Shown here: in pieces, positions 1 to 64,000 of the stretch | Layout: every line of letters starts with the position of its first letter | Position numbering within the stretch: the stretch's first letter is position 1 | NCBI GenBank assembly: GCA_001774495.1 | Contig: MFAE01000006.1 | Location: 69,356-133,355, forward strand | From: Candidatus Campbellbacteria bacterium RIFOXYC2_FULL_35_25 | GTDB taxonomy: Bacteria; Patescibacteriota; Minisyncoccia; Phycocordibacterales; UBA12079 | Direction of reading: 5' to 3' | Length of the DNA: 64,000 nucleotides | The notes under the pieces: generated by a model | Seen by the model: only the letters and a program-made list of their open reading frames with translations | Told to the model about the DNA's origin: nothing | Databases searched by the model: none | Position numbers and translations under genes: made by a program

Positions 1-707
1 GTTCCTCTTTTTTTAGCCGCATAGGCAACCGCATCTAAACGGACGACCTTTATTTTATTCTTTGCAAGATTATCAATAATTTTTTTAAATATTTTTTTAA
101 CCTTTAGGTTTTCTATGTCCCAATCAATTTGGTCGGGAGAAAAGGTACAATATAAAACAGACTTAGTTCCATCTTTTTTTTCAAAATCATAGAAAAGAGG
201 ATTTCGATGCCGACGATAAATTTTTCCTAAATCTATTTTATTAATACCATTTTTGTGAAAAATAAAATCGGATTGACTGATGTTATCAAAAATACTCAAG
301 ATAAAAGCTGGCAGTCTTTTTTCTAAGTACTTTAAATATTTAATACTATGGTTTTGATTAAACTTTTTTGGTGTTATAAAACAATCCTTATACTCAGATT
401 TATCACCTTTCTCAAGAAAATCTTGAAAATATTTGGAATGTCTTGAAATATGGTTAATAACGAGGTCGCTAGTTAAAGCATAATCGCTAGCCAACTTTTT
501 TACATCACCCCAAGTGCCAAAAGAAGATTCAACCTCAAAATAATCAACAGGCGAAAAACCACGGTCAGATGATGATGGAAAAAAAGGAAGCAAATGAACA
601 CCCCCTATCTCTTCTTTAAAAAACCTGTTTAAAATTGAGTGTAATTCTTCGATGTTTTTACCAAAAGAATTTGCATATGTAATTAATTGAATTTTATTTT
701 TAATCAT
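1..707 (-). CDS. GH13 sucrose phosphorylase-like glycosidase (partial; C-terminus lies beyond the window start)
   Basis: Minus-strand ORF from ATG at 707 running off the window edge. N-terminus MIKNKIQLITYANSFGK...GGVHLLPFFPSS...RLDAVAY resembles the sucrose phosphorylase N-terminus, including the catalytic RLDAV region. Not listed in the ORF track because it is unterminated. Confidence 0.55.
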   Translation of the reverse strand, partial: MIKNKIQLITYANSFGKNIEELHSILNRFFKEEIGGVHLLPFFPSSSDRGFSPVDYFEVESSFGTWGDVKKLASDYALTSDLVINHISRHSKYFQDFLEKGDKSEYKDCFITPKKFNQNHSIKYLKYLEKRLPAFILSIFDNISQSDFIFHKNGINKIDLGKIYRRHRNPLFYDFEKKDGTKSVLYCTFSPDQIDWDIENLKVKKIFKKIIDNLAKNKIKVVRLDAVAYAAKKRG

Positions 708-753
708 CTATTTTTTGTTTCTATAAACTACCTACTATCAACTATAGACTAAT

Positions 754-2535
754 TTATAGTCTCTCAGGACTTTCAATTCCCAAAAGATTCAAACCATTTT
801 TAATAATTTGAGCAACTGCTTCTGTAAGAGCTACTTTGTATGGAGCATTTTTGTCTGTTTTATCGGCAATTTTGTTGTTTCCATAGAAAGAGTTGAAGGT
901 TTGAGCCAATTCAAAAAGATAAGTAGCAATATAATGAGGCTCATATTCTTCCCCTGCTCTTTCTACAATTTCTGGGAAACGATAAAGCAACTTTTCTACC
1001 TCTGTTATTTCTTCATCTAAAAGTTGGTTGTCGGACAACCAACTTTTTATATTTTCTTGGTGGGCTTTTTCAATAACAGACTTTGCTCTGGCGTATGTGT
1101 ATTGCAAGTATGGTCCAGAGTTTCCTTCAACAGAAACTGATTTATCAAAATCAAAAATAATATCTTTTCCGCTCGCTGATCTCAAAACTGAATATTTGAT
1201 TGCGGACAAAACAACCTGGTTCACAACACTAATATCTTTAGATTCTTTAAATTTCTTTTCAACAACTTTTTCAACTTCTCCCAGCAATTCAATTGCCCCT
1301 TGAACATTCCCAGTACGAGAAGACATTTTTCCTTCAGGCAACCTTAGCATACCGTGAGAAATATGCTTGGTTTTTTTAGCTAACTCAGGATAAATAAATT
1401 CCATAGCTTTCAATAAGACCTGAAAGTATCCGTCTACTTCATTACCCGTAATAACGATAGACTTGTCATATTGGTATTCTTCAAATTTTATTTGGGCTAA
1501 ACCTAATTCTTTTGCTTCATAAGTGGGCAAATCTTCTGAATTAACAAAAACCCTCGTATGCAAACTAGATTTTTCTTCAGAAAAAATAATAGCTCCTTCA
1601 CTTTTTTCAAAAACTCCTTTTTCTAGATATTCCTCTACGATTTTTTTACCTAAAACACCTGTGTTACTCTCTAAATAATAAAAATCAAAATGTTTCCTGC
1701 TATCTATATCTTTACTATCAACAATCGGTTTCATACCTAGTTTGTCATAAATAACCTCAAAAAAGTTTAGACTCCATTTTTTTCCTACTTCATAAAAACT
1801 ATTTATTTCTTCATCAGATTTATCATAAATTTTTTTGTTTATCCGGACAATCTGTTTTTTCACTTCAACATCATCGTTGTATTTTTTATCTCCCAAAGCA
1901 TAGGCTTGCCCCAATAAACCGATCCTCAACCCTAGGTCTGTAACATTTTTTACACTACTATTTCTAAACTCCTCAAATTTCTCCCGTAAGGAAACATCAT
2001 CCATTAAACTATAAATAGTTTTGGCAACATGAATTCCAACATCACCTTGGTAAATAGCTCTCTTTACCTCTGCACCACTAAAATTAATGATTCTTGCAAT
2101 TGATTCCCCGATGGTGTTACTCATAAGATGCCCAATGTGGAATTGTTTAAAAGGATTAGGGTCAGTATATTCCACCATTATTTTTTTTCCTTTCAAATTT
2201 TCGTTACTTCCATACTTGTCGCCTGCTTTTAAAACTGTGCCAAGATTTTCTTCAAAAAACTTTTTGCTTAGATAAAAATTTATAAAGCCCGCACCTGCCA
2301 CCTCAACCTTCTCCAAGGACTCAGTTCCTGTGAATTTTATTCTTTCAACGATTTTTTCGGCGAGTTCTTTTGGATTTTGCCCAAATTGTTTTGAATAGAC
2401 CATAGCAACATTGGTTGAATAATCCCCCATAGCTAAATCAACGGGGTGTTCCATGTGAACAACGTCAGTCTCAACCCCCAATTCACCGAGAGCTTCTTTT
2501 GTTAATTTTTCTAATTCTTTTTTAATAGCAATCAT
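754..2535 (-). CDS. argS: arginyl-tRNA synthetase
   Basis: 593 aa with the class I HIGH motif (FHIGHLMS) and ArgRS-like N- and C-terminal anticodon-binding regions. Confidence 0.9.
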   Translation of the reverse strand: MIAIKKELEKLTKEALGELGVETDVVHMEHPVDLAMGDYSTNVAMVYSKQFGQNPKELAEKIVERIKFTGTESLEKVEVAGAGFINFYLSKKFFEENLGTVLKAGDKYGSNENLKGKKIMVEYTDPNPFKQFHIGHLMSNTIGESIARIINFSGAEVKRAIYQGDVGIHVAKTIYSLMDDVSLREKFEEFRNSSVKNVTDLGLRIGLLGQAYALGDKKYNDDVEVKKQIVRINKKIYDKSDEEINSFYEVGKKWSLNFFEVIYDKLGMKPIVDSKDIDSRKHFDFYYLESNTGVLGKKIVEEYLEKGVFEKSEGAIIFSEEKSSLHTRVFVNSEDLPTYEAKELGLAQIKFEEYQYDKSIVITGNEVDGYFQVLLKAMEFIYPELAKKTKHISHGMLRLPEGKMSSRTGNVQGAIELLGEVEKVVEKKFKESKDISVVNQVVLSAIKYSVLRSASGKDIIFDFDKSVSVEGNSGPYLQYTYARAKSVIEKAHQENIKSWLSDNQLLDEEITEVEKLLYRFPEIVERAGEEYEPHYIATYLFELAQTFNSFYGNNKIADKTDKNAPYKVALTEAVAQIIKNGLNLLGIESPERL

Positions 2536-2550
2536 TGTTCTTCATTATTT

Positions 2551-3165
2551 TTAAATAATATTTTGTATTTCTATTATATCATCTATTAAATAGTCCGGGT
2601 TTGATTTTGAAACTACATCCTTATGTTGAATCCCCCAAGTAATTGCAACCGTTTTAACCTGTGCCATTTTCCCGAATTCTACATCCCCACAAGTATCCCC
2701 TACATAAAAAGTATTGGCTCTATCAAGCCCGTATTCCTCGACCAAAGAAGCAATTGATTCTTCTTTGAGATGATTTCCTCCTCCGATGGTCTTTGTTATA
2801 AAATGAGAAATCCCAGATCTTTCAATTTCCGGCATTAATTTTGAAATTGGATCAGAGCTAACAATAAACAATTCAAAGCCATGCATTTTTAAATACTCAA
2901 CTACTTGTTGCACATTATAGAAAATATCCGGCTCACCAACTTGATGAATAAATTTTTCGTACAACTCCTCAGCTTTTTCTTTTGTTAAGTCAGGGAAATA
3001 TTTATTCCAAAATTTCATGTAAGGCATCGTAAAATTTATTTTTATCTCTTCTTCAGAAAGTAGAGTACCACCCTGATCTTCAAAGATAAGCCCACACACT
3101 TTATAAAAACAATGGAAATTGTCACTTAGAGTTCCTGACCAATCAAAAATGAAAGCTTTTTTCAT
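2551..3165 (-). CDS. HAD-superfamily hydrolase (phosphatase)
   Basis: N-terminal FDWSGTL (DxDGT-like motif I) and a C-terminal GDTxxD motif; 204 aa. Confidence 0.7.
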   Translation of the reverse strand: MKKAFIFDWSGTLSDNFHCFYKVCGLIFEDQGGTLLSEEEIKINFTMPYMKFWNKYFPDLTKEKAEELYEKFIHQVGEPDIFYNVQQVVEYLKMHGFELFIVSSDPISKLMPEIERSGISHFITKTIGGGNHLKEESIASLVEEYGLDRANTFYVGDTCGDVEFGKMAQVKTVAITWGIQHKDVVSKSNPDYLIDDIIEIQNII

Positions 3166-3210
3166 AATAAATTAAATACTACCACAGCAGGTAGTTTTTA
3201 TAAATATAAA

Positions 3211-3238
3211 AGCCCCGCATCGCAACGGGGCTTTCGGA
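3211..3238 (-). terminator. rho-independent-like hairpin
   Basis: aaagccccgcatcgcaacggggcttt stem-loop between the Nudix stop and the HAD start. Confidence 0.45.
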
Positions 3239-3250
3239 CGAGCAAAAAGC

Positions 3251-3649
3251 TCAATTTTGGGGAAGATGCCCTTGTTGTTGGAGAGCACTCACCACCTGCC
3301 TTGTGGCGCTACACAGAGGGAGACTCAGTGGGTCTTCGGCCAACATAGTACCTTTGGCGGAGTCGTCGGGACAAAAACCTTCCCCCTCGACCAGATAGAC
3401 GATGTCGCATACCTCTTGTGAAGAAAGAAGACTAGTCCCCCTTCGGAAACATTTGAAATACTCGAGACATGCAATATGCGAAGTTGGGCTACAAAACTTT
3501 CGGATAAGACATTGGATGTCAGTAGAATCACTTGCCTGTGGCATCCCGCTAGGCAATGTCCAAATCTTTCCTTCGCGGACCAACAGAAGCCGTCCACCCT
3601 GAATCACCGCTGCCTTGATAACCTCTTTTACTTCATTAATCTGCATCAA
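3251..3649 (-). CDS. Nudix-fold protein with degenerate Nudix box, lying in a GC-rich islet
   Basis: N-terminus AAVIQGGRLLLVREGKIWTLPSG is typical of the Nudix fold, but the REx2EE glutamates are missing. Local GC is visibly higher than the flanks. Confidence 0.4.
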   Translation of the reverse strand: MMQINEVKEVIKAAVIQGGRLLLVREGKIWTLPSGMPQASDSTDIQCLIRKFCSPTSHIACLEYFKCFRRGTSLLSSQEVCDIVYLVEGEGFCPDDSAKGTMLAEDPLSLPLCSATRQVVSALQQQGHLPQN

Positions 3650-3774
3650 AAGCCCCCCTCATTAAATTTTTTACCACTTTGATTAAGAACGCCAGAGGTA
3701 TTTTTAACACAAAAAAGTAAAAAAGAAAAGCTTTTATAAAAACAAAAATCGCCTGAGGCGATTTTTGTTTTAGA

Positions 3775-3905
3775 GTTCTTTTGTTTCTCTGTTCTTCTGT
3801 TTCTTTGTTCTTTGTTTCTTTGTTTCTTTGTTTCTTTGTTCTTTTGTTTCTCTGTTCTTCTGTTCTTCTGTTCTTTAGTTTCTATGTTCCTTCGTTTCTC
3901 TGTCT
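3775..3905. repeat. tandem 8-mer array (GTTTCTTT/GTTCTTCT, about 16 units)
   Basis: Direct reading of the sequence. The array lies between the dut stop (3909) and its terminator hairpin at 3741-3765. Confidence 0.85.
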
Positions 3906-3908
3906 TTA

Positions 3909-4331
3909 TTAAACCCCAGTACTTCCAAAACCACCATCGCCTCTTTCTGTCTCACCCAAAGAATCAGCAACTTCAATTTCTGGACTCTCAATTTTTTGAA
4001 TTAACATTTGAGCAATTTTTTGACCCTTTTTAATTTCAAAAGTTTTTTCACTAAGATTTTTTAAAACAATCAATATTTCTCCTCGGTAACCAGAATCAAT
4101 AACTCCCGCCATCGTCTTAACCCCATTATTAAAAGCCACTCCACTTTTATCCCAAACTAAACCAACATAACCATCTGGGATTTCCATTTTAATTCCAGCC
4201 GAAATTCTTTTCATTTCTCCTGGTGTAATTGCTTCATCAACCGAAGAATATATATCAAAACCAGCATCGCCCGCTTTTGCATAATTAGGAACAACCGCGT
4301 CCTCTGATATTTTTTGTATTTTTATTTTCAT
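3909..4331 (-). CDS. dut: dUTP diphosphatase
   Basis: 140 aa with conserved dUTPase motifs (AGFDI, GVIDSGYRGE). Confidence 0.9.
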   Translation of the reverse strand: MKIKIQKISEDAVVPNYAKAGDAGFDIYSSVDEAITPGEMKRISAGIKMEIPDGYVGLVWDKSGVAFNNGVKTMAGVIDSGYRGEILIVLKNLSEKTFEIKKGQKIAQMLIQKIESPEIEVADSLGETERGDGGFGSTGV

Positions 4332-4470
4332 ATTAGTAAATATGATAACAATAAAATAGTAAATTAAAAAGGATTTGATTGACTTTGGGTGCCTGTTTGT
4401 GTATAAATTCCATAGGAAGTAGGTTCATTGAAAGTAACCAAGATCAACATATACAAGAGGAGAAGAAACA

Positions 4471-5373
4471 ATGGAGAACGTCGCTTACAAACCTTACGAA
4501 GGAAGGACACCTGATTATCAATACCAAAACACGATCAAGCTCATACTTGAACAAGGGGTGAGATCCAAGAGTCAACCTGGTACAGATACCTTAACGGTTC
4601 TGTGTCCGCCAGCAAGCCACTACCGTCTTGATAATGGCTTCCCAATGATTACAGAAAGGAGTGTAAAATCATTTTGGGGACAACCCATCGGAGAAATCTG
4701 TGCATTTGTAAATGGAGTGAGAACACTCAAGGGACTGGAAGAATTTGGCTGTAAGTTTTGGTCACTTTGGGGTACACCTGAAAAATGTGCGAAACGAGGA
4801 TTGGAAGCTGGTGACCTAGGTCCCGGCTCTTATGGAGCAGGATTCCATGATTTTCCTACTGCTGATGGAGGAACTTTTAATCAGTTCCAACATATCATTG
4901 AGCAAATCAAGGAGATTCCTCATTTGAAAACCCATTTCGTCAGCCCTTGGATACCTCAGTTCATCGGCCGAGGCAAAGGAAAACAACAAAAGGTTGTTGT
5001 TGCCCCGTGTCATGGCTGGCTTTATTTCAAGGTGTATGGTGACGAACTCACTACAGTAATGGTTCAGCGTTCGGCTGATTTTCCTGTCGGAGTTCCATCC
5101 AATATGATTCAATATGCTGCTTTAACAATGATGATGGCCCATGCCACCGGGTTAAAGCCTGTTGAATTTATTCACCAACCAATAGATGCTCACGTCTATG
5201 TGGATCAAATTCCGAGAATGAAGGAACTCATCAAGCGAGAACCAAGACCCTTTCCAACAGTAACCATGAATACCGATGTTGATGACTTTTTTGGTTTCAG
5301 GAAAAAACACTTTACACTGGGCGACGATTACAATCCTCACCCAGCAATGAAAGATATTCCAGTAGCAATTTGA
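4471..5373 (+). CDS. thyA: thymidylate synthase (ThyA type)
   Basis: Catalytic PCH (VAPCHGW), REPRP and a C-terminal DYNPHPAMKDIPVAI that aligns with the E. coli ThyA terminus. Asn is present in the FNIASY-equivalent region, indicating dUMP specificity. GC-rich relative to the flanks. Confidence 0.9.
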   Translation: MENVAYKPYEGRTPDYQYQNTIKLILEQGVRSKSQPGTDTLTVLCPPASHYRLDNGFPMITERSVKSFWGQPIGEICAFVNGVRTLKGLEEFGCKFWSLWGTPEKCAKRGLEAGDLGPGSYGAGFHDFPTADGGTFNQFQHIIEQIKEIPHLKTHFVSPWIPQFIGRGKGKQQKVVVAPCHGWLYFKVYGDELTTVMVQRSADFPVGVPSNMIQYAALTMMMAHATGLKPVEFIHQPIDAHVYVDQIPRMKELIKREPRPFPTVTMNTDVDDFFGFRKKHFTLGDDYNPHPAMKDIPVAI

Positions 5374-5390
5374 TAACGGAGGTAAGGGAC

Positions 5391-6332
5391 ATGACCACAC
5401 AAGTATCTATAATTGTGGCCATGTCCCTTAACGGGGTTATAGGTCACAAAAATCAAATCCCATGGTACATACCAGATGACTTAAAATACTTTGCAAAAAT
5501 TACTACAGGACACACTGTGATAATGGGTCGTAAAACTTACGAATCCATAATACAAAAACTTGGTCACCCTCTCAAAGGTAGATTGAGTATAGTCCTCACT
5601 AAGAAAATAAATTACGAGGTGGGGGAAGGATGTTTTGTTGTTGAGTCTTTTGAAGAAGCTTTGAAAATCTCCAGTGGTGAAGTATTTGTCATAGGTGGTG
5701 AGCAAATATATGAATTAGCATTACCGTATGCTGACAAAATATATTTAACCATTGTTGAAGGACATTTCGATGGAGATGTATTTTTCCCAAAAATCAATAA
5801 AAATGACTGGGAAGAGATATGTATAGGCAAAGGGAAGTATGATAATATAAAATACAGTTTTATGAAACTTAAAAGGAAAAAATTTATAGATATCAATCAT
5901 TCCAGAACACCAGAACAAACTGCCATCATGAAAAAAATAGAAGCTGATGGTGTGTGTCCGTTTTGCATGGAAAATTTCAAAAAGTATCACACTAAACCGA
6001 TCATTAAAGAAGGGGTTTGGTGGATGTTGACCGAAAACTTTGTTCCGTACAAAGGAACAAAATTACACTTACTTATCGTCTACAAACATCATGCGGTTAA
6101 ACTTGAGGAAATTGACCCAAAGGCTGGGACAGAACTTGTTGAACTCCTGTCATGGATTGAAAAAAAATACAATCTTGATGGAGGTTCTTTGTTCATGAGA
6201 TTTGGTGAAACCGATTTAACTGGTTCTAGTGTTAACCACATCCACCTACAAATCATCGTCGGAGAAGTCGGTAGATCAAAAGAATCTTCTCCTTTAAGAA
6301 TAAAACTTGGTTACAAAAAAGCAAAAGATTAA
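5391..6332 (+). CDS. folA: dihydrofolate reductase fused to a HIT-superfamily (GalT/Ap4A-phosphorylase-like, HxHxQ) domain
   Basis: N-terminal ~165 aa is DHFR (IVAMSLNGVIG...GRKTYESI...VIGGEQIY). C-terminal ~150 aa carries NHIHLQII and an upstream CPFC. GGAGGT RBS 7 nt upstream of the ATG at 5391. The track ORF starts slightly upstream at 5370. Confidence 0.8.
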   Translation: MTTQVSIIVAMSLNGVIGHKNQIPWYIPDDLKYFAKITTGHTVIMGRKTYESIIQKLGHPLKGRLSIVLTKKINYEVGEGCFVVESFEEALKISSGEVFVIGGEQIYELALPYADKIYLTIVEGHFDGDVFFPKINKNDWEEICIGKGKYDNIKYSFMKLKRKKFIDINHSRTPEQTAIMKKIEADGVCPFCMENFKKYHTKPIIKEGVWWMLTENFVPYKGTKLHLLIVYKHHAVKLEEIDPKAGTELVELLSWIEKKYNLDGGSLFMRFGETDLTGSSVNHIHLQIIVGEVGRSKESSPLRIKLGYKKAKD

Positions 6333-6335
6333 ACC

Positions 6336-6372
6336 CCTCCAAACCTTTCGGCCGGAGGGGTTTCTTTTTTTT
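6336..6372 (+). terminator. rho-independent terminator
   Basis: cccctccaaacctttcggccggaggggtttc followed by a T-run. Confidence 0.7.
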
Positions 6373-6381
6373 CGAAATAAA

Positions 6382-7242
6382 CTACATTATTATCTGAATG
6401 ATCTCAACATTACGGTCTTTAAGTACCTCCTCGCCATCTAACATAGCGTATCCATTGATAAAATAACACTTTTTAATACCACTCCTGCCTACCAACTTTG
6501 CGCAAGGAGGACAAGGGAAGTCTGAGACAAAAAGATACGTTCCTTCGAGACAAATCCCCCTCTTTGCTGCCTCGGCAATGAGTATTGCTTCAGCATGTTC
6601 AGCGGTAGAAAGTTCAATATTAACGCCTTTGTTAAAAACAGCTCTCGGGTCACCGAAAATATAGGGGTTTTGTTCTTCTGGAAGATGTTGATTGTGAGCA
6701 ACTAACAAGATCTCTTCTCCTCTTGTAATTACTCCGCCAACCTGTCGCCACCAGTCCCAACTTTTCTGGGATTCATTTAGTACAACACCCACAACTTCTT
6801 TCTCAAAATTCGTCAAAGATATTCGATCACACGAAAGCTTTTTTGCCGCTGTTGTGTTTACTTTATTCCACCTTAAAAAAATCTGGTGAAAAATGACATC
6901 CTTGCCGAGAAAATATTTTTGTGAAATAGACCTTGAGACATCCTCGTCAGGCATGATAATTTGATCTCCACAAGAAACCAAAAACTGGATAGAATTCAAA
7001 TTTAATACATGCACGCTGTCGAAAATATTCCATGATCTTACCGCATCCATCACCATTTCTGGTGATATAGCTCTCAGAGAATCCTTCCTTGAAACATAAT
7101 CTAAATCAGGAATTAAGTTAATCAAATCATCCCCAATTATGTACAAGGTTTTCGCGCCACATTCGCAAAACAAATTCAGATAACCCTTGTGGAGAGCTGG
7201 AATGTAGGAAACGAGTATCTTACTCATTAGACTTCTCCTCAA
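6382..7242 (-). CDS. CMP/dCMP-deaminase-domain protein with N-terminal uncharacterised domain
   Basis: C-terminal zinc-binding HAE...PCxxC (HAEAILIAEAA...CPPCAKLV). The N-terminal ~150 aa has no domain I recognise. 4-nt overlap with the upstream gene. Confidence 0.55.
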   Translation of the reverse strand: MRRSLMSKILVSYIPALHKGYLNLFCECGAKTLYIIGDDLINLIPDLDYVSRKDSLRAISPEMVMDAVRSWNIFDSVHVLNLNSIQFLVSCGDQIIMPDEDVSRSISQKYFLGKDVIFHQIFLRWNKVNTTAAKKLSCDRISLTNFEKEVVGVVLNESQKSWDWWRQVGGVITRGEEILLVAHNQHLPEEQNPYIFGDPRAVFNKGVNIELSTAEHAEAILIAEAAKRGICLEGTYLFVSDFPCPPCAKLVGRSGIKKCYFINGYAMLDGEEVLKDRNVEIIQIIM

Positions 7243-7811
7243 AGGTTGTGGATTTCTTCTTGAAGAAGTTTTTCCAGTTTAGGAGCTAAATTTTCTGCAA
7301 ATTTTTTAGCTCCATCTACAAATAGCCTCCTTACCTTAGCAGTGGTACTTGTCGTAGATTGTGCCTCCAGAACATGAATGTGCCCACAAAAACTGCGCAT
7401 CTTATCGACTTTTTCGTTACTGTGTTTGGTTGTTTTAGAAATGACGAGAATGTCTGGTTTAACAGTTTTTATAAGTTCCATTGGCCCATCTTCAAGATCT
7501 TTTAGCACGATGAAATCAACAGGCCTAACAAACGACAATATGGCCGATCTTTCATCTTCAGACACAATAGGTCTATCAGGACCTTTTCTCTTTTTAACCT
7601 TGGCATCGCTATCCAAGCCGACTATTAAAACATCTCCCAAATCTTTTGCTTTTTGAAGATACTGGGCGTGTCCAATGTGAAAAAGATCGAAGGTACCAGA
7701 TGTAAGAACTATCTTCTTGCCTTGTCTTTTCAAATCAGAAATTAATTGACCGACCGATTGAGCAACTACACTAGATGATAAATTGTTTGAGGAAAAACTA
7801 CATAAACGCAT
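7239..7811 (-). CDS. cytidylyltransferase-family nucleotidyltransferase (HldE/RfaE domain II-like)
   Basis: TSGTFDLFHIGHAQYL matches the (H/T)xGH nucleotidyltransferase motif of ADP-heptose synthase-like enzymes. Confidence 0.6.
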   Translation of the reverse strand: MRLCSFSSNNLSSSVVAQSVGQLISDLKRQGKKIVLTSGTFDLFHIGHAQYLQKAKDLGDVLIVGLDSDAKVKKRKGPDRPIVSEDERSAILSFVRPVDFIVLKDLEDGPMELIKTVKPDILVISKTTKHSNEKVDKMRSFCGHIHVLEAQSTTSTTAKVRRLFVDGAKKFAENLAPKLEKLLQEEIHNL

Positions 7812-7859
7812 AATAACTACCTCCTATACTCTGTTTTATTTTAATACCGTAATATTTTT

Positions 7860-7909
7860 CAAACGACAAATCTGACTTGAGTATAGTTTTTTGTTCAATT
7901 GGAGTCAAG
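7860..7909 (-). promoter_or_regulatory. sigma70-like promoter (TTGACT-N17-TATACT) plus conserved 20-nt leader
   Basis: Minus-strand -35 at 7903-7908 and -10 at 7880-7885, followed by the leader CAAGTCAGATTTGTCGTTTG. A near-identical copy sits at 8644-8693 upstream of tmk. Confidence 0.55.
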
Positions 7910-7972
7910 AGAAAAAAGAAATCCCCGCCCAGCACAGAGGCCAGACGGGGAGAATCGAAAACAACAGAAAAA

Positions 7973-8608
7973 TTAAATGACCTGCTTCAACTTAAGGATT
8001 TTTTTGATTTCCTTAAAAACCCTATCCGAACTTAATGTTCCGTCGATAACTTTTACTCGACGAGGTTCGTTTTTCGCAATCTGCAAAAACCCCTCTCTAA
8101 TCCTGTTGTGAAAAGTCATCTTTTTCTTTTCAAAACGCGATTCATCATCTCCCCGATCCCCGTTCTTCACTTGAACAAATGTTCAAGGAAGCCCAATTTC
8201 TGGGGGGACGTCAAGCAAGATGGTTAAATCGGGCTTGAAGTTACTGAAAGCAACAGTGTGGAAAAGGTGAACGATTTTTAAACCCACCCTACCAACGACT
8301 CCTTGGTAAACAGCGGAGGAATCAAAAAAACGATCACACACGACAATCTTCCCAGATTTCAATGCCGGCATAATTACCGTTTCAAGATGCTGAGCTCTGT
8401 CAGCCATGTACAACAACAATTCTGCCTTAGGAACAATTTCCTCATTTTTTGGATTCAACAGAATAGCTCTGATTTGTTGGCCAATGGTTCCTTCGCCAGG
8501 TTCCCTTGTAAGAAGATACTCGATATTCCGAGCATCAAACAATGCAGAAATTCTTCTTATCTGGGTTGTTTTTCCAGAACCTTCTCCACCTTCAAGTGAT
8601 AAAAACAC
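7973..8608 (-). CDS. tmk: thymidylate kinase interrupted by a single in-frame TGA (pseudogene, readthrough or sequencing error)
   Basis: GTG start with GGAGG RBS. The P-loop GGEGSGKTT and DRxxxS LID region lie in the 141-aa ORF. The TGA sits at 8183-8185. The downstream 65 aa is in the same frame and is the Tmk C-terminus (FHNRIREGFLQIA). Confidence 0.7.
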
Positions 8609-8643
8609 GGCAAACCTCCATTAAGATGATTATATGTAACTTC

Positions 8644-8693
8644 CCAAACGACAAATCTGGCTTGAGTATAGTTTTTTGTAAAGTACGAGTCAA
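8644..8693 (-). promoter_or_regulatory. sigma70-like promoter plus conserved leader (second copy)
   Basis: TTGACT (8688-8693) - N17 - TATACT (8665-8670) on the minus strand, then CAAGCCAGATTTGTCGTTTG. Confidence 0.55.
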
Positions 8694-8699
8694 GTAAAA

Positions 8700-9248
8700 T
8701 TAATCTTTTTTAATTATATTATCGATTTGAGTATAAAATTCTTCTAAAGACCCATTGTTATCAACAACAAAATCTGCTTCATTTTTTAAACCTTTAATTT
8801 GGAGTTCTGTTTCTTTTTCGTGATCAATTTGGAATTGTTCAAATGTTTTTTGATTATCATCTGAATTTTCTCCTCTTCCAACAATTCTTTCGTAACGCTT
8901 TTTCATATTAGTATCTACATAAACTAGTTTGAAATAAGGAATTTCTTTGAGATACTTTATATCATCTATTCTTCGCACTCCATCTATCACAATAATATTC
9001 GCATCATTTTTTCTTACATCATCAGCCATAACTTTTGCCAAAAGATCTTCACCAAAAACACTCCTCAAAGAAGTAGAAAGTTTTTGCATATTATCTCTGC
9101 TTTGCTCAAAATATAATCGATCTAAAATATCACGAAGCATGGTTGAAAATCGAAGTGATGTGCCATCAAATTTTTCTACAATATATTTTGTCATTGCACC
9201 CTTTCCCCCTGCAATTTCTCCAGCTATTCCTAAAATAATTTTTTTCAT
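8700..9248 (-). CDS. deoxynucleoside monophosphate kinase, phage T4 gp1-like P-loop kinase
   Basis: GIAGEIAGGKG P-loop, IVIDGVRR and a C-terminal NNGSLEEFYTQI that resembles T4 dNMP kinase (DGSLEELFSKI). Confidence 0.5.
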   Translation of the reverse strand: MKKIILGIAGEIAGGKGAMTKYIVEKFDGTSLRFSTMLRDILDRLYFEQSRDNMQKLSTSLRSVFGEDLLAKVMADDVRKNDANIIVIDGVRRIDDIKYLKEIPYFKLVYVDTNMKKRYERIVGRGENSDDNQKTFEQFQIDHEKETELQIKGLKNEADFVVDNNGSLEEFYTQIDNIIKKD

Positions 9249-9272
9249 GGTTATTAATCTTATTTTTTAAAA

Positions 9273-9770
9273 TTACATATCATCGTAAGTCTGTATCTCA
9301 TTATTTACAAGTTCATATTCGACTTTCGCTTCTTCAAAAAGATTCTTACTTTTATCCCCTGCGTGGTAATCCAGATTGCAAACAACTTTATTTATTCCAG
9401 CGTTTACTATCATTTTTGCACAAGTATAACAAGGCGTCATATGACAATATAAAGTAGCCCCTTCAAGGGCAATGCCAAATCTTGCTGCGGCGGTAAGAGC
9501 ATTTTGTTCCGCATGGGTAGTCCTTATGCAGTGTCGAGCTTCTGTTCCGTCCTCATTTTTAACTGTATGCATTTCGTGACCAACATCATCACAATGTACA
9601 ATTCCTGCTGGAGATCCAACGTATCCGGTTGATAAGATTCTCTTATTTTTTGCAATTAAACAACCAGATCTACCTCTGTCGCAAGTACCTCTAGTTCCAA
9701 TAACTTCAATAATATCCAAAAAGTATTGATCCCAAGACTGTCTTTTATGATTTATTTTTTCTTTTTTCAT
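9273..9770 (-). CDS. dCMP deaminase
   Basis: HAEQNAL...PCYTCAK zinc-binding motifs; 165 aa. Confidence 0.8.
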   Translation of the reverse strand: MKKEKINHKRQSWDQYFLDIIEVIGTRGTCDRGRSGCLIAKNKRILSTGYVGSPAGIVHCDDVGHEMHTVKNEDGTEARHCIRTTHAEQNALTAAARFGIALEGATLYCHMTPCYTCAKMIVNAGINKVVCNLDYHAGDKSKNLFEEAKVEYELVNNEIQTYDDM

Positions 9771-9935
9771 AATTTTTCATTAAAAATTTTCTTAAATAAG
9801 AACTTTATTTATAAGGATATCACCTTAAACAAACTCAATCAAACCCAACTGGATGCCGCCCTGATAATAGCTTTTTGAAAGGAGTTACTTTTTAATTTAT
9901 TCCTTATTACTAGATTTAAGTAAAATAAATTAAAA

Positions 9936-9972
9936 AATCTCAGCCTAGGCTGAGATTTTTTAAAATGATTCA
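9936..9972. terminator. bidirectional hairpin terminator
   Basis: tctcagcctaggctgaga flanked by A- and T-runs, downstream of rplK. Confidence 0.55.
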
Positions 9973-10087
9973 AATTTAGATGCTGAACGAGGAGGTAAAG
10001 GAAAATTTTTTGAGACGTATTGCAATACGACGAAAAAAATTTTCCTGATACCAACAAAGTTCGGCGCTAAATTTGGATTATTTAAAT

Positions 10088-10510
10088 TTATTTTACATCG
10101 ATACCCATACTCTTCGCCGTCCCCTCAATAATCTTACATGCTGCCTCTATATCATTAGCACTTAGATCTTCCATTTTTTCTTCAGCGATTTCTCTTATTT
10201 GAGCTTTTGAAATAGTTCCTACTTTCTTAGTAGCATTTTTTTCTGAACCTTTTGCGATTCCTATTTTTTTCAGAATTAACCTTGATGCAGGAGATACCTT
10301 TAGGATAAAATCAAAGCTTCTATCTTCGTAAACAGAAATCACAACAGGAATTATATTTCCAACCTTATCTTTGGTTGCTTCGTTGAATTGGTTAACGAAC
10401 TCACCAATATTTATTCCAGCCTGTCCAAGTGCTGGTCCAATAGGAGGAGCTGGTGTCGCTTTACCTGCAGGAATTTGTAATTTTAATTTTTTTACTGGTT
10501 TTTTTGCCAT
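10088..10510 (-). CDS. rplK: 50S ribosomal protein L11
   Basis: [18 protein letters not shown] and canonical L11 length (140 aa). Confidence 0.92.
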
Positions 10511-10531
10511 ATTATTTTTATTAAGTTAATA

Positions 10532-11077
10532 TTATATTCTTTTAATTTGTAGAAAGTCTAATTCGACAGGAGTCTCTCTCCCGAACATGGAAACAAGAAC
10601 CTTGACCTTACCACTTTTTTCATCAACCTCGATAACCTTACCTTCTGTATCTTTAAATGGCCCGTCTACAATAATCACGGCGTCATCAACTAACAAGTCT
10701 ATCGCGTGCTTTGTTACGTCCAGATTCATTCTTTCTGTTAATTCTTTCATCTCGGCTTCACTAACAGGAACTGGGTTTACTCCAGCCCCAACGAAACCGG
10801 TCACTCTAGGCGTATTTCTAACAACGTGCCAAGAATCATCTGTAACTATCATATCTACAAGAATATACCCTGGGTAAATTCTTTCCATTTCTTCCACTCT
10901 TTTACCTCCTTTTATTTTTATTTTCTTTTCCATAGGAACAACAACATCAAAGATTAAATCTTTCATGTTAAGAGAATCTATTCTCTGTTTTAGGTTACGC
11001 ACAACAGCATTTTCATAACCAGCATAGGTATGAATAGCGTACCAATTTCTTCCTAAACTTTCATCTTGTTTTGCCAT
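10532..11077 (-). CDS. nusG: transcription termination/antitermination factor NusG
   Basis: N-terminal WYAIHTYAGYE NGN domain plus a C-terminal KOW motif; classic position in the secE-nusG-rplK cluster. Confidence 0.9.
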   Translation of the reverse strand: MAKQDESLGRNWYAIHTYAGYENAVVRNLKQRIDSLNMKDLIFDVVVPMEKKIKIKGGKRVEEMERIYPGYILVDMIVTDDSWHVVRNTPRVTGFVGAGVNPVPVSEAEMKELTERMNLDVTKHAIDLLVDDAVIIVDGPFKDTEGKVIEVDEKSGKVKVLVSMFGRETPVELDFLQIKRI

Positions 11078-11115
11078 AGTTTTAAGTAATAAGTATTAAA
11101 TAATAAAAAGTAAGT

Positions 11116-11295
11116 TTAAATGATAAATTTTTTCAACAACAATGAGAAAATAAAATCAAAGAAACCTAGAAAATAAGCTGTGAAAAGAGAAATAACAATA
11201 ACAATAATTGTAAACCAAACGGCTTGTTTTCTTGTTGGCCAACTTACGTGTTTTAACTCACCCCTTGTATCTTTTATATAATCAATTAATTTCAT
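11116..11295 (-). CDS. secE: preprotein translocase subunit SecE
   Basis: Single TM with KxVxWPxRxE-like motif (KHVSWPTRKQ), located upstream of nusG. Start chosen at the internal Met of the track ORF. Confidence 0.7.
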   Translation of the reverse strand: MKLIDYIKDTRGELKHVSWPTRKQAVWFTIIVIVISLFTAYFLGFFDFIFSLLLKKFII

Positions 11296-11514
11296 GTTCC
11301 AGTTTTTAGTTTTTAGTTGATAGTTTTTAGAAAACAATTTAAAAAATGGTTCTCTTTAAAACTTTTTATAATATGTTTGTTTGGATAGAAGCTTTGCTCA
11401 AGGCAAAACCAAACATTTTTAAAAACCCTTTCGGGCCTTATGTCAATATAATACTCTTTTAAATAAAGAAGTCAACAAACCACAAAAAACTTCTTATTCT
11501 ATCCTTCTCCGTCT

Positions 11515-11538
11515 TCTTTTGGGCGGCCACCGAGAATT
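11515..11538 (-). repeat. 24-nt direct duplicate of the tRNA-His 3' end
   Basis: ttttgggcggccaccgagaattg at 11515-11538 is identical to 11706-11729, which is the 3' end of the tRNA-His gene. Confidence 0.8.
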
Positions 11539-11711
11539 GCCTCCCAGTTCTAAATGAAATTTTCGTCCTGCGGACTCAATTTCATTAAGAACTCTTAGGC
11601 TCGTCGCTCGTATTTTTTCTGCGAAAAAATATACTTCGCTCTTTTCAATTCTCACTAGCCAGCACAAAAATATATTACACAAATACTACCGTATTTATTG
11701 CATTATTTTTG

Positions 11712-11783
11712 GGCGGCCACCGAGAATTGAACTCGGATTGAGGGATCCACAAACCCTAGTGTTACCATTACACCATGGCCGCC
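11712..11783 (-). tRNA. tRNA-His (GTG) with encoded G-1
   Basis: Manual fold: G-1:C73, acceptor GCGGCCA/TGGCCGC, D-stem GTGT/ACAC, anticodon loop TTGTGGA, T-arm CCGAG-TTCAATT-CTCGG. Confidence 0.75.
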
Positions 11784-11896
11784 ATATTAATTTTTTAGCT
11801 AACAGCTCACAGTTCACAGCCAACAGCTACAAACCCCAAACAATTAACAACAAGCTAATTTATAACAATTTATACCGAATTAGTCTAGTTTTTATT

Positions 11897-12550
11897 TTAT
11901 TTTACCAAAAATTTATATCCTTCTGGCAAAACTAAAGACTCCCTATTTTTTCCATCCCACTTAATTTCTTCGTGGATTACCAAGTTTGTGATATAAGACT
12001 GCCAACCATGTTCGATTTTATTTACTCTCTGCGCAAGAGTTTCTGGTGTATCGTCTTTTCTTATCCAAACAGGATATTCAAAAAAAGCAGGGCCATCATC
12101 ATAAATTTCGGTAACAAAATGCATTGTCACTGCTGAATATTCTACTTCTCCTCTTTTGTAAGCATCGATGGTTGCTTCATGAACAAAATGTCCATACATT
12201 CCATTTCCACCAAATTGAGGAATTCTCCCAGGATGAATATTAATTGTTCTTTGTGGGTCCAAACCAAGAGCAAGCTTTAACCAGCCCGAAAGTGACACCC
12301 ATTCTACCCCAGTTTCTTTTATAATTTTCTGATATTCTTCAGCGACATAAGGGCCTTTGAATAAAATAAATTTAATTCTATATTCATCAGCTATTTTCCT
12401 TACCCCACCATTTTCGTGGTTAGAAACTACCGCGACAATTTCCGCATCCAGAACACCTGTCTTATTATTTTCAACAAGTTCTCTAAGTCCAGAACCGCCT
12501 CCATCTTTAGAACCGGAAGCAAAAATTATCAGTTTAGGTTTATTTTTCAT
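11897..12550 (-). CDS. purN: phosphoribosylglycinamide formyltransferase (PurN-like)
   Basis: LIIFASGS, NIHPGRIP and HFVTEIYDDGP align with PurN motifs. The track ORF's N-terminal 43 aa overlaps the tRNA-Leu gene and is excluded. Confidence 0.7.
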   Translation of the reverse strand: MKNKPKLIIFASGSKDGGGSGLRELVENNKTGVLDAEIVAVVSNHENGGVRKIADEYRIKFILFKGPYVAEEYQKIIKETGVEWVSLSGWLKLALGLDPQRTINIHPGRIPQFGGNGMYGHFVHEATIDAYKRGEVEYSAVTMHFVTEIYDDGPAFFEYPVWIRKDDTPETLAQRVNKIEHGWQSYITNLVIHEEIKWDGKNRESLVLPEGYKFLVK

Positions 12551-12560
12551 ATTTTTATTG

Positions 12561-12645
12561 TGCCCAGAACTGGATTTGAACCAGCACGGATATAATATCC
12601 ACAGCCCCCTCAAGGCTGCGCGTCTACCAATTTCGCCACCTGAGC
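12561..12645 (-). tRNA. tRNA-Leu (GAG), type II with long variable arm
   Basis: Manual fold: acceptor GCTCAGG/TCTGGGC with wobble pairs, D-loop AAATTGGTAGA, anticodon loop TTGAGGG, variable-arm hairpin GGATAT/ATATCC, T-loop TTCAAAT. Confidence 0.7.
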
Positions 12646-12685
12646 AACATAACAACAAGTATAAAGTAGTAAGTATCAAGTATCA
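12646..12685 (-). promoter_or_regulatory. promoter TTGATA-N17-TATACT for tRNA-Leu
   Basis: Reverse complement reads caacTTGATActtgatacttactacttTATACTtg, ending about 10 nt before the tRNA 5' end. The same motif precedes mscL and ruvA. Confidence 0.55.
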
Positions 12686-12744
12686 AGTTGTTGAAGGTAA
12701 AAAAATCAGGAACAAAGTTCCTGATTTTTTTTATTTTTATTAGT

Positions 12745-13311
12745 TTAAGCCTGCTTCTCTTCTTCCTTAACTTCCTCTTTAGGAGCTTCCTCTGTTTCCT
12801 CAGCTTCAACAGGAGTTTCTTCGGTAACTTCAACTTCTGTCTCTACTACTACTTTTGCTTCCTCTTCTGCTTTCGCTGTTGCTTCTGTTTCTTCTTTAGC
12901 TATTCTAGTTTCTTCCTCAGAATCGCTCAATGAAGAAATATTTGTTGTCTTCATTTTTCTCATCTGTCGTTTAATTTCACGAGCAACTTTTTCACGAATA
13001 TGATAAAGTTTTGATCTTCTAACGCTAACTCTTTTTACGATTTCTATTTTATCAATACTTGGTGAATATAGCGGAAAGATTCTTTCAATACCAACTCCGT
13101 TTGAAACTTTTCTTACAGTAAAAGTAGCCCCTGGTTCTGATCCATGCTTTCTAGCCAATACCAAACCTTCAAAAGCCTGCAAACGAGTCTTCCCTTTTTC
13201 TTGAATTTTTACCCAAACACGCACAGTATCCCCGGCTTTAATTCCAAGCTTTTTTCTATCTTCAATATTTACGGGAGAAATATTTACTTTACTTATAATA
13301 TCCGTATTCAT
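12745..13311 (-). CDS. rplS: 50S ribosomal protein L19 with acidic C-terminal extension
   Basis: L19 core ([25 protein letters not shown]) followed by about 70 aa of E-rich tail. Confidence 0.8.
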
Positions 13312-13450
13312 AATGAACAATAGATTATCATATATAGTCCTATTTCGCAACAAATTATAATTAGTTTGGTTGTCTAATATAAAAAACTACGGTATATTCT
13401 AGGTAGATTTGTTATTTATTCAACCTTTAACAAGAATAAAGGAGTAACTT

Positions 13451-13669
13451 ATGAATAATCTACATCCAGAATTTTTAAAAACTTGCCTTGGATTGATTTT
13501 AGGTTTTATAGCGATAAACTCTCTAACAATTGCCATTAAAACTTTTTTATCATCAGGCAGTGATTATAAAAGAAGAAGCGGTTCTTGTGTTAAGATAAAT
13601 AAAAAAACTAAAATGTGGAGTATAAAAAAAGTAAGCTCAGATGAAGATATTGAAAGAATTTTAGGGTAG
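13451..13669 (+). CDS. small hypothetical membrane protein
   Basis: AAGGAG RBS upstream, one predicted TM, and a strong terminator hairpin immediately downstream at 13677-13716. Confidence 0.35.
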   Translation: MNNLHPEFLKTCLGLILGFIAINSLTIAIKTFLSSGSDYKRRSGSCVKINKKTKMWSIKKVSSDEDIERILG

Positions 13670-13742
13670 CTATACAAAAACCGTTGGTGATGAGATTCGT
13701 CACCAACGGTTTTTTTAATTTTAAAGAATCTAAATTTATATT

Positions 13743-14495
13743 TTAATTTTTAAAATTTTTTAGAGCTGTTTGAAAATCGCTAGGTAATTCAGCCTCAAAA
13801 ATCATTTTAGTGCCATTCAGTAGCGAGATTTCTAAAGAATAAGCATGCAAAGCTAATCTCTCAAACCCTAAGGCGCATTCTTGTTTTGGAGCATAAAGTT
13901 TATCGCAAACAATTGGGTAATTGATAGCTTTAAAGTGAACACGAATTTGATGGGTCCTTCCTGTCTTGGGATTTACCTCAACATAAGAAAAACCTCCCCC
14001 TCTCTTCAAAACCTTATACTCGGTTACCGCTTCTCTCATCTTTCCTCTTGCCCCTCTTTGCGCTGACCATTTTCTAAAATCGCTTGAACTTCTCCCAATG
14101 GGACGGTCAATGGTCCATTCATCATTTTTTATTTCTCCGTAAACAAAAGCTCGATAACTTTTTTTTGTTTCTCTATTCTGAAATTGATTTTTTAAGTGAA
14201 GGAATGATTCTTGATTTTTGGCAATAACCAAGATGCCAGAAGTTTCTTTATCCAAGCGGTGAACAATACCAGGGCGTTTTATAATTTCCCCAGAAGACAA
14301 AACCAGAGGCTCCCCAACATTCTCAGTTTCTGGATAATTTTTCAAAACCCAATCTACTAAAGTTTTTTCTTTTGTTCTTCCATCCCTATCCCCATTTTTT
14401 GGAAAATGAGTTGGACGAGCAGGGTGAACCACCAAACCAACAGGCTTGTTTATTACAACGATATTTTCATCTTCATAAATTATTGGTATTTGCAT
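13743..14495 (-). CDS. RluA-family pseudouridine synthase
   Basis: Catalytic HRLDKETSG motif; 250 aa. Confidence 0.8.
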   Translation of the reverse strand: MQIPIIYEDENIVVINKPVGLVVHPARPTHFPKNGDRDGRTKEKTLVDWVLKNYPETENVGEPLVLSSGEIIKRPGIVHRLDKETSGILVIAKNQESFLHLKNQFQNRETKKSYRAFVYGEIKNDEWTIDRPIGRSSSDFRKWSAQRGARGKMREAVTEYKVLKRGGGFSYVEVNPKTGRTHQIRVHFKAINYPIVCDKLYAPKQECALGFERLALHAYSLEISLLNGTKMIFEAELPSDFQTALKNFKN

Positions 14496-14622
14496 TGTTA
14501 TTAGTATAGCAAAAAATTACCCCGACTATCTATTTTATTTAAAATCATTGACTTCTTTGTTTTTAAGTATTACTATTCAATTTAGAAAGTGACTGTTTCT
14601 TAGATTTTTTAATCTTAAAGAG

Positions 14623-15038
14623 GTGCGTGGAATGAAAAAAACACCAAGGGAAATAATGATTCTTGTTGTTGAGAGCTTTCCTGGAATGGCTTTACTCTGG
14701 GAGAGAAGGCTTGGAAATCTCTGGGGAAACGACGTAAGAATTATCTCGGCTGAATCCGAGTCCGAAACACTGAAAATTTTGAAGGAGATGCCGGCTATTG
14801 ATATCATCATCACTAACGCTGTTCTCGGTCGGTACCCTCTTGGGTCAAAAAGAAGGGCGGACGCTATACCGTTGGTAAAAAAATTCGCGAAACCTACCCT
14901 AATACGCCAATGGTGGCAATATCGACAAACCCGGAATTCAGGGACAAAATGATGAAAGCAGGATGTAACCATCAATGCAACAAAACATGGGAAGATCTCA
15001 GACAGAAAATGAAAGAATTGATAGAAATGGTACAGTAA
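14623..15038 (+). CDS. stand-alone CheY-like pseudo-receiver domain protein, frameshifted at an A7 run
   Basis: GTG start with AAGAGG RBS. ILVVES...IIITNAVL (acceptor Asp replaced by Asn; DD pair replaced by ES). After the A-run at 14877-14883 the -1 frame continues as IRETYPNTPMVAISTN...KAGCN, a typical receiver C-terminus. Terminator at 15061-15095. Confidence 0.5.
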
Positions 15039-15234
15039 CAACACACTTGCCCTAATTGTTGAAATGGCCCACGCGCGAACGTGGGCCATTCTTTTATTTA
15101 CAATGAACTTTAAATAAGATAATATATAAGGTGTTCAATATTTGATTGGATGATTAACTTCCTCCAGAGGCGGACAGGCAGTTTCATTTAGGATTTGAAA
15201 ATTAAATATAATATCCAAGTATACAATAATATTT

Positions 15235-15308
15235 GGGCGATTAGCTCAGTTGGTTAGAGCAACCCGTTTACACCGGGTAGGCCGGGGGTTCGAATCCCTC
15301 ATCGCCCA
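15235..15308 (+). tRNA. tRNA-Val (TAC)
   Basis: Manual fold: acceptor GGGCGAT/ATCGCCC, D-arm GCTCAGTTGGTTAGAGC, anticodon loop TTTACAC, T-loop TTCGAAT. Confidence 0.85.
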
Positions 15309-15580
15309 CACAAACAAAAAACAGCACCCGTTAAGGTGCTGTTTTTTGTTTGTGTGGGCGATGAAGAAAAGTCCCTGCGGACTTTTCGTGGGATTCGAAC
15401 AGGCGGAGACATGTTTTGCGAAGCAAAACAGTCGAGCCAAGCCTACGAACACTTTGGTTTTTTAGAGTCTGTAACGAAGTGAAAGATTCTAAAAAAACTT
15501 AGTGATTCGGAGGTCGAATCTGTCGCCCACAAAATCTTAGACCCCGGAACGTTAGTTCTGGGGTCTTTGATTTTGTAGGG
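15309..15580 (+). repeat. tRNA 3'-flank module copy a2 (plus orientation), downstream of tRNA-Val
   Basis: 29-bp perfect palindrome that includes the tRNA 3' end, followed by the hairpin GAAAAGTCC-CTGC-GGACTTTTC, the inverted T-arm fragment GGGATTCGAAC and the hairpin GTTTTGC-GAA-GCAAAAC. A degenerate direct copy of the Val 3' end (ggtcgaatctgtcgcccaca) sits at ~15529-15548. Confidence 0.6.
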
Positions 15581-15589
15581 CGATGAGGG

Positions 15590-15818
15590 ATTCGAACGGC
15601 GCAGGAAAGCAGGAATCGTCCCGCGATTACTAAGTAAATTTTTCACAAGCTCAAATTTACAAAGTATCGCTGGACGTGGCTTGGTTTTTTTCTTCGCTAT
15701 GCTACGTAAAATATGCCTCCGCCATCCGATTCCTAACGAAGAGTGCGTAGGCACTTTTCTCCGAGGGCACAAAACGAAACAAAACCGAAGCTAATAGCTT
15801 CGGTTTTGTTTCGTTTTG
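15590..15818 (-). repeat. tRNA 3'-flank module copy a, downstream of tRNA-Arg(TCT)
   Basis: 27-bp palindrome including the tRNA 3' acceptor, then the conserved GGAGAAAAGTGCC..GCACT.TTCG hairpin and the conserved core GTCCAGCGATACTTTGTAAATTT..TTAGTAATCGCGGGACGATTC. It ends in GCAGGAATCG, duplicating the tRNA 3' end. Confidence 0.7.
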
Positions 15819-15890
15819 TGCCCTCGGCAGGAATCGAACCTACATTAACGGCTTAGAAGTCCGCAGTTCTATCCATTGAACTACGAGGGC
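15819..15890 (-). tRNA. tRNA-Arg (TCT)
   Basis: Manual fold: acceptor GCCCTCG/CGAGGGC, D-arm GTTCAATGGATAGAAC, anticodon loop CTTCTAA, T-arm GTAGG-TTCGATT-CCTGC. Confidence 0.8.
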
Positions 15891-15935
15891 AACTATTAAA
15901 CTTTCAGTAAATTTGGATGAATACAATATACCAGA

Positions 15936-16262
15936 TTATAAAACTTGGTCAATGATAACCTTTTCATTTTTTAGATTTTCGAATGTTTCTGCTCTTTTTT
16001 CAAAATCTAAAATCACTTTTAATAGGTCACTTTTGTTAATTTCATCAAACTTAAATATCTCCTCAGTTTTTTCCTTTACCTCAAAAAAAGTGCCTTTATC
16101 TATCCCTTGGTATAAGTAATGACTAAAAAATACTACCCAAACATTCAAGAAAAGAAATAAAATTATTATAGCAAGCCATCCATGTAAAGATGTGATACCA
16201 AAACCAATGGCTTCTTTCAAGCTTAAAATGTTTTTTATTTCTTTTAAAATATCTTTAAACAT
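15936..16262 (-). CDS. hypothetical membrane protein in pilus gene cluster
   Basis: One TM segment, downstream of the pilO-like gene; function unknown. Confidence 0.3.
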   Translation of the reverse strand: MFKDILKEIKNILSLKEAIGFGITSLHGWLAIIILFLFLNVWVVFFSHYLYQGIDKGTFFEVKEKTEEIFKFDEINKSDLLKVILDFEKRAETFENLKNEKVIIDQVL

Positions 16263-16269
16263 ATTTATG

Positions 16270-16845
16270 TTAACTTTTTAGTTTTAGAATCGTTAGATCA
16301 AATTTCCCATCCCAACTATCCAAAGGAGCCAGGCCTTCCTCCATTACTTCTATTTCTTTCTTTTCAATAGAAACCCTGTCTATATACAACTTGTATGGCA
16401 GGAGTTCAAGAAATTTGAGAAAATAAACTATATCTGAATAGCTTCCATTGACATCTAAGTTTAATTTCATGTTCTCAATTAAGCTCGCATTATTTTTTTC
16501 ATCTAAATTTTGGTTTGATAATAAAATAGACTTTACATCTAAAGAGAGGTTAGAATATTTAGCTAAATATTCTATTTTTTCTATAAACTGAACAACACCA
16601 AAACTATTGTTTTGAATAAAGAAAGTATCCAATTTATTTCTTTCCCCTTCGGTATTTGCCAAATTATCTAAAACCGCCTCAAACTTTTTTTCTTTTGTAG
16701 TCTGACTCTTTATGTCCCCCAACGAAGACAGAGCAAACTCATTCTTTTTTTTGATTTCCAAAAACAGAAAAGTGTAAGCAGCCAGAGCTACAACATTCAA
16801 AAAAAGAATAGTGAGAAATATTTTTTTAGGAAATGATTTATTCAT
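16270..16845 (-). CDS. pilO: type IV pilus assembly protein PilO-like
   Basis: N-terminal TM plus a periplasmic domain, positioned after pilM and pilN. Confidence 0.5.
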   Translation of the reverse strand: MNKSFPKKIFLTILFLNVVALAAYTFLFLEIKKKNEFALSSLGDIKSQTTKEKKFEAVLDNLANTEGERNKLDTFFIQNNSFGVVQFIEKIEYLAKYSNLSLDVKSILLSNQNLDEKNNASLIENMKLNLDVNGSYSDIVYFLKFLELLPYKLYIDRVSIEKKEIEVMEEGLAPLDSWDGKFDLTILKLKS

Positions 16846-17398
16846 AATTAGCCTTAACTAAAATTTTTAAAGAAAAATCAACTTCATCATCTTTTACCAA
16901 ACTAGACACGGGAAAATCTATCTCAACAAAATTGTTATTTTCCTTGAGCAGGTTAACAAAATCAATCAAAGTGCTTCTTTTTTGAGCTACGCCGTTGACG
17001 ACCAATGTTATGCTACCTTTCTCTGTCTTTGATTCATCTTTTTTCTCGTAAAAAAAACTTCTTATTTCAACATTTTCTGGCTTGGTAACAACTATTTCAT
17101 TTATTATTTCGCTAGCATCAATTTCATTCTTTTTATTCAATAAATCCAATTTTATTTTTTCATTTATTAAAATATTTCGGTAAAAATCTTCGTCTTTTTC
17201 TCCGTTGGCCTTTTGTAATAAGGATATTTTTGTGATAGCGTCAGATTCTTTAAAATTAGATAAAAAGTAAGAAGGCATTAATAAAATGAAAGCAACACAA
17301 ATTGAAAAAAAGGAAAAAAAGAAAAAAACTATTATTAATCTTAAAATAAATTCGTAAAAAATAGTCTTCTTTTTTTCTTCTGGTAGTAAATTAATCAT
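16838..17398 (-). CDS. pilN: type IV pilus assembly protein PilN
   Basis: N-terminal MINLLP motif followed by a TM segment; overlaps the pilM stop. Confidence 0.6.
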   Translation of the reverse strand: MINLLPEEKKKTIFYEFILRLIIVFFFFSFFSICVAFILLMPSYFLSNFKESDAITKISLLQKANGEKDEDFYRNILINEKIKLDLLNKKNEIDASEIINEIVVTKPENVEIRSFFYEKKDESKTEKGSITLVVNGVAQKRSTLIDFVNLLKENNNFVEIDFPVSSLVKDDEVDFSLKILVKANYE

Positions 17399-17399
17399 T

Positions 17400-18521
17400 T
17401 TATCTAATTTTCGGAGGGTACAAAAAAATCCTCTCATCGGTCCTCATAGCCAAACCTATGGATGGGGCATATTCTAAAGAATCTTCAAAACTTATCTCTG
17501 GGACAATATCGTCAAAAGAAAAAAGATTTCCCCAAACATTCGCTTTTTCAACACTTAGCCCAATACTCAAAGAAAGATAATCATCCAAACCCCTCAAAGA
17601 ACCTCCGGACCCACACAAAATTATCTCCTGAACTTTGTTTAAAATTTTTCCTCCCCTTACATTATCACGGTGGGTATGCCAATAAATTAAATACTTATTT
17701 ATTTCATCTTTAAGAACTGTTAAAGGGGCAACCGCTGAATAAAGAAAATTCTCTTCTTTTTTTATTTTTTCTGAACCTTGTCCCTTTTTTGTTTTTTGAG
17801 CCTCTTCCAAGGAAGCCCCTGAATAATTTTCAATAGCGTTACTTAAATCATTTTCGTCAATATCTAGTGTTGCTGTAAATCTAACAACCCCAGACTTAAC
17901 AATTGATAACCCCGCTCTTCGTCTTCTCAAGTCAACAACCATAAATGTTTCATTACTTTTTGAACTCACGACAGCTCTTGCTACAGCTTGGGCCTCAACC
18001 TCAAAAGAAAGTGGCTTTAGACCGGCTTTTTCGAAAACTACAATAAATTGTTCCACGATATTTTTAGGCAGAGCTGAAACCACAATATCTAAATCATGAA
18101 GATTTATTTTAGTAACGTCAAAATCAAAAATTGTTTCTTCAGATTTAATGGGAACATTTTCTTCCATCTTAAAACCTAAACTCCCCCGTATCTCCCCAGC
18201 GCTCATATTCTCTTTCTTAGTGATAGTCGTTTTGAAAATATAAGAGTTTCTTTCTGTTAAAGAGGCTCTTATAAAATTAAATTTATGTTCTTTTTTTATT
18301 GATTTAAGAATTTCTACCAATTTCTCTTCATTCTTTACTTCCCCAGAAACAACGACGTCCTCAGGCAACGGAACTTTTCCAAATTTTCCCAAAATTTTAT
18401 TGCATCCGTCATCAACAATCTCTACAAACCTAATATACTCATCAGAAATATCAATACCAACCGATGGCATTTTTAAAAAATTCGGAGTAGGGAAACAATT
18501 TAAAAACCAATTTTTCTTCAT
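17400..18521 (-). CDS. pilM: type IV pilus assembly protein PilM (actin-like ATPase fold)
   Basis: GIDISDEYIRFVE N-terminus, 373 aa, upstream of pilN/pilO. Confidence 0.75.
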   Translation of the reverse strand: MKKNWFLNCFPTPNFLKMPSVGIDISDEYIRFVEIVDDGCNKILGKFGKVPLPEDVVVSGEVKNEEKLVEILKSIKKEHKFNFIRASLTERNSYIFKTTITKKENMSAGEIRGSLGFKMEENVPIKSEETIFDFDVTKINLHDLDIVVSALPKNIVEQFIVVFEKAGLKPLSFEVEAQAVARAVVSSKSNETFMVVDLRRRRAGLSIVKSGVVRFTATLDIDENDLSNAIENYSGASLEEAQKTKKGQGSEKIKKEENFLYSAVAPLTVLKDEINKYLIYWHTHRDNVRGGKILNKVQEIILCGSGGSLRGLDDYLSLSIGLSVEKANVWGNLFSFDDIVPEISFEDSLEYAPSIGLAMRTDERIFLYPPKIR

Positions 18522-18574
18522 TAGTAGATATTATAACCTGTTTTTCAAAAAAAATATTGTGGATTTGTGTAGTA

Positions 18575-19165
18575 TTAAACAAGAACAAACCAAGCCACAA
18601 TAAGAACAACGATTATTATCGAAACAACATTAAAGTATTTAAAGAAATAATTAGTTAATTTTTCTCCATATTTCTTCATAACAAAACCAACAGTAAAAAA
18701 TCTCATCCCCCTTCCCAAAAGAGATGCCACCATAAAGTTAATAAAATTAATCTTGAAAAAACCAGCAGAAATAGTGAATATTTTATAAGGAACAGGAGTA
18801 AAAGCAGAAACAAAAACTGCCCAAAAAGCATTATCCGCAAACTTCTCAGAAACATACGCCATTTGACTTTGAAGATTATATAGAGAAATTAAATGCTCCC
18901 CGACGACATCGAAAAACAAAAAGCCTATCAAATAACCAAGAATTCCGCCCAAAACAGAGAAAACGGTTGTAAGAGATGAATAATAAATCCATCTCCTAGC
19001 ATTAGCTCCTAAAATTGCTATAAGTAAAACATCAGGGGGGATTAAAAAGAAAGAAGCTTCAGAAAAAGAAAAGGTGGCAAGCCAAAATTCCGCTTTTTTC
19101 CCATGAAGACGCGATACAGACCAGTTTGTAATTTTAATTTTTAATTCGTTAATTAAGTTTTTCAT
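18575..19165 (-). CDS. DedA/YqaA-family membrane protein
   Basis: FSEASFFLIPPDVLL motif and multiple TM segments. Confidence 0.65.
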   Translation of the reverse strand: MKNLINELKIKITNWSVSRLHGKKAEFWLATFSFSEASFFLIPPDVLLIAILGANARRWIYYSSLTTVFSVLGGILGYLIGFLFFDVVGEHLISLYNLQSQMAYVSEKFADNAFWAVFVSAFTPVPYKIFTISAGFFKINFINFMVASLLGRGMRFFTVGFVMKKYGEKLTNYFFKYFNVVSIIIVVLIVAWFVLV

Positions 19166-19209
19166 TTTCTAAAAAAGTTCTTAAACCAGATTCATTCTAC
19201 CTAAAGGTA

Positions 19210-19536
19210 TTATTTAACCACTGACCCATTCCCCATTTCCTTGTTGGGCTCAAGCGTGGTTAGGTCTTTACCATCCGAGACATACAAAATCATTCCCTGG
19301 CTCTCATAACCCATAATTTTCCTTGGCTCAAGATTCATCAAAACGGGAATCTTTTTCCCGATAAGAGCTTCTGGGCTATCAAAATATTCAGCTACACCAG
19401 AAACAATTTGTCTCTCCACTTTCTCCCCCACATCAACCTTACAAAGAAAAAGCCTGTCGGACTTTTCAACTTTTTCGGCTGATTTTATTTCTCCAATTCT
19501 TATATCTATTTTTGCAAAATCATCAAAATTTATCAT
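19210..19536 (-). CDS. tRNA-binding protein (CsaA/Trbp111, Myf domain)
   Basis: 108 aa OB-fold tRNA-binding domain pattern (DIRIGEIKSAEKVEKSDRLFLCKVDVGE). Confidence 0.7.
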   Translation of the reverse strand: MINFDDFAKIDIRIGEIKSAEKVEKSDRLFLCKVDVGEKVERQIVSGVAEYFDSPEALIGKKIPVLMNLEPRKIMGYESQGMILYVSDGKDLTTLEPNKEMGNGSVVK

Positions 19537-19698
19537 AATAAATGTAAAGTTAAAATCTCAAAATGAAAAATGACAATAAAAAATCTTAAAATCTTACGAA
19601 AATTTCTTCTCGAAATTTTCGTTATTATTTTATATTTTACACTGTTATTTTTCATTTTGAGATTTACATTTTAATTAGTAAAGCTATTCTTTTTACCC

Positions 19699-20136
19699 TT
19701 AACTGTCTCCCATAGTAGCATCCAAGTAACTACGCAAAATCAATGCTGCAGCGGAGGCGTCGTTCTTTTTTAAAGAAACTGTTTTCTCTTTTCTTTCGCC
19801 CTTTCTAATGTTTCTCAAATTTTGTCCCTGAGTTCTTTCCGCTTCTGCACTCGTAAATAATTCCTTTTGAAAATAAGTTGGTAAAGTAGTTTCTTTTTCT
19901 AATTTTTCTTTAAAGGAAATTATTTGTTTCATTATGGGGTTTAGTTCTCCTTTAAAATTTAAAGATTCGCCAATAACAATCCCCCCCACTTTTTCTTCTT
20001 CACAAATTTGTTTTATTTTGCTAAACAAATTTTCGTCATTGTCTAAAACGACTTTCGGGAAAGCCATTTTACCACCCTCATCAGAGATAGCAATGCCAAC
20101 ATTTTTTAACCCATAGTCTATTCCTAAATATTTCAT
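19699..20136 (-). CDS. ruvX: Holliday-junction resolvase-like YqgF/RuvX
   Basis: MKYLGIDYGLKNVGIAISDE N-terminus is typical of YqgF. Confidence 0.8.
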   Translation of the reverse strand: MKYLGIDYGLKNVGIAISDEGGKMAFPKVVLDNDENLFSKIKQICEEEKVGGIVIGESLNFKGELNPIMKQIISFKEKLEKETTLPTYFQKELFTSAEAERTQGQNLRNIRKGERKEKTVSLKKNDASAAALILRSYLDATMGDS

Positions 20137-20145
20137 AATTACTTA

Positions 20146-20652
20146 CTATAATTTATTTTCTAAGTTTTTTAAAATAAATTCGACGCTATCTTTTATGTCA
20201 TTGTTATTATCAACAAACACCTCTTCTTCATTTTTTATTTTATCCAAACTATTTTGCAAACTTTTAAAATCTTCGATTGTATTTTTTATTTTTCTTTCTC
20301 TTTGATGCTCAGTCTCCAAAAGTTTTTCGAAATCTCGTTGTATATAAAACCAGAAAATTTCAATGTTACTTTCTTTACAAAAACTTTTTACCCTTCCAAC
20401 AAATTCTTTGTTATCAAAAAGCTCATCAACAACAACTAATTTTTCCTTTTGGTCAAAATATCTCTCAATTTCCTCAGTTATTTTATCATAACTATACAGA
20501 TAAACCTCTTCATTTTTGAAATCAGAATTGGCTATCATGAACTCTCTCTTAAAAGAATCGCCATAAATAACCTGACTATTTAATTTATTAGATAATTCTT
20601 CTGCTATTGTTGATTTACCACAACCAGGTAGACCTCTCAAAATAACTAGTTT
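20146..20652 (-). CDS. P-loop kinase resembling the T4 polynucleotide kinase (Pnk) kinase domain
   Basis: VILRGLPGCGKST compared with T4 Pnk ILTIGCPGSGKST. Start taken at the internal Met of the track ORF. Confidence 0.5.
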   Translation of the reverse strand, partial: KLVILRGLPGCGKSTIAEELSNKLNSQVIYGDSFKREFMIANSDFKNEEVYLYSYDKITEEIERYFDQKEKLVVVDELFDNKEFVGRVKSFCKESNIEIFWFYIQRDFEKLLETEHQRERKIKNTIEDFKSLQNSLDKIKNEEEVFVDNNNDIKDSVEFILKNLENKL

Positions 20653-20707
20653 CATAATTAAAATTGTATCACAAGAATTAAAGAAGGGAGCGACAAAAGT
20701 CGCTCCC

Positions 20708-21052
20708 TTAGGCGGTGGGATTGACGGACTTGTCATCAACAAGAACGTCAAATTTCATTTTTCCAAATTGAAGTGAATGGTATTTCACTCCATACTTCTC
20801 AAGCAGAGAAGTGGTTTCGAAAAAATCTTCTACCCTCCTCGAGGTGTACAGGACTATAGCCAAAGAGTCATCCTTGAACAACTCGTTCACTACAGCGATG
20901 TTGTCCCAAATAGGTTTAGGTTCTTCGTCCGAATCCATTGGAACAAAATCCCAAAGAGTTTCATCTAAATCAAAAGCAATAACGTATTTATTTCTTTTTA
21001 CTTTTGATTTTTCAATCTGCTCTCTAATGGAGAGCAACAATTTTGTATTCAT
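20708..21052 (-). CDS. HAD phosphatase resembling the T4 Pnk 3'-phosphatase domain
   Basis: VIAFDLDETLWDF (DxDxT motif I) plus motif II (T), III (K) and IV (DD); 114 aa. Confidence 0.5.
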   Translation of the reverse strand: MNTKLLLSIREQIEKSKVKRNKYVIAFDLDETLWDFVPMDSDEEPKPIWDNIAVVNELFKDDSLAIVLYTSRRVEDFFETTSLLEKYGVKYHSLQFGKMKFDVLVDDKSVNPTA

Positions 21053-21147
21053 TCTGCTCCCCCTTAGATTTTTTCAATGTTTTGGAATCGAGCAAACCTC
21101 AACTCCACTTTATATATTATAGTATAAATAATAGCAAAAGTCAATGA

Positions 21148-22389
21148 CTAGAACACTAGTAAATTAGGGGCGAAAATGAGTAAAGCTCCTAAAATTATCA
21201 TGAGAACCCCTCCTACTAGAGATGAAAGATTTGAGTACTTCTGCCCTACTGTGTAGAACTTATCAAAGCCATATAATGCCAATCCAAAGACCACAAAATC
21301 ATCAACCATGTAAAATAGAGTGTAGATTAAGATATAAAATTGCTGAGAGAGAGTACTTAGATTATTTATCTCCAAAATTTTTGTAAAAGCTTGGGGAATA
21401 CCAATAGAACAAGCAAACTCGATAATATTAACAGAAAACGCTACCCCCATAATCCCGAGTGCGGTCAAAATTGTTAAAGGAGAACTGATTAAATTTTTTA
21501 TCTTATTCTCAGTTTTAGATTTACTCTGATAATCAGTAACATCACAAACTAATTCATTCCTGTGTTTAAAATATCTTTGTAAAAAATATATTCCCCCTCC
21601 GATTGCCAAAATACCCACTGCCGGAGTTACGATTCTGTCTAACCCAACAAAATCCCAAGCTCCAAACCAAAAATTTAGAATCAACCAATACATTATCGTT
21701 TCAGCAAAAATAAACAAGCCGGCAACTTGTAACATCTTCTTCTTGTTTCCTATCTGCCAAAGAATTAACAGAAATGTTAGCAACACCCACATTGCACACG
21801 GGTTAAAGCCGTCTATGAATCCAAGGATTACCGACATCGAAAACAAAGAAAAGTCTTTCAAATCAATTACACCAAAGAAAGGAACTTTTATTTCTGTATT
21901 TTCTTGAACAGAAACGGAACAAGTGACGGAATTTTCTGTATCACAAACAGCACTAGAAGTAGACAAGTTTCTGTCTCCTTCTAAGTAATCCTCAATCGTT
22001 AGATTAGCTTTTCCTTTATGAGCTTCGATTGCAGATAAAATATCCTTTCCTGTAACTTCCGCAGAATTAAAACCTTGAATTATTGAGTCCCCCACAAGGG
22101 TAATAGGGGTCGCTTTAGTTAAATTATATTTTTCTGTAAGAAGAGTAAATTGTTCTTTTGTTTTTTTATCAGTTACATCCAATTTGATTAAATTGAAATC
22201 CATCCCTTCTGAAATTTGAGCATCCAAAAAACTTTCCTCTAACTGGCAAAAAGTGCAGTCTTCTCTCCCAAATACATAGACATTCACTTTCTCCTCTGCA
22301 AAAGTTACAGGAAAAATACTCACAAAAACAAAAAAAGAAACAAGGAAAATTTTAAAAAAATTACTCATATATAGGGAAAAGGATACCAT
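21148..22389 (-). CDS. thiol-disulfide oxidoreductase membrane protein (thioredoxin/glutaredoxin-like CxxC domain fused to a DsbD/CcdA-like TM domain)
   Basis: Signal peptide, CTFC redox motif and a GFNPCAMW membrane motif. The upstream part of the track ORF overlaps a terminator hairpin and is excluded. Confidence 0.5.
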   Translation of the reverse strand: MVSFSLYMSNFFKIFLVSFFVFVSIFPVTFAEEKVNVYVFGREDCTFCQLEESFLDAQISEGMDFNLIKLDVTDKKTKEQFTLLTEKYNLTKATPITLVGDSIIQGFNSAEVTGKDILSAIEAHKGKANLTIEDYLEGDRNLSTSSAVCDTENSVTCSVSVQENTEIKVPFFGVIDLKDFSLFSMSVILGFIDGFNPCAMWVLLTFLLILWQIGNKKKMLQVAGLFIFAETIMYWLILNFWFGAWDFVGLDRIVTPAVGILAIGGGIYFLQRYFKHRNELVCDVTDYQSKSKTENKIKNLISSPLTILTALGIMGVAFSVNIIEFACSIGIPQAFTKILEINNLSTLSQQFYILIYTLFYMVDDFVVFGLALYGFDKFYTVGQKYSNLSSLVGGVLMIILGALLIFAPNLLVF

Positions 22390-22638
22390 AAAATAAAGAA
22401 ACGGAGAAACATAAAAACAGCCCCGACAAGTCGGGGCTTCTTCCACAAAAATTTCAGAAACGAAGAGTACTGGCGGCAGCTCTTTTATTGGCTTTTTCCA
22501 TTTTCCGGAGAAACAACAAAACCTGCCGATGAACCTTCTGCCTTAAGAACCAGAGATCTAGCCTAGCCAAAAAATTATCTAGCTCCCCTTGCTTCTCCTT
22601 CATGGTTGGAAAAAAAATCACCATTCCCTTTGCTTTCA

Positions 22639-22902
22639 TTAGGAAACCTCCTGTCCGATAGTATTCGAGGTTATATAACACTCTTGGCAAAAAGGACCTA
22701 CGTTTTTTTCTTCCCCGCAACCAGGACACTGAGGACAACCGCATCTTTCCTTTGTGGTTATGTAATTGCACTCCAGAATTCCTTTAATAATTTTTTTACA
22801 ACCCCTGCCAATGCAGGGTTGCTCTTTAAACAGATCTTGGGGAATTGAAGGTTTAGCCTTACCCCCTTTGTCCGTTTTCATAAAAGGTCCTCCTCTTGTC
22901 AC
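22639..22902 (-). CDS. Cys-rich small protein (possible zinc-binding), in a GC-rich islet
   Basis: CxxxGC...C...CGCPQCPGCG...CxxC. A possible frameshifted continuation reads into 22454-22650. Confidence 0.3.
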   Translation of the reverse strand: MTRGGPFMKTDKGGKAKPSIPQDLFKEQPCIGRGCKKIIKGILECNYITTKERCGCPQCPGCGEEKNVGPFCQECYITSNTIGQEVS

Positions 22903-22990
22903 TAGAAACCTCTTGGCCTAGCAGACTTCCACAAAAGAAATCTGCTAGACCCTCTCGTAGAATTTCTGTTCTCTTTCCTTTTTGATCACT

Positions 22991-23242
22991 TTATTTGAGA
23001 AACGAATCGGGGACAAAAGCCCTTATCCCTCTGACATTCACAGCAATCCATCGCCCTCCTGAATTTCGGCAAAACCTTTCAACCCCACTTGAGGGTGATT
23101 CCTTTGTGTATCTCTGCCATACTTCAAAATTGGTGTCACAGGGATAGAAAAAATCACTTGAAGAGTCATGTTTTACCTCTTGGGCAATACTTGATATGCT
23201 AATCAAAACAAAAAACAAAGCCCATAATATTTTTTTCGCCAT
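22991..23242 (-). CDS. small secreted Cys-containing protein (paralog 1)
   Basis: Signal peptide; PCDTNFEVWQRY...ERFCRNSGGRWIAV. Paralogous to the downstream gene. Confidence 0.4.
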   Translation of the reverse strand: MAKKILWALFFVLISISSIAQEVKHDSSSDFFYPCDTNFEVWQRYTKESPSSGVERFCRNSGGRWIAVNVRGIRAFVPDSFLK

Positions 23243-23263
23243 AAAGACTTCCTCCTCTCATAA

Positions 23264-23605
23264 TCAGAAACTTATGCGCCATGGGGCAGGAGAGATTTGG
23301 TCCCCCGGTGGAATTTCCACGCGTTTCTCTGTTTTGCCCTTTGGTTTAGGTAATGAATAGGAAACGAAAGCTTTCATGTAACCAGTGCTAATGGCCACCC
23401 AGGGTCCCTTGGGATGCTGGCAAAACCTTTCCGAGGTACTTCCACTAAGGGTTTCATAGATATACCTTTGGCCTGCCTTAAACTGAGTGTTACAAGGTGA
23501 CGGAAAAGGTTTCTCTGGTAACTGATACTTCCTTGCTCCTCCATAGCAAATTGATGCGCAGAAAAAGACAAAAAACAGAGACACTGTGATTATTTTTACT
23601 TTCAT
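23264..23605 (-). CDS. small secreted Cys-containing protein (paralog 2)
   Basis: Signal peptide; PCNTQFKAGQRY...ERFCQHPKGPWVAI. Confidence 0.4.
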   Translation of the reverse strand: MKVKIITVSLFFVFFCASICYGGARKYQLPEKPFPSPCNTQFKAGQRYIYETLSGSTSERFCQHPKGPWVAISTGYMKAFVSYSLPKPKGKTEKRVEIPPGDQISPAPWRISF

Positions 23606-23726
23606 GGAAACCCTCCTTTTTTTGAAGAATTCTTAGCAAAAAACTATCCTAATTCAAGGTTAGCAAACTTTCCATAAAAAAGAAAGGTTCGTTGAATCTA
23701 AACCTTTCTATTGATATACTCTACTT

Positions 23727-23951
23727 ATGCAAATACAACAAATACAAGCTTTGCAAGAAACAAACCCAGAGCTATTTATTTTAATAATTATTTTAATCGC
23801 TCTCTGGGTTCTTCCTTGGAAGGGTTATGCTTTATGGAGAGCTTCAAAAAATGGCCACTCAAAATGGTTTGTTGCTATTTTTCTTATAAACACAATGGCA
23901 ATCTTAGACATCATCTACATATTCTTTGTTGATAAAAAGAAAAGAAAATAA
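23727..23951 (+). CDS. small membrane protein (2 TM)
   Basis: Two hydrophobic helices and a C-terminal KKKRK. Confidence 0.3.
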   Translation: MQIQQIQALQETNPELFILIIILIALWVLPWKGYALWRASKNGHSKWFVAIFLINTMAILDIIYIFFVDKKKRK

Positions 23952-23958
23952 ACTTAAA

Positions 23959-24405
23959 ATGAAAGCTAAAATTATATTTATAATTGCTCTCTTAATTGCG
24001 ACCTCTCTTTTATATTTATTTGGGATTTTTAATAAAAAAGATTCAAATCAATTTGATACAGCTGTAATAAATAATTCTTCATTTAGAATATCTATTGCCG
24101 ACACAGCATTAGAGAGAGCCAGGGGTCTTTCTAATAAAATTTCACTACCAAAAGAAGAAGGGTTGCTTTTCGTCTTTAACGAAATTGGTGTCTACCATTT
24201 TTGGATGAAAGATATGAATTTCCCGATTGATATAATTTGGATAGGAGAAGACTACAAAATTGTTTATATAAAAGAAAATGCCCTTCCCGAATCTTATCCC
24301 GAAAAATTTAACCCCAACCAGCCGGCTTTGTATGTTCTGGAAATAAACGCAGGGATGGTTTCAGAAAACGAAATAAAAATAGAGGATTTTGTTTTTTTGG
24401 AGTAA
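23959..24405 (+). CDS. DUF192-domain protein
   Basis: N-terminal TM, then GLLFVF...FWMKDMNFPIDIIWI...YVLEINAG, the DUF192 signature. Confidence 0.55.
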   Translation: MKAKIIFIIALLIATSLLYLFGIFNKKDSNQFDTAVINNSSFRISIADTALERARGLSNKISLPKEEGLLFVFNEIGVYHFWMKDMNFPIDIIWIGEDYKIVYIKENALPESYPEKFNPNQPALYVLEINAGMVSENEIKIEDFVFLE

Positions 24406-24543
24406 GCTTGGTTTTTAAATATTTCGTTTAAGAAAAAACTCTTTGCAGGTACTAAAAATCAAACGTATTAAAAATAAAACGCTTTTAATTTCACTCTGGT
24501 AATTTCAATTTTGAAACAACATCCTTCCTTAACTAAATTCGAG

Positions 24544-25155
24544 CTATTCTTTGTCAGTAAGTATGACAAGTCGCTCGGAATGGGTTTTTTCCACCTGATT
24601 CCAATCTCCCATGCAAGTTATGAGGTTAAGGTGCGCCTTGCCATCGTCTGATTCAAACACACCCAATGCCACATCATCTTTGTCATAGATTCGGATTTCA
24701 CGCACAATAAAAGTGGTGGTCACCCCTTTTTCATCTTCAACAGATATCCTTTCCCCTTCTCTTAATTTGTGTAAATTATCGAATACCGCCGGTATGTTAT
24801 TTTTCCAACCGTAGTGTCCGTTAATAACAGCACTGCCACTTTCACCAGGGCGCGGTCCAAGATTAAACCATGCTACATCAGTAGGGTCTTTTGGTACATC
24901 CATTGCTCCGTCGGACGTAAGCCCCACAGAAATAACCGCTGAATCAACTCCAATCGCCGGAATCTTAAGACGCACCGGTAGTCCAACGCTTGCGTATTCT
25001 TGATTTGGAAGAGTGGCAACATTTTCAATGAGCAATGCCGAACTACCTTGAATTGGGTTTTTTAGAATAAAATTAAAAAGAAGTATTGCAAAAAGAATGA
25101 ACCCTAAAAGGATAATACCCAACAACATTCGTTTTGATAAGATTTTTGATTGCAT
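24544..25155 (-). CDS. sortase (class E/F-like)
   Basis: N-terminal TM, conserved His (VINGHYG) and the catalytic LITCMG cysteine motif. Confidence 0.75.
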   Translation of the reverse strand: MQSKILSKRMLLGIILLGFILFAILLFNFILKNPIQGSSALLIENVATLPNQEYASVGLPVRLKIPAIGVDSAVISVGLTSDGAMDVPKDPTDVAWFNLGPRPGESGSAVINGHYGWKNNIPAVFDNLHKLREGERISVEDEKGVTTTFIVREIRIYDKDDVALGVFESDDGKAHLNLITCMGDWNQVEKTHSERLVILTDKE

Positions 25156-25242
25156 AAATTTTGTAAAAAGTTTTTAAACACAAATGCCAAACAAAAATTT
25201 GTTTGGCATTTGCTTGCTAATAATTTTCCTTGATAATTAAGA

Positions 25243-26735
25243 CTAAACTATTTGCTTTCTTTGAGCAAAATAGAATAGAGCCAAAACAGCAAAGATGCCG
25301 ACTGGGGCAACAATATTCCAAGGAATACTATTATCGCTAGGAGGAAGCCCTGTGTTAGGTAATTTAGGAATAGTGACATTCACAACAACAGTAGCGACGG
25401 CAGAGTCTCTAGCAGTCAGACCGTTAGCTTCTCCGCTAGCAGTAACTGTGTTCTCTGTAGTTTTAGTAAGTGTTGCTTGGCAGGAGTAGAACCATGTTTC
25501 GGTGGTATCAAGCTTTGAATTACTATTAGTGTCACCAGAAATATATTTTACCGGACTGCATTTATCATCAGATAGAAGGACATTGTTCAATGCGACCGTT
25601 CCTGGATTAGTAACTTGGTTAATGTAGGTGACCGTTCCCCCTCCAGCAAGGAGTGCTAGTGGGCTTGGAACTTTTGTCACGTGGATCAAGGCAACGCTGG
25701 CAATAATTGGTGCAATATCATCTTAATGATGGTACAAGTTTTAGTCTCGCCATTCACAATTGTCCCCGAACAACCTACAGAACTAGACTGTGAGTAACCC
25801 GGAAGATTAATTTCCGTTACTTCGTAAGAACCAGTATTTAGTGTAACATCCACACCGGAAGCAGAGCCGGCAAAAGAACTCGAGGAAACATTCGTGCCAG
25901 CGATGTTAATCATGAAATTAGAGGGAATTGCCAACCCGCCATTATCATTGATCACCAACTTAACTACACGAAGTGTAGCGGTAGAAAACACGCGACCGTC
26001 AGAGGAAGAGGAAGAGGCAGAGGAAGTGGAAGTGGAAGGCACACATGTCGGTCCCGAAATAGTATTATTGATCAAGGTTACATCACCTCCCAATGCCAAA
26101 GCCCTTCCGTTCAAAACTACGCCACTGCCAAAATGAACACCTGTTCCTGCGATGATTGTTCCGACAAAAGAACTACCATTAATAGTTGCCAAAGTGTTAA
26201 CTTTCCAATATACATCACAAGCTCTTGCCCCATTGATTAAATTAATAGAACCAGATGATATTAAATCACTTGATGCTCTTAAAATGTATACACCAGGACC
26301 ATCAAGCGTAAGCACACCACCATTTAACCGTCCAGCTCCGATATCATAAACACCAGTAGTGAGAGCCAGACCATCAAGAGCTGGGCCAATACTTGCGGTT
26401 GAACCCTGCGCGGTTATGTTGTCATTCGCAGTTGAAAGATTGGTTTGAACAGCAGAATCTAAAGTTGCCAAACCTGGGGACATTCCATCTGTGGAATATA
26501 TTGTGCCACCCACATCTCCGGCAGTTAATGTGGAAATCCCGGCACCAGTACTATTTATCCCAACATTCCCAGATATAGTTCCTGTCCCTGTAATCGCGGT
26601 TTGTGCAACAATAGAAAAAGTGGCAGACGCGCCCAATCCTGGGTCCGTTGCCGCAAATACGATGGTCGCTCCGGCTATACCAAGTATAAGCATAATACTC
26701 AATATAATTATTGAAACTTTGTTAATTTTTTTCAT
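25243..26735 (-). CDS. LPXTG-anchored surface protein split by a frameshift near 25686-25720
   Basis: The 349-aa part has a signal peptide and a Gly/Thr-rich beta-helix-like region plus a prealbumin-like domain. The 148-aa part has no signal peptide or ATG, contains a DUF11-like domain, and ends in LPNTG-TM-RKQ. The upstream frame of the second part is open for 12 codons overlapping the first. Confidence 0.55.
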
Positions 26736-26884
26736 ATTATTTATTTTTTAATTAATTTTTTTATTTTAAAATAGGCAATTTTCTGATTCACGACCTTTGC
26801 CACTTAATAATACGCTATTTTTGATATTCCACGTTAAAAAAGACTAACAACTTTTAAGTACACCGAGACCTCTCTGTTGAGAGG

Positions 26885-27071
26885 GTGGGATTCGTCCCGC
26901 AGTTACTAAATAAAATCTTTCGCTTCGCTCAGATTTTATCAAGTACTGCTGGACGCGGTTCACCGAGTCACTTCGCTTCGCTCAGCGTCGGCTCCGCCGT
27001 TCGAATTCCACCCTCACTCCGTTAGCAAATAAAAAAACAACCCCTTGGTCGGGGTTGTTTTTTTATTTGTG
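26885..27071 (-). repeat. tRNA 3'-flank module copy e, downstream of tRNA-Ser
   Basis: 19-bp palindrome (caaataaaaaaacaacccc/ggggttgtttttttatttg) and a diverged conserved core in which the stem ataaaatct/agattttat compensates for the gtaaatttt/aaaatttac stem of other copies. Ends in a 16-nt direct repeat of the tRNA 3' end (gagagggtgggattcg). Confidence 0.65.
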
Positions 27072-27158
27072 CGGAGAGGGTGGGATTCGAACCCACGGCA
27101 CGGTTTCCCGCGCTCCGGTTTTCAAGACCGGTGCATTCGACCTCTCTGCCACCTCTCC
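27072..27158 (-). tRNA. tRNA-Ser (TGA), type II
   Basis: Manual fold: acceptor GGAGAGG/CCTCTCC, anticodon loop CTTGAAA, long variable arm, T-arm GTGGG-TTCGAAT-CCCAC. Confidence 0.8.
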
Positions 27159-27199
27159 ATTGTTTATTCAGTTTTTTACTATACTACATTATCAGATAA

Positions 27200-27300
27200 A
27201 TGACATTTTTACCAAGAGAGGTCGAATATTCGTCCTCCTCCCTTCAGTCGGATTCGAAACAAAATCTTTTGTTTCTCATCCTCTCTGCCACCTCTCCTTT
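27200..27300 (-). repeat. pseudo-tRNA fragment carrying an 18-nt copy of the tRNA-Ser 5' end
   Basis: cctctctgccacctctcc at 27280-27297 duplicates 27141-27158. Contains the inverted T-arm-like GGATTCGAAAC and a hairpin, but no complete cloverleaf. Confidence 0.6.
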
Positions 27301-27420
27301 TCTATATTCGATTTTCAAGCCTTAACTTTAGCTTTTTTTAACTAATTTTTCAAGTAAAAACAAAGCTATTGCCCCCTCCCCTCAAAATTTATACCCAAAG
27401 CAATAAAAAACGTTGTAAAC

Positions 27421-27449
27421 TTGATACTTGATACTTACTACTTTATACT
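27421..27449 (+). promoter_or_regulatory. promoter TTGATA-N17-TATACT (leaderless mscL)
   Basis: -35 at 27421-27426 and -10 at 27444-27449; the ATG at 27457 is only 7 nt downstream. Confidence 0.55.
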
Positions 27450-27456
27450 TATTTAT

Positions 27457-27849
27457 ATGTTAAAAGAATTTAAAGAATTCGCTATAAAAGGTAATGTTAT
27501 CGATATGGCGGTAGGTATCGTAATTGGTACTGCTTTTGGCAAGATTGTCAGCTCTTTTGTGTCTGACATCATAATGCCACCTATTGGCGTGTTAACTGGG
27601 GGAGTAGATTTTTCTAACCTAGTTATTACACTAAAAAAAGCATCTGAGGGAATCGAAGCTGTAACAATTAATTATGGTATGTTTATTAATACCGTTATCG
27701 ATTTTGCAATAATAGCTTTTGCTATTTTCATGGTTATAAAACAACTTAACCGCCTAAAGAAAAAAGAAGAAGCAAAACCAGAGGAAGCACCAAAAACACC
27801 AGAAGATATTTTGCTTCTAAGAGAAATCAGAGATTCTTTGAGTAAATAA
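27457..27849 (+). CDS. mscL: large-conductance mechanosensitive channel
   Basis: [24 protein letters not shown] is the MscL signature; 130 aa. Confidence 0.88.
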
Positions 27850-27873
27850 ATTTTTAATCTCAAAAAAAACAAA

Positions 27874-27898
27874 AAGTTGGGTGTCGGACACCCAACTT
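27874..27898. repeat. 25-bp perfect palindrome AAGTTGGGTGTCGGACACCCAACTT (also acts as the mscL terminator)
   Basis: 12-bp stem with 1-nt centre, followed by a T-run. Near-identical copies sit inside argS (1021-1045) and ppaC (50550-50574). Confidence 0.8.
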
Positions 27899-27982
27899 TT
27901 TGTTTTTTCTTCATTTTATGTATAATGAAATTAGAAACAATGAACCTTAGAAAATTAACCATACTTGAAGGAGGGAATCACC

Positions 27983-28177
27983 ATGAATAGTATGACGATA
28001 TTTGATGACATGAGGACGATGGAAACCGCTTTAGGGGAGAACAATCGCTGTGGAAATTGCAGGTCAACATTTACTGGAGAAAGTTGCCCAAAATGTGGGT
28101 CTCACTTCTCCGCTAAGGTTACCAATCCCACAAAAAAGAAAGAAACTAGTAATTCTGATTTGCCCAAGTCCCTTTAA
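27983..28177 (+). CDS. small zinc-ribbon protein
   Basis: GGAGGG RBS; CGNC...CPKCG four-Cys ribbon. Confidence 0.4.
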   Translation: MNSMTIFDDMRTMETALGENNRCGNCRSTFTGESCPKCGSHFSAKVTNPTKKKETSNSDLPKSL

Positions 28178-28195
28178 GGGGCTTTTTGTTTTTAA

Positions 28196-28262
28196 TGTTT
28201 TTTATCTCTTCGTTTTTCTTTTATTATGTTCTTCTGTTCTTCTGTTTCTTTGCTATAATATA
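28196..28262. repeat. tandem 8-mer array (GTTCTTCT/GTTTCTTT), second locus
   Basis: Same unit as the array at 3775-3905. Immediately followed by a TATAAT -10 box and the ATG at 28266. Confidence 0.7.
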
Positions 28263-28265
28263 TCC

Positions 28266-28727
28266 ATGGAAACGGAAACTGAAGATGCTATTCAATGGCA
28301 AACACAAGAACATGAACACTACGAAAAAACTCCAGATTGGTTTTGGGGGTTATGGGTATTTGGTATTGCAATAATTGTTCTTTTGGCAATGACCAACAAA
28401 ATCTCCACTGCAATTTTAGTTTTTGTAATAATGGTGACTTTAACTATTCAATCAACAAAAAAACCAAGAACAATAAAATGCATTGTGGATTCAAAAGGAA
28501 TTGTTATCTATGGTAAAAAATACCTTTTTAAAAATATAGAATCTTTTTGTATCCTAGAAGATGAATTTCCTAGAATACTTTTGAAATCGAAAAAGAAGTA
28601 TATGCCTTTTATAACAATCCCTGTTGGGGATGCAGACACTGAGGAAATAGAGAAATTCCTACTCAATCACCTAAAAAAAGAGGAGCACTCTGAACCGATT
28701 TCGTATAAATTGATGAGGTATTTTTAA
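28266..28727 (+). CDS. hypothetical membrane protein
   Basis: 153 aa with two or three TM segments; no recognisable domain. Confidence 0.4.
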   Translation: METETEDAIQWQTQEHEHYEKTPDWFWGLWVFGIAIIVLLAMTNKISTAILVFVIMVTLTIQSTKKPRTIKCIVDSKGIVIYGKKYLFKNIESFCILEDEFPRILLKSKKKYMPFITIPVGDADTEEIEKFLLNHLKKEEHSEPISYKLMRYF

Positions 28728-28740
28728 TAAACTCGAAGAG

Positions 28741-28979
28741 ATAGAATCGTCCCACGATTACTAAGTAAATTTTTTCGTGCCTCAAAATTTACAAAGTATC
28801 GCTGGACATATTTCTTTCGTTTCAGCTTTTTTTATTAAGGTTGAAATCAAAAGCCCGCTGTCTCGCTTCGCTCGACATGCCCCGTCTTTCGATTCCTGAC
28901 GAAAAGTGCGCAGGCACTTTTCTCCGAGAGGACAAAATTAAAAGAACAGATTGAAAACCAATCTGTTCTTTTAATTTTG
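28741..28979 (-). repeat. tRNA 3'-flank module copy b, downstream of tRNA-Arg(GCG)
   Basis: 28-bp palindrome including the tRNA acceptor 3' strand, the hairpin GAAAAGTGC-CTGC-GCACTTTTC, and the conserved core ...GTCCAGCGATACTTTGTAAATTTTGAGGCACGAAAAAATTTACTTAGTAATCGTGGGACGATTC. Confidence 0.7.
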
Positions 28980-29051
28980 TCCTCTCGGCAAGAATCGAAC
29001 TTGCGTCGTGGCTTCCGCAAAGCCATGTTCTATCCACTGAACTACGAGAGG
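28980..29051 (-). tRNA. tRNA-Arg (anticodon reads GCG; C1:G72)
   Basis: Manual fold: acceptor CCTCTCG/CGAGAGG, D-arm GTTCAGTGGATAGAAC, anticodon stem TGGCT/AGCCA with loop TTGCGGA, T-arm GCAAG-TTCGATT-CTTGC. Confidence 0.65.
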
Positions 29052-29120
29052 GGTCAACTGTTATATTATCACAAAAATTGTTACTTAAACAAAAAAGATT
29101 TTGCCAAAGGCAAAATCTTT

Positions 29121-29182
29121 TTTCTTAATTCTTAATACTTAATACTTAATACTTAATACTTAATACTTAATACTTAATACTT
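29121..29182. repeat. tandem heptamer (TAATACT) x8
   Basis: Direct reading. Located between the rpsT stop and the rpsT terminator hairpin. Confidence 0.85.
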
Positions 29183-29443
29183 CTATATTTTTGCAATCAT
29201 CTTTGCTAATCTTGATTTCTTTCTAGAAGCAGTATTCTTTTTGATAACTCCCCTCTTTGAGGCCTTATCAATTGCTTTATAAGCTTCTGACAATTTAGCT
29301 TCTGCTTCTTTCTTATCCTTGGCTATAGTTAATTTAGAAATTTGTTTTACAGAATCCTTTAGTGTCCTTTTTACACGAATATTAAAAACTCTCTTTTTTT
29401 CAGAGCCACGAAGTGCTTTTTTTGCTGATCTTGTTATAGGCAT
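29183..29443 (-). CDS. rpsT: 30S ribosomal protein S20
   Basis: MPITRSAKKALRGSEKKR and lysine-rich throughout; 86 aa. Confidence 0.85.
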   Translation of the reverse strand: MPITRSAKKALRGSEKKRVFNIRVKRTLKDSVKQISKLTIAKDKKEAEAKLSEAYKAIDKASKRGVIKKNTASRKKSRLAKMIAKI

Positions 29444-29539
29444 ATGTGGAAAGATTACCTTACTTTGATTTAAAAATCAAGTAATCTAAATGGGTTTATT
29501 CTTGCTACTTGATACTGGCTACTTTATACTTATAAATAT

Positions 29540-30118
29540 ATGATTTCACAGCTTACTGGCAAAATAACATACAAAGGAGACAACTTCATTATAATTGATG
29601 CTTCAAGTGTTGGTTATAAAGTATTCGTACCCAACGACACAATCAAAGAAATAGATAAACTTAACACCAGTGACAAGAAAACGACTCTCTGGACACATTT
29701 AGCTGTAAGAGAAAATTCTATGGATTTGTTCGGTTTTCTAACAAAGGAAGATCTAGATTTTTTTGAATTACTAATTTCTATTTCGGGAATTGGACCCAAA
29801 ACTGCTTTGGGGATACTAAATGTTGCCACCACAGAAACGCTTATCTCAGCAGTTTCAACAGGAGATACTTCTTACTTAACAAAAGTTTCTGGTATCGGTG
29901 CTAAAAATGCTCAAAAGATTGTTTTGGAATTAAAAAACAAAGTAGCGAAAATTGAACAAACCCCAACTGGAATCAGAGAAGAAATCGATGTTATTGAAGC
30001 ATTAAAATCGCTGGGTTATTCCGCTCGAGAAGCTAGTGACGCTCTTAAAAAAATTGATAAAGAAATAATTGGAACCAGCAATAAAGTTAGAGAAGCTCTA
30101 AAAATTTTAAGTAAATAG
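29540..30118 (+). CDS. ruvA: Holliday junction DNA helicase RuvA
   Basis: MISQLTGKI N-terminus and two helix-hairpin-helix (GIGPKTA, GIGAKNA) motifs. Promoter TTGCTA-N17-TATACT ends 9 nt before the ATG. Confidence 0.85.
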   Translation: MISQLTGKITYKGDNFIIIDASSVGYKVFVPNDTIKEIDKLNTSDKKTTLWTHLAVRENSMDLFGFLTKEDLDFFELLISISGIGPKTALGILNVATTETLISAVSTGDTSYLTKVSGIGAKNAQKIVLELKNKVAKIEQTPTGIREEIDVIEALKSLGYSAREASDALKKIDKEIIGTSNKVREALKILSK

Positions 30119-30352
30119 AAAAATAAGGCTGCCCGACAGCCTTATTTTTCTAAAATCTGGTTCTAGATTGCTTCGCTCTCGCTAACAAAGAGCTCTCGTT
30201 AGCAAGAACGTTGGGACAAATTTTGCGGAGCAAAATTTGTCCCAACGTTCTTAGTTTTTTATTATTAATCCCGAATCCCTGATTCATGGTTCTTGATTCA
30301 TTATTCTTAACTCATGATTTATAATTCTGCCTAATTCTGATAGAATTAAGCT

Positions 30353-31618
30353 ATGTTAGACGATCTTCTCTACAAAATAAAAAGTTACATTCCCACTAAT
30401 TTATTTAAGAAAATTCAGCCTGCTTATCATTACTCGCTTTCCCTATTAGGGGCCCTTATCTACCGCTTCCCTTCAAGAAAAATATTTGTAATCGGGGTAA
30501 CTGGGACAAAAGGAAAAACCAGTACCACAGAATTAATCAGTGCAATGCTTGAAGAAGCCGGTTTTAAAACAGCTCTCCTTGGGACAATGCGCTTTAAGTT
30601 GGATGAGGAGTCAGAAATGAACAAACAAAAAATGACCATGCCAGGAAGATTTTTTGTTCAACAATTTATAAAAAAAGCTGTAAAAAAACAATGTGATTAT
30701 ATTATTATAGAAATGACTTCACAAGGTGTTTTGCAGTTCCGCCACAAATTTATTCAAATGAACGCTCTTATTTTCACAAATTTGTCTCCTGAACATATTG
30801 AGTCACACGGTTCTTATGAAAATTATGTACAGGCAAAACTTAAGATTGCCGAGGCTCTAGAAAAATCTAACAAAGAAAGAAAACTTATTGTGGTGAATAC
30901 AGATGACGCAGAATCTGCTAGATTCTTAAAGAATAACATAAAAGAGCAATATAAATACTCGGTAACCGATGCCGAACCATATCAATTAGCTAAGCAGGGT
31001 CTCGTCCTAACTTTTGGAGGAACGAAAATAAATTCTAGTCTGTCTGGAAAATTCAATATTTATAACATTTTAGCGGCGGCAACATTTGCCAAAAGTCAAA
31101 GCATTAGTAACGAAACCATAAAAAATGCTATCCAAAAATTTAAAGGAATTCGAGGTAGAGTAGAAAGAATAGATGAAGACCAAGATTTTGTTGTAGTTGT
31201 AGATTATGCTCACACAGCTGATTCTTTAGAAAAACTTTACGAGGCTTTCCCCAACTCAAAAAGAATTTGCGTGCTCGGCAACACAGGAGGAGGGCGTGAT
31301 AAATGGAAAAGAAAAATTATGGGTTCAATTGCAGATAAATATTGCTCTCATATTATTTTAACCAACGAGGACCCTTATGACGAAGACCCAAGAAAAATAT
31401 TAGAGGAAATGACTGAGGGAATAGAAAAACCAAATTATGAAATAATAATGGATAGAAGAGAGGCTATAAACAAAGCCTTGTCATCCGCCGAAACTGGTGA
31501 TACTGTTTTGATATCTGGAAAAGGAACTGATCCTTATATTATGGGCCCAAATAACACCAAACTACCTTGGGACGATGCCAGAGTCACAAGAGAAGAACTT
31601 AACAGATTAAAAAAGTAA
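30353..31618 (+). CDS. murE: Mur ligase family protein, MurE-like
   Basis: P-loop GVTGTKGKTSTT plus the DYAHTADSLEKL motif. Confidence 0.6.
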   Translation: MLDDLLYKIKSYIPTNLFKKIQPAYHYSLSLLGALIYRFPSRKIFVIGVTGTKGKTSTTELISAMLEEAGFKTALLGTMRFKLDEESEMNKQKMTMPGRFFVQQFIKKAVKKQCDYIIIEMTSQGVLQFRHKFIQMNALIFTNLSPEHIESHGSYENYVQAKLKIAEALEKSNKERKLIVVNTDDAESARFLKNNIKEQYKYSVTDAEPYQLAKQGLVLTFGGTKINSSLSGKFNIYNILAAATFAKSQSISNETIKNAIQKFKGIRGRVERIDEDQDFVVVVDYAHTADSLEKLYEAFPNSKRICVLGNTGGGRDKWKRKIMGSIADKYCSHIILTNEDPYDEDPRKILEEMTEGIEKPNYEIIMDRREAINKALSSAETGDTVLISGKGTDPYIMGPNNTKLPWDDARVTREELNRLKK

Positions 31619-31667
31619 TTTCCGCCAAAGGCGGATCCGCCTTTGGCGGAAAATTTAATAAACAATA

Positions 31668-32621
31668 ATGACTGGGGGAGAATTTTTTAAATGGATAGTG
31701 TTCGCTTTTATAGGGCTTTTCGTGCTCTGGTTTCTTTCTGGTGGCCCTGATCGAGGGGCCACCCAGCAAGGAGGGGCGGCGGCGACAACCTCCCCCTCAT
31801 CCGGTATTGCCGGTTATTTTAGCGCCTACACCAATAACCAAAGCGGTTCCACAGAAACAGTGCTTAGAAGCCCAAGAGTAAGGCCTGAGATAAAAAATCC
31901 ACTAGAAAAAGAATCGGAACAAACACAAGAGACAAAAAAAATCTCTCTTTATCAAGATAAAATTTCAATAGAAAGAGGGACTGCTACTTATACCGACCCT
32001 TCTGCTGAATATTTAGTATTAACCAACGACAGAAAAAACAAAGAAAAAATTAATATCTCTGGTTGGTCGATAACAAGTTCAGCTACAGGGAAAAACATTA
32101 CTATAGGTGAGGCTTCCTATCTGCCCTACACGTCTAAAACTAACCCCCAACAGCCAATTTTCTTGTCTCCTGGAGACAAAGCTTATGTAACAACGGGAAG
32201 GTCTCCAATAGGAACTTCCTTTAGAACAAATCTTTGCACGGGGTATTTTGAACAATTTCAAGATTTTAAGCCCTCTCTAAAAAATGAATGTCCAAGGATA
32301 GTAAATGAGGAAAACTTTAAAATAAAAATATCCGGCCCAAATGCCTTAAATGATGCTTGCATTGATTTTATTGAAAGAATGAGAACATGTACGATAAACG
32401 CAAAACCACTACCACTAACAATGCAATACGAGTGTTCTTCTTTCATAAACTCGGAAATCAATTATCAAACCTGCGTAACGAACCACAAAAATGAAGAAGA
32501 TTTCTATAAATCTGAATGGAGAATTTTCTTAAACAGAGATGAAGAATTGTGGAAAGCTAAAAGAGAAACAATAAGACTTTTAGATGCTGATGGAAAAGTA
32601 ATTGATAGTTTGAGTTATTAA
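31668..32621 (+). CDS. secreted/membrane-anchored protein with lamin-tail-domain-like region and Cys-rich C-terminus
   Basis: N-terminal TM, YLVLTN...ISGWSITS...GDKAYV (LTD-like), and 8 Cys in the C-terminal third. Confidence 0.4.
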   Translation: MTGGEFFKWIVFAFIGLFVLWFLSGGPDRGATQQGGAAATTSPSSGIAGYFSAYTNNQSGSTETVLRSPRVRPEIKNPLEKESEQTQETKKISLYQDKISIERGTATYTDPSAEYLVLTNDRKNKEKINISGWSITSSATGKNITIGEASYLPYTSKTNPQQPIFLSPGDKAYVTTGRSPIGTSFRTNLCTGYFEQFQDFKPSLKNECPRIVNEENFKIKISGPNALNDACIDFIERMRTCTINAKPLPLTMQYECSSFINSEINYQTCVTNHKNEEDFYKSEWRIFLNRDEELWKAKRETIRLLDADGKVIDSLSY

Positions 32622-32677
32622 AAAAATTAAAACAGAGCCAGTAGGCTCTGTTTAAAAAATAAATATAGATTATTATT

Positions 32678-33685
32678 TTATTTCACACATCGATACTTAT
32701 AAGTACTACTTGTTCTTGTGCCAGTTACAGTAGTAAACATAGTACCGTCAGCTAATTTATAAACAACCTGTCGAGGAAAAGTTATGGCGTCAGAGTTTAC
32801 ACTTGAAACATCACTGCTCCATATCAGCGCTTGAGAGCCCACATTTGAAACAATTTTCGATCCTGGATATAAGATGTCGTGCCAATATACATATTCCAAA
32901 TCATGGGTACTTGGGAGCCTCCAACATTTTTCCTCCCCCCCAGTATTCATAGCCATACATCCAGCATAGGCATTTTGCAATAAAACAGAAGATGCCGACT
33001 CATTACTTATTTGTGTAGGGATACTTGAGCATGTTGCGATAGATGCCGCCGAAACACAATTAAGACCATTTTGGTCACAATATTCTGTTGCACCAACTTT
33101 CCCCTCTACATCAAGTTTCAGCCCTGCATCTGGAGTAAAATCCCCTATTCCTACTTGCCCATCACTTTCTATAGTTAAATAATTGTTCCAATTAGTATTT
33201 CCTCCAAAAGCCCAATTATTGGTCGTTGCTACTTTATAACCTATTGAGAAACTATTATTTCCTGCAGATCCCCAATGGTTTAAGGACCAGTGAATACCAT
33301 CTTCATCAGAAAAAAGAAGGTGAGAATCCCCTGAGCCACCAATAATTTGCAATGCCGCGCTCAAATCTTCAATGATGACATCAGCAATGTCTGCTTTTGC
33401 TGCAGCTTGGTCTACATTTTTCACGTGAAGTTGAGCTTCCGGGCTAACAGTTCCAACACCCACATTGTTGCTAACATAAGCGGTTCCAAAAACTGCCAAA
33501 GCATCAAGGCTCAATCCCGCTCCTTTAACTTGAGAGGTTGGACCTACATTCAAAGGAGCAGCAACATTCCCCTCAGTGGGAGGGAGTGAGGGAGCGGTCC
33601 AAGCGGCGAAAGCATAGTTTACCCCCACGGACAACACTAGCGCCAAAATAATTATTTTTATTGCTTGAATAATATCTTTTTTCAT
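32678..33685 (-). CDS. membrane-anchored protein with phage tail-fibre/endosialidase-chaperone-like motif
   Basis: Signal/TM segment, then NVGVGTVSPEAQLHVKN, resembling the Peptidase_S74 start motif. Shares the 116-bp leader with the next gene. Confidence 0.4.
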   Translation of the reverse strand: MKKDIIQAIKIIILALVLSVGVNYAFAAWTAPSLPPTEGNVAAPLNVGPTSQVKGAGLSLDALAVFGTAYVSNNVGVGTVSPEAQLHVKNVDQAAAKADIADVIIEDLSAALQIIGGSGDSHLLFSDEDGIHWSLNHWGSAGNNSFSIGYKVATTNNWAFGGNTNWNNYLTIESDGQVGIGDFTPDAGLKLDVEGKVGATEYCDQNGLNCVSAASIATCSSIPTQISNESASSVLLQNAYAGCMAMNTGGEEKCWRLPSTHDLEYVYWHDILYPGSKIVSNVGSQALIWSSDVSSVNSDAITFPRQVVYKLADGTMFTTVTGTRTSSTYKYRCVK

Positions 33686-33695
33686 AATTTTATTA

Positions 33696-33811
33696 TAATA
33701 ATTAATGATTAGTTTATAAAAAATTCTCCAAAGAAAATATCTCAAAGAATTTGTCTTTGTTTCTTCTAATTATATCCCTTTAATCTTTTTGTGTATATTC
33801 TTAACTGTGGA
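33696..33811. repeat. exact 116-bp repeat (copy 1) forming the 5' leader/promoter region
   Basis: Identical to 38426-38541. Both copies are preceded by similar terminator hairpins (aaaggttttttgtt...). Confidence 0.85.
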
Positions 33812-33894
33812 CTAATAAGTTGCCCGAAACAAAACAAAGAACCTTTGCTTGATTTCAGACAAAGGTTTTTTGTTTTGTTTTTAATAATAGATTT

Positions 33895-36800
33895 TTAGAA
33901 TTCTCCTCCGTTGATAGGACAATCCGTAGGACAATTGAATGGGGTTTCTCCTTTTTCACAAGAGTAGTTGATGCAGAAAGCATTTTCGGTAGTAGGAGTG
34001 CCGTCAGTACAGCTGTCGTCTAGACCATCAATAAGACCGTCACCATCGTTGTCTAGCCCGTCGTTGCATTCGGTAATTATAGGGGTTTCTGTGTTATCAG
34101 CGACATTGCTACAGTCAGGATCTCCTGTTCCGTCGGTTTTGTAATCTATTTTCCCGTCAAAATCATTATCAATACCATCGCTACATTGTGTGGATCCGTC
34201 AGACTCATCATTGTCTAAATAGGAAGTACAACCGGAGTCAGCTCCATAATCTTTATTTCCGTCACTGTCATTATCGACGCCATCACTACATTGGGTAATA
34301 CCAATACTACCAACTGTTATTATAGACTCTTTGGTTACCCCACTCGTTGCTTTTAACTTTTCTTTTCCTGGCGCTTTTGGAGTAATTACTCGATTAGGAC
34401 CAACCATTGCTGAGTCAAAAGCATCATTGGTAACGATTGTGCTTGTCCAAGTAACAGAAGAAGTAACATCTCCAGTACTATCACCGCATCCTAGATCTGC
34501 GTTAAAACAAGCTCGAACATTGATAGGCACTCCGATAACCGCAACCTGATCTCCTTCAAACAAAATACCCGAGTTGCAAGAATCTTTACATATTTTCAAG
34601 GTGTTGGATGCTGGGACGGAATCAAACCAAACACAAACCGGTTCGATACTGTTGCCTGCTGTACTTTGTGCAGTCGCTGGATCCGCGTAAGCATTGTGAA
34701 AGGCCTCAACATAATTTACGCCTGCTGGTACAACAAAATTAGTGTTAACAACTCCTGACCAAGATGCCTCATTTACACCGTCGAGTAAGTCGAGAAGGGT
34801 GGGGTTCGTTTGTGCTAACAATCCTGTAGGAGGGAAAATCGTGGTGTTGTTAGATCTTAGGTTAACATGAAATTTTTCCCAAAATTGCCCAATGTTGGAT
34901 GAGCGGGTAAGGCCTCCATCATAAATCATCAAGCTTACGTTGTAATTTCCTGGAGGGACTGCACGAGAAATAATTTCACTAGCACTGTACACAGAACCGG
35001 AGGAACTAGCTCCTTGGAGGAAATCGACCACAACATCACCAGGCCCAGCAACGAAAGGACAGGCCGGTTTAGTGTATGCGCTTTCATGGTCATCCAAAGA
35101 ATTCGTACAATCAGGGTCCCCCGTTCCGTTAGATTTGTAATCTATTTTCCCGTCAGGGAACAATTCATTATCAATACCGTCATCGCATTCTACCGTGGGG
35201 TTTTGTTCGCTGGTATCTCCAGGACCAGAGCACCCTGGGTCGGCTAGGTCAGTTAAACCATCTCCGTCGTCATCAACACCATTATTACATTGGGTGCTTC
35301 CGACAATAGCAACTTCCACTGTTTTGTATGGGGTAGATTCACCCTGAGTATTTAAACACTTTAAGCCATAAGTTGTCGTAACAACAGGGGAAACAACTTC
35401 GGAATAACTCGTCCCTAGCATAGTCGCAACTGGACCAATCCATCCTGTATAAGTACATATAAGCATGGAGTCCGTAGTATCGATTTTCCACCTCAAATTA
35501 GCACTGCCCCCCGCAACAATAGGGCTATCAGTGGTCCAAAAACTTACATCAGGAGTAGTTTCATTCCCATCCCAAACACTTTTACACCCCGGATCGGTTG
35601 GATAATCTACTTTACCATCACCATCGTCATCCAAACCATTATCACACGCTGGGCCTGAAGCATTTTTCTCGCTAGGGTCTGTCGTGGCGGAACAACCCGG
35701 GTCACGTAACGCAGGAACAATATTGTAATCGGTTAAACCATCTCCATCGTTATCGATGCCGTCGCTACATTCCGTGGCAGATACAATAGTGACATCAATA
35801 GCACTACTTGCGTTGCTAGTGCTGTTTGCTACATTATAGACGATAGTAGCAGTACACCCAAGATACTGAGCTTGTGCAAGTTCCACTACGCTGTTTCCTG
35901 GACTGTTTTGAGCGGGAGTCCAAACTCCACCTGTGCCAGCGCCAGGACATGTGCCAGAAAGATAATATGTAGCACCCCACGATGTACCGCCGGTCGAGCT
36001 CCATTGTTTAGTATTACTTTGTCCAACAACAAGCGTTTTGCTCTTTAATCCGTCAATAGTAATAGAAGCAGTAACCGGAACAGGAGCAGTACATGTATTT
36101 GTATTTTTGCTCCACACCCCATTCACGCACGAATAACTACACGATCCACTATAACCAGAAGTACAAGTACCAACAGAACCAGAAGAGACTGAGGGAAGAA
36201 CACAACTACTGAGTGAAGTGGCTGGGCAGAAAACAGGAGGGGGTGGAGGATTTTGAGCTTTTACCCGTATTGAATCAATAAGTTTCGTTGACCCATCCCA
36301 TAATTCATAATAAGTTCCACAAGTCGAATCTACATTGTTATCCACGTAACTTCCGCCCAACTTACCTGTTGCTACAAAAAACAAATCAGGATATACACGC
36401 TCTAGAACACCAAGATTAGAAGCATTATATTCCCACGAAAGGGTGGATGAACAAACGGTATTGCCACCAACAAGAGTACATGGATTGGGGGTGGCTTTAA
36501 GAATTCCCTTATTTAATGTAGGAGCGGTACAATAATTTGGATTAACCGTACAAGTCTTGTATTTAGCGGATCCTGTAAACCCGCTAAGTGTACAGGTTCG
36601 AGTTTCGGTCTCACAAGGAGTTCCAAAATTAACAAACCAATCTTTATAGGGTGCTATTGTCCCTCCAAGTCCGCGATGTAAAGTACCGCCTGTTGGACCA
36701 TAAGTAAAAACACATTGAAAATAGCGCACTTCATATGGCACAAGAATTGATTTACCATTACCAGTAAAGGTAGCCTCAAAATATTTTCCACTACCATAAC

Positions 36801-38415
36801 CAGGAGCACCATCGAGATTCATTGGTGCCGGTATATAAACTCTTTTATAAACATTCGTACCGCCCCATAGAGATTGATGTACCAATATATCCTTTGTCTG
36901 TCCATTGGCGGTTACGCTCAAGTTTATATCGCCAGAATAAAGATTACTACACCAGTTTGCAGTAGCATTCCCATATATCTCCATAGTGTCTCCTTGAGTA
37001 TAAGGTCCGCCCATACTAACTGAATATGTCACTTCCCCATTAGTAAAGGTGTCTGCCTGCACCAAACTTCCGCTCGATAAGAAAATCCCGCCAGCCAGCA
37101 AAAGAAAGATTGCGACCGATAATCCTTTTCTTTTTTTGAAAAATATCATCATAAGAAAAAAAATCACAAAAATAATGACAAGAATGATGCCATATTTAAA
37201 AAATTGGCTTAACTGAGATTGCCCCGCTGGGACATTTTGACTTTCAATAGTAAAATCTTTTTTGTCCAAAATATTACCTTTATCATCCTGAATCGCAACG
37301 GCTATATTTGGATTTTGACAATTTACATTTATAGGCAATTCATAATCAACCGCGAATGAAGCTTGGTCCATTTCTTTTTGTACAGTCGCGCAGACTTTAT
37401 TTTGCGTATTTTTAATAGCAATATTAATCAACATCTTGCCATTATCTGTTTCCCCTAATCTAGAATCAGGGAAATTGTCGGCTGAAGAGGCCCAGAGTAA
37501 CGAGACTTTGGCTATGTCGCCTTTTTGATAATAGTCTTTGTCTAGGCGTAAATTTTGAATAGTGGCACTCAATCCACGAAGCACATAATGAAAAGTAACT
37601 TTATTAGAAATGTTTTGATTTTGGTCATTTACAAACTCTAAAACGACCTCATAAGCTTGAGGAGCTTTCGCTTTGGGTAGGTTAAAAGAAAGCTGTTTTT
37701 TTTCTTTCTTACCCAACGTCACAGTTGGTTGATTTTCCAAATTAGTGTTCACCTCTTGACCAAAAGTAGTACGCCAATAGGTTTTGAACTGTGGAGTAAT
37801 AGTAATTGGATTGTCGGCGTGATTTGTTGCGTCGCAAATAGCAATGAGTGTTTCTTCTGATGTGATGTCCACCCCTTGGCTTGATGTGTATTTTTTATAT
37901 CCGGCCTCTCCTTTCACAGTTAGATAACAAGAATTTTGGTCTATTTCTACATACTGATTATTTCCGTTAAGAATTGCTTTGCCGGGGTTAGTTAAAGCCA
38001 ACATGAGTCCATTTTTATTTTTGGCAACCAGCCAGATTTCAAACTCTCCACTTAGATAACTGGGAGCATTATAGTCAATTTCTTTATGCACAGTTTGATT
38101 TTCATTCAGTGTAACTGATTCATCATAAATTTTTTCATCCACAATAACTTGTGACCCCGCTACATTTTTAATCAATTGAACAGCATATGCTACATCCGGC
38201 TGAACATTAACACGATTGGAAAGATCAAAAGACAACTTAAAAGAATTTCCCTCTTGAGAAACTATCTGAGCACTGTAGATATTAACTGTCGCCACCACAA
38301 CGAATTCTTGCGAGTCTGGATTTAAGGGAGGAGTTTCCTCTACTTGTGCAGAGGCAAAGGATGTTAAGCCTAGAACAATTATGGAAAAGGCTACAATTAA
38401 TTTTAATTTCTTCAT
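33895..38415 (-). CDS. giant (1506 aa) Cys-rich surface protein with Ca-binding CxDGxDNDxDG repeats
   Basis: Signal peptide. An internal TM and a signal-peptide-like segment follow at about residue 410-450. Multiple CSDGIDNDGDGLTDY repeats. Ends in ...NCPTDCPINGGEF. Paralogous domains are shared with the next gene. Confidence 0.6.
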   Translation of the reverse strand: MKKLKLIVAFSIIVLGLTSFASAQVEETPPLNPDSQEFVVVATVNIYSAQIVSQEGNSFKLSFDLSNRVNVQPDVAYAVQLIKNVAGSQVIVDEKIYDESVTLNENQTVHKEIDYNAPSYLSGEFEIWLVAKNKNGLMLALTNPGKAILNGNNQYVEIDQNSCYLTVKGEAGYKKYTSSQGVDITSEETLIAICDATNHADNPITITPQFKTYWRTTFGQEVNTNLENQPTVTLGKKEKKQLSFNLPKAKAPQAYEVVLEFVNDQNQNISNKVTFHYVLRGLSATIQNLRLDKDYYQKGDIAKVSLLWASSADNFPDSRLGETDNGKMLINIAIKNTQNKVCATVQKEMDQASFAVDYELPINVNCQNPNIAVAIQDDKGNILDKKDFTIESQNVPAGQSQLSQFFKYGIILVIIFVIFFLMMIFFKKRKGLSVAIFLLLAGGIFLSSGSLVQADTFTNGEVTYSVSMGGPYTQGDTMEIYGNATANWCSNLYSGDINLSVTANGQTKDILVHQSLWGGTNVYKRVYIPAPMNLDGAPGYGSGKYFEATFTGNGKSILVPYEVRYFQCVFTYGPTGGTLHRGLGGTIAPYKDWFVNFGTPCETETRTCTLSGFTGSAKYKTCTVNPNYCTAPTLNKGILKATPNPCTLVGGNTVCSSTLSWEYNASNLGVLERVYPDLFFVATGKLGGSYVDNNVDSTCGTYYELWDGSTKLIDSIRVKAQNPPPPPVFCPATSLSSCVLPSVSSGSVGTCTSGYSGSCSYSCVNGVWSKNTNTCTAPVPVTASITIDGLKSKTLVVGQSNTKQWSSTGGTSWGATYYLSGTCPGAGTGGVWTPAQNSPGNSVVELAQAQYLGCTATIVYNVANSTSNASSAIDVTIVSATECSDGIDNDGDGLTDYNIVPALRDPGCSATTDPSEKNASGPACDNGLDDDGDGKVDYPTDPGCKSVWDGNETTPDVSFWTTDSPIVAGGSANLRWKIDTTDSMLICTYTGWIGPVATMLGTSYSEVVSPVVTTTYGLKCLNTQGESTPYKTVEVAIVGSTQCNNGVDDDGDGLTDLADPGCSGPGDTSEQNPTVECDDGIDNELFPDGKIDYKSNGTGDPDCTNSLDDHESAYTKPACPFVAGPGDVVVDFLQGASSSGSVYSASEIISRAVPPGNYNVSLMIYDGGLTRSSNIGQFWEKFHVNLRSNNTTIFPPTGLLAQTNPTLLDLLDGVNEASWSGVVNTNFVVPAGVNYVEAFHNAYADPATAQSTAGNSIEPVCVWFDSVPASNTLKICKDSCNSGILFEGDQVAVIGVPINVRACFNADLGCGDSTGDVTSSVTWTSTIVTNDAFDSAMVGPNRVITPKAPGKEKLKATSGVTKESIITVGSIGITQCSDGVDNDSDGNKDYGADSGCTSYLDNDESDGSTQCSDGIDNDFDGKIDYKTDGTGDPDCSNVADNTETPIITECNDGLDNDGDGLIDGLDDSCTDGTPTTENAFCINYSCEKGETPFNCPTDCPINGGEF

Positions 38416-38425
38416 GATTTTGTTT

Positions 38426-38541
38426 TAATAATTAATGATTAGTTTATAAAAAATTCTCCAAAGAAAATATCTCAAAGAATTTGTCTTTGTTTCTTCTAAT
38501 TATATCCCTTTAATCTTTTTGTGTATATTCTTAACTGTGGA
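38426..38541. repeat. exact 116-bp repeat (copy 2)
   Basis: See copy 1. Confidence 0.85.
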
Positions 38542-38615
38542 ATAAAAAATTCTCACAGAAATAACAAAAAACCTTTGTCTTACTTCAGACAAAGGTTTTT
38601 TGTTTAAATAATTTT

Positions 38616-41600
38616 TTAGAATTCTCCAAATAATGTAAAGCAGTCGGTGAAACAATTAAGGAAGTTTTCTCCTGCTTCACAAATATTGTTTCCACAAACA
38701 CTTGGTGGGGGGGCGCAGGTTGTGGCTGTGCAGTCGGAGGCACATCCGCCAGGAGGAACACATGTGGCTCCGTTGTTTACTCCTAGGTCGCATTCTTCTG
38801 TCCCTTGTTTAATACCGTCTCCGCACTGGTAAAGACCTAGCATATAAATCTCACCACCAAGAGAATAATCAGAACTAACATTGTCCTCCAATATATAAAA
38901 GGAAAAATCACCGAATTCATTATAAGCAGTATTGGTATATCTTATTTTCTGAATGCCTCCATCATTTATAACGGATGTCGTCCCATAATGAGCTGGCGTT
39001 GCAGTAATGGTGACCCCAGTTGTGTGATTGTAGATGTCATTTGCTAATACATTGATATCAATTGTTTCTCCTTCGTTTATATAAACGACATCTGGGAGGG
39101 CCTTAACATTTGGTGACTCTTTATCATCAGTAGGAGAATCACAATCAGAGTCTTGCATGTCATACAATCCATCTTCATCATCATCAATTCCGTTATCACA
39201 TTGAAGATTACTCAACTCACTATCGTCGGTGGACGATGAACAACCTGGATCAATTGCTTTAAATAAAGCACAGATTGGGATAACGCTGTTAGCACTTGAA
39301 GTATCAAGATAAGCTGTATGAATAGACCTAATATTGGTTATTCCGTCAGGAACAGAGAAATTAGTATTAACTGTTCCTATCCAAATATCGCTAACAACAT
39401 TATCGGCTAAGTCTGGAGTGCTGGCGGTTGTTTTTACTTGCCCACTATCATTTCTTAAGGAAACATAAAACTTTTCATTGGGTTGAGTGACGCTTACACG
39501 AGTACTGTAACCATCGTAAGACATTAATTTAACATTATAATTACCTGAGGGGATGGCTTTAACAACTTGTTCATAGTAAGGAATAGTATCAGACCGGAGT
39601 CCTTTTGTGAAATTAAAAAGAACGTCCTTACTCCCAGCCACAAAAGGACAAGCTGGTTTAACAGGAGGATCGGGAGGAACAACTACGGGATCAGCATCTA
39701 CCTTAAAATCAGTGTACCCATCTCCGTCGTTATCTATACCGTCATTACACTGAGTGGGTACTGTGATATTGGCTTCTTTCGGTGTTCCGCCATTAGACAC
39801 TGTTAATTTTTCTGTTCCTACCGCATTAACTGTAATTACTTCATTAGGAGAAACTGTAGCAGAATCAAAAACATCATTAGGATTAACTTGGCTTCCCCAA
39901 ATAGCAGAAGTTGTTGTAATATCACCAGTAGCACTACCGCACCCAGAATCAAGATTAAAACAAGCTCGAACATTTATAGGTGTTCCAATTGTTGCTGTTT
40001 GGTTTCCTTCAAACAAAATCCCCGAGTCACAAGAATTTTTACATATCTTTAATGTGTTTACAGCAGTGGAACAAGTAGCACATTTTGGATTTTTAGAGTC
40101 AGATGGGTTTTCACCAAATTTTAACCAACCAATAACATCGCCCCCCCAAGCATACCCAAAAATATCTTTAGTATCATCATCAAAATAAACACCATAAGGC
40201 TTGGGAACAGCTTCTGTAGTTTCCCCACTAAATTTTATCCAACCGTCCCAGCCGTTAAGAGAACCGGATTTCCCAACCATAGAATAAATATCGGAGGACT
40301 TCTCTCCTCGATTTAAACAATTACCAAACGTATCACATGATATAAATTCGCCACTGTCTAAGCCAATCCACAGTTCGTCATCTAAAACAGCCATAGAATA
40401 CATCCCTCTGTTTGTTTCTTTTGTGCCAAGATTGGTACAGTTTCCAGATAAATTACAAGAAAGTAAACCATCATACAGCATCCCGAGCCATAATTTATTA
40501 TCAAATACTTCCATCGACTTAACAGAGTCTCCTTTGTCTCCAGCATTGACGCAACTCCCCAAGGAATCACATGATTGAAGAACTCCATCACCCATACCAA
40601 TCCATAATTTATTATTAAATACTGCCATATTCTCGATGGTGCTTACCCCCTTACTTCCATGATTAACACAGTTCCCGGATGAATCACAAGACAGCAAAAC
40701 CCCACCAAAAGATCCAAGCCATAACTTGTTTGCAAACACTTTCATTCCGAGTATATTTCCTCCTTTAGATCCATGGTTCACACAGATTCCCGATGAATCA
40801 CAGGACCTTAGTGTGCCATCTGCCCCACCTACCCAAACCTTGTTATTAAACAATTCTATTCTACCAACGGCATTAACTGTATTTATGTACGAGACACAAT
40901 GCCCAAACATATCACAAGAATATAACTTACCGCCCACAGGTACCGCCGCCCAAATCTTATTGTCAAAAATTTTTATATCTTTCATAGAAGAACCCCCCAC
41001 AAGGTATTCCTCGCACCCACCTAAAAAGTTACACTTTCTCAATGTTCCGTTCCCCTGTGCTGTCCACAACTCACCAACAAAAGGAGAAACCTCAACAACA
41101 ACATCAATAGAATTTCCTTTGTCGCCATGATTAGTACAGCTTCCTAGTGAGTTGCATGATTGTAAAGTTCCATCACTGTGACCAAGCCATAATTTGTTGT
41201 TAAACTCTGACACATTATTTATACGGGAACCCTTAATTCCATGATTAGTGCAGACTCCGGATGAGTTACACGACCGTAGCTCCCCAGAATCCTGGCCAAG
41301 CCATAATTTATTATCAAAAACCTCCAAAGAAGTTATAGGACTTCCTTGAAGAGTGTCATTAGCATTTGTAATTTCTTCCTCAAACTCAGTATACGACCGT
41401 AACCGGCCATCCTCTTGCCCTATCCATAATTTATTATCAAAAATCTCTATTGCGTTAATTGATGCCCCTCTATCGCCTAAGTTAAGGCAGGAACCGTCAT
41501 TATAACATAACTGCAAAATACCATCAGATTGCCCGAGCCAAAGATAATTCTTAAACACTTTCATAGCCTTAATTGCCACTCCTTTATCGCCGTAATTTAC

Positions 41601-42317
41601 ACAATTTCCCAATCTATCACAACCCAATAAACTACCATCACTCTGTCCAACCCATAACTTTCCATTATACTCTAGTAAACTACTGGCGGAAGAACCAAGA
41701 TATCCATAGCTAGTAAGCCCACCTAATGTACCAATAGATTCGAAGTGCCCTGTTTTAAGACCTACCCATATTCTGTTATTAAATATTTTGGCGCTATCTG
41801 GACTTCCTACTAAAGATTCAAAAAAAGTACATGACCCTGTGGAGTCACATTTTTGTATAATTCCTCCCTCTTGGATAATCCAAAGTTTATCTCCACCCCA
41901 ATCACCAGCAAAAGCAGCAGTCTCGGTTCCGATTGGGTCACCAGCTACAGCCCTCGCCCAACCAGTCAACCTACCGTCGGACTCAAGCCAAACCCCATGC
42001 TGTGGATTTTCTGGAAAACCAAAACCACCATCACTTGGGTTAAGATCAATCCAACCAATGTTACTGCTCCAAGCATAAGAACCAGGAGACACTTCCCCCA
42101 CCTTTAAATTCATTCCGTAATCTGTCGCAGTTACTTCACTGCTGGAATTAAGACTAACCCAACCAATATTGCCACTCCATGCAAAACCAGTGGTATTTTG
42201 GGAAGAACCAGCATCAACATTTAAAACATGACTTGTAAAATTAAAGAAAAAAACAAAAACGGCTACAAAAATAAAAGCCTTTAATATTTTATTATTTTTC
42301 AAATTTTTAATTAACAC
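38616..42317 (-). CDS. giant (1233 aa) surface protein with about 12 beta-propeller-like repeats and Ca-binding repeats
   Basis: Signal peptide; repeated FDNKLWLGxxDGxLxSCxxxGxCxNxGxKG units; CNDGIDNDGDG motif. C-terminus ...NCFTDCFTLFGEF is homologous to the C-terminus of the 1506-aa protein. Confidence 0.6.
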   Translation of the reverse strand: MLIKNLKNNKILKAFIFVAVFVFFFNFTSHVLNVDAGSSQNTTGFAWSGNIGWVSLNSSSEVTATDYGMNLKVGEVSPGSYAWSSNIGWIDLNPSDGGFGFPENPQHGVWLESDGRLTGWARAVAGDPIGTETAAFAGDWGGDKLWIIQEGGIIQKCDSTGSCTFFESLVGSPDSAKIFNNRIWVGLKTGHFESIGTLGGLTSYGYLGSSASSLLEYNGKLWVGQSDGSLLGCDRLGNCVNYGDKGVAIKAMKVFKNYLWLGQSDGILQLCYNDGSCLNLGDRGASINAIEIFDNKLWIGQEDGRLRSYTEFEEEITNANDTLQGSPITSLEVFDNKLWLGQDSGELRSCNSSGVCTNHGIKGSRINNVSEFNNKLWLGHSDGTLQSCNSLGSCTNHGDKGNSIDVVVEVSPFVGELWTAQGNGTLRKCNFLGGCEEYLVGGSSMKDIKIFDNKIWAAVPVGGKLYSCDMFGHCVSYINTVNAVGRIELFNNKVWVGGADGTLRSCDSSGICVNHGSKGGNILGMKVFANKLWLGSFGGVLLSCDSSGNCVNHGSKGVSTIENMAVFNNKLWIGMGDGVLQSCDSLGSCVNAGDKGDSVKSMEVFDNKLWLGMLYDGLLSCNLSGNCTNLGTKETNRGMYSMAVLDDELWIGLDSGEFISCDTFGNCLNRGEKSSDIYSMVGKSGSLNGWDGWIKFSGETTEAVPKPYGVYFDDDTKDIFGYAWGGDVIGWLKFGENPSDSKNPKCATCSTAVNTLKICKNSCDSGILFEGNQTATIGTPINVRACFNLDSGCGSATGDITTTSAIWGSQVNPNDVFDSATVSPNEVITVNAVGTEKLTVSNGGTPKEANITVPTQCNDGIDNDGDGYTDFKVDADPVVVPPDPPVKPACPFVAGSKDVLFNFTKGLRSDTIPYYEQVVKAIPSGNYNVKLMSYDGYSTRVSVTQPNEKFYVSLRNDSGQVKTTASTPDLADNVVSDIWIGTVNTNFSVPDGITNIRSIHTAYLDTSSANSVIPICALFKAIDPGCSSSTDDSELSNLQCDNGIDDDEDGLYDMQDSDCDSPTDDKESPNVKALPDVVYINEGETIDINVLANDIYNHTTGVTITATPAHYGTTSVINDGGIQKIRYTNTAYNEFGDFSFYILEDNVSSDYSLGGEIYMLGLYQCGDGIKQGTEECDLGVNNGATCVPPGGCASDCTATTCAPPPSVCGNNICEAGENFLNCFTDCFTLFGEF

Positions 42318-42321
42318 AAGA

Positions 42322-42609
42322 TTAATTTTTTAGATTATTGATAATTTCTAGTTTCTCTTCGTTAGAAAGATTTTGTTCTGATGAAAGTTCACGAATAGTT
42401 TTGCCCTTCTGTTCTGAGTTAGCTTCACTAGTATCCTTGAGTAATGCATCTATTATTTCCATCTTCTGTTCTTCTGTTATGGGTTTCTCAACAGTCTGTT
42501 TTTGGGGTAGTAAAATAAGTACTATTAAAACAATAAAAAGAAAAATTCCAATGCTAATAAAAATCTTTTTTCCTTTTGATAAATCTTCAATAATATTATT
42601 TATTGACAT
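42322..42609 (-). CDS. small membrane-anchored hypothetical protein
   Basis: One TM segment; sits immediately upstream of the giant protein gene (4-nt gap). Confidence 0.35.
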   Translation of the reverse strand: MSINNIIEDLSKGKKIFISIGIFLFIVLIVLILLPQKQTVEKPITEEQKMEIIDALLKDTSEANSEQKGKTIRELSSEQNLSNEEKLEIINNLKN

Positions 42610-42752
42610 GCCTAAAGTATATCTTTATAAACTTTTTATGTAAATTGAAAACTGTGAATTGATTCTTTTTAAATAATATGTTAGTATTGTTTTTGTAAAA
42701 GATTCGCCCGTGACGGCGGATTATTTTTTTAAAAACTTTTAACAAAACTTAT

Positions 42753-44021
42753 ATGTTTGATTTAAAAACAATAAATGCTGTCCTAGAGCAACTAGAACAG
42801 GAAAAAGGAATACCTAGGGAAAAAATCATCGAAGCGATAGGGATGGCTCTTGCGAGTGCTTACAAAAAAGAATACGGGCAAAAAGGCCAAATTATAAAGG
42901 CAGATTTTGACATAAATACAGGAACAGCCAATTTTTCACAAATAAAAATAGTGGTTGATGATTCTATTGTTCGGCTAGAAGGAGAAGATGAGGATGAAGA
43001 AGAAATTGAAGAAGATGAGGAAGGGGAAGAAAAAAAACCACGTTTCAACCCAGAACAGCACATCATGATAGAGGATGCTCAAAAAATAAAAAAGAATGCA
43101 GAATTAGAAGAAGAAATTGTTTTCCCGCTAGAACCAAAAGATGATTTTGGTAGAATTGCTGCTCAAACCGCTAAACAAACAATCATCCAAAAAATAAGAG
43201 AGGCTGAAAAGTCTTCTGTTTTTCATGAATTTGGAGGAAAACAAGAAGAAATCATAAGTGGGACAGTTCAGAGAATAGAAAGAGGTAATATTTTCGTAGA
43301 CTTAGGAAGAGCCACTGGAATTCTTCCTTATGAAGAACAAATCCGAAGTGAAAAATACAAGCAAGGAGAAAGAGTTAGGGCTTATCTTTATTCGGTAGAA
43401 GAAACCCCTAAGGGAATATTTTTAAGACTATCCCGAACTCACCCTCAATTTCTAAAAAAACTTTTTGAAATAGAAGCTCCAGAAATAGCCAGTGGAATAG
43501 TAGAAATAAAAGCAATTGTAAGAGAAGCTGGTTCTCGTTCTAAAATTGCCGTATTTTCACACGATGAACACATCGACCCGATTGGTTCACTAGTTGGTCA
43601 AAGAGGAGTTCGTGTTTCAACAATAGTGAGCGAACTTGGTGGAGAAAAAATTGACATAATTGAATGGTCAGAGGATATCAAGAAATTCATAGAAGATGCT
43701 CTGTCCCCTGCTAAAATAGTAAGCATTACACTAAATGAGGATGAAAAAACTGCTTTCGTGGAAGTTTCTGAGGACCAACAATCATTAGCTATTGGAAAAG
43801 GAGGGCAAAATGTTAGATTGGCTGCTAGGCTAACTGGATGGAAGATTGATATAAAAGGGATTGGCGGTAAAGAAACTGGTGAAGAAAACAAAGAGGACTC
43901 AACAAAAGGTGAAGAAGAAGAAATTTCAGAAGAGGTAGTTTCTAATGAGGAAATTAAGGAAGATGAGGTAAAGATTTCAAAGGAAAGTGCTACTGATAAA
44001 AAAGAAGAAGAAACTCTTTAA
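42753..44021 (+). CDS. nusA: transcription termination/antitermination protein NusA, with acidic insertion and tail
   Basis: N-terminal domain, S1 domain and two KH domains (GQRGVRVS, GKGGQNVRLA). E/D-rich insertion at about residues 75-100. Confidence 0.9.
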   Translation: MFDLKTINAVLEQLEQEKGIPREKIIEAIGMALASAYKKEYGQKGQIIKADFDINTGTANFSQIKIVVDDSIVRLEGEDEDEEEIEEDEEGEEKKPRFNPEQHIMIEDAQKIKKNAELEEEIVFPLEPKDDFGRIAAQTAKQTIIQKIREAEKSSVFHEFGGKQEEIISGTVQRIERGNIFVDLGRATGILPYEEQIRSEKYKQGERVRAYLYSVEETPKGIFLRLSRTHPQFLKKLFEIEAPEIASGIVEIKAIVREAGSRSKIAVFSHDEHIDPIGSLVGQRGVRVSTIVSELGGEKIDIIEWSEDIKKFIEDALSPAKIVSITLNEDEKTAFVEVSEDQQSLAIGKGGQNVRLAARLTGWKIDIKGIGGKETGEENKEDSTKGEEEEISEEVVSNEEIKEDEVKISKESATDKKEEETL

Positions 44022-44297
44022 TAAAAACATCTGGAGAAAGGCCAAGCACTAGGTGTTTGGCCTTTTTCTATAAAATTTAAGAATAATTTAGACTATCTCT
44101 ATCAACAGCAAATTTTTGTTAAAAATTTTTTTGGTGTATAATTAAAGATAGTTAGAAAACAAAGGCTTTTTTATTCTGATTAGATTGATCGTTGAAAATT
44201 AAAAACCCAAAAATTACATCTTAAGTTTATTTAAAATAATAAAATATAAAAATAAATAAAACTCTTTACTTATTTTTATTCGTCCTCACTTAAAATT

Positions 44298-45053
44298 ATG
44301 AAAAAAATATTAACACCATTACTAATCTTTACCTTTCTTTTTTCTGGAATTGTAATTGCATCAGCTGATGAAGACATTGCTTCAACAACAGAAGGAACTA
44401 CTGCCACAACGAAAAGAGAAGAGATTCAAAATAGAAACATAGAAAAAAGAGACGGAGTAAGAGAAAAATATGAAGAAAGACTAAGCGAGATAAAAGAAAA
44501 ACAACAAGAAAAGAAAGAAGAAATTCAAAACAGAATCGCCTCAACCACAGAAAAAATGGCTGAGAAAAAAGAGCAAATTGAAACTAGAAAAGCATCAACC
44601 ACAGAAAAAATTGCAGAAAGAAAAGAAAAATTAAAAGAAAAACAACGCGAGATAGTTCAAAATCATGTAAATAGAATAGTTGATAGGTTCAACAAATTCT
44701 TAGAAAATCTTGGAAAAGTTAATGAGAAACTAGCAGCGAGAATAGAAAAAATGGAAGAAAAAGGATTTGATATGGCAAACTCTAAATCATTAATGACAGA
44801 AGTACCCACAAAGGTTACCCAAGCTCAAGAAGAAATTGCGATACTAAAAGAATCTCTAGAAACAGCACTGGACTCCGATGAACCAAAAAATCTTTTCGAA
44901 ATCTCTAAAGAATTTATAGAATCAGCAAGAGACAGTATAAAAGAAGTACATGCAAGTTTGGTTGAGGTCATAAAAGCAATAAAAGCTTCTACAAAAACAA
45001 ACCAAGGGACAACTGAATCTGAAGAAACAGCTACAACAACAGAGTCTAATTAA
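44298..45053 (+). CDS. secreted coiled-coil protein
   Basis: Signal peptide followed by heptad-rich, K/E-rich sequence. Confidence 0.4.
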   Translation: MKKILTPLLIFTFLFSGIVIASADEDIASTTEGTTATTKREEIQNRNIEKRDGVREKYEERLSEIKEKQQEKKEEIQNRIASTTEKMAEKKEQIETRKASTTEKIAERKEKLKEKQREIVQNHVNRIVDRFNKFLENLGKVNEKLAARIEKMEEKGFDMANSKSLMTEVPTKVTQAQEEIAILKESLETALDSDEPKNLFEISKEFIESARDSIKEVHASLVEVIKAIKASTKTNQGTTESEETATTTESN

Positions 45054-45081
45054 AAATATTAATCATTAATTAAAAAATATT

Positions 45082-45396
45082 ATGGAAGAAACAAATATGG
45101 ACATGGGAAATCCTACAGAATCAACACAGGAAAATCCTGTAGAAAAAACAGAAAAATCAACAGGATCAATCGTAGGAATAATTATCGTTGTTATTATTCT
45201 TCTTTTAGGAGCATTTTACTTCTGGGGACAAAGATTGGATAAAGTAGAGAATGGAGGAGAAGAGACAACAACAGTAATAATAGACACAACAGCAGACGAA
45301 GTTGTTGACATTGAAGCAGACTTGGGAAATTTAGAAAATAATGTTGATGATTTAGGCGCTGAAATAGATGCAATACAAGCAGAATTGAACCAATAA
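45082..45396 (+). CDS. small membrane protein
   Basis: One TM segment (IVGIIIVVIILLLGAFYFW) and an acidic C-terminus. Terminator at 45414-45452. Confidence 0.35.
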   Translation: MEETNMDMGNPTESTQENPVEKTEKSTGSIVGIIIVVIILLLGAFYFWGQRLDKVENGGEETTTVIIDTTADEVVDIEADLGNLENNVDDLGAEIDAIQAELNQ

Positions 45397-45479
45397 TTCT
45401 CTGTGTAGTATAAAATAAAAGACCGTGTATTCTATACACGGCCTTTTATTTTACTTATTTAGTGTTATTGGACTTTTAA

Positions 45480-46260
45480 GCATTACCCGAGTACCCGAGG
45501 CAAGGCCTCGAGGCCTTGCCTCGGGTGAATAAAACTATATAATATAAACATGGGAATTAGAAATATAATATTTTCGGAAGGAGAATTTTATCATATTTAT
45601 AATAGGGGTACTGATAAAAGAATTATTTTTGACGAGAAAAGAGATTATCTTCGCTTTATAACCTTACTTTATCTTTGTAATAATACTGAAAAAATCCACA
45701 TAAATGAGTATGCTAAAAAAGGGTTTAATTTACTGTCTCTTTTAAAAGTACAGAAGGAAAACACATTAGTCGAAATCGGGGCCTATTGCTTAATGCCGAA
45801 CCACTTTCATTTATTAATTCGTGAAAAAGTTGAAGGTGGTATTAGTAATTTTATGCAAAAATTAGCAACAGCTTATTCTATGTATTACAACAGTAAGTAT
45901 CAAAGAACGGGTTCTTTGTTTGAAGGAAAATTTAAAGCTACTCATGTGGCTAAAGATAATTATTTAGAATATCTATTTGCATATATACATTTAAACCCTG
46001 TTAAACTAATTGATTCTAAATGGAAAGAAAATGGAATTAAAGATAAAAAGAAAACCAAAAAATTTTTAGAAAATTATGAATACTCCAGTTATTTAGATTT
46101 TATTGGTAAAAACAATAGAATTGAAGAGAAAATATTAGACGGAAAAAACTTTCCCAATTATTTTGAAACTTTCGAGGAATTTAATAAGTTTGTAGATGAG
46201 TGGTTGAGTTTTGAAGAAGAAAAGTAAGGCAAGGCCTTACAAATTAGTACGGTCCCCCTT
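45480..46260 (+). mobile_element. tnpA: IS200/IS605-family-like element (RAYT/Y1 HUH transposase) flanked by GC-rich hairpins
   Basis: CDS 45550-46227 (225 aa) carries HFHLLI (HUH) and catalytic-Tyr-region YIHLNPV motifs. Left hairpin cccgaggcaaggcc-tcga-ggccttgcctcggg at 45496-45527. Right hairpin aaggcaaggcctt at 46229-46244. Confidence 0.65.
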
Positions 46261-46532
46261 TACAAACTATTTGATATAATATATGATTTCACAAGAATTA
46301 TTGTTTTAAGACAAGGCTTTCTCAACCTTAACATGGAGAAATCGCATGCATGAATTAATAAGTATCGTAGCTATGAAATGACTAAGGGTAACCCAGCAAT
46401 AAATGTGGGTGATTCTACCCTCACACTTTTGTTTGCCACCATCGGAGGAATTACGGCTGTGTATGGGCTTGCTTTTTGTAGTTATCTACATAGAATTATC
46501 TCTCTATCAAAAAGAAACTGAGGTGAAAACAG

Positions 46533-46796
46533 GTGATAAATTCTATTCATGTTGAACATAAAAGGGTAAATTCTATTCATGTCGAACGTAAAGATGATGG
46601 GACTCATTACTCTTGGAAAAGTTCTCAGTTTTCAAAAGAGAAAGGAAAAGGAAATTATCTTCTCGAAGAAATGATTGATGATGCATTGTTCAGCCTTATT
46701 CAAGGTGAAGATGAAACTGAGTCTGCTTTTGAAAAGCGAGCCCAGCAAGAAGCCAGGAGCCGTGGCATCAAACATGTTCAAGGCCTTGATGATTAA
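46533..46796 (+). CDS. hypothetical protein in a GC-rich islet (contains a 27-nt tandem duplication)
   Basis: GTG start. INSIHVEHKR/VNSIHVERK is a direct repeat at both protein and DNA level. Terminator at 46800-46845. A possible additional 47-codon ORF lies at 46377-46520. Confidence 0.3.
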   Translation: MINSIHVEHKRVNSIHVERKDDGTHYSWKSSQFSKEKGKGNYLLEEMIDDALFSLIQGEDETESAFEKRAQQEARSRGIKHVQGLDD

Positions 46797-47034
46797 ACAG
46801 CCCGCCAATGAGGAAGCCCCTCGTTGAGCGGGTTTTCTTATTTAATCATTACACATTTTTTAGCTGAATTTTATTGTTCAAAGTAAGCTTAGCATATTTC
46901 ATTTCTACCAACTACTCACTACAAACTATCAACTAGGAATGGACTTTTAATTATGTTTTGTATAGTATGTAACTTATATTGCTAGATTAAACACTTTGAA
47001 TTATAGAGTTGTAATTCAAAATAAATAATAAAAT

Positions 47035-48120
47035 ATGGATAAAAAAATAGACGTAAAAATAGAAAAATTAAAAAATTCAGAGGTAGAAATAACCGGAGCA
47101 ATTCCTTTTGAAGAATTGGAAAAACATAGGGCTGAATCTATGAAAAGACTCGGTGAAAATATTTCAGTTGATGGATTCAGAAAAGGGCATGTACCAGAAA
47201 AAGTTATTGTAGAAAAAGTGGGAGAAATGTCGATTTTAAACGAAATGGCTGAAAAAGCTCTCCAAGCTTCTTATCTAGACATTCTTTTAATAAACAAAAT
47301 TGATGCTATTACCTCACCAGAAATAACAATAACAAAGTTGGCTCCTAATAACCCATTAGAATTTAAAATCAAAGTGGCTGTTATGCCAGAGATTAAACTA
47401 CCTGATTACAAAAAAATTGCTTTGAAGGAAAATAGTAAGAAAGAAGAAAAAATAGAAGTAACCGAGGAAGAAATCGCAAAAACAATCGAGCAAGTTATAA
47501 AAAACCAAAAACATATCAAACACGAACATGCTGAAGGAGAGGTTTGCGAAGAAGATGAAGAACAGGAAAACAAAGAGACGGAGAAACAAAAGAACACAGA
47601 AACAGAAGAACTGACTGATGAAATGGTAAAAAAACTAGGTGATTTTAAGGACGTGGAAGACTTTAAAGTTAAACTTAAAGAAAACATGTTGCAGGAAAAA
47701 ACTCGCCAGCAATCAGAGAAAAGAAGATTGGGCACACTAAGCGCAATTCAAAAAGAATCACAAATAGAATTACCAGAGATTCTTATAGAAGGCGAACTAA
47801 GAAAAATGTTAGCTGAAATGAGTGACAATATCTCAAGAATGGGACTTCAATTTGATAAGTATCTAGAACACATCAAAAAAACTGAGGATGATTTGAAAAA
47901 AGAATGGAGACCTGATGCAGAAAATAGAGTAAAAGGACAATTAGTCTTAAATGAAATATCAAAAGAAGAAAAAATACTCCCTAATGAAGAAGAGGCGAAG
48001 AAAAATATTGATGTTCTCATGAGCCAATATGAAAACGCAAAAAGAGAGAATGTCGAAATATATGTAAAAATGATGATGTCGAATGAAATGGTTTTTAAAT
48101 TACTAGAAGAACAAAAATAA
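47035..48120 (+). CDS. tig: trigger factor (short form)
   Basis: GFRKGHVP ribosome-binding motif; located upstream of clpP. Confidence 0.75.
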   Translation: MDKKIDVKIEKLKNSEVEITGAIPFEELEKHRAESMKRLGENISVDGFRKGHVPEKVIVEKVGEMSILNEMAEKALQASYLDILLINKIDAITSPEITITKLAPNNPLEFKIKVAVMPEIKLPDYKKIALKENSKKEEKIEVTEEEIAKTIEQVIKNQKHIKHEHAEGEVCEEDEEQENKETEKQKNTETEELTDEMVKKLGDFKDVEDFKVKLKENMLQEKTRQQSEKRRLGTLSAIQKESQIELPEILIEGELRKMLAEMSDNISRMGLQFDKYLEHIKKTEDDLKKEWRPDAENRVKGQLVLNEISKEEKILPNEEEAKKNIDVLMSQYENAKRENVEIYVKMMMSNEMVFKLLEEQK

Positions 48121-48408
48121 TTTTTCTTTACAATAAGAGTAGATTAACCTAGAAAAACACAAGCTCGAAAACACAAAAACCAAACAAAACACAAAAGCAA
48201 AAATCACCTCTCGGGGTGATTTTTGAATTAAAATTTAAATGGCTCACATATGTGAGCCCTTTAGGTGGCTTAAAATAAGGAGTTTTTAGGGTAAATTTAA
48301 TAATAAAGAAAACCCGCAAGGAACTGCCTTTGCAGGTTTTCCTTGCGGGTTTATAAAAATTAGAAACAGAAAAGTTATCAAAACCTTTTCCAAAATTTTA
48401 CAAATTTC

Positions 48409-48819
48409 TTAAATTTTCTTTAGTTTTTCTTTTTTTAAAAAATCTCTAATCGAGCTCGCCGAAAAAAACACCTTTTCCCTTACTGACTCAACCTTAATTC
48501 CAAGCCTTGGGAGCCAATCCGAGACGACGTGAGCAAAACTACTGTGGACAATTATCTTATTACCGGCAACGCCCACCTTTTGTCCCTGATTATCTCGATA
48601 ATAAAGATTCTCAAAACAAATAGTTCCCTCTATTTGATTATGCCGAACAACGCCATAACGGTTTTGTCCGCCTAAAGGCACAGAGGCCCTTAGATTTATT
48701 AACTTATCAAATATAGTAACCTCATCAGAGTCTGTTAAAAAAACAAACATAGTAATCGTTTCCATAGCCTTCCTCCCTTTGTTAAAAAAATAATTAAACC
48801 TGGTGGTTGAAAATTCCAC
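48409..48819 (-). CDS. hypothetical protein
   Basis: Track ORF only; no recognisable motif and start uncertain. Confidence 0.3.
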   Translation of the reverse strand: MEFSTTRFNYFFNKGRKAMETITMFVFLTDSDEVTIFDKLINLRASVPLGGQNRYGVVRHNQIEGTICFENLYYRDNQGQKVGVAGNKIIVHSSFAHVVSDWLPRLGIKVESVREKVFFSASSIRDFLKKEKLKKI

Positions 48820-48993
48820 TTTTAAGAATAATACAACAACACCAATAAGTCAAGTCTTTATAAAACACCTCAAAACTGTTATATTTCTACTATCATTATT
48901 AAAGATTCTGGATTGCTTCACTTCGTTCGCAAAGACGACTCACAAAAAAAATTCGTTACTTTCAACTTTATAAACTTTTAACTTTAAACTATT

Positions 48994-49581
48994 ATGCTTA
49001 TTCCAACAGTTATAGAAAAATCACAATTTGGAGAAAGAGCTTATGATATCTACTCTCGCCTGCTTCGAGACCGTATTATTTTTGTCGGAGGTCCAATTGA
49101 TGACTACATGGCAAATATTGTTATTGCTCAACTTCTTTTCCTTGAGTCAGAAGATGCAAAGAAAGATATTACTCTTTATGTAAATTCCCCAGGAGGTCAA
49201 ATTCAAGCAGGGTTGGCTATTATCGACGCAATGAACCATATTAAACCGGATGTTGCCACTGTGTGTATGGGTATGTCTGCTTCAATGGGAGCTGTGATAC
49301 TTTCTCAGGGAACAAAAGGAAAAAGATATATCCTACCAAACGCTGAGGTAATGATTCATCAACCTCTTACTGGTGTTGAAGGACAAGCATCAGATATTGA
49401 GATTACAGCTAAACACATTATCTCCTTAAAAAATAAACTTTATGAAATAATGGCAAAGGCAACAGGAAAAACCAAGGATCAAATTGAAAAAGATGGCGAT
49501 AGAGATTACTGGATGTCAGCTGATGAGGCAAAGAAATACGGGATTGTTGACCAAGTCCTAAAACCGAAGCCAAAAAAATAA
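48994..49581 (+). CDS. clpP: ATP-dependent Clp protease proteolytic subunit
   Basis: Catalytic region [11 protein letters not shown] and IHQP. Terminator at 49590-49620. Confidence 0.92.
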
Positions 49582-49735
49582 ACTAAAAAGCATCGCCCAG
49601 GCGATGCTTTTTTAGTTTACTTTTTTGACTTAGTTTTTAGTCTTTAGTTTATAGTTTTTAGGAAAACAAAAAGAAAAACCGTTGCTGTAAAATACCAGCA
49701 ACGGCTTTTACGATGGACAATAACAGCGACGACCA

Positions 49736-49999
49736 CTATCTTTTAAATTTATACCTTACAAAGATGTAAACTAAAGAAAAAAGAAAACCTATAGGGAAAT
49801 AAGGCGCTAACAAATGAATATCCGAACTGCGAGATACAAAAGCCTTTGCTCCAACCGTAAAAATTCCACCAATAAACGCAATCAGGAAAAGTTCCAGAAC
49901 CCTACCTACAATTCTATTTATATTGATCATAAAAAATCTCCTCAAAATTAAATTCTTAATGAATTTATGATCCCCTCTTTCTAGTAGAAAATTTAACAT
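49736..49999 (-). CDS. small hypothetical membrane protein
   Basis: Two TM segments. Terminator hairpin at 49676-49712. Confidence 0.3.
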   Translation of the reverse strand: MLNFLLERGDHKFIKNLILRRFFMININRIVGRVLELFLIAFIGGIFTVGAKAFVSRSSDIHLLAPYFPIGFLFSLVYIFVRYKFKR

Positions 50000-50174
50000 A
50001 AATATAAATACAATGTCAACCCTTTATACTTCCCTTTAAAATTGGTAAGATTTTGATTAGTTATTATTAACTGGATTGCTTCGCTTAACAGCCCACAAAG
50101 ACTAATTTTAACTTCGTTAAAATTAGTTCATCGTTGCTGTAAACTGTAAGCTGTTAGCTATAAACTCAAAAAAT

Positions 50175-51110
50175 ATGAAATATATTATTGGTCACACTAA
50201 CCCCGACACTGATACCATCTGCTCCGCAATTGTCTATCAAGACTTTTTAAGTCAGAAAGGTGTTGAATCTAAAGCCCTCTCCTTAGGTCATTTGAACAAC
50301 GAAACAAAATTTATTTTTGAAAAATTTGGTATTACTGCGCCAGACCATGTCCACGAACTTCCCCATGGCTCTGAAATTATTCTTCTTGACCACAACGAAG
50401 AAAAACAAAGTATCAAAAATATTAACGATTTAGATATTGTTGAGATTATTGACCATCATAAAGTAAAAATTGAAACGGACAAACCTATTTCCATCTTGGT
50501 TAAACCACTCGGATCATCATGTTCAATTATTGCAGAAAAATATTTTGAAAAGTTGGGTGTCGGACACCCAACTTTATTAAAAACTAATGCGATTCTACTT
50601 ATTGCTGGAATACTTTCCGACACTTTGTTTTTCCGCTCACCCACCACAACTCAAACAGATAAAGACCTGGTTGAAAAATTAAATGAAATTGCTCAAATAG
50701 AAGATTTAGAAAAATTTAGTTTAGAAATGTTTAATGCTAAAAGCGATTTAGGAGAAATGCCTATTGAAGAAGTCATAAAATTGGATTACAAGGTTTTTGA
50801 TTTTGGCGGTAAAAATTACGGAATCGGGGTAATGGAAACTACCCATAAAGACTACGGAATAAATAGAAAAGAAGAAATCGTCGCAAAGATGAAAGAAATT
50901 AAAGAAAAAGACGCTTTGGCAGGAATTTTCTTTTCAATTATTGATATTTTAAATGAAGAGAATTACACGATTACTCCAGGGGAGGAAGAATCTGCATTAT
51001 TTACAAAAATCTTCAACGCAGAAAACCAAAACGGTATTTTGTTTGTAGACAATCTAATCTCAAGAAAAAAACAAATTGTACCGAAGTTTGAGGAATATTT
51101 CAAAAATTAA
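50175..51110 (+). CDS. ppaC: manganese-dependent inorganic pyrophosphatase (family II, DHH-DHHA2)
   Basis: GHTNPDTDTICSAIVY, LDHNE, IIDHH and SRKKQIVPKF align closely with Bacillus PpaC. Confidence 0.85.
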   Translation: MKYIIGHTNPDTDTICSAIVYQDFLSQKGVESKALSLGHLNNETKFIFEKFGITAPDHVHELPHGSEIILLDHNEEKQSIKNINDLDIVEIIDHHKVKIETDKPISILVKPLGSSCSIIAEKYFEKLGVGHPTLLKTNAILLIAGILSDTLFFRSPTTTQTDKDLVEKLNEIAQIEDLEKFSLEMFNAKSDLGEMPIEEVIKLDYKVFDFGGKNYGIGVMETTHKDYGINRKEEIVAKMKEIKEKDALAGIFFSIIDILNEENYTITPGEEESALFTKIFNAENQNGILFVDNLISRKKQIVPKFEEYFKN

Positions 51111-51419
51111 ATTAAAAAAGGAAAGGAGAGGTAAGTTATTTTAATACTTCGATGTAAAAACAGTAGGTTTTGGTTAGCAAATCCACTGTTTTTTAAATCC
51201 TAATTCTTGAATCTTGAATCTTTTCAAAAATTGGACAATTTTTGAGCGAAAGTGTATTATTTAATTATTATTGAAAAATTAATTAAATAATCCTGTTTAA
51301 GTAGAGTTTGATTGAATTTACGGAATAAACTATGATAAAAAATACTATATTAAAGAATAAAGATATAAATATTTTGGGGAACCTCTAAAAAACCTCTATT
51401 TTAAGCGGGCTAAACGCTT

Positions 51420-52952
51420 ATGGGACAATTACAAATATTAGTACTTTTCACGGGGCTGGCAGGTCTTGTGGGGATTGCTTTAGGGTATTTTATAAGATGG
51501 GCACTTACTTTTGGAAAAAAGGGCTCGGCTGAACTAAAAATTCAGCAAATGTTATTAGACGGAGAAAAAGACGCAAAAAAGATACTTGTTGAAGCAGAAA
51601 AAAAAGTAGAAGAAATAAGAGTAAAAGCAAAAGAAGAAGAAAAAGAGAAGGAAATCCAGTCAAAGAAAACAGAAGAAAGATTGATAAAAAAAGAAGAATT
51701 GTTGGATAAGAGGCAGATTGATATAAAGAAAGAAGAAGAGGAAGTGAAGAAAATAAAAGAAGAACTAGAAAAAAACAAAGAAGAATTAGAGAAAACCAAA
51801 AAAGAAGAAGAAGAAAAATTACAAAAAATAGCCGGGTTAAACAAAGAAGACGCTAAGAATCTTCTTTTAGAAACAATCGAAAAAAATAGTGAGGAAGACC
51901 TTGCTGTTAGAATCCAAAAGCTAGAAATTTTTGGAGAAGAAAAGCTCGAGAGAAAAGCTCGGGATATTCTGGTTTCAGCCATTCATAGAATGGGTAATTC
52001 TGTTGCCTCAGATGTTCTTTCAACAACTATTTCTATTCCTTCAGATGATATTAAAGGAAAAATTATTGGTAAAGAAGGAAAAAATATTCGAGCTTTTGAA
52101 AAAGAGACTGGGGTTGAGTTGATTGTTGATGATACGCCTGGCGCTATTACTATATCTTCTTTTGACCCGATACGTCGTCAAATAGCCAGAATTGCACTAG
52201 AAGACTTAATCATAGACGGAAGAATACAACCAGCCAGAATCGAAAAATTTGTTGAAGACGCAAAAGAAAAAGTAAACAAAACAATTAAAGAAAAAGGTGA
52301 ACAGGCTGTATATGAATGTGGTATTTATAACCTTGATCCTAGAATTATTTCTATTTTAGGGAGACTTCATTTCAGAACAAGTTATGGGCAAAATGTATTG
52401 CAACACTCCATAGAAATGTCACATATTGCTGGTATTTTGGCTCAAGAGCTTGGAGCTAATGTTGAAATAGCAAAGACCGGAGCCTTGGTGCACGATATAG
52501 GAAAAGCTGTTGATCATGAAATACAAGGAACCCACGCAGAAATAGGAAAAAGGATTCTTCAAAAATTTGGATCAAACGAAGATATTATCAAAGCGATGGA
52601 ATCTCACCACGGAGAAACTCCTTTCCAAAGTATTGAGGCAGTAATCGTTCAAGTAGCTGATTCTATTTCAGGAGGACGCCCAGGAGCGAGAAGAGATACT
52701 GTAGAAAACTACCTAAAGAGATTAGAAGAATTAGAGTCAATCGCCAACTCTTTTGAAGGAATAGACAAAGCTTATGCCCTACAAGCAGGGAGAGAAATAA
52801 GAATCTTTGTTAGACCTGATGATATTTCGGACGTTGAGGCTAAAAAACTAGCTCGTGAAATTGCCTTGAAGATAGAAAAGGATTTGAAGTATCCGGGGGA
52901 GATTAAGGTTAATGTAATTCGTGAGACTAAAGTCATAGAATACGCTAGGTAA
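51420..52952 (+). CDS. rny: ribonuclease Y
   Basis: N-terminal TM, coiled coil, KH domain (GKIIGKEGKNIRAFE) and HD domain (LVHDIGKA). Confidence 0.88.
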   Translation: MGQLQILVLFTGLAGLVGIALGYFIRWALTFGKKGSAELKIQQMLLDGEKDAKKILVEAEKKVEEIRVKAKEEEKEKEIQSKKTEERLIKKEELLDKRQIDIKKEEEEVKKIKEELEKNKEELEKTKKEEEEKLQKIAGLNKEDAKNLLLETIEKNSEEDLAVRIQKLEIFGEEKLERKARDILVSAIHRMGNSVASDVLSTTISIPSDDIKGKIIGKEGKNIRAFEKETGVELIVDDTPGAITISSFDPIRRQIARIALEDLIIDGRIQPARIEKFVEDAKEKVNKTIKEKGEQAVYECGIYNLDPRIISILGRLHFRTSYGQNVLQHSIEMSHIAGILAQELGANVEIAKTGALVHDIGKAVDHEIQGTHAEIGKRILQKFGSNEDIIKAMESHHGETPFQSIEAVIVQVADSISGGRPGARRDTVENYLKRLEELESIANSFEGIDKAYALQAGREIRIFVRPDDISDVEAKKLAREIALKIEKDLKYPGEIKVNVIRETKVIEYAR

Positions 52953-53091
52953 TTTTAAATTTGACGCGTAACTTCGTCGATTTCCAAAAAATCCCTCTCG
53001 CCGTAACAGATTTACGGCTCAAGGGATTTTTTGTTATCTCCTTGTTCTGCATTCAAATTTTAAATCACCTATTAGTATTAATAGGGAAAAG

Positions 53092-53200
53092 CCGGTTTGC
53101 CTTAGCAAACCGGCTTTTTAATAAAAAAATCCCCGAACAGATAAACAAATCTGTTCGGGGATTTGGGCAAGAAGGGTTTAAATCTTCTTGCCCAAATTTT
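53092..53200. terminator. cluster of three hairpins after rny
   Basis: ccggtttgc-cttag-gcaaaccgg; tccccgaacagat-aaacaa-atctgttcgggga; gggcaagaag-ggtttaaa-tcttcttgccc. Confidence 0.5.
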
Positions 53201-53550
53201 TACAACTCTACATTAATCATTTCAACTAATTTTTGAGTAATTTCTTCCGCGTATTCTTCCGTGATCCAAGGGCTCTTATTTGTTTTTTTTGCCAACTCAG
53301 TAATCATATTGTAATTAATCTGAAACGATCCCTTATAACAACCCTTGGAAGAAAGATGCACACGAATTTGAATATCTCGAGGGAAAGAAGGGACACAAGA
53401 TCTTAATCCACCCCTTCTTTTTGCGGCAAAGAATTCTATGAATTCTTCTCCCTTGAGACTCTCTTCTTTTGACCTATTATCTATTTCAACAACTAAAACT
53501 CCAGTGCCAAGACAATAGCATTCTTTAATTTCGCTTTTTTCGGTGCTCAT
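53200..53550 (-). CDS. hypothetical protein
   Basis: Track ORF of 116 aa, flanked by near-identical gggcaagaag...cttcttgccc hairpins at 53169-53200 and 53632-53662. Confidence 0.3.
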   Translation of the reverse strand: MSTEKSEIKECYCLGTGVLVVEIDNRSKEESLKGEEFIEFFAAKRRGGLRSCVPSFPRDIQIRVHLSSKGCYKGSFQINYNMITELAKKTNKSPWITEEYAEEITQKLVEMINVEL

Positions 53551-53679
53551 CTTTTCTCTCCTCTTTTAAATGATTAAATTTTAAAGAAATAAACTTCTAC
53601 AAAACTACAAATCATTTATAGTCTTGATTGAAGGGGCAAGAAGGTTTTTAATCTTCTTGCCCTTAAACTACTTAATCAA

Positions 53680-53952
53680 TCATGCATTAAGCAGATTCTT
53701 GATGGCTGCAAGCTCATCAAGGGTAAGAATTAATGTTTGATTTGGAGTAATTATCCGGACCATTGCTTCCCCGTGACCGTGACTTTTACTCCAATTTCTC
53801 CAGTGGTCCAAATTCTCCAAATACGCAGCGCCTATCTCCCTTGACGGCCGACCAATAAGTCCAATAAGAGCATCTAATTGAATCTTCATAATATTCTCCT
53901 TGTTTTTTAATGATTGATTAAGTTTCAAAGGACTCCTTAACTTTCTAAACAT
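53680..53952 (-). CDS. hypothetical small protein
   Basis: Track ORF; likely starts at the internal MKIQLD. Confidence 0.3.
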   Translation of the reverse strand: MFRKLRSPLKLNQSLKNKENIMKIQLDALIGLIGRPSREIGAAYLENLDHWRNWSKSHGHGEAMVRIITPNQTLILTLDELAAIKNLLNA

Positions 53953-54038
53953 AGTTTAGCATATGTTGAATAATTTGTCAAGCTTTTTGTCGTAATTATA
54001 TATTATCTTATCTTTTTTCTAAGCCAAATTGTAATTTA

Positions 54039-54086
54039 GTTGTCAAAATTATTGACAACACTTTTTCAAATTGCTATACTACCCTT
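54039..54086 (+). promoter_or_regulatory. promoter TTGACA-N17-TATACT overlapped by a 21-bp palindromic operator
   Basis: GTTGTCAAAATTATTGACAAC at 54039-54059; -35 at 54052-54057; -10 at 54075-54080; ATG at 54087, so the transcript is leaderless. Confidence 0.55.
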
Positions 54087-54809
54087 ATGAAATTAGAAGA
54101 AGCTTTAAAAGAAATAGGTTTAAACGAAAAAGAGGCCAAAATATATTTGGCTGTATTAGAAATTGGCAGAGGAACAGTTCAATCAATTTCACAGAAAGCT
54201 GAAACAAAAAGACCTAATACATATGTAGTCTTAGAAGATCTAAGGAAGAAAGGTTTGGTGTCATTAATTAACGAATCAGAAAAAGTAACCTACACAGCTG
54301 AATCCCCTAAAAAAATATTAGAAGCCCAGCAAAAGAAAGAAAAAATTATGAAAGAGAATCTCCCTGAACTATTAGCCATTTTTAATACGCAAAAAGAAAA
54401 ACCTAAGGTTAGATTTTATGAAAGCGAAGATAGACTTGTTGACTTGTATGATGATATTTTCAAAAGTAAAAAGGTAGATATATTTGGTTCAATTAATTCT
54501 ATTAGTGCTAGTATATTAGATAAAATTTGGTGGAGCTTAGAAAAAGTAAGAAAAAATAAAATTGAAGTTAGAGAGGTTTTACAAGCAGATAAAGAATCGA
54601 TTGATTATGCAAAGAAATACTCCTCAGAAAACCATAAAATAAAAATTGCCCCAGAAAGTGTTATTTTTCCAAGTGATAACATTCTTTACGAAAACAAACT
54701 GGTTATCTTCTCTTATAAAGACATCCCAATGGCTGTAGTTATCGAAAGCGATGATGTCGCAACTACCTATAAAAGCATGTTCGAAATAATGTGGGGGAAT
54801 TTGGAGTAA
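54087..54809 (+). CDS. TrmB-family transcriptional regulator
   Basis: N-terminal winged HTH (LGLNEKEAKIYLAVLEIGRGTVQSISQKA) plus a C-terminal sugar-binding-like domain. Confidence 0.6.
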   Translation: MKLEEALKEIGLNEKEAKIYLAVLEIGRGTVQSISQKAETKRPNTYVVLEDLRKKGLVSLINESEKVTYTAESPKKILEAQQKKEKIMKENLPELLAIFNTQKEKPKVRFYESEDRLVDLYDDIFKSKKVDIFGSINSISASILDKIWWSLEKVRKNKIEVREVLQADKESIDYAKKYSSENHKIKIAPESVIFPSDNILYENKLVIFSYKDIPMAVVIESDDVATTYKSMFEIMWGNLE

Positions 54810-55006
54810 CTAAAAGGGGGGAAGTAAAATTTTGCGAATCACGACAAAGAAGATCGTCAAATTTGCTGTTATTAATAGGGTATTGCACAAAAAACGGTGT
54901 AATATATAATAGTTAGTATATTAGCTTATTAATAGGTCGTTTTTTATCAAAAATAAACTACTCTGAATTTTTTAAAAACTTAGAGTAATAATCAAAAATA
55001 AATAAT

Positions 55007-55282
55007 ATGAATAAACAAGCAATAGTAGAAGTATTAAGCGAAAAATTAGGAACAACAAAAGCTGAAGCAGAAAGAGCTGTTGAAACAGTATTTGATACAA
55101 TCGCAGGTTCTTTAATAAAAGGAGAGGATGTATCGGTTGCGGGATTCGGAATTTTTTCAGCAAAAATGAGAGCAGCTAGAACAGCTAGAAACCCAAGAAC
55201 AGGTGAGGCTATCCAAGTTGCAGCAATGAAAGTACCTAAATTTAAAGCTGGCAAAGCTTTGAAGGATGCAGTAAGAGGTTAA
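55007..55282 (+). CDS. hup: DNA-binding protein HU
   Basis: MNKQAIVE...GFGIFSAKMRAARTARNPRTGEAIQVAAMKVPKFKAGKALKDAV. Terminator at 55290-55335. Confidence 0.88.
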   Translation: MNKQAIVEVLSEKLGTTKAEAERAVETVFDTIAGSLIKGEDVSVAGFGIFSAKMRAARTARNPRTGEAIQVAAMKVPKFKAGKALKDAVRG

Positions 55283-55372
55283 TCTTTTTACAAAAAAAAC
55301 AAAAACCGCTATCAAAATTTGATAGCGGTTTTTGTTTTTTTAAAGCCCTACCAATCTCGCGATTAGCAGGGC

Positions 55373-55780
55373 TTAATGGGAAAATATTCCCAAACGTTCT
55401 ATCTTCATTTGCAGGATCTCCCCTTCCTTCAAGTCAAAAGTATTTCCTGTAAAATACAGGATCACTTTGGATGAAATTTTTTTAGGAGAAACTACTCTTG
55501 GATCAGCAGAATAGACAAAAGTTCCGAGCCCATCCTTTAAAACCCAAACAAAAATTCCTTGGGGCCGGGTGTCTAAAAAAATACTGATAAATAGACACTT
55601 CCCTTTCTTCAAAGTAAAAAGATTCTGAAACGAGTTGGTAACAACACTAAACCTGCTGAGATCACCGCCAACCCAACACCCTTTTTGTTTTACTGGTTTT
55701 TCTGAGAAAATTAATATTTTGTCGGAACGTTTTTTCCTCTCCCTAGCCACCCAAAAACATCTTTTTTTTTCTCTATTCAT
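55373..55780 (-). CDS. hypothetical protein (weak PilZ-like features)
   Basis: N-terminal R-rich segment and DLSRFSV; domain assignment uncertain. Confidence 0.25.
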   Translation of the reverse strand: MNREKKRCFWVARERKKRSDKILIFSEKPVKQKGCWVGGDLSRFSVVTNSFQNLFTLKKGKCLFISIFLDTRPQGIFVWVLKDGLGTFVYSADPRVVSPKKISSKVILYFTGNTFDLKEGEILQMKIERLGIFSH

Positions 55781-56019
55781 AGGAAAGACTCCTTATGTTT
55801 TTTATTGTCTGCTAGAACACCTACAAAAACAGTAGCATAAATTTAAACACTTTGTAAATAAAGGTTATTAGGTTTATTTAAAGTTGAAAAACAACCAAAA
55901 ATAAATTATACTTAGCTCAGTTTTTAGTTGATAGTGAGTAGTTTGTAGTAATGAATTTTTGCGAAGCAAAAATTCATTTATCTAAAAACTAAAAACTATC
56001 GACTAAAAACTTAAAAATC

Positions 56020-56090
56020 GCGGGTATAGTTTAGTGGTATGACACGTCCTTGCCAAGGATGAGACGGGAGTCCGATTCTCCCTACCCGCA
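56020..56090 (+). tRNA. tRNA-Gly (GCC)
   Basis: Manual fold: acceptor GCGGGTA/TACCCGC, anticodon stem CGTCC/GGATG with loop TTGCCAA, T-arm GGGAG-TCCGATT-CTCCC. Confidence 0.75.
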
Positions 56091-56440
56091 CAAAAATGTA
56101 AAACCGGAGCGACTAGCTCCGGTTTTACATTTTTGTGCGGGTAGGGAGAATCGGAAGACGGAGGCGGTATACAAGATAAATTTTATGGAGCGTAGCGAAA
56201 TAAAATTTAGGCTTGTCGCCGAGTCCGGGGAGGAAGTTCTTAACAAAAATGAGTCCATAGGACGAAATTTTTGTTTAGAAACTTGACCCCGATTCTACCT
56301 GCGTACTTTTCGTGGAGAATCGGAAGGCGGAGTCATGTTTTGCGAAGCAAAACAGACGAGCCGGGGCCGAAGGTTCTTAATATTTTAAAGCCCATAGGGC
56401 GAATAAAATATTTAGAAACCTGTGGACGATTCTCCCCACC
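56091..56440 (+). repeat. tRNA 3'-flank module copy f (plus orientation), extended form
   Basis: 26-bp palindrome including the tRNA 3' end, two GAGAATCGGAAG(A/G)CGGAG units, CTGCGTACTTTTCGTGGAGAATCG and the hairpin GTTTTGCGAAGCAAAAC. Ends in GACGATTCTCCCCACC, similar to the tRNA 3' end. Confidence 0.65.
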
Positions 56441-56486
56441 AAAGCGAATAGCTCTTTTTTTGTTTTCTATTTCTTGTTCCTCCCAA

Positions 56487-57533
56487 CTAAGAAACATTTT
56501 TCATATAAACAGTCCTTGTTGGATACGCCATATCAATCCCCTCTTTCTCAAACTTCTCAACTATCTCGAAATTAATTTCCTGCTGAACGTCCATATAAAG
56601 AGTATAGTCACCGGAGTCAACAAAATAAATCACTTCATAAGTAAGAGCTGAATCATCAAATTTGTTAAAATGAGCCCTATCAAAGCGAACTCCCTCCAAA
56701 GACCCAACTATAGCCGTAATGTAGCTAGGAATAGCTCTCAGCTTGTCTGAGGGTGTTTCATAAGTAACACCAAACGTAAACGAACACCTCCTTTCTTGCA
56801 TCTTTTTAAAATTCTGAATTCTAGCCGAAGTTAACTCTTGATTAGAAATTACCAACTCTTCACCTTGAAGAGTTTTCAAACGAGAAGTTTTAATACCAAT
56901 CTTTTCAACAACCCCCTTGTCTGTACCAATCACAATAAAATCTCCCACCTTGAAAGGCTTATCAAAATAAATAGCAAAGGAGCTAAACAAATCAGCCAAA
57001 ATATTTTGCAAAGCAAAAGCAATAGCGATACCCCCCACACCAAGCCCAGCAACTAAAGAAGTAATATTTACACCAAGGTTAGAAAGTATGAGCAACAACC
57101 CCAATACCCATAAAATAAATTTTGCTATTTTGCTAATACTGTTAATTGCTGTTCTAGAATCACTATCACCATCTTTGTTTTTAAGACTCTTTTCTAAAAC
57201 ATAATCAATGAAAATTTGAACCACAAGAATAACTTGATACACAATCAAAAATAATAGAATACCCTCTGAAATCTTTTTAAATAAATCACTAACGACAATA
57301 GAATATGTGGCTAAATAAAAAGCGAGAAAATAATAAAAAGAGGGTTTCAAACTTTTAATAATTCCTATCAAAGTATCGTCTATATCTGTTTTGGTTTTTT
57401 TAGCTAATTTTTCTAATCTTCTTAGTATAAAAAATTGAAATATTCTGAAAGCAAAAAAAAGCACAAGGAAAATCCCCAGTGCGTAGCTGTAATCTAATAA
57501 AGTATTTCCTAGTATAATAGTTTCTGAATTCAT
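56487..57533 (-). CDS. mscS: small-conductance mechanosensitive channel (MscS family)
   Basis: Three-plus TM segments and the MscS beta-domain (FKVGDFIVIGTDKGVVEKIGIKTSRLKTLQGEELVISN). Confidence 0.8.
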   Translation of the reverse strand: MNSETIILGNTLLDYSYALGIFLVLFFAFRIFQFFILRRLEKLAKKTKTDIDDTLIGIIKSLKPSFYYFLAFYLATYSIVVSDLFKKISEGILLFLIVYQVILVVQIFIDYVLEKSLKNKDGDSDSRTAINSISKIAKFILWVLGLLLILSNLGVNITSLVAGLGVGGIAIAFALQNILADLFSSFAIYFDKPFKVGDFIVIGTDKGVVEKIGIKTSRLKTLQGEELVISNQELTSARIQNFKKMQERRCSFTFGVTYETPSDKLRAIPSYITAIVGSLEGVRFDRAHFNKFDDSALTYEVIYFVDSGDYTLYMDVQQEINFEIVEKFEKEGIDMAYPTRTVYMKNVS

Positions 57534-57634
57534 ATTTTTATTTTTTTAACTTACTTTTCATAGGTTATCATAAAATAAAAATTATGGTAAATTTCCGAAA
57601 AGCTGTTATAATACAATCTGTAATTTTATAATAT

Positions 57635-57707
57635 CGGAGTGTAGTGTAACGGCTAACATTCTCGCTTTGGGAGCGAGCGACTCCGGGTTCGAATCCCGGC
57701 ACTCCGA
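57635..57707 (+). tRNA. tRNA-Pro (TGG), C1:G72
   Basis: Manual fold: acceptor CGGAGTG/CACTCCG, D-stem GTGT/ACAT, anticodon stem CTCGC/GCGAG with loop TTTGGGA, T-arm CCGGG-TTCGAAT-CCCGG. Confidence 0.8.
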
Positions 57708-57887
57708 CAAAAAGAGAAAGGGCACCAATTATTTGGTGTTTTTTCTTTTTTTTAGGAGTGCCGGGATTCGAACGGAACTTTTGCGCCAATGGTCTGAGCA
57801 AAAGTCCGTGGCTCTGGAGGAAAATATTTTCTATATCGCTCTGCGATTGAAAATATTTGGGGGAAGAGGAATCCCGGCACTCCGACA
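57708..57887 (+). repeat. tRNA 3'-flank module copy g (short form)
   Basis: Terminator hairpin, the inverted T-arm fragment GGGATTCGAACGG, and a terminal 18-nt direct repeat of the tRNA-Pro 3' end (aatcccggcactccgaca). Confidence 0.7.
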
Positions 57888-57904
57888 ATCTTTGATTATA
57901 AAAG

Positions 57905-58115
57905 ACACACTATAAACCCCCACACCTTTTATTACTTTATTATCCACAAAATCATCTTCATAAAAATAATTAGCAAGATTATCTCATAAAGGACAACAAA
58001 AGGTGTGGGGGTAAAGGACATTTCTATAAACCCCCACACCTTTCATTTTACTGTCCTTTAAACTCTCCTACTCTAAAATAAAAAGTGGGGGGTTAAAGAC
58101 ACCTTTTATTATAAA
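57905..58115. repeat. G-rich iteron cluster (ACCCCCACACCTTT in direct and inverted copies)
   Basis: ctataaacccccacacctttt at 57910-57932 and 58024-58046. Inverted aaaaggtgtgggggtaaagg at 57989-58008 and gtggggggtt at 58085-58094. Confidence 0.75.
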
Positions 58116-58663
58116 ACAACATCTTCTATATATTTCACTCTGGCTAACTTATTTTTTGTATCTAAATAAACAATTGCAACATCAAACTGCCATTCTTTTT
58201 CTTCATTGGTGTTATTCTCCATCAAATAAGTCTGGATTACCTTTGATAATCTCTTTAATTTCCACGGGTGTAGATTATCTTCGGCCTGGTATTGATCATT
58301 TTCTTCATTATTATTACTATTTCCATCAGTTATTGTTTCACGAATAACACTATTTTCACCCTTTTTTGTTTCACGAATAACATCTTTTTTACCATTCTTA
58401 GCCATATTTTGTGTTTCACGAATAACATCCTGCTGTTTACCCAACTCAAAATCAAACAAATCCCGAGAAACAGTCTTAACTTCTATGAAATGAATTATTT
58501 CTTTTCCTCGCCCGAACAGAGGTTTTGGGTTCTCAGCAATAATATCTATCTCCCCCCAAGGTTTCAAATAATTTATACCTATTATTTTAAATCCCTTATC
58601 TTGTAGATAGTTACACGTGACACCTTCTCCAAGATCACCTATTATTTGCTTCTGAGTTTTCAT
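58109..58663 (-). CDS. yraN: YraN/UPF0102-family endonuclease-like protein with internal (D)VIRET x3 repeat insertion
   Basis: GEIDIIA...EVK core; about 60 aa of inserted repeats (DVIRETQN / DVIRETKK / VIRETITD). Confidence 0.6.
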   Translation of the reverse strand: MKTQKQIIGDLGEGVTCNYLQDKGFKIIGINYLKPWGEIDIIAENPKPLFGRGKEIIHFIEVKTVSRDLFDFELGKQQDVIRETQNMAKNGKKDVIRETKKGENSVIRETITDGNSNNNEENDQYQAEDNLHPWKLKRLSKVIQTYLMENNTNEEKEWQFDVAIVYLDTKNKLARVKYIEDVVL

Positions 58664-59268
58664 TTTTTACTTTAGTGATTTTACAATTTAAAAAATAAAT
58701 AATATTAAATATAATAACATACCAAAAAATGTTTTAAACAACCACAAGTTAACTTAGTACAAAATTTTCTAATAAAAAGTGTCACGTGTAACTTAACCAA
58801 ACTCAACGAGAAATACAAAATTTTTAATAATTTTTAATCAAAAATTAAAGAAAAAATACCAAAAACATTTCACGTGAAACACCAAAAAGGTTTCTACGAA
58901 ACCTTTTTGGTGTTTTTATAAACTTTTTTCACGGAAAATACTGTCTTTAACTGTGTCTTTTTCCTAAATAAGCTTATTTTAAGCCCTATTTACAAGAAAA
59001 AAACTAATTCTAAAAGACAGAAATAGTCTGTTTTAATGGACAAGTTATCCTTTCTATACACAGAGTTATCCACAGTTTTGCACAAAATTAGCTATATTTT
59101 GGGTAAAAATATCTAAAATAATAGGGTGAATATCTATAAATAAGGGTTATTTAGGGTGGGGATAATCGATTGCAAGCCATTAATCACTTAGGCAGAGAAT
59201 CGGCCACAAATCGCCAAGTCTTTTGTTTACAAGAGAAAAGAATCAACCCCAGTTCTAAATTCAGATGT

Positions 59269-59517
59269 GCGGGTGGGGAGAATCGTCCCGCGATTACTAA
59301 GTAAATTTTTTCGTACCTCAAAATTTACAAAGTATCGCTGGACATATTTCTTTCGTTTCAGCTTTTTTTATTAAGGTTGAAATCGAAAGCTCGCTGTCTC
59401 GCTTCGCTCGGCATGCTCCGCTGTTCGATTCTCCACGAAAAGTACGCAGGTACTTTTCTCCACCTCGCACTAAAAACCAAAAAAGAACCTTGAAGAAAAG
59501 GTTCTTTTTTGGTTTTG
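59269..59517 (-). repeat. tRNA 3'-flank module copy c, downstream of tRNA-Gly(TCC)
   Basis: Palindrome including the tRNA 3' end, the hairpin GAAAAGTAC-CTGC-GTACTTTTC, and the conserved core. Ends in GGGACGATTCTCCCCACCCGCAC, a direct duplicate of the tRNA 3' 17 nt with one mismatch. Confidence 0.7.
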
Positions 59518-59588
59518 TGCGGGTGGAGAGAATCGAACTCTCGCCCCAACCTTGGAAGGGTCGTATTCTACCACTAAACCACACCCGC
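59518..59588 (-). tRNA. tRNA-Gly (TCC)
   Basis: Manual fold: acceptor GCGGGTG/CACCCGC, anticodon stem CGACC/GGTTG with loop CTTCCAA, T-arm GAGAG-TTCGATT-CTCTC. Confidence 0.8.
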
Positions 59589-59590
59589 AT

Positions 59591-60256
59591 TTATTTTTCA
59601 CCTAAGACAATTTTCATCCAATAGTTTATTCTACGGAACAAAAAAACACCTAACTCTTTCCTCCCATTACTCTTTACTGTTAAGTGTATGGTTCCATGAG
59701 GTAATTTGCCTCTTTTGGATTCTTTTTTCTTTCTTTTATCAACCTGAACTTTCCCAAACTGACTTATAGGTATTTTAGTGTATTTTGACCAAAAACTCAA
59801 GCATTCTTTCTTATTATTATCTGGATAAATATGCAACCCCACAGAAAAATTTTCTTTTTTTAGGCCACAAATAACTTCAAACCATTTAATTGACAAATTT
59901 ATTACTGCCGGATTTGCATTTATTACCCTTATAATATCATGACTTTTAGAACCTTCTCCTATATATAACCCTAATCCTAACATAAATAAATCCCTTTCAT
60001 TTATTTCCCCAATATCATCAATCGCGATTTCTTTTGCTTTCAAAAAAGTTTTCTTCTTTTCTTCTTTTTTGTACTCAATCATTTTTAGGCGAGATTCTTT
60101 TATTCTTATTTCTGTTTCTTGATTAGGGGTATAAGGAATATCAGACAACCAATAACTCAATGTTCCTTTTGCAATATTAAGTTGCTCTGAAATATAGCTA
60201 TATGAATAACCTTTTTTTCTTAGTTTTATAGACTCTTCTTTTTCTTCTTTTCTCAT
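59591..60256 (-). CDS. free-standing LAGLIDADG-family homing endonuclease-like protein with N-terminal HTH
   Basis: Single LGLGLYIGEGS motif and an N-terminal HTH-like GYSYSYISEQLNIAKGTLSYWL. The stop lies 2 nt from the tRNA-Gly 5' end. Confidence 0.55.
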   Translation of the reverse strand: MRKEEKEESIKLRKKGYSYSYISEQLNIAKGTLSYWLSDIPYTPNQETEIRIKESRLKMIEYKKEEKKKTFLKAKEIAIDDIGEINERDLFMLGLGLYIGEGSKSHDIIRVINANPAVINLSIKWFEVICGLKKENFSVGLHIYPDNNKKECLSFWSKYTKIPISQFGKVQVDKRKKKESKRGKLPHGTIHLTVKSNGRKELGVFLFRRINYWMKIVLGEK

Positions 60257-60384
60257 ATCATTTATATGATAACATACGATTATATAAAGTGCGAATATAA
60301 TTTATAGTTTAATAATTTAATATTAACACCAAATTTTAAAAATATTATGATACAATTTAAAAATTAAAAGTAATTTATATTAAC

Positions 60385-60663
60385 ATGGAAAATAAGCAAA
60401 TGTTCAAAGGGGACTGGAAGTGTAGTGGCTGTGGTAAATCTATAACAGAACTACCTTTTGAGCCTAAAAATACAAGCAATTTAACCTGTAGAGACTGTTA
60501 TTCTTCGGGCAAGGTTGTAAAAAAGCCCCTAGGAGAAAAGAAAATATTCCAAGGGAATTGGAAGTGCAATACCTGTGGAGGAGAGATAAACCAACTTCCT
60601 TTTGAACCAAAGAGTACGAACAATCTTACTTGCCGAGAATGTTATATGAAGACTAGGGGGTAG
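60385..60663 (+). CDS. double zinc-ribbon small protein
   Basis: Two repeats of WKCxxCG..I..LPFEPK.T.NLTCR(D/E)CY. Confidence 0.4.
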   Translation: MENKQMFKGDWKCSGCGKSITELPFEPKNTSNLTCRDCYSSGKVVKKPLGEKKIFQGNWKCNTCGGEINQLPFEPKSTNNLTCRECYMKTRG

Positions 60664-60810
60664 AGAAGAGCCCACAGCTTATAGTTTACAGCTCACAGCC
60701 GATAGCTGTAAACTAATTAAATAAATTTTAACCTAAAGACTCGGCCCTCCAAGTCACTAAGTATATCTTCGTGCTTCGCACTCCAAAAACTTAAGTGTCT
60801 GTAGAAGGAT

Positions 60811-61001
60811 TCGTCCCGCGGTTACTAAGTAAATTTTTTCGTGCCTCAAAATTTACAAAGTATCGCTGGACGCGGCGCGGCGACAAGCCTAAATTTTCCT
60901 TAGAAAATTTATCTTATATACCACCTTGCGCCGTTCGAATCCCTCTAAGGACTACAAAAATATACAAAACCAGAGCTATTCGCTCTGATTTTGTATTTTT
61001 G
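60811..61001 (-). repeat. tRNA 3'-flank module copy d, downstream of tRNA-Arg(TCG)
   Basis: Palindrome ggactacaaaaatatacaaaaccagagc/gctctgattttgtatttttgtgtcc including the tRNA 3' end, plus the conserved core ...GTCCAGCGATACTTTGTAAATTTTGAGGCACGAAAAAATTTACTTAGTAACCGCGGGACGAATCC. Confidence 0.7.
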
Positions 61002-61073
61002 TGTCCTTAGAGGGATTCGAACCCCCAACGACGGTTCCGAAGACCGTTGTGATATCCATTTCACCATAAGGAC
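61002..61073 (-). tRNA. tRNA-Arg (TCG)
   Basis: Manual fold: acceptor GTCCTTA/TAAGGAC, D-stem GTGA/TCAC, anticodon stem ACGGT/ACCGT with loop CTTCGGA, T-arm GGGGG-TTCGAAT-CCCTC. Confidence 0.75.
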
Positions 61074-61178
61074 GTATATCACAAATTGAATTATACATTA
61101 AAAAGTTCAAAAATCTATCAAAAACAAAAAGAGATGCATATGCACCTCTTTTTGTTTTTGTAATTATTTTGAATAAAT

Positions 61179-61559
61179 TTATTTTTTTTCTTCAAAAATT
61201 TTATTTATCTTCTCAACAATTTCGTCTAAATCAAGATAAGCTTTTATCCAAAAATCTTTTGCCCCCAAAGAAAAGGCTTTATCTTTATCTTCTTTTTGAC
61301 CAAGGTTACTTAAAATAACAACTGGGATAGCCTCGTTTGATTTGTCACTCTTAATCTTTTCAAGAATTTGAAAGCCATCAAGACCGGGTAACATAACATC
61401 CAAAAGGATAAGGTCTGGCTTTTCTTTTTCCAAGAGAGTAAAAACTCCAACAGAGTCGACAGCTACATTTAAAGCGAATCCATCATCTGTTAATTTTGAT
61501 CCGACTAATTGTCTTAAAAAGTCATCATCTTCTACCAATAAAACTTTTTTATTATTCAT
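61179..61559 (-). CDS. response regulator receiver protein (CheY-like, stand-alone)
   Basis: LLVEDDD, DLILLDVMLPGLDG and a conserved Lys region; 126 aa. Confidence 0.8.
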   Translation of the reverse strand: MNNKKVLLVEDDDFLRQLVGSKLTDDGFALNVAVDSVGVFTLLEKEKPDLILLDVMLPGLDGFQILEKIKSDKSNEAIPVVILSNLGQKEDKDKAFSLGAKDFWIKAYLDLDEIVEKINKIFEEKK

Positions 61560-61588
61560 GTTGTATATAATAATCAATAAAAACTAAT

Positions 61589-63385
61589 TTATCCAGCGAT
61601 TACTTCATCTTCTTTGTGGATAAAATTCTTGTTTAACGGCAAACCAAGGGTAAAAGTCGATCCTTCTCCCTCCTTTGAAACAAAATTAATGAAACCTTCG
61701 TGTTTGTCAACAACATTTTTTGCAATAAACAAACCTAAACCAGAACCAGAAGTTGATATTTTCATAACATTTTTGGCTCTAAAAAACTTCGTAAACATCC
61801 TATCTAGTTGGTTTTCTGGGATTCCTATCCCAGTGTCGGTTATTTCTATATTAACGTAATCATCTTTTTCAAATAACTTTATCGTAATAAAGCCATTAAC
61901 TGGAGTATATTTTATGGCGTTGTCTATAAGATTTTGAATGGCTAAAGATATCTTGTTTTCATCAAAAATAAAAGGCTTGAAACTTTTTGAATTTCTAAAA
62001 ATAATTTTTATTTTTTTCTCTTTTGCAACTATCTCTGAGTTAGAAATAATCGAAGAAATTAAGTCTTCAATATTATTCTTTTTAAATTCATAACCAAACC
62101 TGCCTTCCTCGATTCTGGCCACATTTAACAAATCACCAACGAGATTAATCATTCTGTTGTTTGTCTCAAGACTCTTATTTAGTAAGTCTCTTTGTTTATC
62201 ATCAATTTTCTTATCTTGTATCAAGGTTTGGAGTGCCCATTTTATTCCAGAAAGTGGGGTTCTAAGTTGATGAGCTGCTATTGAAATAAACTCACTCTTG
62301 CTCTTAGAAATAATTTTTTCTCTGGTTATATCCCTGATTATCTTAATGAAACCTATGTTCTTTTTACTCGGTAAATTCGAAAAGATAGGAACGGTGGAAA
62401 TATTAAGATCTCTCTCTATCGGATAATTGGTACTTATCTCTCTTGAGCTTTTTTCTTTCCCTAAATAATTCTTTATACCCTTACTTGGTTTAGGGCCAAT
62501 AACCTCTACCAAGGAAGCCAAAGTAGGGTCTTTCCCTTCAAAATTAATTTTTTTACCAACGACGGCTTTTCTCTCCACTCCCAAAAGAGCCTCAGCAGTT
62601 CTGTTTATTCTGACTAATTGATAATCATTATCAAATTCAAGAAGACCATTAGTCAAATTTTCAATGATAGTTTCTATGTGAAGCTTGGACTGATTTAATT
62701 CTCTTGTTTTCTCTTTTACCTGTTTTTCTAATTCTTTAGAATATTTTTCGGTTAATTTTCTTTTCTCGCTTTCCGCTGCAAAAACAGCTGTCATTTTTTC
62801 TTGCTCACTTTCCCTCCTTGTTTTTTCCAATTCCTCCAAGTCATCCATCATAAGGTTTAGCCCCACAAAAAGTTCGGTAAACTCATCTTCTTTAGAAGGA
62901 ACATTTACTCTAACATCTAAATTCCCTATTGATGTCTTTTGCAATACTGGAGTAAGTCTAGCCAACCTTTTGGCTGTGTTTAATTTGTAATTTTCCAATT
63001 CTTTCTCCGTTGTGATGTCCCTAAAGATTAAAACTCCTCCCAAACTATCACCCAAACCTATAGTTGATCCAATAGACTTAGCTGAAATAAAAACAGGAAA
63101 TATCCTACCCCCCCTTGATTTAAAAGAAACTACTTTTCCTGGTGGAGTATTAAAGGCTTTCCCTTCTTTAAAAATAACCTCTGTGATTGTATTTTTACCT
63201 ATCTTTGTTTTGTTAATGTAAATATCAACAACATTGCAAAGTTTTTTACCCAATAGCTCACCGCTAGTATAATCTAATAATAAAGTAGCGTGAGGATTAA
63301 CCAAGGTTATTAACCCATTTTTATCAAACAAAATAAGTCCTTCTGCAATAAAAGACAAAAGGGTTGAGATTTCCTTTTTTTTCAT
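61589..63385 (-). CDS. sensor histidine kinase with PAS domains
   Basis: H-box AAHQLRTPLSGI, an N/G1/G2 HATPase (DTGIGIPENQL, GSGLGLFIAKNVV) and N-terminal PAS-like regions. Confidence 0.85.
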   Translation of the reverse strand: MKKKEISTLLSFIAEGLILFDKNGLITLVNPHATLLLDYTSGELLGKKLCNVVDIYINKTKIGKNTITEVIFKEGKAFNTPPGKVVSFKSRGGRIFPVFISAKSIGSTIGLGDSLGGVLIFRDITTEKELENYKLNTAKRLARLTPVLQKTSIGNLDVRVNVPSKEDEFTELFVGLNLMMDDLEELEKTRRESEQEKMTAVFAAESEKRKLTEKYSKELEKQVKEKTRELNQSKLHIETIIENLTNGLLEFDNDYQLVRINRTAEALLGVERKAVVGKKINFEGKDPTLASLVEVIGPKPSKGIKNYLGKEKSSREISTNYPIERDLNISTVPIFSNLPSKKNIGFIKIIRDITREKIISKSKSEFISIAAHQLRTPLSGIKWALQTLIQDKKIDDKQRDLLNKSLETNNRMINLVGDLLNVARIEEGRFGYEFKKNNIEDLISSIISNSEIVAKEKKIKIIFRNSKSFKPFIFDENKISLAIQNLIDNAIKYTPVNGFITIKLFEKDDYVNIEITDTGIGIPENQLDRMFTKFFRAKNVMKISTSGSGLGLFIAKNVVDKHEGFINFVSKEGEGSTFTLGLPLNKNFIHKEDEVIAG

Positions 63386-63402
63386 AAATTAATTAAAAAA
63401 AA

Positions 63403-63636
63403 TTATTTTTTTACCTCATTCCCATTCTCATCCAAATAAATTCCTCTAAGTGCGAGGGCACATTTTTTCATAATATTTGGAGGAATAATAGGCAAATTAT
63501 GTTCAGCCGCTGCATGGACAGAAGCTTTCTTCATAATCTCTTCAAAATCTTTTCCTATAAACTCAACATCACAGTCAACCCCCACATCATGACATGTTAA
63601 CTTAAATGCTTCCTTTAACTCTTTGTTTTCACTCAT
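63403..63636 (-). CDS. DUF1059-family small metal-binding protein
   Basis: LTCHDVGVDCDVEF motif; 77 aa. Confidence 0.55.
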   Translation of the reverse strand: MSENKELKEAFKLTCHDVGVDCDVEFIGKDFEEIMKKASVHAAAEHNLPIIPPNIMKKCALALRGIYLDENGNEVKK

Positions 63637-63670
63637 ATTTTTATTTTATTAATTACTAATTGTTAATAAT

Positions 63671-64000
63671 TTACTTTCCCAATAACCATTCTAAAGCCTT
63701 ATCCTTCTCACTAAAAAATTTTATATTTTTCTTACCGGTAGCGGCAATAACAAATGATGCCAGTGTCCGAACGACCACATTTCCACCAAACATTGCTACC
63801 CGTTTTATATTCTCATTCTGTAAAAATCTAACCCAGATTTTTCTGGCTGACGAAGAGAATTTGCTGGATTGTTTCTGAAGACCAATTAAAACATAAGAAG
63901 CTTGACCACTATTAATATAACTTCCCCCTATATCATTCAGAAGAATTGCCTCTTGTTCATCTACTTCAGTAGACAGAATATAGTAGACAATATTCTCTTC
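63671..64000 (-). CDS. STAS-domain-like protein (anti-sigma-factor antagonist-like), partial
   Basis: Hand-translated minus-strand ORF running off the window end: ...ARKIWVRFLQNENIKRVAMFGGNVVVRTLASFVIAATGKKNIKFFSEKDKALEWLLGK*. Confidence 0.35.
   Translation of the reverse strand, partial: EENIVYYILSTEVDEQEAILLNDIGGSYINSGQASYVLIGLQKQSSKFSSSARKIWVRFLQNENIKRVAMFGGNVVVRTLASFVIAATGKKNIKFFSEKDKALEWLLGK

Follow-up and report, generated by a model that had tools for sequence, protein, structure and literature searches.

The window analysed here is a 64,000-nucleotide stretch of the Candidatus Campbellbacteria RIFOXYC2_FULL_35_25 genome, and it contains an island of genes for dTMP synthesis. Within the island, a dUTPase gene (Dut, 3909..4331, minus strand; Pfam dUTPase, E=4.5e-34) is transcribed divergently from thyA; about half of the related loci also have Dut as a neighbour. 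The thyA gene (4471..5373, plus strand; Pfam Thymidylat_synt, E=3e-58) is the first of its operon and encodes a thymidylate synthase that scores 156 bits with TIGR03284 (cutoff 108), with catalytic residues invariant in 86 orthologues. It belongs to a Patescibacterial "(R/K)-T-H" subfamily, a variant with an altered dUMP-phosphate site. The stop codon of thyA (TGA, 5371-5373) is followed after a spacer of 17 nt by the ATG of a second ORF (5391..6332, plus strand; 313 aa, TAA stop), in which ORF reading, homologue searches and AF2 modelling identified a fusion of folA to a gene of the HIT superfamily, hereafter hit. The spacer carries a Shine-Dalgarno motif, GGAGGT (5379..5384, plus strand), 6 nt upstream of the ATG. 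Downstream of the fusion ORF, a terminator-like hairpin with a T-run (6341..6373, plus strand) lies between this operon and a convergent one. The latter contains a gene for a long dCMP-deaminase-family protein (6382..7242, minus strand) and a gene for a TagD/RfaE-II/ECT-like nucleotidyltransferase with a GTFDLFHIGH motif (7239..7811, minus strand), which overlaps the deaminase gene by ATGA and is translationally coupled to it. A thymidylate kinase gene lies at 7973..8608 (minus strand).

The N-terminal half of the fusion protein (residues 1-162; 5391..5876, plus strand) was delimited by Pfam and by an alignment of 33 fusions. Pfam DHFR_1 (PF00186) matched residues 5-162, corresponding to profile positions 2-159 of 159, with 171.4 bits against a cutoff of 25 (E=1.5e-50). 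In the alignment, W25, D30, F34, T49, R64 and G102-G103 were invariant and T120 was conserved in at least 90% of the sequences; we take these residues to be the equivalents of E. coli W22, D27, F31, T46, R57, G95-G96 and T113. Judged by this match and by its intact catalytic residues, the N-terminal domain is an intact canonical DHFR (FolA), predicted to perform NADPH-dependent reduction of dihydrofolate.

The C-terminal half (residues 158-313; 5862..6329, plus strand) is a single HIT-like domain of about 155 aa that follows the DHFR without a linker. When this half alone was used as query, only standalone proteins of 147-166 aa were retrieved; they are co-linear with it, and their N-termini align with M158, which corresponds to their start codon. 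The domain contains a putative Zn-binding CxxC motif, CPFC (C189 and C192; 5955..5966, plus strand), and a histidine triad H283-I-H285-L-Q287 (6237..6251, plus strand) within the stretch N-HIHLQ-II (residues 282-289), H283 being encoded at 6237-6239 and Q287 at 6249-6251. The initial annotation, made from the DNA alone, had thus read the locus correctly in several respects: the fusion gene directly downstream of thyA with its GGAGGT ribosome-binding site, the complete DHFR in the N-terminal half, and the CPFC and HIHLQ motifs (residues 189-192 and 283-287) in the C-terminal 150 or so residues.

We then considered whether the fusion is real. M158 (ATG at 5862) aligns with the start of standalone homologues, the junction is A-rich, and relatives exist in which folA and hit are unfused neighbours, all of which would fit a sequencing or assembly error that erased a stop codon or frameshift, or a HIT protein translated separately from M158. 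Such an artefact appears extremely improbable. The initial annotation had named read evidence for a separating stop codon or frameshift as speaking against a fusion; in the window sequence neither was found between the two halves, and 15 contigs of independent assemblies and samples (ENA, JGI and Logan assemblies and groundwater projects among them) encode exactly this protein (P0021), each time in the same context. The 90% cluster of P0021 includes OGD67290.1 / UniRef100_A0A1F5EIY1, from the Candidatus Campbellbacteria genome itself, and its members are named "hypothetical protein" or "dihydrofolate reductase". The architecture is also kept in related genomes, a check that had been proposed from the start: a full-length search returned 33 clusters of 306-344 aa with at least 92% query coverage and 35-100% identity, and a deep profile search returned 65 distinct, non-identical proteins with the same DHFR-then-HIT order. 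Across the 33 aligned fusions the length of the junction ranges between 0 and about 25 residues, and it lacks a conserved Met, thus there is no conserved internal start. Moreover, M158 is not preceded by a Shine-Dalgarno motif, and a promoter-like site at 5824-5853 scores no better than chance; since neither M158 nor this site is conserved, an internal start with its own promoter was rejected. In the AF2 model of the whole protein, computed from the 33-fusion alignment (pLDDT 94.7, pTM 0.79), no low-confidence linker is seen, and the last DHFR strand (residues 153-162) continues directly into the first HIT helix. The pTM value suggests, short of proof, a defined arrangement of the two domains. 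All together, these results confirm that the ORF encodes a genuine fusion, one compact two-domain polypeptide.

The assignment of the C-terminal domain to the HIT superfamily was tested at the level of structure and of sequence profiles. The isolated domain was modelled by AF2 with a pLDDT of 89.8, and Foldseek returned 106 PDB matches at E<=1e-3, the 50 listed being all HIT-superfamily structures with no other fold among them; against Hint-type structures the probability was 1.0 and the target TM about 0.65. In a search of the PDB with the family profile, the Zn-containing Entamoeba HIT protein 3oj7 ranked first (E=1e-5), followed by other Hint and Fhit proteins. Pfam HIT (PF01230) was marginal: the isolated domain reached 21.7 bits against a gathering score of 21.5, and the full protein 19.9 bits; a Pfam scan of 21 family members matched HIT in 16 (E<=1, best 2e-5), DcpS_C in 10 and DUF4931_N in 7, and no NCBIfam model matched the HIT half. 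Both its fold and its family relations show that the C-terminal domain belongs to the HIT superfamily, as initially read. Several residues are strongly conserved: H283 and H285 occur in every one of 193 family members, and C189, C192, W211, Y220, H234, R270 and G272 are each conserved in 97-99%. CPFC itself, retained in 97-98% of the family, aligns with CIFC of 3oj7, a CxxC motif being also known in Hint-type Zn-HIT proteins.

The more specific claim, that CPFC together with HxHxQ marks the GalT/Ap4A-phosphorylase branch of the superfamily, was not supported. At the third triad position 113 of the 193 members have His, 79 have Gln and 1 has Asn (58% His, 41% Gln), with the same split among fused and standalone proteins, and a second HIT paralogue (HIT2) has mostly Asn. 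Since His and Gln alternate at this position, HxHxQ is not a family signature, and membership in that branch is not supported. An enzyme of this branch would be a transferase or phosphorylase, with phosphate or a sugar phosphate, and not water, as the acceptor of the NMP. HIHLQ in the window protein and Gln in two fifths of the family are consistent with such an activity, as is the pattern of CxxC, His and first triad His, which resembles the Zn ligands of E. coli GalT (Cys52, Cys55, His115 and His164); in addition, the weak DUF4931_N matches in 7 of the 21 scanned members are GalT-like, "ATP adenylyltransferase" occurs among the automated JGI names, and a nucleotidyltransferase gene is an invariant neighbour. 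However, Gln is no trait of the family as a whole, and the HIT part is a single domain, not the pair of tandem half-domains of a two-lobed GalT chain of about 350 aa. The Pfam GalT models (PF01087/PF02744) and the Apa-type models (PF19327 and PF09830) found zero matches in the 21 members. The closest structures are Hint and Fhit hydrolases; GalT was absent from the Foldseek top 50, and the mycobacterial Ap4A phosphorylase Rv2613c (3ANO), although detectable, matched weakly (profile E=0.06; Foldseek rank 26, E=4.8e-6, TM only 0.42-0.46). Chemistry of this type is possible for the HIT domain; that the domain is a transferase or phosphorylase of the GalT/Ap4A-phosphorylase branch we hold to be unlikely.

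The most fitting description of the domain is that of a new Hint-like subfamily, which has an N-terminal helix and a C-terminal tail of its own. With the Hint-type Zn-HIT proteins (Entamoeba histolytica 3OJ7, 3OMF and 3OXK, E. coli HinT 3N1S, human HINT1) it shares the alpha+beta HIT fold, the CxxC/CIFC motif, the H-x-H nucleophile motif and the G-x-S/T-V that precedes it. In contrast, sequence identity to these proteins is only about 20-24%; Hint lacks both the family-specific N-terminal helix (H-A-R-T-x-E-Q...) and the basic K-L-G-Y-K-K tail at the C-terminus; at the third triad position the family has either His or Gln (Gln in the window protein); and the family is tied to thyA by genome position and fused to DHFR or ThyA. 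In the profile alignment, moreover, the ribose-binding Asp of Hint is replaced by an invariant Asn, which weakly hints at altered sugar recognition.

We next determined how the family is distributed. A profile search of 1.84 billion representatives returned 160 clusters at E<1e-30 and 590 at E<1e-10, and among the GTDB species representatives at least 144 species carry the family. Nearly all of these are labelled Patescibacteria/CPR, with representatives in Paceibacteria/Parcubacteria, Kaiser-, Moran-, Adler-, Vogel-, Colwell- and Uhrbacteria and WWE3. A scan of viral contigs for the family found nothing, which argues against a phage-borne module.

Gene order was examined in two sets of loci. 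The first was retrieved through HIT itself and comprised 87 loci, two of which are interrupted by a contig end. In all 85 evaluable loci thyA lies upstream of hit: 70 have thyA followed by hit, 2 have thyA followed by two hit genes with the best-scoring copy second, 8 have thyA, folA and hit as separate genes, and 5 have thyA followed by the folA-hit fusion (the window would be the sixth). The deaminase (281-286 aa) and nucleotidyltransferase genes form a convergent pair downstream of hit in nearly all of them. The second set was fetched through ThyA alone to counter ascertainment bias and comprised 80 metagenome loci, 74 of them evaluable. Here hit follows thyA in 66 of 74 (an overall estimate is about 94%), as thyA-hit (28 loci), thyA-hit-hit2 (19), thyA-folA-hit (17) or thyA followed by the fusion (2). 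The 8 exceptions, most of which are due to contig ends, are 4 contigs ending inside folA, 1 locus with hit 1.9 kb downstream and 3 short contigs without hit. These results show a Patescibacteria-restricted HIT subfamily that is almost always encoded immediately 3' of thyA, and hit is co-transcribed with thyA. The DHFR gene, for its part, is not adjacent to hit in most genomes: the tightest association of the family is with ThyA rather than DHFR.

Further fusions were found among the relatives. In P0190 (464 aa) the HIT domain is placed N-terminal to thymidylate synthase, an architecture represented by 4 clusters with 58-100% identity on independent contigs. Three Patescibacterial proteins, P0370, P0373 and P0404, are DHFR-ThyA fusions, and the gene for P0370 is followed 3 nt later by one for a 147-aa family member (E=2e-39; CPFC and HLHCQ). 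All three pairings among DHFR, ThyA and HIT therefore exist in nature, which is strong Rosetta-stone evidence for a HIT function in the thymidylate cycle.

The unfused thyA-folA-hit loci (8 and 17 in the two sets) indicate how the DHFR-HIT fusion came about. In these loci folA and hit abut or overlap; in locus L025, for example, folA ends with AGG AAA AAA TAA and the ATG of hit lies 17 nt upstream of that stop codon, in another frame. A small indel or the loss of a stop codon in such a translationally coupled, overlapping pair would yield a fusion. This has probably happened more than once. A neighbour-joining tree of the HIT domain (155 columns) gave 35 switches between fused and standalone forms, which we judged over-resolved, and a nearest-neighbour test was used instead. 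The nearest neighbour of the HIT domain was itself fused for 48 of the 65 fused proteins, against a background of 34%, and several fused proteins were clearly closer to standalone ones. The fused forms are thus clustered without being monophyletic: the fusion is inherited, yet it has repeatedly been gained or lost.

The ease with which overlapping genes fuse could also mean that the association is fortuitous: a generic Hint-like phosphoramidase or NpnN hydrolase would merely share the operon of thyA, and its fusion to DHFR would be neutral. The nearest relatives are indeed generic Hint-type proteins, fused forms are in the minority (2 of 74 and 5 of 85 loci), and streamlined CPR genomes pack unrelated genes tightly. 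Nevertheless, adjacency to thyA is kept across very divergent Patescibacterial classes while DHFR and other genes change place, independent fusions to two enzymes of the thymidylate cycle would be unlikely for an unrelated housekeeping gene, and the family has conserved terminal elements of its own that Hint lacks. We consider a fortuitous association improbable.

We grant a similarly small chance to a structural role, in which a dimeric HIT scaffold binds to the ThyA dimer and holds DHFR in place there, allowing channelling as in DHFR-TS, HIT catalysis being secondary or lost. HIT proteins, like ThyA, are obligate dimers, the domain is fused to DHFR or to ThyA depending on the lineage, DHFR-ThyA fusions occur in the same clade, and the junction in the AF2 model is compact and rigid. 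However, the nucleophile His, the first triad His, the CxxC motif, R270 and the S/T before the triad are conserved at 97-100% in sequences that are otherwise only 35-60% identical. Such conservation of catalytic residues is expected of an active enzyme and counts against a mere adaptor, as does the fact that DHFR is neither fused nor adjacent in most genomes.

The reading that we favour, with a confidence somewhat above even, is that of a compact two-domain protein, derived from an overlapping folA-hit pair, whose HIT domain is a nucleotidyl enzyme acting through His285 and working with ThyA and DHFR. The DHFR domain would regenerate tetrahydrofolate from the dihydrofolate produced by ThyA, encoded just upstream. 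In the HIT domain, C189 and C192 together with two histidines (H234 or H226, and H283) may hold a structural Zn, as the sequence pattern suggests. H285 would be the nucleophile, attacking a nucleoside-5'-phosphoryl substrate to give a covalent enzyme-(d)NMP intermediate, from which the nucleotide would then be passed to water, phosphate or another acceptor. Because the family occurs as a standalone protein encoded after thyA, fused to DHFR, fused to ThyA, or encoded after a DHFR-ThyA fusion, we infer that HIT is the third member of the thymidylate-synthesis unit and physically associated with it. Its most plausible task would be to make or process the deoxypyrimidine mononucleotide used by ThyA, for example dUMP or dCMP released from an activated precursor. 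Dut, together with MazG or DCD in the relatives, already yields dUMP or dCMP; a dUTPase-like or dUMP-supplying role could thus be redundant, which lowers our confidence in any specific substrate. MazG or DCD is also present in the islands of relatives. The initial proposal of a nucleotidyl transfer or hydrolysis activity coupled to the thymidylate cycle is therefore upheld in part: the functional link is strongly backed by synteny and by the further fusions, with ThyA, not DHFR, as the tightest partner. Since DHFR is mostly not beside hit, its fusion to HIT may reflect co-expression and not a direct coupling of activities.

Two known cases of fusion may be compared with this one. In the NitFhit protein of C. 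elegans (1EMS, among the PDB matches), a HIT enzyme is likewise fused to an unrelated metabolic enzyme, the partners being encoded elsewhere by separate but functionally linked genes, which made it a "Rosetta stone"; here, the partner is DHFR (or ThyA) and not a nitrilase, HIT is C-terminal to DHFR, and the fusion is bacterial and CPR-restricted. The DHFR-TS of protozoa and plants and the Patescibacterial DHFR-ThyA proteins similarly have an N-terminal DHFR, a junction of variable length and a dimeric partner from the thymidylate cycle, whereas in the window protein the fused partner is a HIT enzyme and thymidylate synthase stays a separate upstream gene. In agreement with the initial annotation, which knew of no DHFR-HIT fusion, our literature search found no description of such a fusion or of a HIT protein linked to thymidylate synthase; a Patescibacteria paper in which thyA is mentioned treats horizontal gene transfer only. 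We regard the HIT subfamily and its domain architectures as new. In public databases the proteins are called "dihydrofolate reductase", "thymidylate synthase", "hypothetical protein" or, automatically, "ATP adenylyltransferase" and "Ap4A HIT hydrolase", and a plain DHFR or thymidylate synthase annotation is incomplete.

Few pathways have been studied as well as thymidylate synthesis (ThyA, DHFR and SHMT), which is also a major drug target, and we know of no HIT-family component in it; to our knowledge, many members of the HIT superfamily still lack a physiological role. Here an entire bacterial radiation keeps a dedicated HIT enzyme at thyA: in about 90-100% of loci gene order makes the link, in different lineages also a covalent fusion to DHFR or ThyA, and this combination is the classic Rosetta-stone signature of a missing functional partner. 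Once identified, the HIT substrate would indicate how ultra-small, salvage-dependent Patescibacteria run their deoxypyrimidine pools. It would also give a function to hundreds of proteins now named "hypothetical" or mis-named "dihydrofolate reductase", and a new role to the HIT superfamily.

Finally, we considered the island as a whole. A far more speculative scheme would combine the "(R/K)-T-H" variant of ThyA, one or two HIT enzymes, the TagD/RfaE-like nucleotidyltransferase and the deaminase with its extra N-terminal domain in a non-canonical nucleotidyl-transfer route. The nucleotidyltransferase would make a carrier-bound dNDP-X, which would be deaminated and methylated in that form and released by HIT through hydrolysis or phosphorolysis, possibly as dTDP directly, HIT being an obligate part of a ThyA-DHFR-HIT complex. 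We regard this route as very unlikely. Two other assignments of the island were rejected. A riboflavin/FAD cluster (deaminase, DHFR-like reductase and RibL-like nucleotidyltransferase) is not compatible with a deaminase that matches the dCMP type and a reductase that is a canonical DHFR, and the match to an anti-phage dCTP-deaminase system was partial and far below threshold, in a housekeeping context. The deaminase itself, encoded in nearly all loci like the nucleotidyltransferase, consists of an N-terminal domain of about 150 aa and a C-terminal domain with the CDA fold; the former bears a Y-x-P-x-x-H-x-G-Y motif, and a profile search with it found no solved relative. The thymidylate kinase gene is interrupted by an in-frame TGA (8183-8185), and the same 141-aa product is called in independent assemblies. 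Recoding of this codon (code 4 or 25) was discarded, since under table 11 the window has intact ORFs of 1233 and 1506 aa.

The thyA gene of the window (4471-5373) was compared with those of the HIT-anchored loci (L001-L087). All 86 ThyA proteins encoded ahead of a HIT gene carry an (R/K)-T-H-F motif where canonical thymidylate synthases have R-R-I-I (R126'/R127' in E. coli); the position equivalent to R21 is occupied by R or H, and the remaining catalytic residues are invariant. These ThyAs form a distinct subfamily whose dUMP-phosphate site is modified, and the (R/K)-T-H-F variant might co-vary with the HIT partner. The thyA TGA of the window is immediately followed by an in-frame TAA, giving a tandem stop (5371-5376).

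ThyA is also found fused to HIT or DHFR in other loci. HIT-ThyA fusions of 462-476 aa (P0190 and P0287-P0289, in L096, L099 and L100) consist of an N-terminal HIT domain, a linker of ~25-30 aa and a C-terminal ThyA, their sole annotation being thymidylate synthase. Bacterial DHFR-ThyA fusions of 466-511 aa (P0370, P0373 and P0404) belong to close relatives of the window's ThyA clade, and in L097 a HIT family gene lies immediately 3' of the P0370 gene (5001-6536). Four unusual architectures were seen among further DHFR homologues (P0090, P0092, P0099, P0101 and P0070): DHFR with a 4HBT thioesterase, DHFR with an AAA_17/AAA_18 kinase-like domain, HAD with DHFR, and DHFR with PF14103.

A second, divergent HIT paralogue, HIT2 (156-330 aa), has CxxC and mostly an HxHxN triad; some copies are single chains with two HIT repeats. 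It occurs in L001 (2421-2999), L002 (6529-7122), L041 (5231-6220) and about 30 other loci, and is absent from the window. Thirty of the 87 HIT-anchored and 19 of the 74 evaluable ThyA-anchored loci have HIT2 directly 3' of the first HIT gene. When folA intervenes between thyA and hit, HIT2 is nearly absent, with one occurrence in 13 loci as opposed to 29 in 70 (1/14 versus 29/70 with the window included, Fisher p=0.015).

Downstream, a dCMP-deaminase-family protein (6382-7242, minus strand) and a TagD/RfaE-II/ECT-like nucleotidyltransferase (7239-7811, minus strand) are the first and second genes of an invariant convergent pair, translationally coupled by an ATGA overlap. The N-domain of the deaminase (~150 aa) has no relative in Pfam or PDB; it contains an invariant Y-x-P-x-x-H-x-G-Y together with P-D-E-D and F-L-R-W motifs. 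The nucleotidyltransferase scores below the NCBIfam equivalog cutoffs.

The thymidylate kinase gene (7973-8608, minus strand) is split by an in-frame TGA (8183-8185) into an N-terminal part of 141 aa and a C-terminal part of 65 aa, both matching Pfam Thymidylate_kin. The identical 141-aa call recurs in independent assemblies, thus the TGA is not a read error. Genome-wide recoding of TGA is an unlikely source of the interruption, since table 11 leaves large ORFs intact; tmk may have become a pseudogene or been split into two genes, or the TGA may be read through.

At the other flank, a 132-aa ORF without Pfam match (3251-3649, minus strand) separates the HAD hydrolase and Dut genes; in relatives, similar places are occupied by MazG or NUDIX genes. 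Just beyond tmk, genes for a P-loop kinase-like protein (AAA_17/AAA_18; 8700-9248, minus strand) and a second, short CDA-family deaminase of 165 aa (9273-9770, minus strand) extend the nucleotide-metabolism island to the L11/NusG genes.

Follow-up and report, generated by a model that had tools for sequence, protein, structure and literature searches.

What are the short, strongly folded sequences that sit behind nearly all tRNA genes in this stretch of DNA, and why does the end of a tRNA reappear at their far side? The stretch as a whole, 64,000 nucleotides from Candidatus Campbellbacteria bacterium RIFOXYC2_FULL_35_25 (hereafter the window), contains ten tRNA genes, all at the positions given by an earlier sequence-only reading, which had counted nine copies of one module at eight of them. 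The copies it listed exist, but a further one at tRNA-His had been overlooked, so that nine of the ten genes have one or more modules, all on the tRNA strand, and the impression that almost every tRNA is colonised holds. The segment at 27200-27300, taken for a pseudo-copy, lies 5' of tRNA-Ser and is not a module; it is a scrambled fragment combining a piece of the tRNA-Ser 5' part with one of GGACGAAT. The modules constitute a Parcubacteria-specific family of small non-coding repeats lodged 3' of tRNA genes, usually just past the terminator. As to their origin we tentatively favour, with slightly less than even confidence, a non-autonomous element that undergoes recombination between tRNA loci and leaves the tRNA 3' end in duplicate.

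Anatomy and fold of the module

On the tRNA strand, the locus order is tRNA, native palindromic terminator, X', an optional hairpin (hp, 25 nt), a variable hairpin (P2), a conserved hairpin (P3) and X. X' is the reverse complement of nt ~53-74 of the neighbouring tRNA and X a direct copy of its nt 57-74; because X' pairs with X, the two form a closing helix, P1. Where hp is present, as it often is, it is placed exactly at the acceptor/T-stem boundary of P1. The module measures ~130-250 nt, is folded and lacks coding capacity. Whether as RNA or as single-stranded DNA, its sense strand adopts a three-way junction fold of P1, P2 and P3, with a symmetric CUUAG/CUUAG internal loop in P3. Positions corresponding to the T-loop are paired (GAWTC with GAWTC) and open into the junction, and neither a T-loop nor an elbow appears in the module fold. 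The first ~45 nt after the tRNA, a G+C-rich hairpin followed by a T-run, are an intrinsic terminator and belong to the host; the module lies beyond. The long palindrome running into the acceptor strand, which the sequence-only reading had placed at the start of the module, is real but is the native terminator of the tRNA, found also at empty sites in relatives and at ordinary genes, and the palindrome and inverted T-arm, described as separate parts, are both present but make up one continuous X' that pairs with the terminal direct repeat. The terminator separates tRNA and module in most copies, and transcription of the module is therefore weak at best; in some copies (L014, L032, L040) it is absent, and the module directly follows the tRNA.

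A conserved secondary structure had been proposed from covariation, and the covariance-model alignment bears this out: 93% of cells are paired, 23 of 26 pairs show compensatory changes, and none of 500 shuffles was as good. Unpaired nucleotides, too, are kept across distant Parcubacteria (the GAAC junction and the GGAG/CGAG, CUUAG/CUUAG and CUGC loops). The strand assignment rests on fold energies of both strands, which were decisive: with RNA energies, the sense strand is more stable in 65 of 71 copies, and with DNA parameters in 69 of 71. Counts of G·U versus A·C (69 versus 57) were uninformative about the strand. Fold z-scores range from -7 to -8.5. At least four core families are built on the common X'-core-X design. 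The hairpin GAAAAGTNC-CTGC-GNACTTTTC does show the compensatory changes already noticed and occurs four times, only inside modules, with zero occurrences expected by chance. The apical loops are rich in the motif GCGNAGC, which forms a very stable mini-hairpin in DNA: in 2.2 kb of modules it is found ten times on the sense strand and never on the antisense strand, compared with eight times in 124 kb outside. In nine copies without hp, GTAG stands at -14, before X'; an alternative reading takes it for the complement of ...CAC with one bulged A in addition. A scan around the modules revealed no consistent promoter or downstream terminator, and the junctions, read by eye, offered no convincing match to hammerhead, K-turn or loop E motifs.

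Within the window, module bounds were set by hand. The His module (11515-11667, minus strand; tRNA-His at 11711-11782) comprises a degenerate X', P2, a type-B P3 and X = CAATTCTCGGTGGCCGCCC. Its fold energy is -55.1 kcal/mol (antisense strand, -41.6), it matches the covariance model at 11522-11657 with 42 bits, and it directly repeats nt 62-73 of its own tRNA at 12 of 12 positions. Behind tRNA-Val, the native palindromic terminator (15310-15352, plus) forms a perfect stem of ~29 bp together with the tRNA 3' end and X'. Val module 1 (15353-15531, plus; -80.5 kcal/mol, 35.9 bits) continues with the acceptor part of X', hp (15366-15387), the T part of X' with GATTCGAAC, P2, a type-B-like P3 and X = GAATCTGTCGCCCAC. 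A second terminator-like palindrome (15532-15574, plus) is then followed by a cut-down second Val X' (GTAGGGCGATGAGGGATTCGAACGGCGCAGG), which reaches 15605 and adjoins the Arg-TCT module of the opposite strand. The latter (15605-15772, minus; 114.7 bits) has hp at 15738-15759, a type-A core and an X reduced to GATTCCTGC. At the terminator palindrome of tRNA-Arg-TCT (15773-15817, minus), the arms 15761-15793 and 15795-15827, each 33 nt long, are complementary at every position and take in the acceptor strand and X'.

The Ser module (26875-27027, minus; 97.4 bits; terminator 27028-27070) has no hp, a type-A core with a fully compensated P3 stem, and X = GAATCCCACCCTCTC. In the Arg-GCG module (28736-28935, minus; 88.3 bits; terminator 28936-28978), hp (28901-28922), a long P2 and a type-A P3 precede an X that is decayed beyond GATTCT. 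Two modules lie in tandem behind tRNA-Gly-GCC: module 1 (56134-56304, plus; 43.5 bits; terminator 56092-56133), without hp and with a type-B core, is joined within half an hp to module 2 (56292-56442, plus; 85.8 bits), whose hp variant and X (GATTCTCCCCACC) are of the Gly-TCC kind. The Pro module (57753-57886, plus; terminator 57709-57752; -64.1 kcal/mol) was thought to lack the core; it has a core of another family, enclosed by a P1 of ~19 bp. The covariance model scores it at only 17.4 bits, and 11-12 of 12 positions match its own tRNA 3' end. The Gly-TCC module (59267-59472, minus; 102.8 bits; terminator 59473-59516) has hp (59437-59458), a long P2, a type-A P3 and X = GATTCTCCCCACCCGCAC, and is followed by two 5'-truncated remnants (59182-59266, minus), each a P3 3' strand and then GATTCT.... 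Finally, the Arg-TCG module (60797-60955, minus; terminator 60956-61000; 116.6 bits, fold z = -7.2) lacks hp and has TTTTGTAG before X', a GGCGCAAGGTGG-type P2 and a type-A P3; next to it, a 5'-truncated remnant of a further module (60733-60796, minus) retains the P3 3' half and then GAGTCTTTAGG.

Distribution, tRNA specificity and turnover

A covariance-model search, as the sequence-only reading had suggested, returned 78 copies in the window and 40 further loci. All 40 genome hits are Patescibacteria, and the 130-210 nt beyond the terminator are conserved in about two dozen assemblies that represent different MAGs. The family is restricted to CPR/Parcubacteria, and most tRNA genes of the source bacterium and its relatives are occupied: 58 of 97 tRNAs have a model hit, and in 12 more, copies of the tRNA's own 3' end enclose other cores. 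About a quarter of tRNAs (~24%) are empty. Seventy of the 78 hits follow a same-strand tRNA at a distance of no more than 700 nt and copy the 3' end of that tRNA; the other eight are mostly at locus edges or near undetected or degenerate tRNAs. Contigs of metagenome assemblies end inside modules. The family looks new. In Rfam 15, only the tRNAs exceeded the gathering threshold, a permissive search adding chance miRNA-hairpin hits with E up to 5; the core pattern had no match in viral contigs; and a full-text search of the literature did not find such an element described. A 16-mer junction pattern had 20 matches in viral contigs, which we judged to be chance because neither tRNAs nor covariance-model matches accompany them.

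Both arms are specific for the adjacent tRNA. Direct and inverted copies of nt 62-73 match the own tRNA at up to 12 of 12 positions, compared with off-diagonal means of 5.3-5.4, and the bases 3' of GGGACGAWTC copy the upstream tRNA, be it Pro, Ser, Lys, Val, Gly, Trp, Arg, Glu, Tyr or Ala. The acceptor part is matched at seven or more of eight positions in 27 of 58 X' arms and 32 of 58 X arms (random expectation, 3%); in over half of the copies, the acceptor part of X or X' is decayed and the core intact. P1 keeps the order of the tRNA, acceptor (7 bp) plus T-stem, and in roughly half of the copies the stacked acceptor (7 bp) and T-stem (5 bp) helix ends in the discriminator base. The most frequent end point is discriminator +1 to +2 (21 of 64 copies). 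The direct repeat is most often ~18-19 nt long (nt 57 to 74/75), with a range from 5 to more than 47 nt. A terminal repeat of 10-20 nt had been claimed for each copy; the repeats do exceed the off-diagonal control, but in Arg-GCG and Arg-TCT they amount to only 6-9 nt, GATTC plus part of the T-stem. Unusual T-loops (GAGTC, GAGCC, CAAGT) are mirrored in both arms, so that the boundaries between tRNA-specific and shared sequence fall inside the T-loop-derived part. The junction contexts GGTTC|GAWTC in the tRNA and GGGAC|GAWTC in the module are alike. We also considered that the module might be a decayed copy of a whole tRNA gene, with X' derived from 5' strands, and rejected this: at non-Watson-Crick pairs of the tRNA, X' complements the 3' strand at ten positions, copies the 5' strand at five and does neither at three.

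Occupancy of tRNAs varies between relatives. Empty sites, as had been anticipated, exist and consist of the tRNA and its palindromic terminator alone (His, Leu and Val in L004; Val in L010). Core similarity is independent of tRNA identity: the nearest neighbour of a core belongs to another tRNA in 61 of the 69 cases, and identity above 80% is seen for 8.7% of core pairs from the same genome and different tRNAs versus 0% from the same tRNA in different genomes. Within one genome, hp and core hardly differ from one tRNA to the next, and hp is flanked on either side by tRNA-specific sequence. At the orthologous Gly-TCC locus, window and L005 have the hp variant in common but different cores, and at the Pro locus the module content is outright different. 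One module (L024) has an X' that fits tRNA-Arg and an X resembling tRNA-Lys. Tandem arrays occur in L014 and at the Gly-GCC locus of the window, 5'-truncated remnants were seen in window and relatives, and the relatives also have mosaic cores and further core types. No insertion polymorphism was detected among same-strain contigs carrying an identical neighbouring protein; these contigs are 100% identical.

Possible origins of the modules

How might tRNA genes acquire such a module? We envision an element, selfish or semi-domesticated, that would enter or be rebuilt at tRNA genes via the universally conserved T-loop sequence (GTTCGAWTC; complement GAWTCGAAC). The tRNA would survive whole, with its 3' end repeated as X at the far side, attR-like or as a long target duplication, while X' would prolong the terminator palindrome in the way that fold-back or template-switch copying of the tRNA end might yield. 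Cores, and independently P2, P3 and hp, would be exchanged among tRNA loci by recombination at T-loop-derived boundaries, and recombination between direct repeats would result either in clean loss, giving empty sites, or in tandem arrays. The anatomy, strand, covariation, tRNA specificity of the arms, taxonomic range, empty sites, mosaicism, arrays and remnants, and the lack of an adjacent enzyme gene are observed directly; we infer that the element moves at all, that it enters or switches at the T-loop, and how its ends are copied. The sequence-only reading had likened the loci to an attL/attR footprint. A tRNA 3'-end duplication around a small insert with no integrase nearby is indeed what we find, and the direct repeat and empty sites agree with that picture; in its simple form it is insufficient, because each copy also has an inverted copy of its own tRNA 3' end, and the shared hp and core go beyond it. 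Simple integration with target duplication is likewise insufficient, because the arms are tRNA-specific yet hp and core are near-identical across tRNAs. We know of no insertion mechanism that writes tRNA-specific inverted and direct arms yet keeps a common hairpin between tRNA-specific segments, a point that also counts against our own reading.

Several further observations speak against a mobile element. No transposase, integrase or reverse transcriptase gene adjoins any copy, the neighbours being housekeeping genes; the Y1 gene of the window is flanked by palindromes unrelated to modules; and same-strain contigs lack insertion polymorphism. Gene conversion (concerted evolution) together with direct-repeat loss could mimic mobility. 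The conserved unpaired nucleotides are more typical of a protein-bound functional RNA than of junk, and the position of hp, where the tRNA body leaves the acceptor/T stack, suggests tRNA mimicry.

Conceivably, then, the module may be a non-coding RNA of use to the host that arises from the tRNA transcription unit by read-through or, in copies lacking the terminator, by direct co-transcription, with P1 mimicking the acceptor/T-stem minihelix of the neighbouring tRNA; this is the main rival to our reading, though we deem it less likely. By analogy, hp would take the place of the tRNA body, the RNA would be released by RNase P, RNase Z and the CCA-adding enzyme, and P2/P3 would bind a protein or be the effector; plant mitochondrial t-elements and mascRNA are cut out by tRNA-processing enzymes. 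The location of all modules on the tRNA strand, the more stable sense fold, the low z-scores and the strong covariation with conserved junction and loop nucleotides fit this proposal, as do the tRNA-like order of P1, its commonest end just past the discriminator base, hp at the acceptor/T boundary and the copies that follow a tRNA without intervening terminator. It is at odds with the strong terminator preceding most copies, the loss of the acceptor part of X or X' in more than half of them despite an intact core, and the absence of a T-loop. Moreover, about a quarter of tRNAs are empty, occupancy varies among relatives, cores are interchangeable and of several families, and mimicry alone needs no identity to the neighbouring tRNA.

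Alternatively, and with rather low probability in our estimate, the element may retarget itself: a structured core of RNA or single-stranded DNA would land at any T-loop, and the 3' end of that tRNA would serve as template for both arms, inverted in one and direct in the other. In read-through transcripts, it might act as a T-loop "intron" with a spare 3' exon. To our knowledge, target-templated rewriting of element ends occurs in no transposon, integrative element or intron. In a second reading of this kind, the modules may instead be tRNA-specific guard or guide RNAs, whose ~20 nt sense and antisense to the tRNA 3' end would target mobile elements inserting at tRNA genes.

An intron-like, excisable T-loop insertion, for which X would provide the alternative 3' exon of a read-through transcript, seems quite improbable. 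The tRNA 3' half would pair with X' and the tRNA 5' strands with the distal X, and the ~200-250 nt in between (X-terminator-X'-core) would be removable at two C|GAWTC junctions, possibly as a rod-like circle that re-enters T-loops as an RNA or DNA copy. The predicted minimum-energy fold of tRNA-Gly-TCC plus module is such a strand-swapped structure (-134.5 kcal/mol, z = -8.6), the two junctions have their context in common, and the layout of the locus equals a circle [X-terminator-X'-core] opened at nt 56/57. However, no known ribozyme or intron model matches, the core is below the size of group I and group II introns, the tRNA gene is complete without splicing, and many copies are missing a full X. 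Group I introns are frequent in tRNA genes of Patescibacteria, at anticodon-loop position 35/36 (bioRxiv 10.1101/2025.07.03.662931), which would favour an intron-like origin.

Very improbable, in our view, are REPIN- or PATE-like single-strand hairpin elements, which would be moved in trans by a Y1 (HUH) transposase (RAYT or IS200-type TnpA) with cleavage directed by hairpins and a 5' guide tetranucleotide. The window does encode a RAYT-like Y1 protein (45550-46227; Pfam Y1_Tnp, E 2.7e-11), of a family widespread in Parcubacteria, and the GCGNAGC enrichment in sense-strand apical loops, the DNA-parameter folds and the GTAG before X' in copies without hp would be in keeping with such movement. 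Yet the protein scores 45 bits against the NCBIfam model for REP-associated tyrosine transposases (cutoff 80), and in three genomes its gene is flanked by its own, genome-specific palindromes, unlike any module hairpin; the flanking motif in the window, GGCAAGGCC, is found nowhere but at the gene. As a mobilising enzyme, the RAYT-like transposase thus has no support. Furthermore, REP and PATE ends are constant whereas module arms are tRNA-specific, and IS200/IS605 insertion proceeds without the target duplication present here. That the modules are ordinary lineage-specific terminators with chance similarity is barely credible: the first ~45 nt after each tRNA are a typical hairpin and T-run, and perfect A/T-tract palindromic terminators stand at ordinary genes too, but this reading is largely refuted by the conserved, covariation-supported sequence past the terminator, by copies of the own tRNA 3' end far above chance, and by empty sites that have the terminator without a module.

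If the family is as described here, an element type missing from Rfam takes up ~1% of these minimal genomes (~0.75 Mb, with some 25-40 copies of ~200 nt each); tRNA finders and gene callers do not report it, and it also breaks metagenome assemblies. A mobile element would have a way of gaining target-matched arms that is used by no known transposon or integrative element, and would account for tRNA-locus rearrangements in CPR genomes. A functional RNA would give tRNA genes a partner throughout a lineage whose RNA biology has hardly been explored, and would be a natural scaffold showing any tRNA acceptor/T helix.

Comparison with known systems

The recombining non-autonomous element that we favour shares much with tRNA-targeting integrative elements: the tRNA stays intact, the insert is bracketed by a direct repeat from the T-loop to the tRNA 3' end, older tandem copies pile up and decay away from the tRNA, and there are empty sites. 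Unlike in those elements, the insert is tiny, without integrase or cargo, and occupies nearly every tRNA; it adds an inverted copy of the tRNA end, and one core is found at different tRNAs with re-specified arms. With MITEs and REP/REPIN sequences, the modules have in common that they are small, non-coding, multi-copy and hairpin-forming, lie behind genes or terminators and have no enzyme of their own; as for REP/REPIN, a RAYT-like gene is present in the genome. In contrast to MITEs, however, the "terminal inverted repeats" are not constant, being copies of the tRNA next to them, and we found no parent element; in contrast to both MITEs and REPs, modules are restricted to tRNA 3' ends and enclose a covariation-supported three-way junction. 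The palindromes flanking the RAYT-like gene, unlike REP/REPIN, are unrelated to modules and not dispersed. From IS200/IS605-type PATEs, the modules differ by their duplication and by hairpins distinct from those beside the Y1 gene.

Class C (IIC) group II introns resemble the module in being structured RNAs right behind intrinsic terminators, and the group I tRNA introns of Patescibacteria in lying within tRNA sequence in an intron-rich host lineage; the module is far smaller than either, matches no intron or ribozyme model and leaves the tRNA uninterrupted. t-elements, mascRNA/MALAT1 and tRNA 3'-trailer sRNAs (3'ETS), finally, share with it a location on the sense strand of a tRNA transcription unit and, for roughly half of the copies, an acceptor/T-stem-like helix that ends at the discriminator base. 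Unlike t-elements and mascRNA, the module has a ~100-nt junction domain in place of the T-loop, many of its copies are without the acceptor part, and the sequence of its helix is that of the neighbouring tRNA's own stems.

Anatomy of the module

The 3' flank of each of the ten tRNA genes in the window, on which ARAGORN and Rfam concur, was read on the tRNA strand. A recurrent order is seen: the tRNA, a perfect palindrome (A-rich spacer, GC hairpin and T-run), an inverted arm X', a junction, the hairpins P2 and P3, the sequence GAWTC and a direct arm X. X' reverse-complements the tRNA between nt 53 and about nt 74: the complement of the acceptor strand comes first, followed by that of the T-stem 3' strand and by GAWTCGAAC. 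X repeats, in direct orientation, the T-stem 3' strand, the acceptor 3' strand, the discriminator and C74. The junction between X' and P2 is purine-rich, (A/G)GCGGAG; P2 is variable and P3 conserved, the latter reading GTCCAGCGATACTT...TTAGTAATCGCGGGAC in type A, one of the families (A to D) of the P2-P3 core. Because X' pairs with X, single-sequence folds of all ten window copies yield one architecture, in which the X'/X helix P1 closes a P2/P3 three-way junction. About two-thirds of the copies also carry hp, a discrete 25-nt hairpin (AG, a 9-bp stem, a CUGC loop, the return stem and CGK) located inside X', precisely between its acceptor and T-stem parts; small insertions in X, such as ATCTATTT at two of the compared loci (L003 and L025), likewise fall precisely at the acceptor/T boundary. 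Thus hp is flanked by two tRNA-specific segments, and hp and the core are shared though both arms are tRNA-specific. Conserved motifs are the GAAC junction, GGAG/CGAG, CUUAG/CUUAG and CUGC.

The arms follow their own tRNA closely, X mirroring its lineage-specific substitutions and unusual T-loops. The commonest end point of X is nt 73 +1 to +2 (21 of 64 copies); in 8 copies it continues into the trailer, by 9-30 nt or more, in the manner of tandem units, and in some 35 nothing but the T-stem part is left. An acceptor part that matches at 7 or more positions out of 8 can be recognised in 27 of the 58 X' and 32 of the 58 X arms, compared with 3% at random. The proposal, made in the sequence-only reading, that the tRNA 3' end is duplicated around an insert is supported. 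Where tRNA stem pairs depart from Watson-Crick pairing, X' is the complement of the 3' strand ten times, a copy of the 5' strand five times and neither three times; since it mostly complements the 3' strand, the module is something other than a plain decayed copy of the entire tRNA. CCA is encoded in none of the ten window tRNA genes, the discriminator being followed by a C and an A-run (for example GCAC, then AAAA), and the copied X usually ends on that C or the next A.

The leading palindrome, earlier taken as the start of the module, is host sequence: it is the host terminator, kept at empty sites, and like palindromes close ordinary genes. Examples of the latter lie at 55293-55341, 27864-27908, 61106-61173 and 9999-10046, with an A-tract paired to a T-tract over the full length and arms of 22-39 nt, a bidirectional-terminator style that is found genome-wide. 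At four Yonathbacteria loci (JAAXWR01; L011, L029, L036 and L040), a conserved CCAGCYCYACTTTCATAA follows the terminal X and a close variant, CCAGCCCTACATTCATAA, follows the tRNA-Phe 3' end; the sequence may be a motif common to trailers or a different element.

Window flanks, folds and model matches together leave the earlier list of modules correct, bar five changes. The eight tRNAs listed as occupied are so, but the module of a ninth tRNA, tRNA-His, was missed (11515-11667, minus strand); its core is of type B and its direct repeat of the tRNA 3' end is complete at 19 nt. The Gly-GCC copy is present but consists of two fused copies, the Pro copy is present but its core differs from that of other modules, and the terminal direct repeats at Arg-GCG and Arg-TCT hold for the T-stem part only, the remainder being gone. 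The supposed pseudo-copy at 27200-27300 is a scrambled fragment 5' of tRNA-Ser. On the tRNA strand it combines 18 nt copied from the tRNA-Ser 5' end (GGAGAGGTGGCAGAGAGG) with a small hairpin, the T-loop-like sequence TTCGAATCC and a piece of GGACGAAT, and it looks like recombination debris at this locus. The window derives from Candidatus Campbellbacteria bacterium RIFOXYC2_FULL_35_25 (Parcubacteria, CPR/Patescibacteria), and one protein encoded in it is 100% identical to NCBI A2442_01025. Those genes beside the modules that were scanned all have ordinary housekeeping roles: ArgRS, thymidylate synthase, NusG, L11, L19, pilus assembly proteins, RuvA, Mur ligase, NusA, trigger factor, ClpP, RNase Y, MscS/MscL and a two-component system. 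Elsewhere in the window, two very large ORFs on the minus strand (33895-38415, 1506 aa; 38616-42317, 1233 aa) have no or only faint Pfam matches (WD40-like domain, bacterial Ig domain).

Conserved structure and distribution

RNAalifold predicts 26 pairs from 27 copies, 15 of them with compensatory changes. In the alignment of 71 copies to the model, pairing extends to 93.3% of cells and both-sided change to 23 of the 26 pairs; none of 500 shuffles matched this pairing and covariation, and sliding the partner columns lowers pairing to 30-47%. The conserved, covarying secondary structure proposed earlier is thereby supported. In hp, 98.9% of cells are paired and 8 of 9 pairs are compensatory, in a set pre-selected for containing the hairpin. 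Individual copies have fold z-scores of -7 to -8.5. With RNA parameters, 65 of 71 copies fold more stably as the tRNA-sense strand than as its complement (mean difference 7 kcal/mol, p = 4e-11), and with DNA parameters 69 of 71 do; counts of G·U versus A·C do not discriminate the strands. The motif GCGNAGC, known from the highly stable DNA mini-hairpin d(GCGAAGC), is present in apical loops ten times in sense and never in antisense within 2.2 kb of modules (for example at 15410-15425 and 59380-59400 in the window), and eight times in 124 kb outside them.

One genome per species, for 185,579 bacterial and archaeal species, was searched with a 21-nt pattern taken from the P3 3' end. The pattern matched 40 stretches, every one from Patescibacteria: Campbellbacteria (including the complete genome CP011215), Yonathbacteria, Paceibacterota and MAGs labelled Saccharibacteria. 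About 33 of 41 matches have a same-strand tRNA 127-560 nt upstream, and the sequence past GGGACGAWTC copies the 3' end of that particular tRNA, regardless of tRNA identity. The covariance model finds 78 copies (E below 1e-3) in 344 kb, 70 of them within 700 nt 3' of a same-strand tRNA and the other eight mostly at locus edges or by undetected or degenerate tRNAs. The flank was long enough to assess 97 tRNAs, of which 58 show a model match and another 12 carry inverted or direct copies of their own 3' end around cores that the model does not recognise (random expectation 0.4-1.5%). These include at least two additional core types, both with a long P1 made from the tRNA end: type C (L011 Arg-TCG, L033 His) and type D (L017 Arg-CCT, L028 Lys-CTT). 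Such cores are structured and unrelated to, or highly diverged from, the main family, and their position between inverted and direct tRNA 3'-end copies implies that the X'-core-X design is broader than the family first seen. Nothing equivalent was found in Rfam, among viral contigs or by literature search. The evidence shows a new, lineage-wide family of structured elements tied to tRNA 3' ends.

Turnover and mosaicism

Occupancy of orthologous tRNAs varies among relatives, so that the empty sites looked for do exist: the His site is occupied in the window and empty in the related locus L004, Leu-GAG is empty in both and occupied in L033, and Val-TAC is empty in L004 and L010. Core similarity is independent of tRNA identity, and near-identical cores reside at different tRNAs of one genome (Arg-GCG and Gly-TCC in the window; Arg in L035 and Ser in L036). 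Recombination moves variants of P2, P3 and hp as separate units; the window and L005 have a common hp variant and different cores at the orthologous Gly-TCC locus. One copy in L024 (5242-5399, minus strand) is chimeric, its X' fitting the adjacent tRNA-Arg-TCG and its terminal X, GAGTCCTACCGGGCGTAC, resembling the tRNA-Lys-TTT 3' end, a sequence pattern that suggests exchange between modules of different tRNA loci. Tandem arrays are found in L014 and at the window Gly-GCC locus, and 5'-truncated remnants are common distal to intact copies. Same-strain contigs are identical, and several of them, from independent metagenome assemblies (L070 and L071), stop in or at the edge of modules (window 56091, 56337 and 59309), as is expected of repeats; module repeats fragment assemblies.

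Possible origins and relation to known systems

How might such modules arise? We tentatively favour, at somewhat less than even probability, a non-autonomous genetic element that uses the universal T-loop sequence to insert, or to be rebuilt, at tRNA genes. Shared sequence gives way to tRNA-specific sequence at two boundaries, both within T-loop-derived sequence, and entry or rebuilding might occur there. The direct repeat X would then be a footprint resembling an att site or a target duplication, and the inverted arm X' may have arisen when the terminator palindrome was extended by fold-back or template switching. The mosaics might result from recombination among copies, and the clean losses and tandem arrays from recombination between direct repeats.

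The main rival, which we consider less likely, is that the module acts as a functional RNA mimicking a tRNA minihelix. Points in favour are that unpaired nucleotides are conserved, that hp lies at the acceptor/T boundary and that some copies have no terminator between tRNA and module; points against are the terminators that otherwise intervene, the frequent loss of the acceptor part, the patchy occupancy and the interchangeable cores. A third reading, which we think improbable, rests on the predicted minimum-energy fold of a co-transcript of tRNA-Gly-TCC and its module, which pairs the tRNA 3' half with X' through the terminator and the tRNA 5' acceptor strand with the distal X; so folded, the insert would behave like a T-loop intron with a spare 3' exon.

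A RAYT-like Y1 (HUH) tyrosine transposase is encoded at 45550-46227 on the plus strand (225 aa; Pfam Y1_Tnp, E 2.7e-11; motifs NHFHLL and YIHLNPV), scoring 45 bits, under the model cutoff, against the NCBIfam REP-associated tyrosine transposase. Palindromes flank the gene (45494-45525 and 46225-46239), forming hairpins with GGCAAGGCC on both sides, a sequence absent elsewhere in the window. The family is widespread in Parcubacteria, with thousands of homologs at 55-68% identity, each in a single genomic context and with genome-specific flanking palindromes. As these palindromes show no relation to module hairpins in the window and two other genomes, we regard the transposase only as a lead and do not assign it the role of mobilising enzyme.

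The four closest known systems each differ from the module in at least one defining feature. It has no integrase, which defines tRNA-targeting integrative elements; it has neither the constant inverted repeats nor the RAYT-flanking repeat of MITE/REPIN repeats; it lacks the T-loop of tRNA-like processing elements; and it does not match the intron models of terminator-targeting or tRNA introns. We file the module under none of these systems and rate it as a new kind of element.

Follow-up and report, generated by a model that had tools for sequence, protein, structure and literature searches.

A recurrent C-terminal tag and an anchor-plus-passenger gene fusion in large secreted proteins of Patescibacteria, with a possible role in surface retention

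Introduction

The closest described counterparts of the proteins considered here are the PilC/PilY1 adhesins, in which a strand formed by the last ~10 residues is added to the pseudopilin at the tip of the type IV pilus, with cis equivalents in GspK, MshQ, and CpaL (bioRxiv 10.64898/2026.02.14.705861; PMC13533445). The strand is supplied in trans by the adhesin or in cis by a PilK-type pseudopilin (Ellison et al., 2026, PMC13533445). The C-terminal strand of PilC/PilY1 is also attributed to Treuner-Lange et al., as cited in PMC13190605, and a calcium-loop pattern, Dx(D/N)xDGxxD, is quoted for PilY1 (PMC13190605). A second system, the Pam pili of Saccharimonadia and Microgenomatia, combines membrane-anchored chaperones, Ig-like subunits, and strand exchange (bioRxiv 10.64898/2026.03.03.709456). 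The signals of sortases, exosortases, archaeosortases, and rhombosortases (LPXTG, PEP-CTERM, PGF-CTERM, GlyGly-CTERM, MYXO-CTERM) are tripartite, consisting of a motif, a TM helix, and a basic cluster, and the type IX secretion signal of Bacteroidota is a beta-sandwich domain of ~80 aa.

The locus and its transcription

The DNA analyzed comes from Candidatus Campbellbacteria bacterium RIFOXYC2_FULL_35_25 (Patescibacteria/CPR), a tiny groundwater bacterium, and the whole 64-kb stretch is called the window; all positions are counted within it. An earlier note, made from the letters of this stretch, described two giant open reading frames, here P1 and P2, with domains in common, acidic Cys repeats, GEF ends, and an internal TM and signal-like segment in the first, and each of these was confirmed in its place. 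The locus is laid out as follows:

33895..38415, minus strand: P1, 1506 aa, ATG start, NCBI name hypothetical protein A2442_00995
38499-38527: promoter-like site between P2 and P1
38563..38604, minus strand: intrinsic-terminator-like hairpin of 18 pairs with a T run, between P2 and P1
38616..42317, minus strand: P2, 1233 aa, GTG start
42322..42609, minus strand: ORF of a 95-aa single-TM protein, 4 nt upstream of P2

Because the terminator-like hairpin and the promoter-like site precede it, P1 appears to be its own transcription unit, and the 95-aa ORF is probably co-transcribed with P2. The small membrane-protein gene does lie immediately upstream of P2, as had been pointed out; it was rejected as a conserved partner, since 150+ related loci contained no homologue of it and no counterpart stands beside the related genes of other genomes. 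PilM and PilN are encoded within the window, in which no prepilin or GspK-like ORF was found, and a sortase is located 8 kb away, alongside a classical SpaA-like substrate locus. Another 10 kb of the source contig to either side, examined for further tagged proteins, gave nothing informative.

An anchor-plus-passenger family with an internal signal peptide

P1 consists, in order, of a signal peptide, three beta-sandwich domains, a TM anchor, a basic loop, a second Sec signal peptide, an Ig-like domain, and a variable passenger. Its parts, from the N-terminus on, are:

38347..38415, minus strand: N-terminal signal peptide, residues 1-23, MKKLKLIVAFSIIVLGLTSFASA, ending before QVE (sequence reading and TM scan)
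37249..38301, minus strand: A-module, residues ~39-389, three tandem beta-sandwich domains (alignments, AlphaFold2)
37129..37215, minus strand: TM1, residues 401-429, the A-half's stop-transfer anchor, with KKRK behind it (TM scan, model)
37054..37128, minus strand: internal Sec-type signal peptide, residues 430-454, with a basic n-region, an h-region, and VQA before DTF
36721..37053, minus strand: first passenger domain, residues 455-565, Ig-like beta-sandwich (alignment, model)
35770..36720, minus strand: variable Cys-containing middle region, residues 566-882, partly common to P0002 and P0025
34612..35067, minus strand: PACPFVAG domain, residues 1117-1268, unannotated
34300..34611, minus strand: TLKICK domain, residues 1269-1372, unannotated disulfide-containing module
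33976..34290, minus strand: C-terminal block of acidic double-disulfide repeats, with copies beginning at residues 1376, 1411, and 1450
33898..33975, minus strand: tail, residues 1481-1506, a four-Cys mini-module, CINYSCEKGETPFNCPTDC, followed by PINGGEF

The other acidic repeat copies begin at residues 883, 924, 1043, and 1077. The second hydrophobic segment covers residues 431-452 and leads to VQA and D455; no TM segment is present in P1 beyond residue 452. The AlphaFold2 model of the region (pLDDT 88.7, pTM 0.86) predicts three beta-sandwiches, a helical hairpin, and another beta-sandwich.

Proteins of this build form a family, named A-B, which is defined in this analysis and has no public model. 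P1 carries both of its defining parts, the A-module with its invariant residues and the succession of TM segment, loop, second signal peptide, and Ig-like domain (residues 401-565). P2, without an anchor, an internal signal peptide, or the conserved Ig-like domain, is not a member. An exhaustive profile search gave no fewer than 1384 clusters at 50% identity (E<=1e-30). Species-representative genomes contained 76 family loci, nearly all of them labelled Patescibacteria, and a genome often has several. The 45 members scanned had no Pfam or NCBIfam family in common. The A-B family is large, nearly all from Patescibacteria, and unannotated in both libraries. Its A-module is highly conserved and holds the motifs LPKAxxPQAYD and SATIQNLRLDKDYY together with 13 invariant residues, including four Cys; in 53 sequences the invariant columns, in P1 numbering, are Q72, Y77, Y115, G123, C163, C194, G219, Y255, G281, I286, Y296, C342, and C366. 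A Foldseek search with the anchor module returned only generic macroglobulin, FnIII, and Ig arrays and no enzyme fold. The top matches, which include complement C3/C5, bacterial alpha-2-macroglobulin, RbmA, and the Ig domains of PrgB, reached E ~1e-8 and probability 1.0; however, TM-scores were ~0.2, identity was 8-13%, and neither a thioester nor a bait region is present. The anchor module resembles these arrays in general fold class only.

The internal hydrophobic segment had been taken in the earlier note as a sign of two joined genes or of a processing site, and comparison with other genomes bears this out. All of the 52 homologues aligned (52/52) match P1 from residue 1 to ~510, through two TM segments at ~400-450, and the junction is also contiguous in hundreds of family representatives. 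At five loci the A and B halves are separate genes, adjacent in L043 and L054 and overlapping in L053, L078, and L080 (by 4 nt, ATGA, in L080); there the internal segment is the N-terminal signal peptide of the B gene, and the A gene stops at TM1. Since the halves are separate and adjacent or overlapping in some genomes, P1 is a genuine conserved gene fusion rather than an assembly error, and the fusion is an ancient conserved architecture of the family, not a local accident or a frameshift. The internal signal peptide has a K/R n-region, and (A/V)-x-(A/G) stands before DTF in 53/53 homologues (residue counts at position -3: A38/V13/S1/T1; at -1: A49/G4). DTF itself is conserved and is the predicted mature N-terminus of the P1 passenger. 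The architecture, the relation of fused to split forms, and the signal-peptide character of the internal segment are established here.

P2 and the cassettes in common with P1

P2 is a separately transcribed secreted mosaic, in which a signal peptide is followed by GFAWSGNIGWVSL-type repeats, propeller-like blades, the TLKICK domain, an acidic repeat, the PACPFVAG domain, another acidic repeat, a Big_9-like Ig domain, and a Cys-rich end. Residues ~140-690 contain about 14 beta-propeller-like blades of 38-40 aa each, for which library matches were weak and WD40-like or propeller-like only (residues 214-379). Parts of it with counterparts in P1 include:

39750..40064, minus strand: TLKICK domain of P2, residues 752-856
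39249..39659, minus strand: PACPFVAG domain of P2, residues 887-1023
38619..38696, minus strand: tail of P2, residues 1208-1233, CGNNICEAGENFLNCFTDC followed by FTLFGEF, a strict match to the tag defined below

In BLASTP comparison the TLKICK domains (P1 1269-1390, P2 752-871) are 61% identical (E 3e-36), and the PACPFVAG domains (P1 1063-1267, P2 841-1022) are 38% identical (E 1e-28). The order of the two is reversed between the proteins, and the common part amounts to about 20% of their length. The two proteins had been called paralogous, and this description stands for the two cassettes only, because the remaining ~80% of each is unrelated. Each protein has 46-47 Cys. The PACPFVAG domain was found elsewhere only in L039 9929-13231, and the TLKICK domain is widespread among the tagged proteins of the Patescibacteria/CPR radiation. 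Scans of both domains and of tag-first proteins against Pfam and NCBIfam gave no matches. The CxDGIDNDxDG repeats correspond to the NCBIfam model NF033662, "acidic double-disulfide repeat," with seven copies in P1 and two in P2 by regular expression; P1 scores 97.6 bits, above the cut-off of 41, whereas P2 scores 35.7 bits, below it. The model describes the repeat module only and is silent on the tail and on the family architecture.

A recurrent C-terminal tag

The earlier note saw a conserved Cys-rich tail as a possible sorting or anchoring signal. A recurrent terminal signature on secreted proteins does exist; however, its conserved core is aromatic-x-Glu-hydrophobic at the extreme C-terminus and not the Cys box. 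The CxxDC box is a module of its own, with 19 aa and four Cys, which is also seen inside proteins in tandem. The tag was defined as [WFY]-x-E-[VIFLM] at the C-terminus, or W-x-E-V-x-P, and assignment to it calls for the motif in the last 8 residues, a Sec signal peptide, and no C-terminal TM segment. Both proteins were assigned to it: P2 ends in FGEF, a strict match, and P1 in GGEF, which retains the Glu, the hydrophobic residue, and the placement but has Gly for the aromatic residue; P0157, with the same Cys box and the end PFNFTEF, bridges the two tail forms. Among the 273 ORFs of the window (stop-to-stop, >=60 aa), only P1 and P2 end in GE[FYW] or show a C..DC box in the last 45 residues.

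The first 53 sequences served to define the motif, after the data had been viewed, and independent sets then served to test it. It was present in 51/116 new family representatives and, at genome loci, in 27/61 family ORFs versus 8/751 other ORFs; pooled, the counts are 80/166 family representatives against 8/751 background ORFs (Fisher p 4e-58). About a third of family members are without the tag. ORFs outside the family carry it in 12 of 96 cases with a signal peptide versus 8 of 503 without (p 6e-6), with a ten-fold enrichment within 300 nt of a family gene (8/22 vs 4/74, p 6e-4), and tagged neighbours bear the same tail variant as the adjoining family gene.

When metagenomes were scanned for NWKEVAP followed by a stop, 50 ORFs of at least 150 aa from several unrelated families were obtained, and most of the complete ones begin with a signal-peptide-like N-terminus. 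No fewer than four unrelated kinds of domain precede the tag, whose Glu is invariant and whose register is fixed. The 50 ORFs encode it with 35 distinct codon strings (24-mers), and the tag is therefore conserved at the protein level; the idea that the tail is a translated DNA element, such as a recombination site or the target end of a retroelement, was rejected as synonymous positions vary freely. In 348,694 residues from loci that were not tag-selected, W[KRQ]E[VI].P was terminal 20 times and internal once. Beyond the invariant Glu follow 1 to ~6 variable residues (-F, -V, -K, -VAP, -VSPN, -VAPTGN). The tag recurs, sits terminally, and is associated with secreted proteins across the radiation. 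No match to it was found in Pfam or NCBIfam, and in literature searches on the peptide strings and on CPR sorting signals only the papers on the Pam pilus and on PilY1 strand addition were relevant; a word-index search with a short tail-only query gave no candidates. The suggestion of a sorting role thus survived the test attached to it, in which the motif might have been absent from other secreted proteins or assigned by domain libraries to a known fold: it is present on such proteins, and no library assigns it to one.

Comparison with the described systems

The P1 passenger and P2 share with PilC/PilY1 large size, predicted export by Sec and signal peptidase I, a variable disulfide-rich adhesin region behind a Sec signal peptide, and the lack of a membrane anchor. 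The arrangements are also alike, in trans where tagged proteins stand beside tag-less GspK-type pseudopilins and in cis where PilX_N pseudopilins are tagged themselves. As in PilY1, P2 has beta-propeller-like repeats, and the acidic repeats hold the Dx(D/N)xDGxxD pattern; however, neither P1 nor P2 matches PF05567, and the propeller-like part of P2 is far from its C-terminus. No pilin genes lie near P1 and P2, and synteny with minor pilins is seen only for another tagged family elsewhere. In contrast to PilC/PilY1, with 1-3 proteins per genome, the tag is on roughly 5-12% of signal-peptide ORFs at the sampled loci. It is a defined motif with an invariant Glu, whereas the papers on PilC/PilY1 consulted here state no motif.

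The connection to type IV pili comes from other loci. The largest tagged family adjoins prepilins, prepilin peptidase, PilM/N, and a GspK-type pseudopilin at 7/20 loci versus 2/39 other tagged loci, and the tag is found in cis on two long pseudopilins of the PilX_N type, L018 18781-20214, ending in LWDEL, and L069 13629-15368, ending in SWREQ. Pilus synteny is found in this one tagged family only, pilin genes are not enriched at loci selected by the anchor family (8/65), and no homology was detectable between the cis-tagged pseudopilins and the pilus-linked tagged family. A sequence motif in common with the terminal strand of E. coli GspK was looked for and rejected, the latter having no W-x-E end. 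By analogy with strand addition, the best-precedented acceptor would be a pseudopilin of the PilX/GspK type, placed at the tip of the type IV pilus.

The Pam system, too, is a surface apparatus peculiar to CPR bacteria: in a cell that has no outer membrane, Ig-like proteins bearing a C-terminal TM helix act on secreted Ig-like subunits by strand exchange. There is, however, no sequence relationship, apart from one family member that matches PamR at E 5e-5 in its variable part. The Pam donor strand is an internal linker strand (N-terminal in PamR), whereas the tag is C-terminal, and Pam components are separate genes, whereas the A-B family consists of fusions with an internal signal peptide.

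Like the CTERM and LPXTG signals, the tag is a short C-terminal signature on unrelated exported proteins, multi-copy per genome and lineage-restricted. The difference is in what follows the motif: the tag is trailed by 0-6 residues only, in place of a TM helix and a basic cluster. P1 and P2 are unlike LPXTG-type sortase substrates, with no terminal TM segment and no Gram_pos_anchor match, and no NCBIfam CTERM model matched P1, P2, or five tag-first proteins at E<=1, none of which has a terminal TM segment. No Pfam or NCBIfam match to the type IX C-terminal domain was found in P1 or P2, where the tail is a 19-aa Cys box with 7 further residues, in a Patescibacterium.

How the tagged proteins may be held on the cell

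The reading that we favour, at about even odds (a probability of roughly 0.5), is that P1 and P2 are modular proteins of the cell surface, rich in disulfides and exported by Sec, that the fused P1 is cut internally, and that the tag common to both docks or retains proteins non-covalently. As the earlier note suggested, both may serve as host-attachment adhesins. The cut, the docking, and the nature of the acceptor are what we infer, and events might run as follows. The first half of P1, with its signal peptide, beta-sandwiches, TM anchor, and basic loop, would stay in the membrane, and signal peptidase I would most likely cut between VQA and D455, releasing a passenger of ~1050 residues whose conserved N-terminal Ig-like domain may pair with that half. 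This passenger and P2, which is exported independently, both end in the local x-G-E-F variant of the radiation-wide tag, by which anchor-less exported proteins could be kept on the cell through a short strand added to a surface acceptor. Candidate acceptors are a PilX/GspK-type pseudopilin, with the best precedent, and the co-encoded anchor module.

In a bolder form, which we regard as doubtful, the tag would be the PilC/PilY1-type strand of Patescibacteria, a universal plug that mounts swappable adhesins on the pilus tip. A PilX_N/GspK-type pseudopilin would take many unrelated adhesins interchangeably, P2 and the P1 passenger among them, and in wall-only cells without a periplasm the fused anchor might hold the passenger at the membrane until loading.

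Three other explanations are improbable, each to a similar degree. According to one, the tag directs covalent sorting: an extracytoplasmic peptidase or transpeptidase would recognize aromatic-x-Glu, cleave behind the Glu or one residue later, and link the protein to peptidoglycan, S-layer, or lipid, in the manner of a sortase acting on LPXTG but with no membrane-retention helix. The variable residues behind a register fixed upstream of the Glu do look like a leaving group, and the strictly terminal position on exported proteins only, together with a tail predicted to be disordered (a low-confidence coil, pLDDT 48, in the AlphaFold2 model of full-length P0018), would suit such a signal. However, clustering of the neighbours of tagged genes for a recurrent enzyme gene gave only housekeeping and pilus genes, leaving no candidate enzyme beside them; no enzyme fold was seen in the anchor module, the NCBIfam models of sorting signals gave no match, and the sortase of the window belongs with its SpaA-like locus. 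To our knowledge, all covalent C-terminal sorting signals of this type bear a TM helix and a basic cluster, both of which are absent here.

It is also rather unlikely that the A-B anchor module is itself the tag receptor, with P1 as a self-contained anchor and cargo that would also hold neighbours such as P2. In over a thousand clusters the anchor is fused to a tagged passenger or lies next to one, the module is far more conserved than an ordinary Ig-domain stalk, P2 adjoins P1, and the enrichment of tagged signal-peptide proteins beside family genes, with the tail variant of the neighbour, would be expected of such a pair. Against this, tag-less family members keep the invariant anchor residues, which argues that the module is not simply a tag receptor, and among the tag-first ORFs the anchor module is present in the same ORF in 4/50 and in the locus in 3 more, many loci being short. 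The passenger's own conserved N-terminal domain is a more natural element for binding the anchor. Docking of the tail in cis onto the anchor module was rejected, the tail being undocked in the P0018 model.

The third of these explanations, also with little in its favour, gives the tail no part in sorting or docking: it might serve stability or quality control, as an exoprotease cap or a ligand of a PDZ protease, while P1 and P2 would be ordinary modular adhesins, P1 held by an uncleaved signal anchor and P2 simply released. Short hydrophobic C-terminal motifs are classical PDZ ligands, about a third of the family lacks the tag, and the rest of P1 and P2 consists of common adhesin-type modules. 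Against such a role stands a tag with an invariant Glu in fixed register behind at least four unrelated domain kinds, strictly terminal, clustered beside family genes, placed in cis on pseudopilins, and, in one family, syntenic with pilus genes; this specificity exceeds what a generic cap would need.

For an artefact, in which P1 would owe its two halves to a frameshift or a mis-assembly and the common GEF end would be due to chance or to a translated DNA element, nothing speaks beyond the unusual look of the internal signal peptide. It is refuted by the recurrence of an identical 1506-aa P1 on 7 contigs of four independent origins (ENA, two JGI samples, and Logan), by the junction contiguous in the 52 homologues and the hundreds of representatives, by the codon variation of the tag, and by the rarity of the end (2/273 window ORFs).

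Implications

Patescibacteria are thought to be a large share of bacterial diversity, and, as far as we know, all cultivated members live attached to other microbes. Both the anchor-plus-passenger family of more than 1000 clusters, split by an internal signal peptide, and the C-terminal tag of 4-8 residues, present on a sizeable fraction of exported proteins radiation-wide, are undescribed in curated libraries and in the searchable literature. The tag would offer a simple sequence rule for the displayed proteome, by which adhesin repertoires could be read directly from metagenomes. If it is a docking strand of the pilus tip, the adhesin repertoire would be tied to an organelle already implicated in host attachment, and, if the universal-plug reading is true, episymbionts would have a swappable repertoire for host recognition.

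Two mosaic secreted proteins and their gene layout

The two large Cys-rich secreted proteins, P1 and P2, are encoded within the window as follows:

33895-38415, minus strand: P1, ORF of 1506 aa
38563-38604: strong terminator-like hairpin between P2 and P1
38616-42317, minus strand: P2, ORF of 1233 aa with a GTG start
42322-42609, minus strand: 95-aa single-TM ORF, 4 nt upstream of P2

What the earlier note, made by a model from the sequence alone, had observed at this locus was confirmed. Since a promoter-like site and the hairpin set P2 apart from P1, the transcription units appear to be the 95-aa gene with P2, and P1 by itself. The two proteins had been called paralogous. BLASTP finds two common cassettes, the 'TLKICK' domain (61% identity) and the 'PACPFVAG' domain (38%), but their order in P1 is reversed relative to P2 and the remainder of both proteins is unrelated; they are therefore mosaics and not true paralogues. 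Their CxDGIDNDxDG repeats correspond to NCBIfam NF033662, 'acidic double-disulfide repeat', with seven copies in P1 (97.6 bits, cut-off 41) and two in P2, where the match is under the cut-off.

P1 as a fusion of an anchor and a passenger

An identical 1506-aa P1 is encoded by seven contigs, which derive from four independent sources, and a full-length search recovered 52 homologues, all aligning across residues 1 to ~510, through both hydrophobic segments at ~400-450, and differing in their C-terminal parts. An assembly accident is ruled out by the identical copies and by the contiguity of the homologues across the junction. An exhaustive profile search gave 1384 clusters (50% identity) at E<=1e-30, a number that rises to 3132 when the limit is E<=1e-10. 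A scan with one genome per species yielded 76 family loci, nearly all labelled Patescibacteria (Paceibacterota, Moraniibacteriota, Nomura-, Kaiser-, Yonath-, Adlerbacteria and others), several copies per genome being common; the few other labels belong to uncultured metagenome bins. Five family-bearing contigs (L025, L045, L050, L058 and L074) come from automatically binned assemblies and bear the names Gammaproteobacteria, Alphaproteobacteria, Bdellovibrionales, Woesearchaeota or Muribaculaceae, probably through mis-binning or mislabelling.

No common Pfam or NCBIfam family covers the conserved part in the 45 members scanned. AlphaFold2, given P1 residues 24-565 and the family alignment, produced a confident model (pLDDT 88.7, pTM 0.86) in which three beta-sandwich domains precede a helical hairpin and one more beta-sandwich. 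Foldseek against the PDB matched it only to generic tandem macroglobulin/FnIII/Ig arrays (TM-scores ~0.2) and found no enzyme fold in this part. The anchor module keeps thirteen residues invariant, with Cys at four of these positions, as well as LPKAxxPQAYD and SATIQNLRLDKDYY as motifs; such conservation is unusual for a stalk.

The suggestion that the internal TM and signal-like segment marks a fusion of two genes proved sound. Compared over 53 sequences, the segment combines an n-region with K/R, an h-region of ~15 residues and a G/S/P c-region, with A/V/S/T at -3 and A or G at -1 in 53/53, directly followed by a conserved D-T-F. Five loci encode the two halves separately: the genes adjoin each other in L043 and L054 and overlap in L053, L078 and L080 (by ATGA in L080). 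There, gene 1 closes with TM1 and a basic tail, and the N-terminal signal peptide of gene 2 is exactly the internal segment (...AANA/KTF, ...AQA/DTF, ...AKA/DSF). The segment in P1 is accordingly a signal peptide, with cleavage between VQA and D455 as the natural expectation, and because its halves occur as separate genes elsewhere, P1 is an anchor gene fused to a passenger gene (a Rosetta-stone relationship). That DTF is kept across the family hints that the new N-terminus predicted for the mature passenger may itself be functional. In P1 it occupies residues 455-457, within window 36721-37053 (minus strand), with D in 32, T in 42 and F/Y/W in 43 of the 53 sequences; a beta-strand comes next.

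A C-terminal tag on secreted proteins

The variable C-terminal regions of the homologues repeatedly end in aromatic-x-Glu-hydrophobic, either as the final tetrapeptide (YQEF, FNEF, WVEF, FIEI, WQEK) or followed by x-P-(x) (NWKEVAP, NWREVSPN). A strict pattern derived from 53 sequences and then tried on new data was present in 51/116 new representatives and, in genome loci, in 27/61 family ORFs vs 8/751 others (pooled, 80/166 vs 8/751, Fisher p 4e-58). P2 ends FGEF and matches it; P1 ends GGEF, retaining the Glu, the final Phe and their position, with Gly replacing the aromatic residue. Among 273 stop-to-stop ORFs of the window, only P1 and P2 have a GE[FYW] end or a C..DC box near the end. This box is a 19-aa four-Cys unit, C-x-N-x-x-C-E-x-G-E-x3-N-C-x2-D-C, for which Pfam and NCBIfam hold no model, and it lies exactly seven residues before the end in P1, P2 and the family members P0048, P0121 and P0157. 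It is an independent mini-module, since P0134 carries four tandem internal copies (CGNGxCxxGExxxxCxxDC, residues 783-879); P0157, which has the box and ends PFNFTEF, bridges GEF to the consensus. Of the earlier interpretation, the tag and the fusion are thus real, but the core of the tail motif had been mis-located in what is a separate Cys module, and the proteins are mosaics.

The tag extends beyond the family. Among non-family ORFs of genome loci, it is associated with signal peptides (12/96 vs 8/503, p 6e-6), and close to a family gene, within 300 nt, it shows ten-fold enrichment (8/22 vs 4/74, p 6e-4); three of these eight are second halves of split family genes, and without them the count is 5/19, the p value being that of the full set. 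Tagged neighbours share the tail variant of the adjoining family gene. Scanning metagenome contigs for NWKEVAP and a stop codon gave 92 stretches and 50 ORFs of at least 150 aa, most complete ones with a signal-peptide-like N-terminus, many Cys-rich, from several unrelated families and only four with the anchor module. In these tag-first ORFs the tag is encoded by 35 distinct codon strings; its conservation is therefore at the protein level. In 348,694 residues of loci not chosen by tag, W[KRQ]E[VI].P was found 20 times terminally and once internally. Five or six of eight partial P2 homologues also have tag-like ends. At least 16 tag-first proteins and several members of the family also contain the TLKICK domain; for PACPFVAG, the only carriers found were P1, P2 and one family member from Moraniibacteriota. 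NCBIfam and Pfam models did not match the tag-first proteins, and a literature search with the tag peptide strings returned nothing relevant. Judged by these sequences, the tag is of general occurrence and is a specific feature of secreted proteins.

Other genes in the window

24544-25155, minus strand: sortase
25243-25689, minus strand: DUF11/DUF7507-like protein
25686-26735, minus strand: Ice-binding-like and SpaA_2 adhesin/pilin
31668-32621, plus strand: 317-aa membrane-anchored protein, lamin-tail-domain match just below the Pfam cut-off (31.3 bits vs 34.3)
32678-33745, minus strand: 355-aa secreted protein, weak C-terminal Lcl_C-like match, N-terminal motif AWTAPSLPPTEGNVAAPLNVG
45550-46227, plus strand: IS200/IS605-type Y1 transposase, 225 aa (PF01797)

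The region 24544-26735 (minus strand) is a classical sortase locus, a display system separate from the GEF-tailed proteins. The 355-aa gene lies directly downstream of P1, and the 317-aa gene, two genes downstream, enlarges a small surface-protein gene cluster. Homologues of the 355-aa protein are present in the tag-bearing loci L080, L089, L140 and L159, as they are in L045 and L049, and this protein possibly recurs next to tagged genes. The transposase gene is ~3 kb from the 95-aa/P2 operon, past nusA.

Possible function of the tag

It is proposed, with a probability of about 0.5, that the tag serves non-covalent docking or retention. By analogy, the best-precedented candidate acceptor would be a pilus-tip pseudopilin, although this identification is itself unlikely. 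According to a recently published rule, PilC/PilY1 uses its last ~10-12 residues for strand addition in trans to the PilK/PilX pseudopilin, whereas in T2SS, Com and Tad the pseudopilin provides that strand in cis (10.64898/2026.02.14.705861; PMC13533445; PMC13190605). Both arrangements have parallels here. Of 20 loci with the largest tagged family (...LQRDLG...FEYAPDQ..LFP...RKINWKEVAP), 7 are pilus loci, vs 2/39 for other tagged loci; the tagged gene there lies beside prepilins, prepilin peptidase, PilM/N and a short tag-less GspK-type pseudopilin. In cis, the tag ends two long PilX_N-type pseudopilins, of 477 aa (...SIDLWDEL, L018) and 579 aa (...STSWREQ, L069), within these minor-pilin clusters:

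L018, 16652-20214
L069, 13121-15368

Several findings count against a pilus-tip acceptor: no homology was found between the cis-tagged pseudopilins and the trans tagged family, E. coli GspK has no motif equivalent to the tag, and pilins are not enriched in loci that were chosen for the anchor family. Type IV pilus loci of CPR that look complete (L086 457-12806, also L093 and L169) hold seven prepilin genes together with PilC, PilM, a prepilin peptidase and a GspK-type pseudopilin; the three minor pilin genes adjoin the gene of a secreted 690-aa protein with an NWKEVAP tail. In the window, the following genes were recognized:

16270-16845, minus strand: probable PilO-like gene
16838-17437, minus strand: PilN, just below the Pfam cut-off (22.1 bits vs 22.8)
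17400-18521, minus strand: PilM (PF11104, E 1.7e-28)

The organism therefore has pilus machinery; apart from the probable PilO-like gene, PilM and PilN (16.8-18.5 kb) are the only pilus genes in the 64 kb, which contain no pilin, prepilin or GspK-like gene, a further point against this acceptor.

The alternative acceptor, with the anchor module as receptor of the tag, is slightly less likely still. Anchor and passenger are fused in one gene and tagged neighbours adjoin family genes, but most tag-first proteins have no anchor module nearby, the invariant residues are kept in tag-less family members, and AlphaFold2 modelled the tail of one full-length member, P0018, as low-confidence coil. A third lead is that the tag might be a signal for covalent sorting, with a cut behind the Glu; the variable 'leaving group' of 1-6 residues fits this, but no candidate enzyme and no TM retention element were found. 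As a docking or retention element, the tag belongs to a known kind, the C-terminal display tag; what is new is that it lacks the usual helix and basic tail and is carried on a new family architecture.
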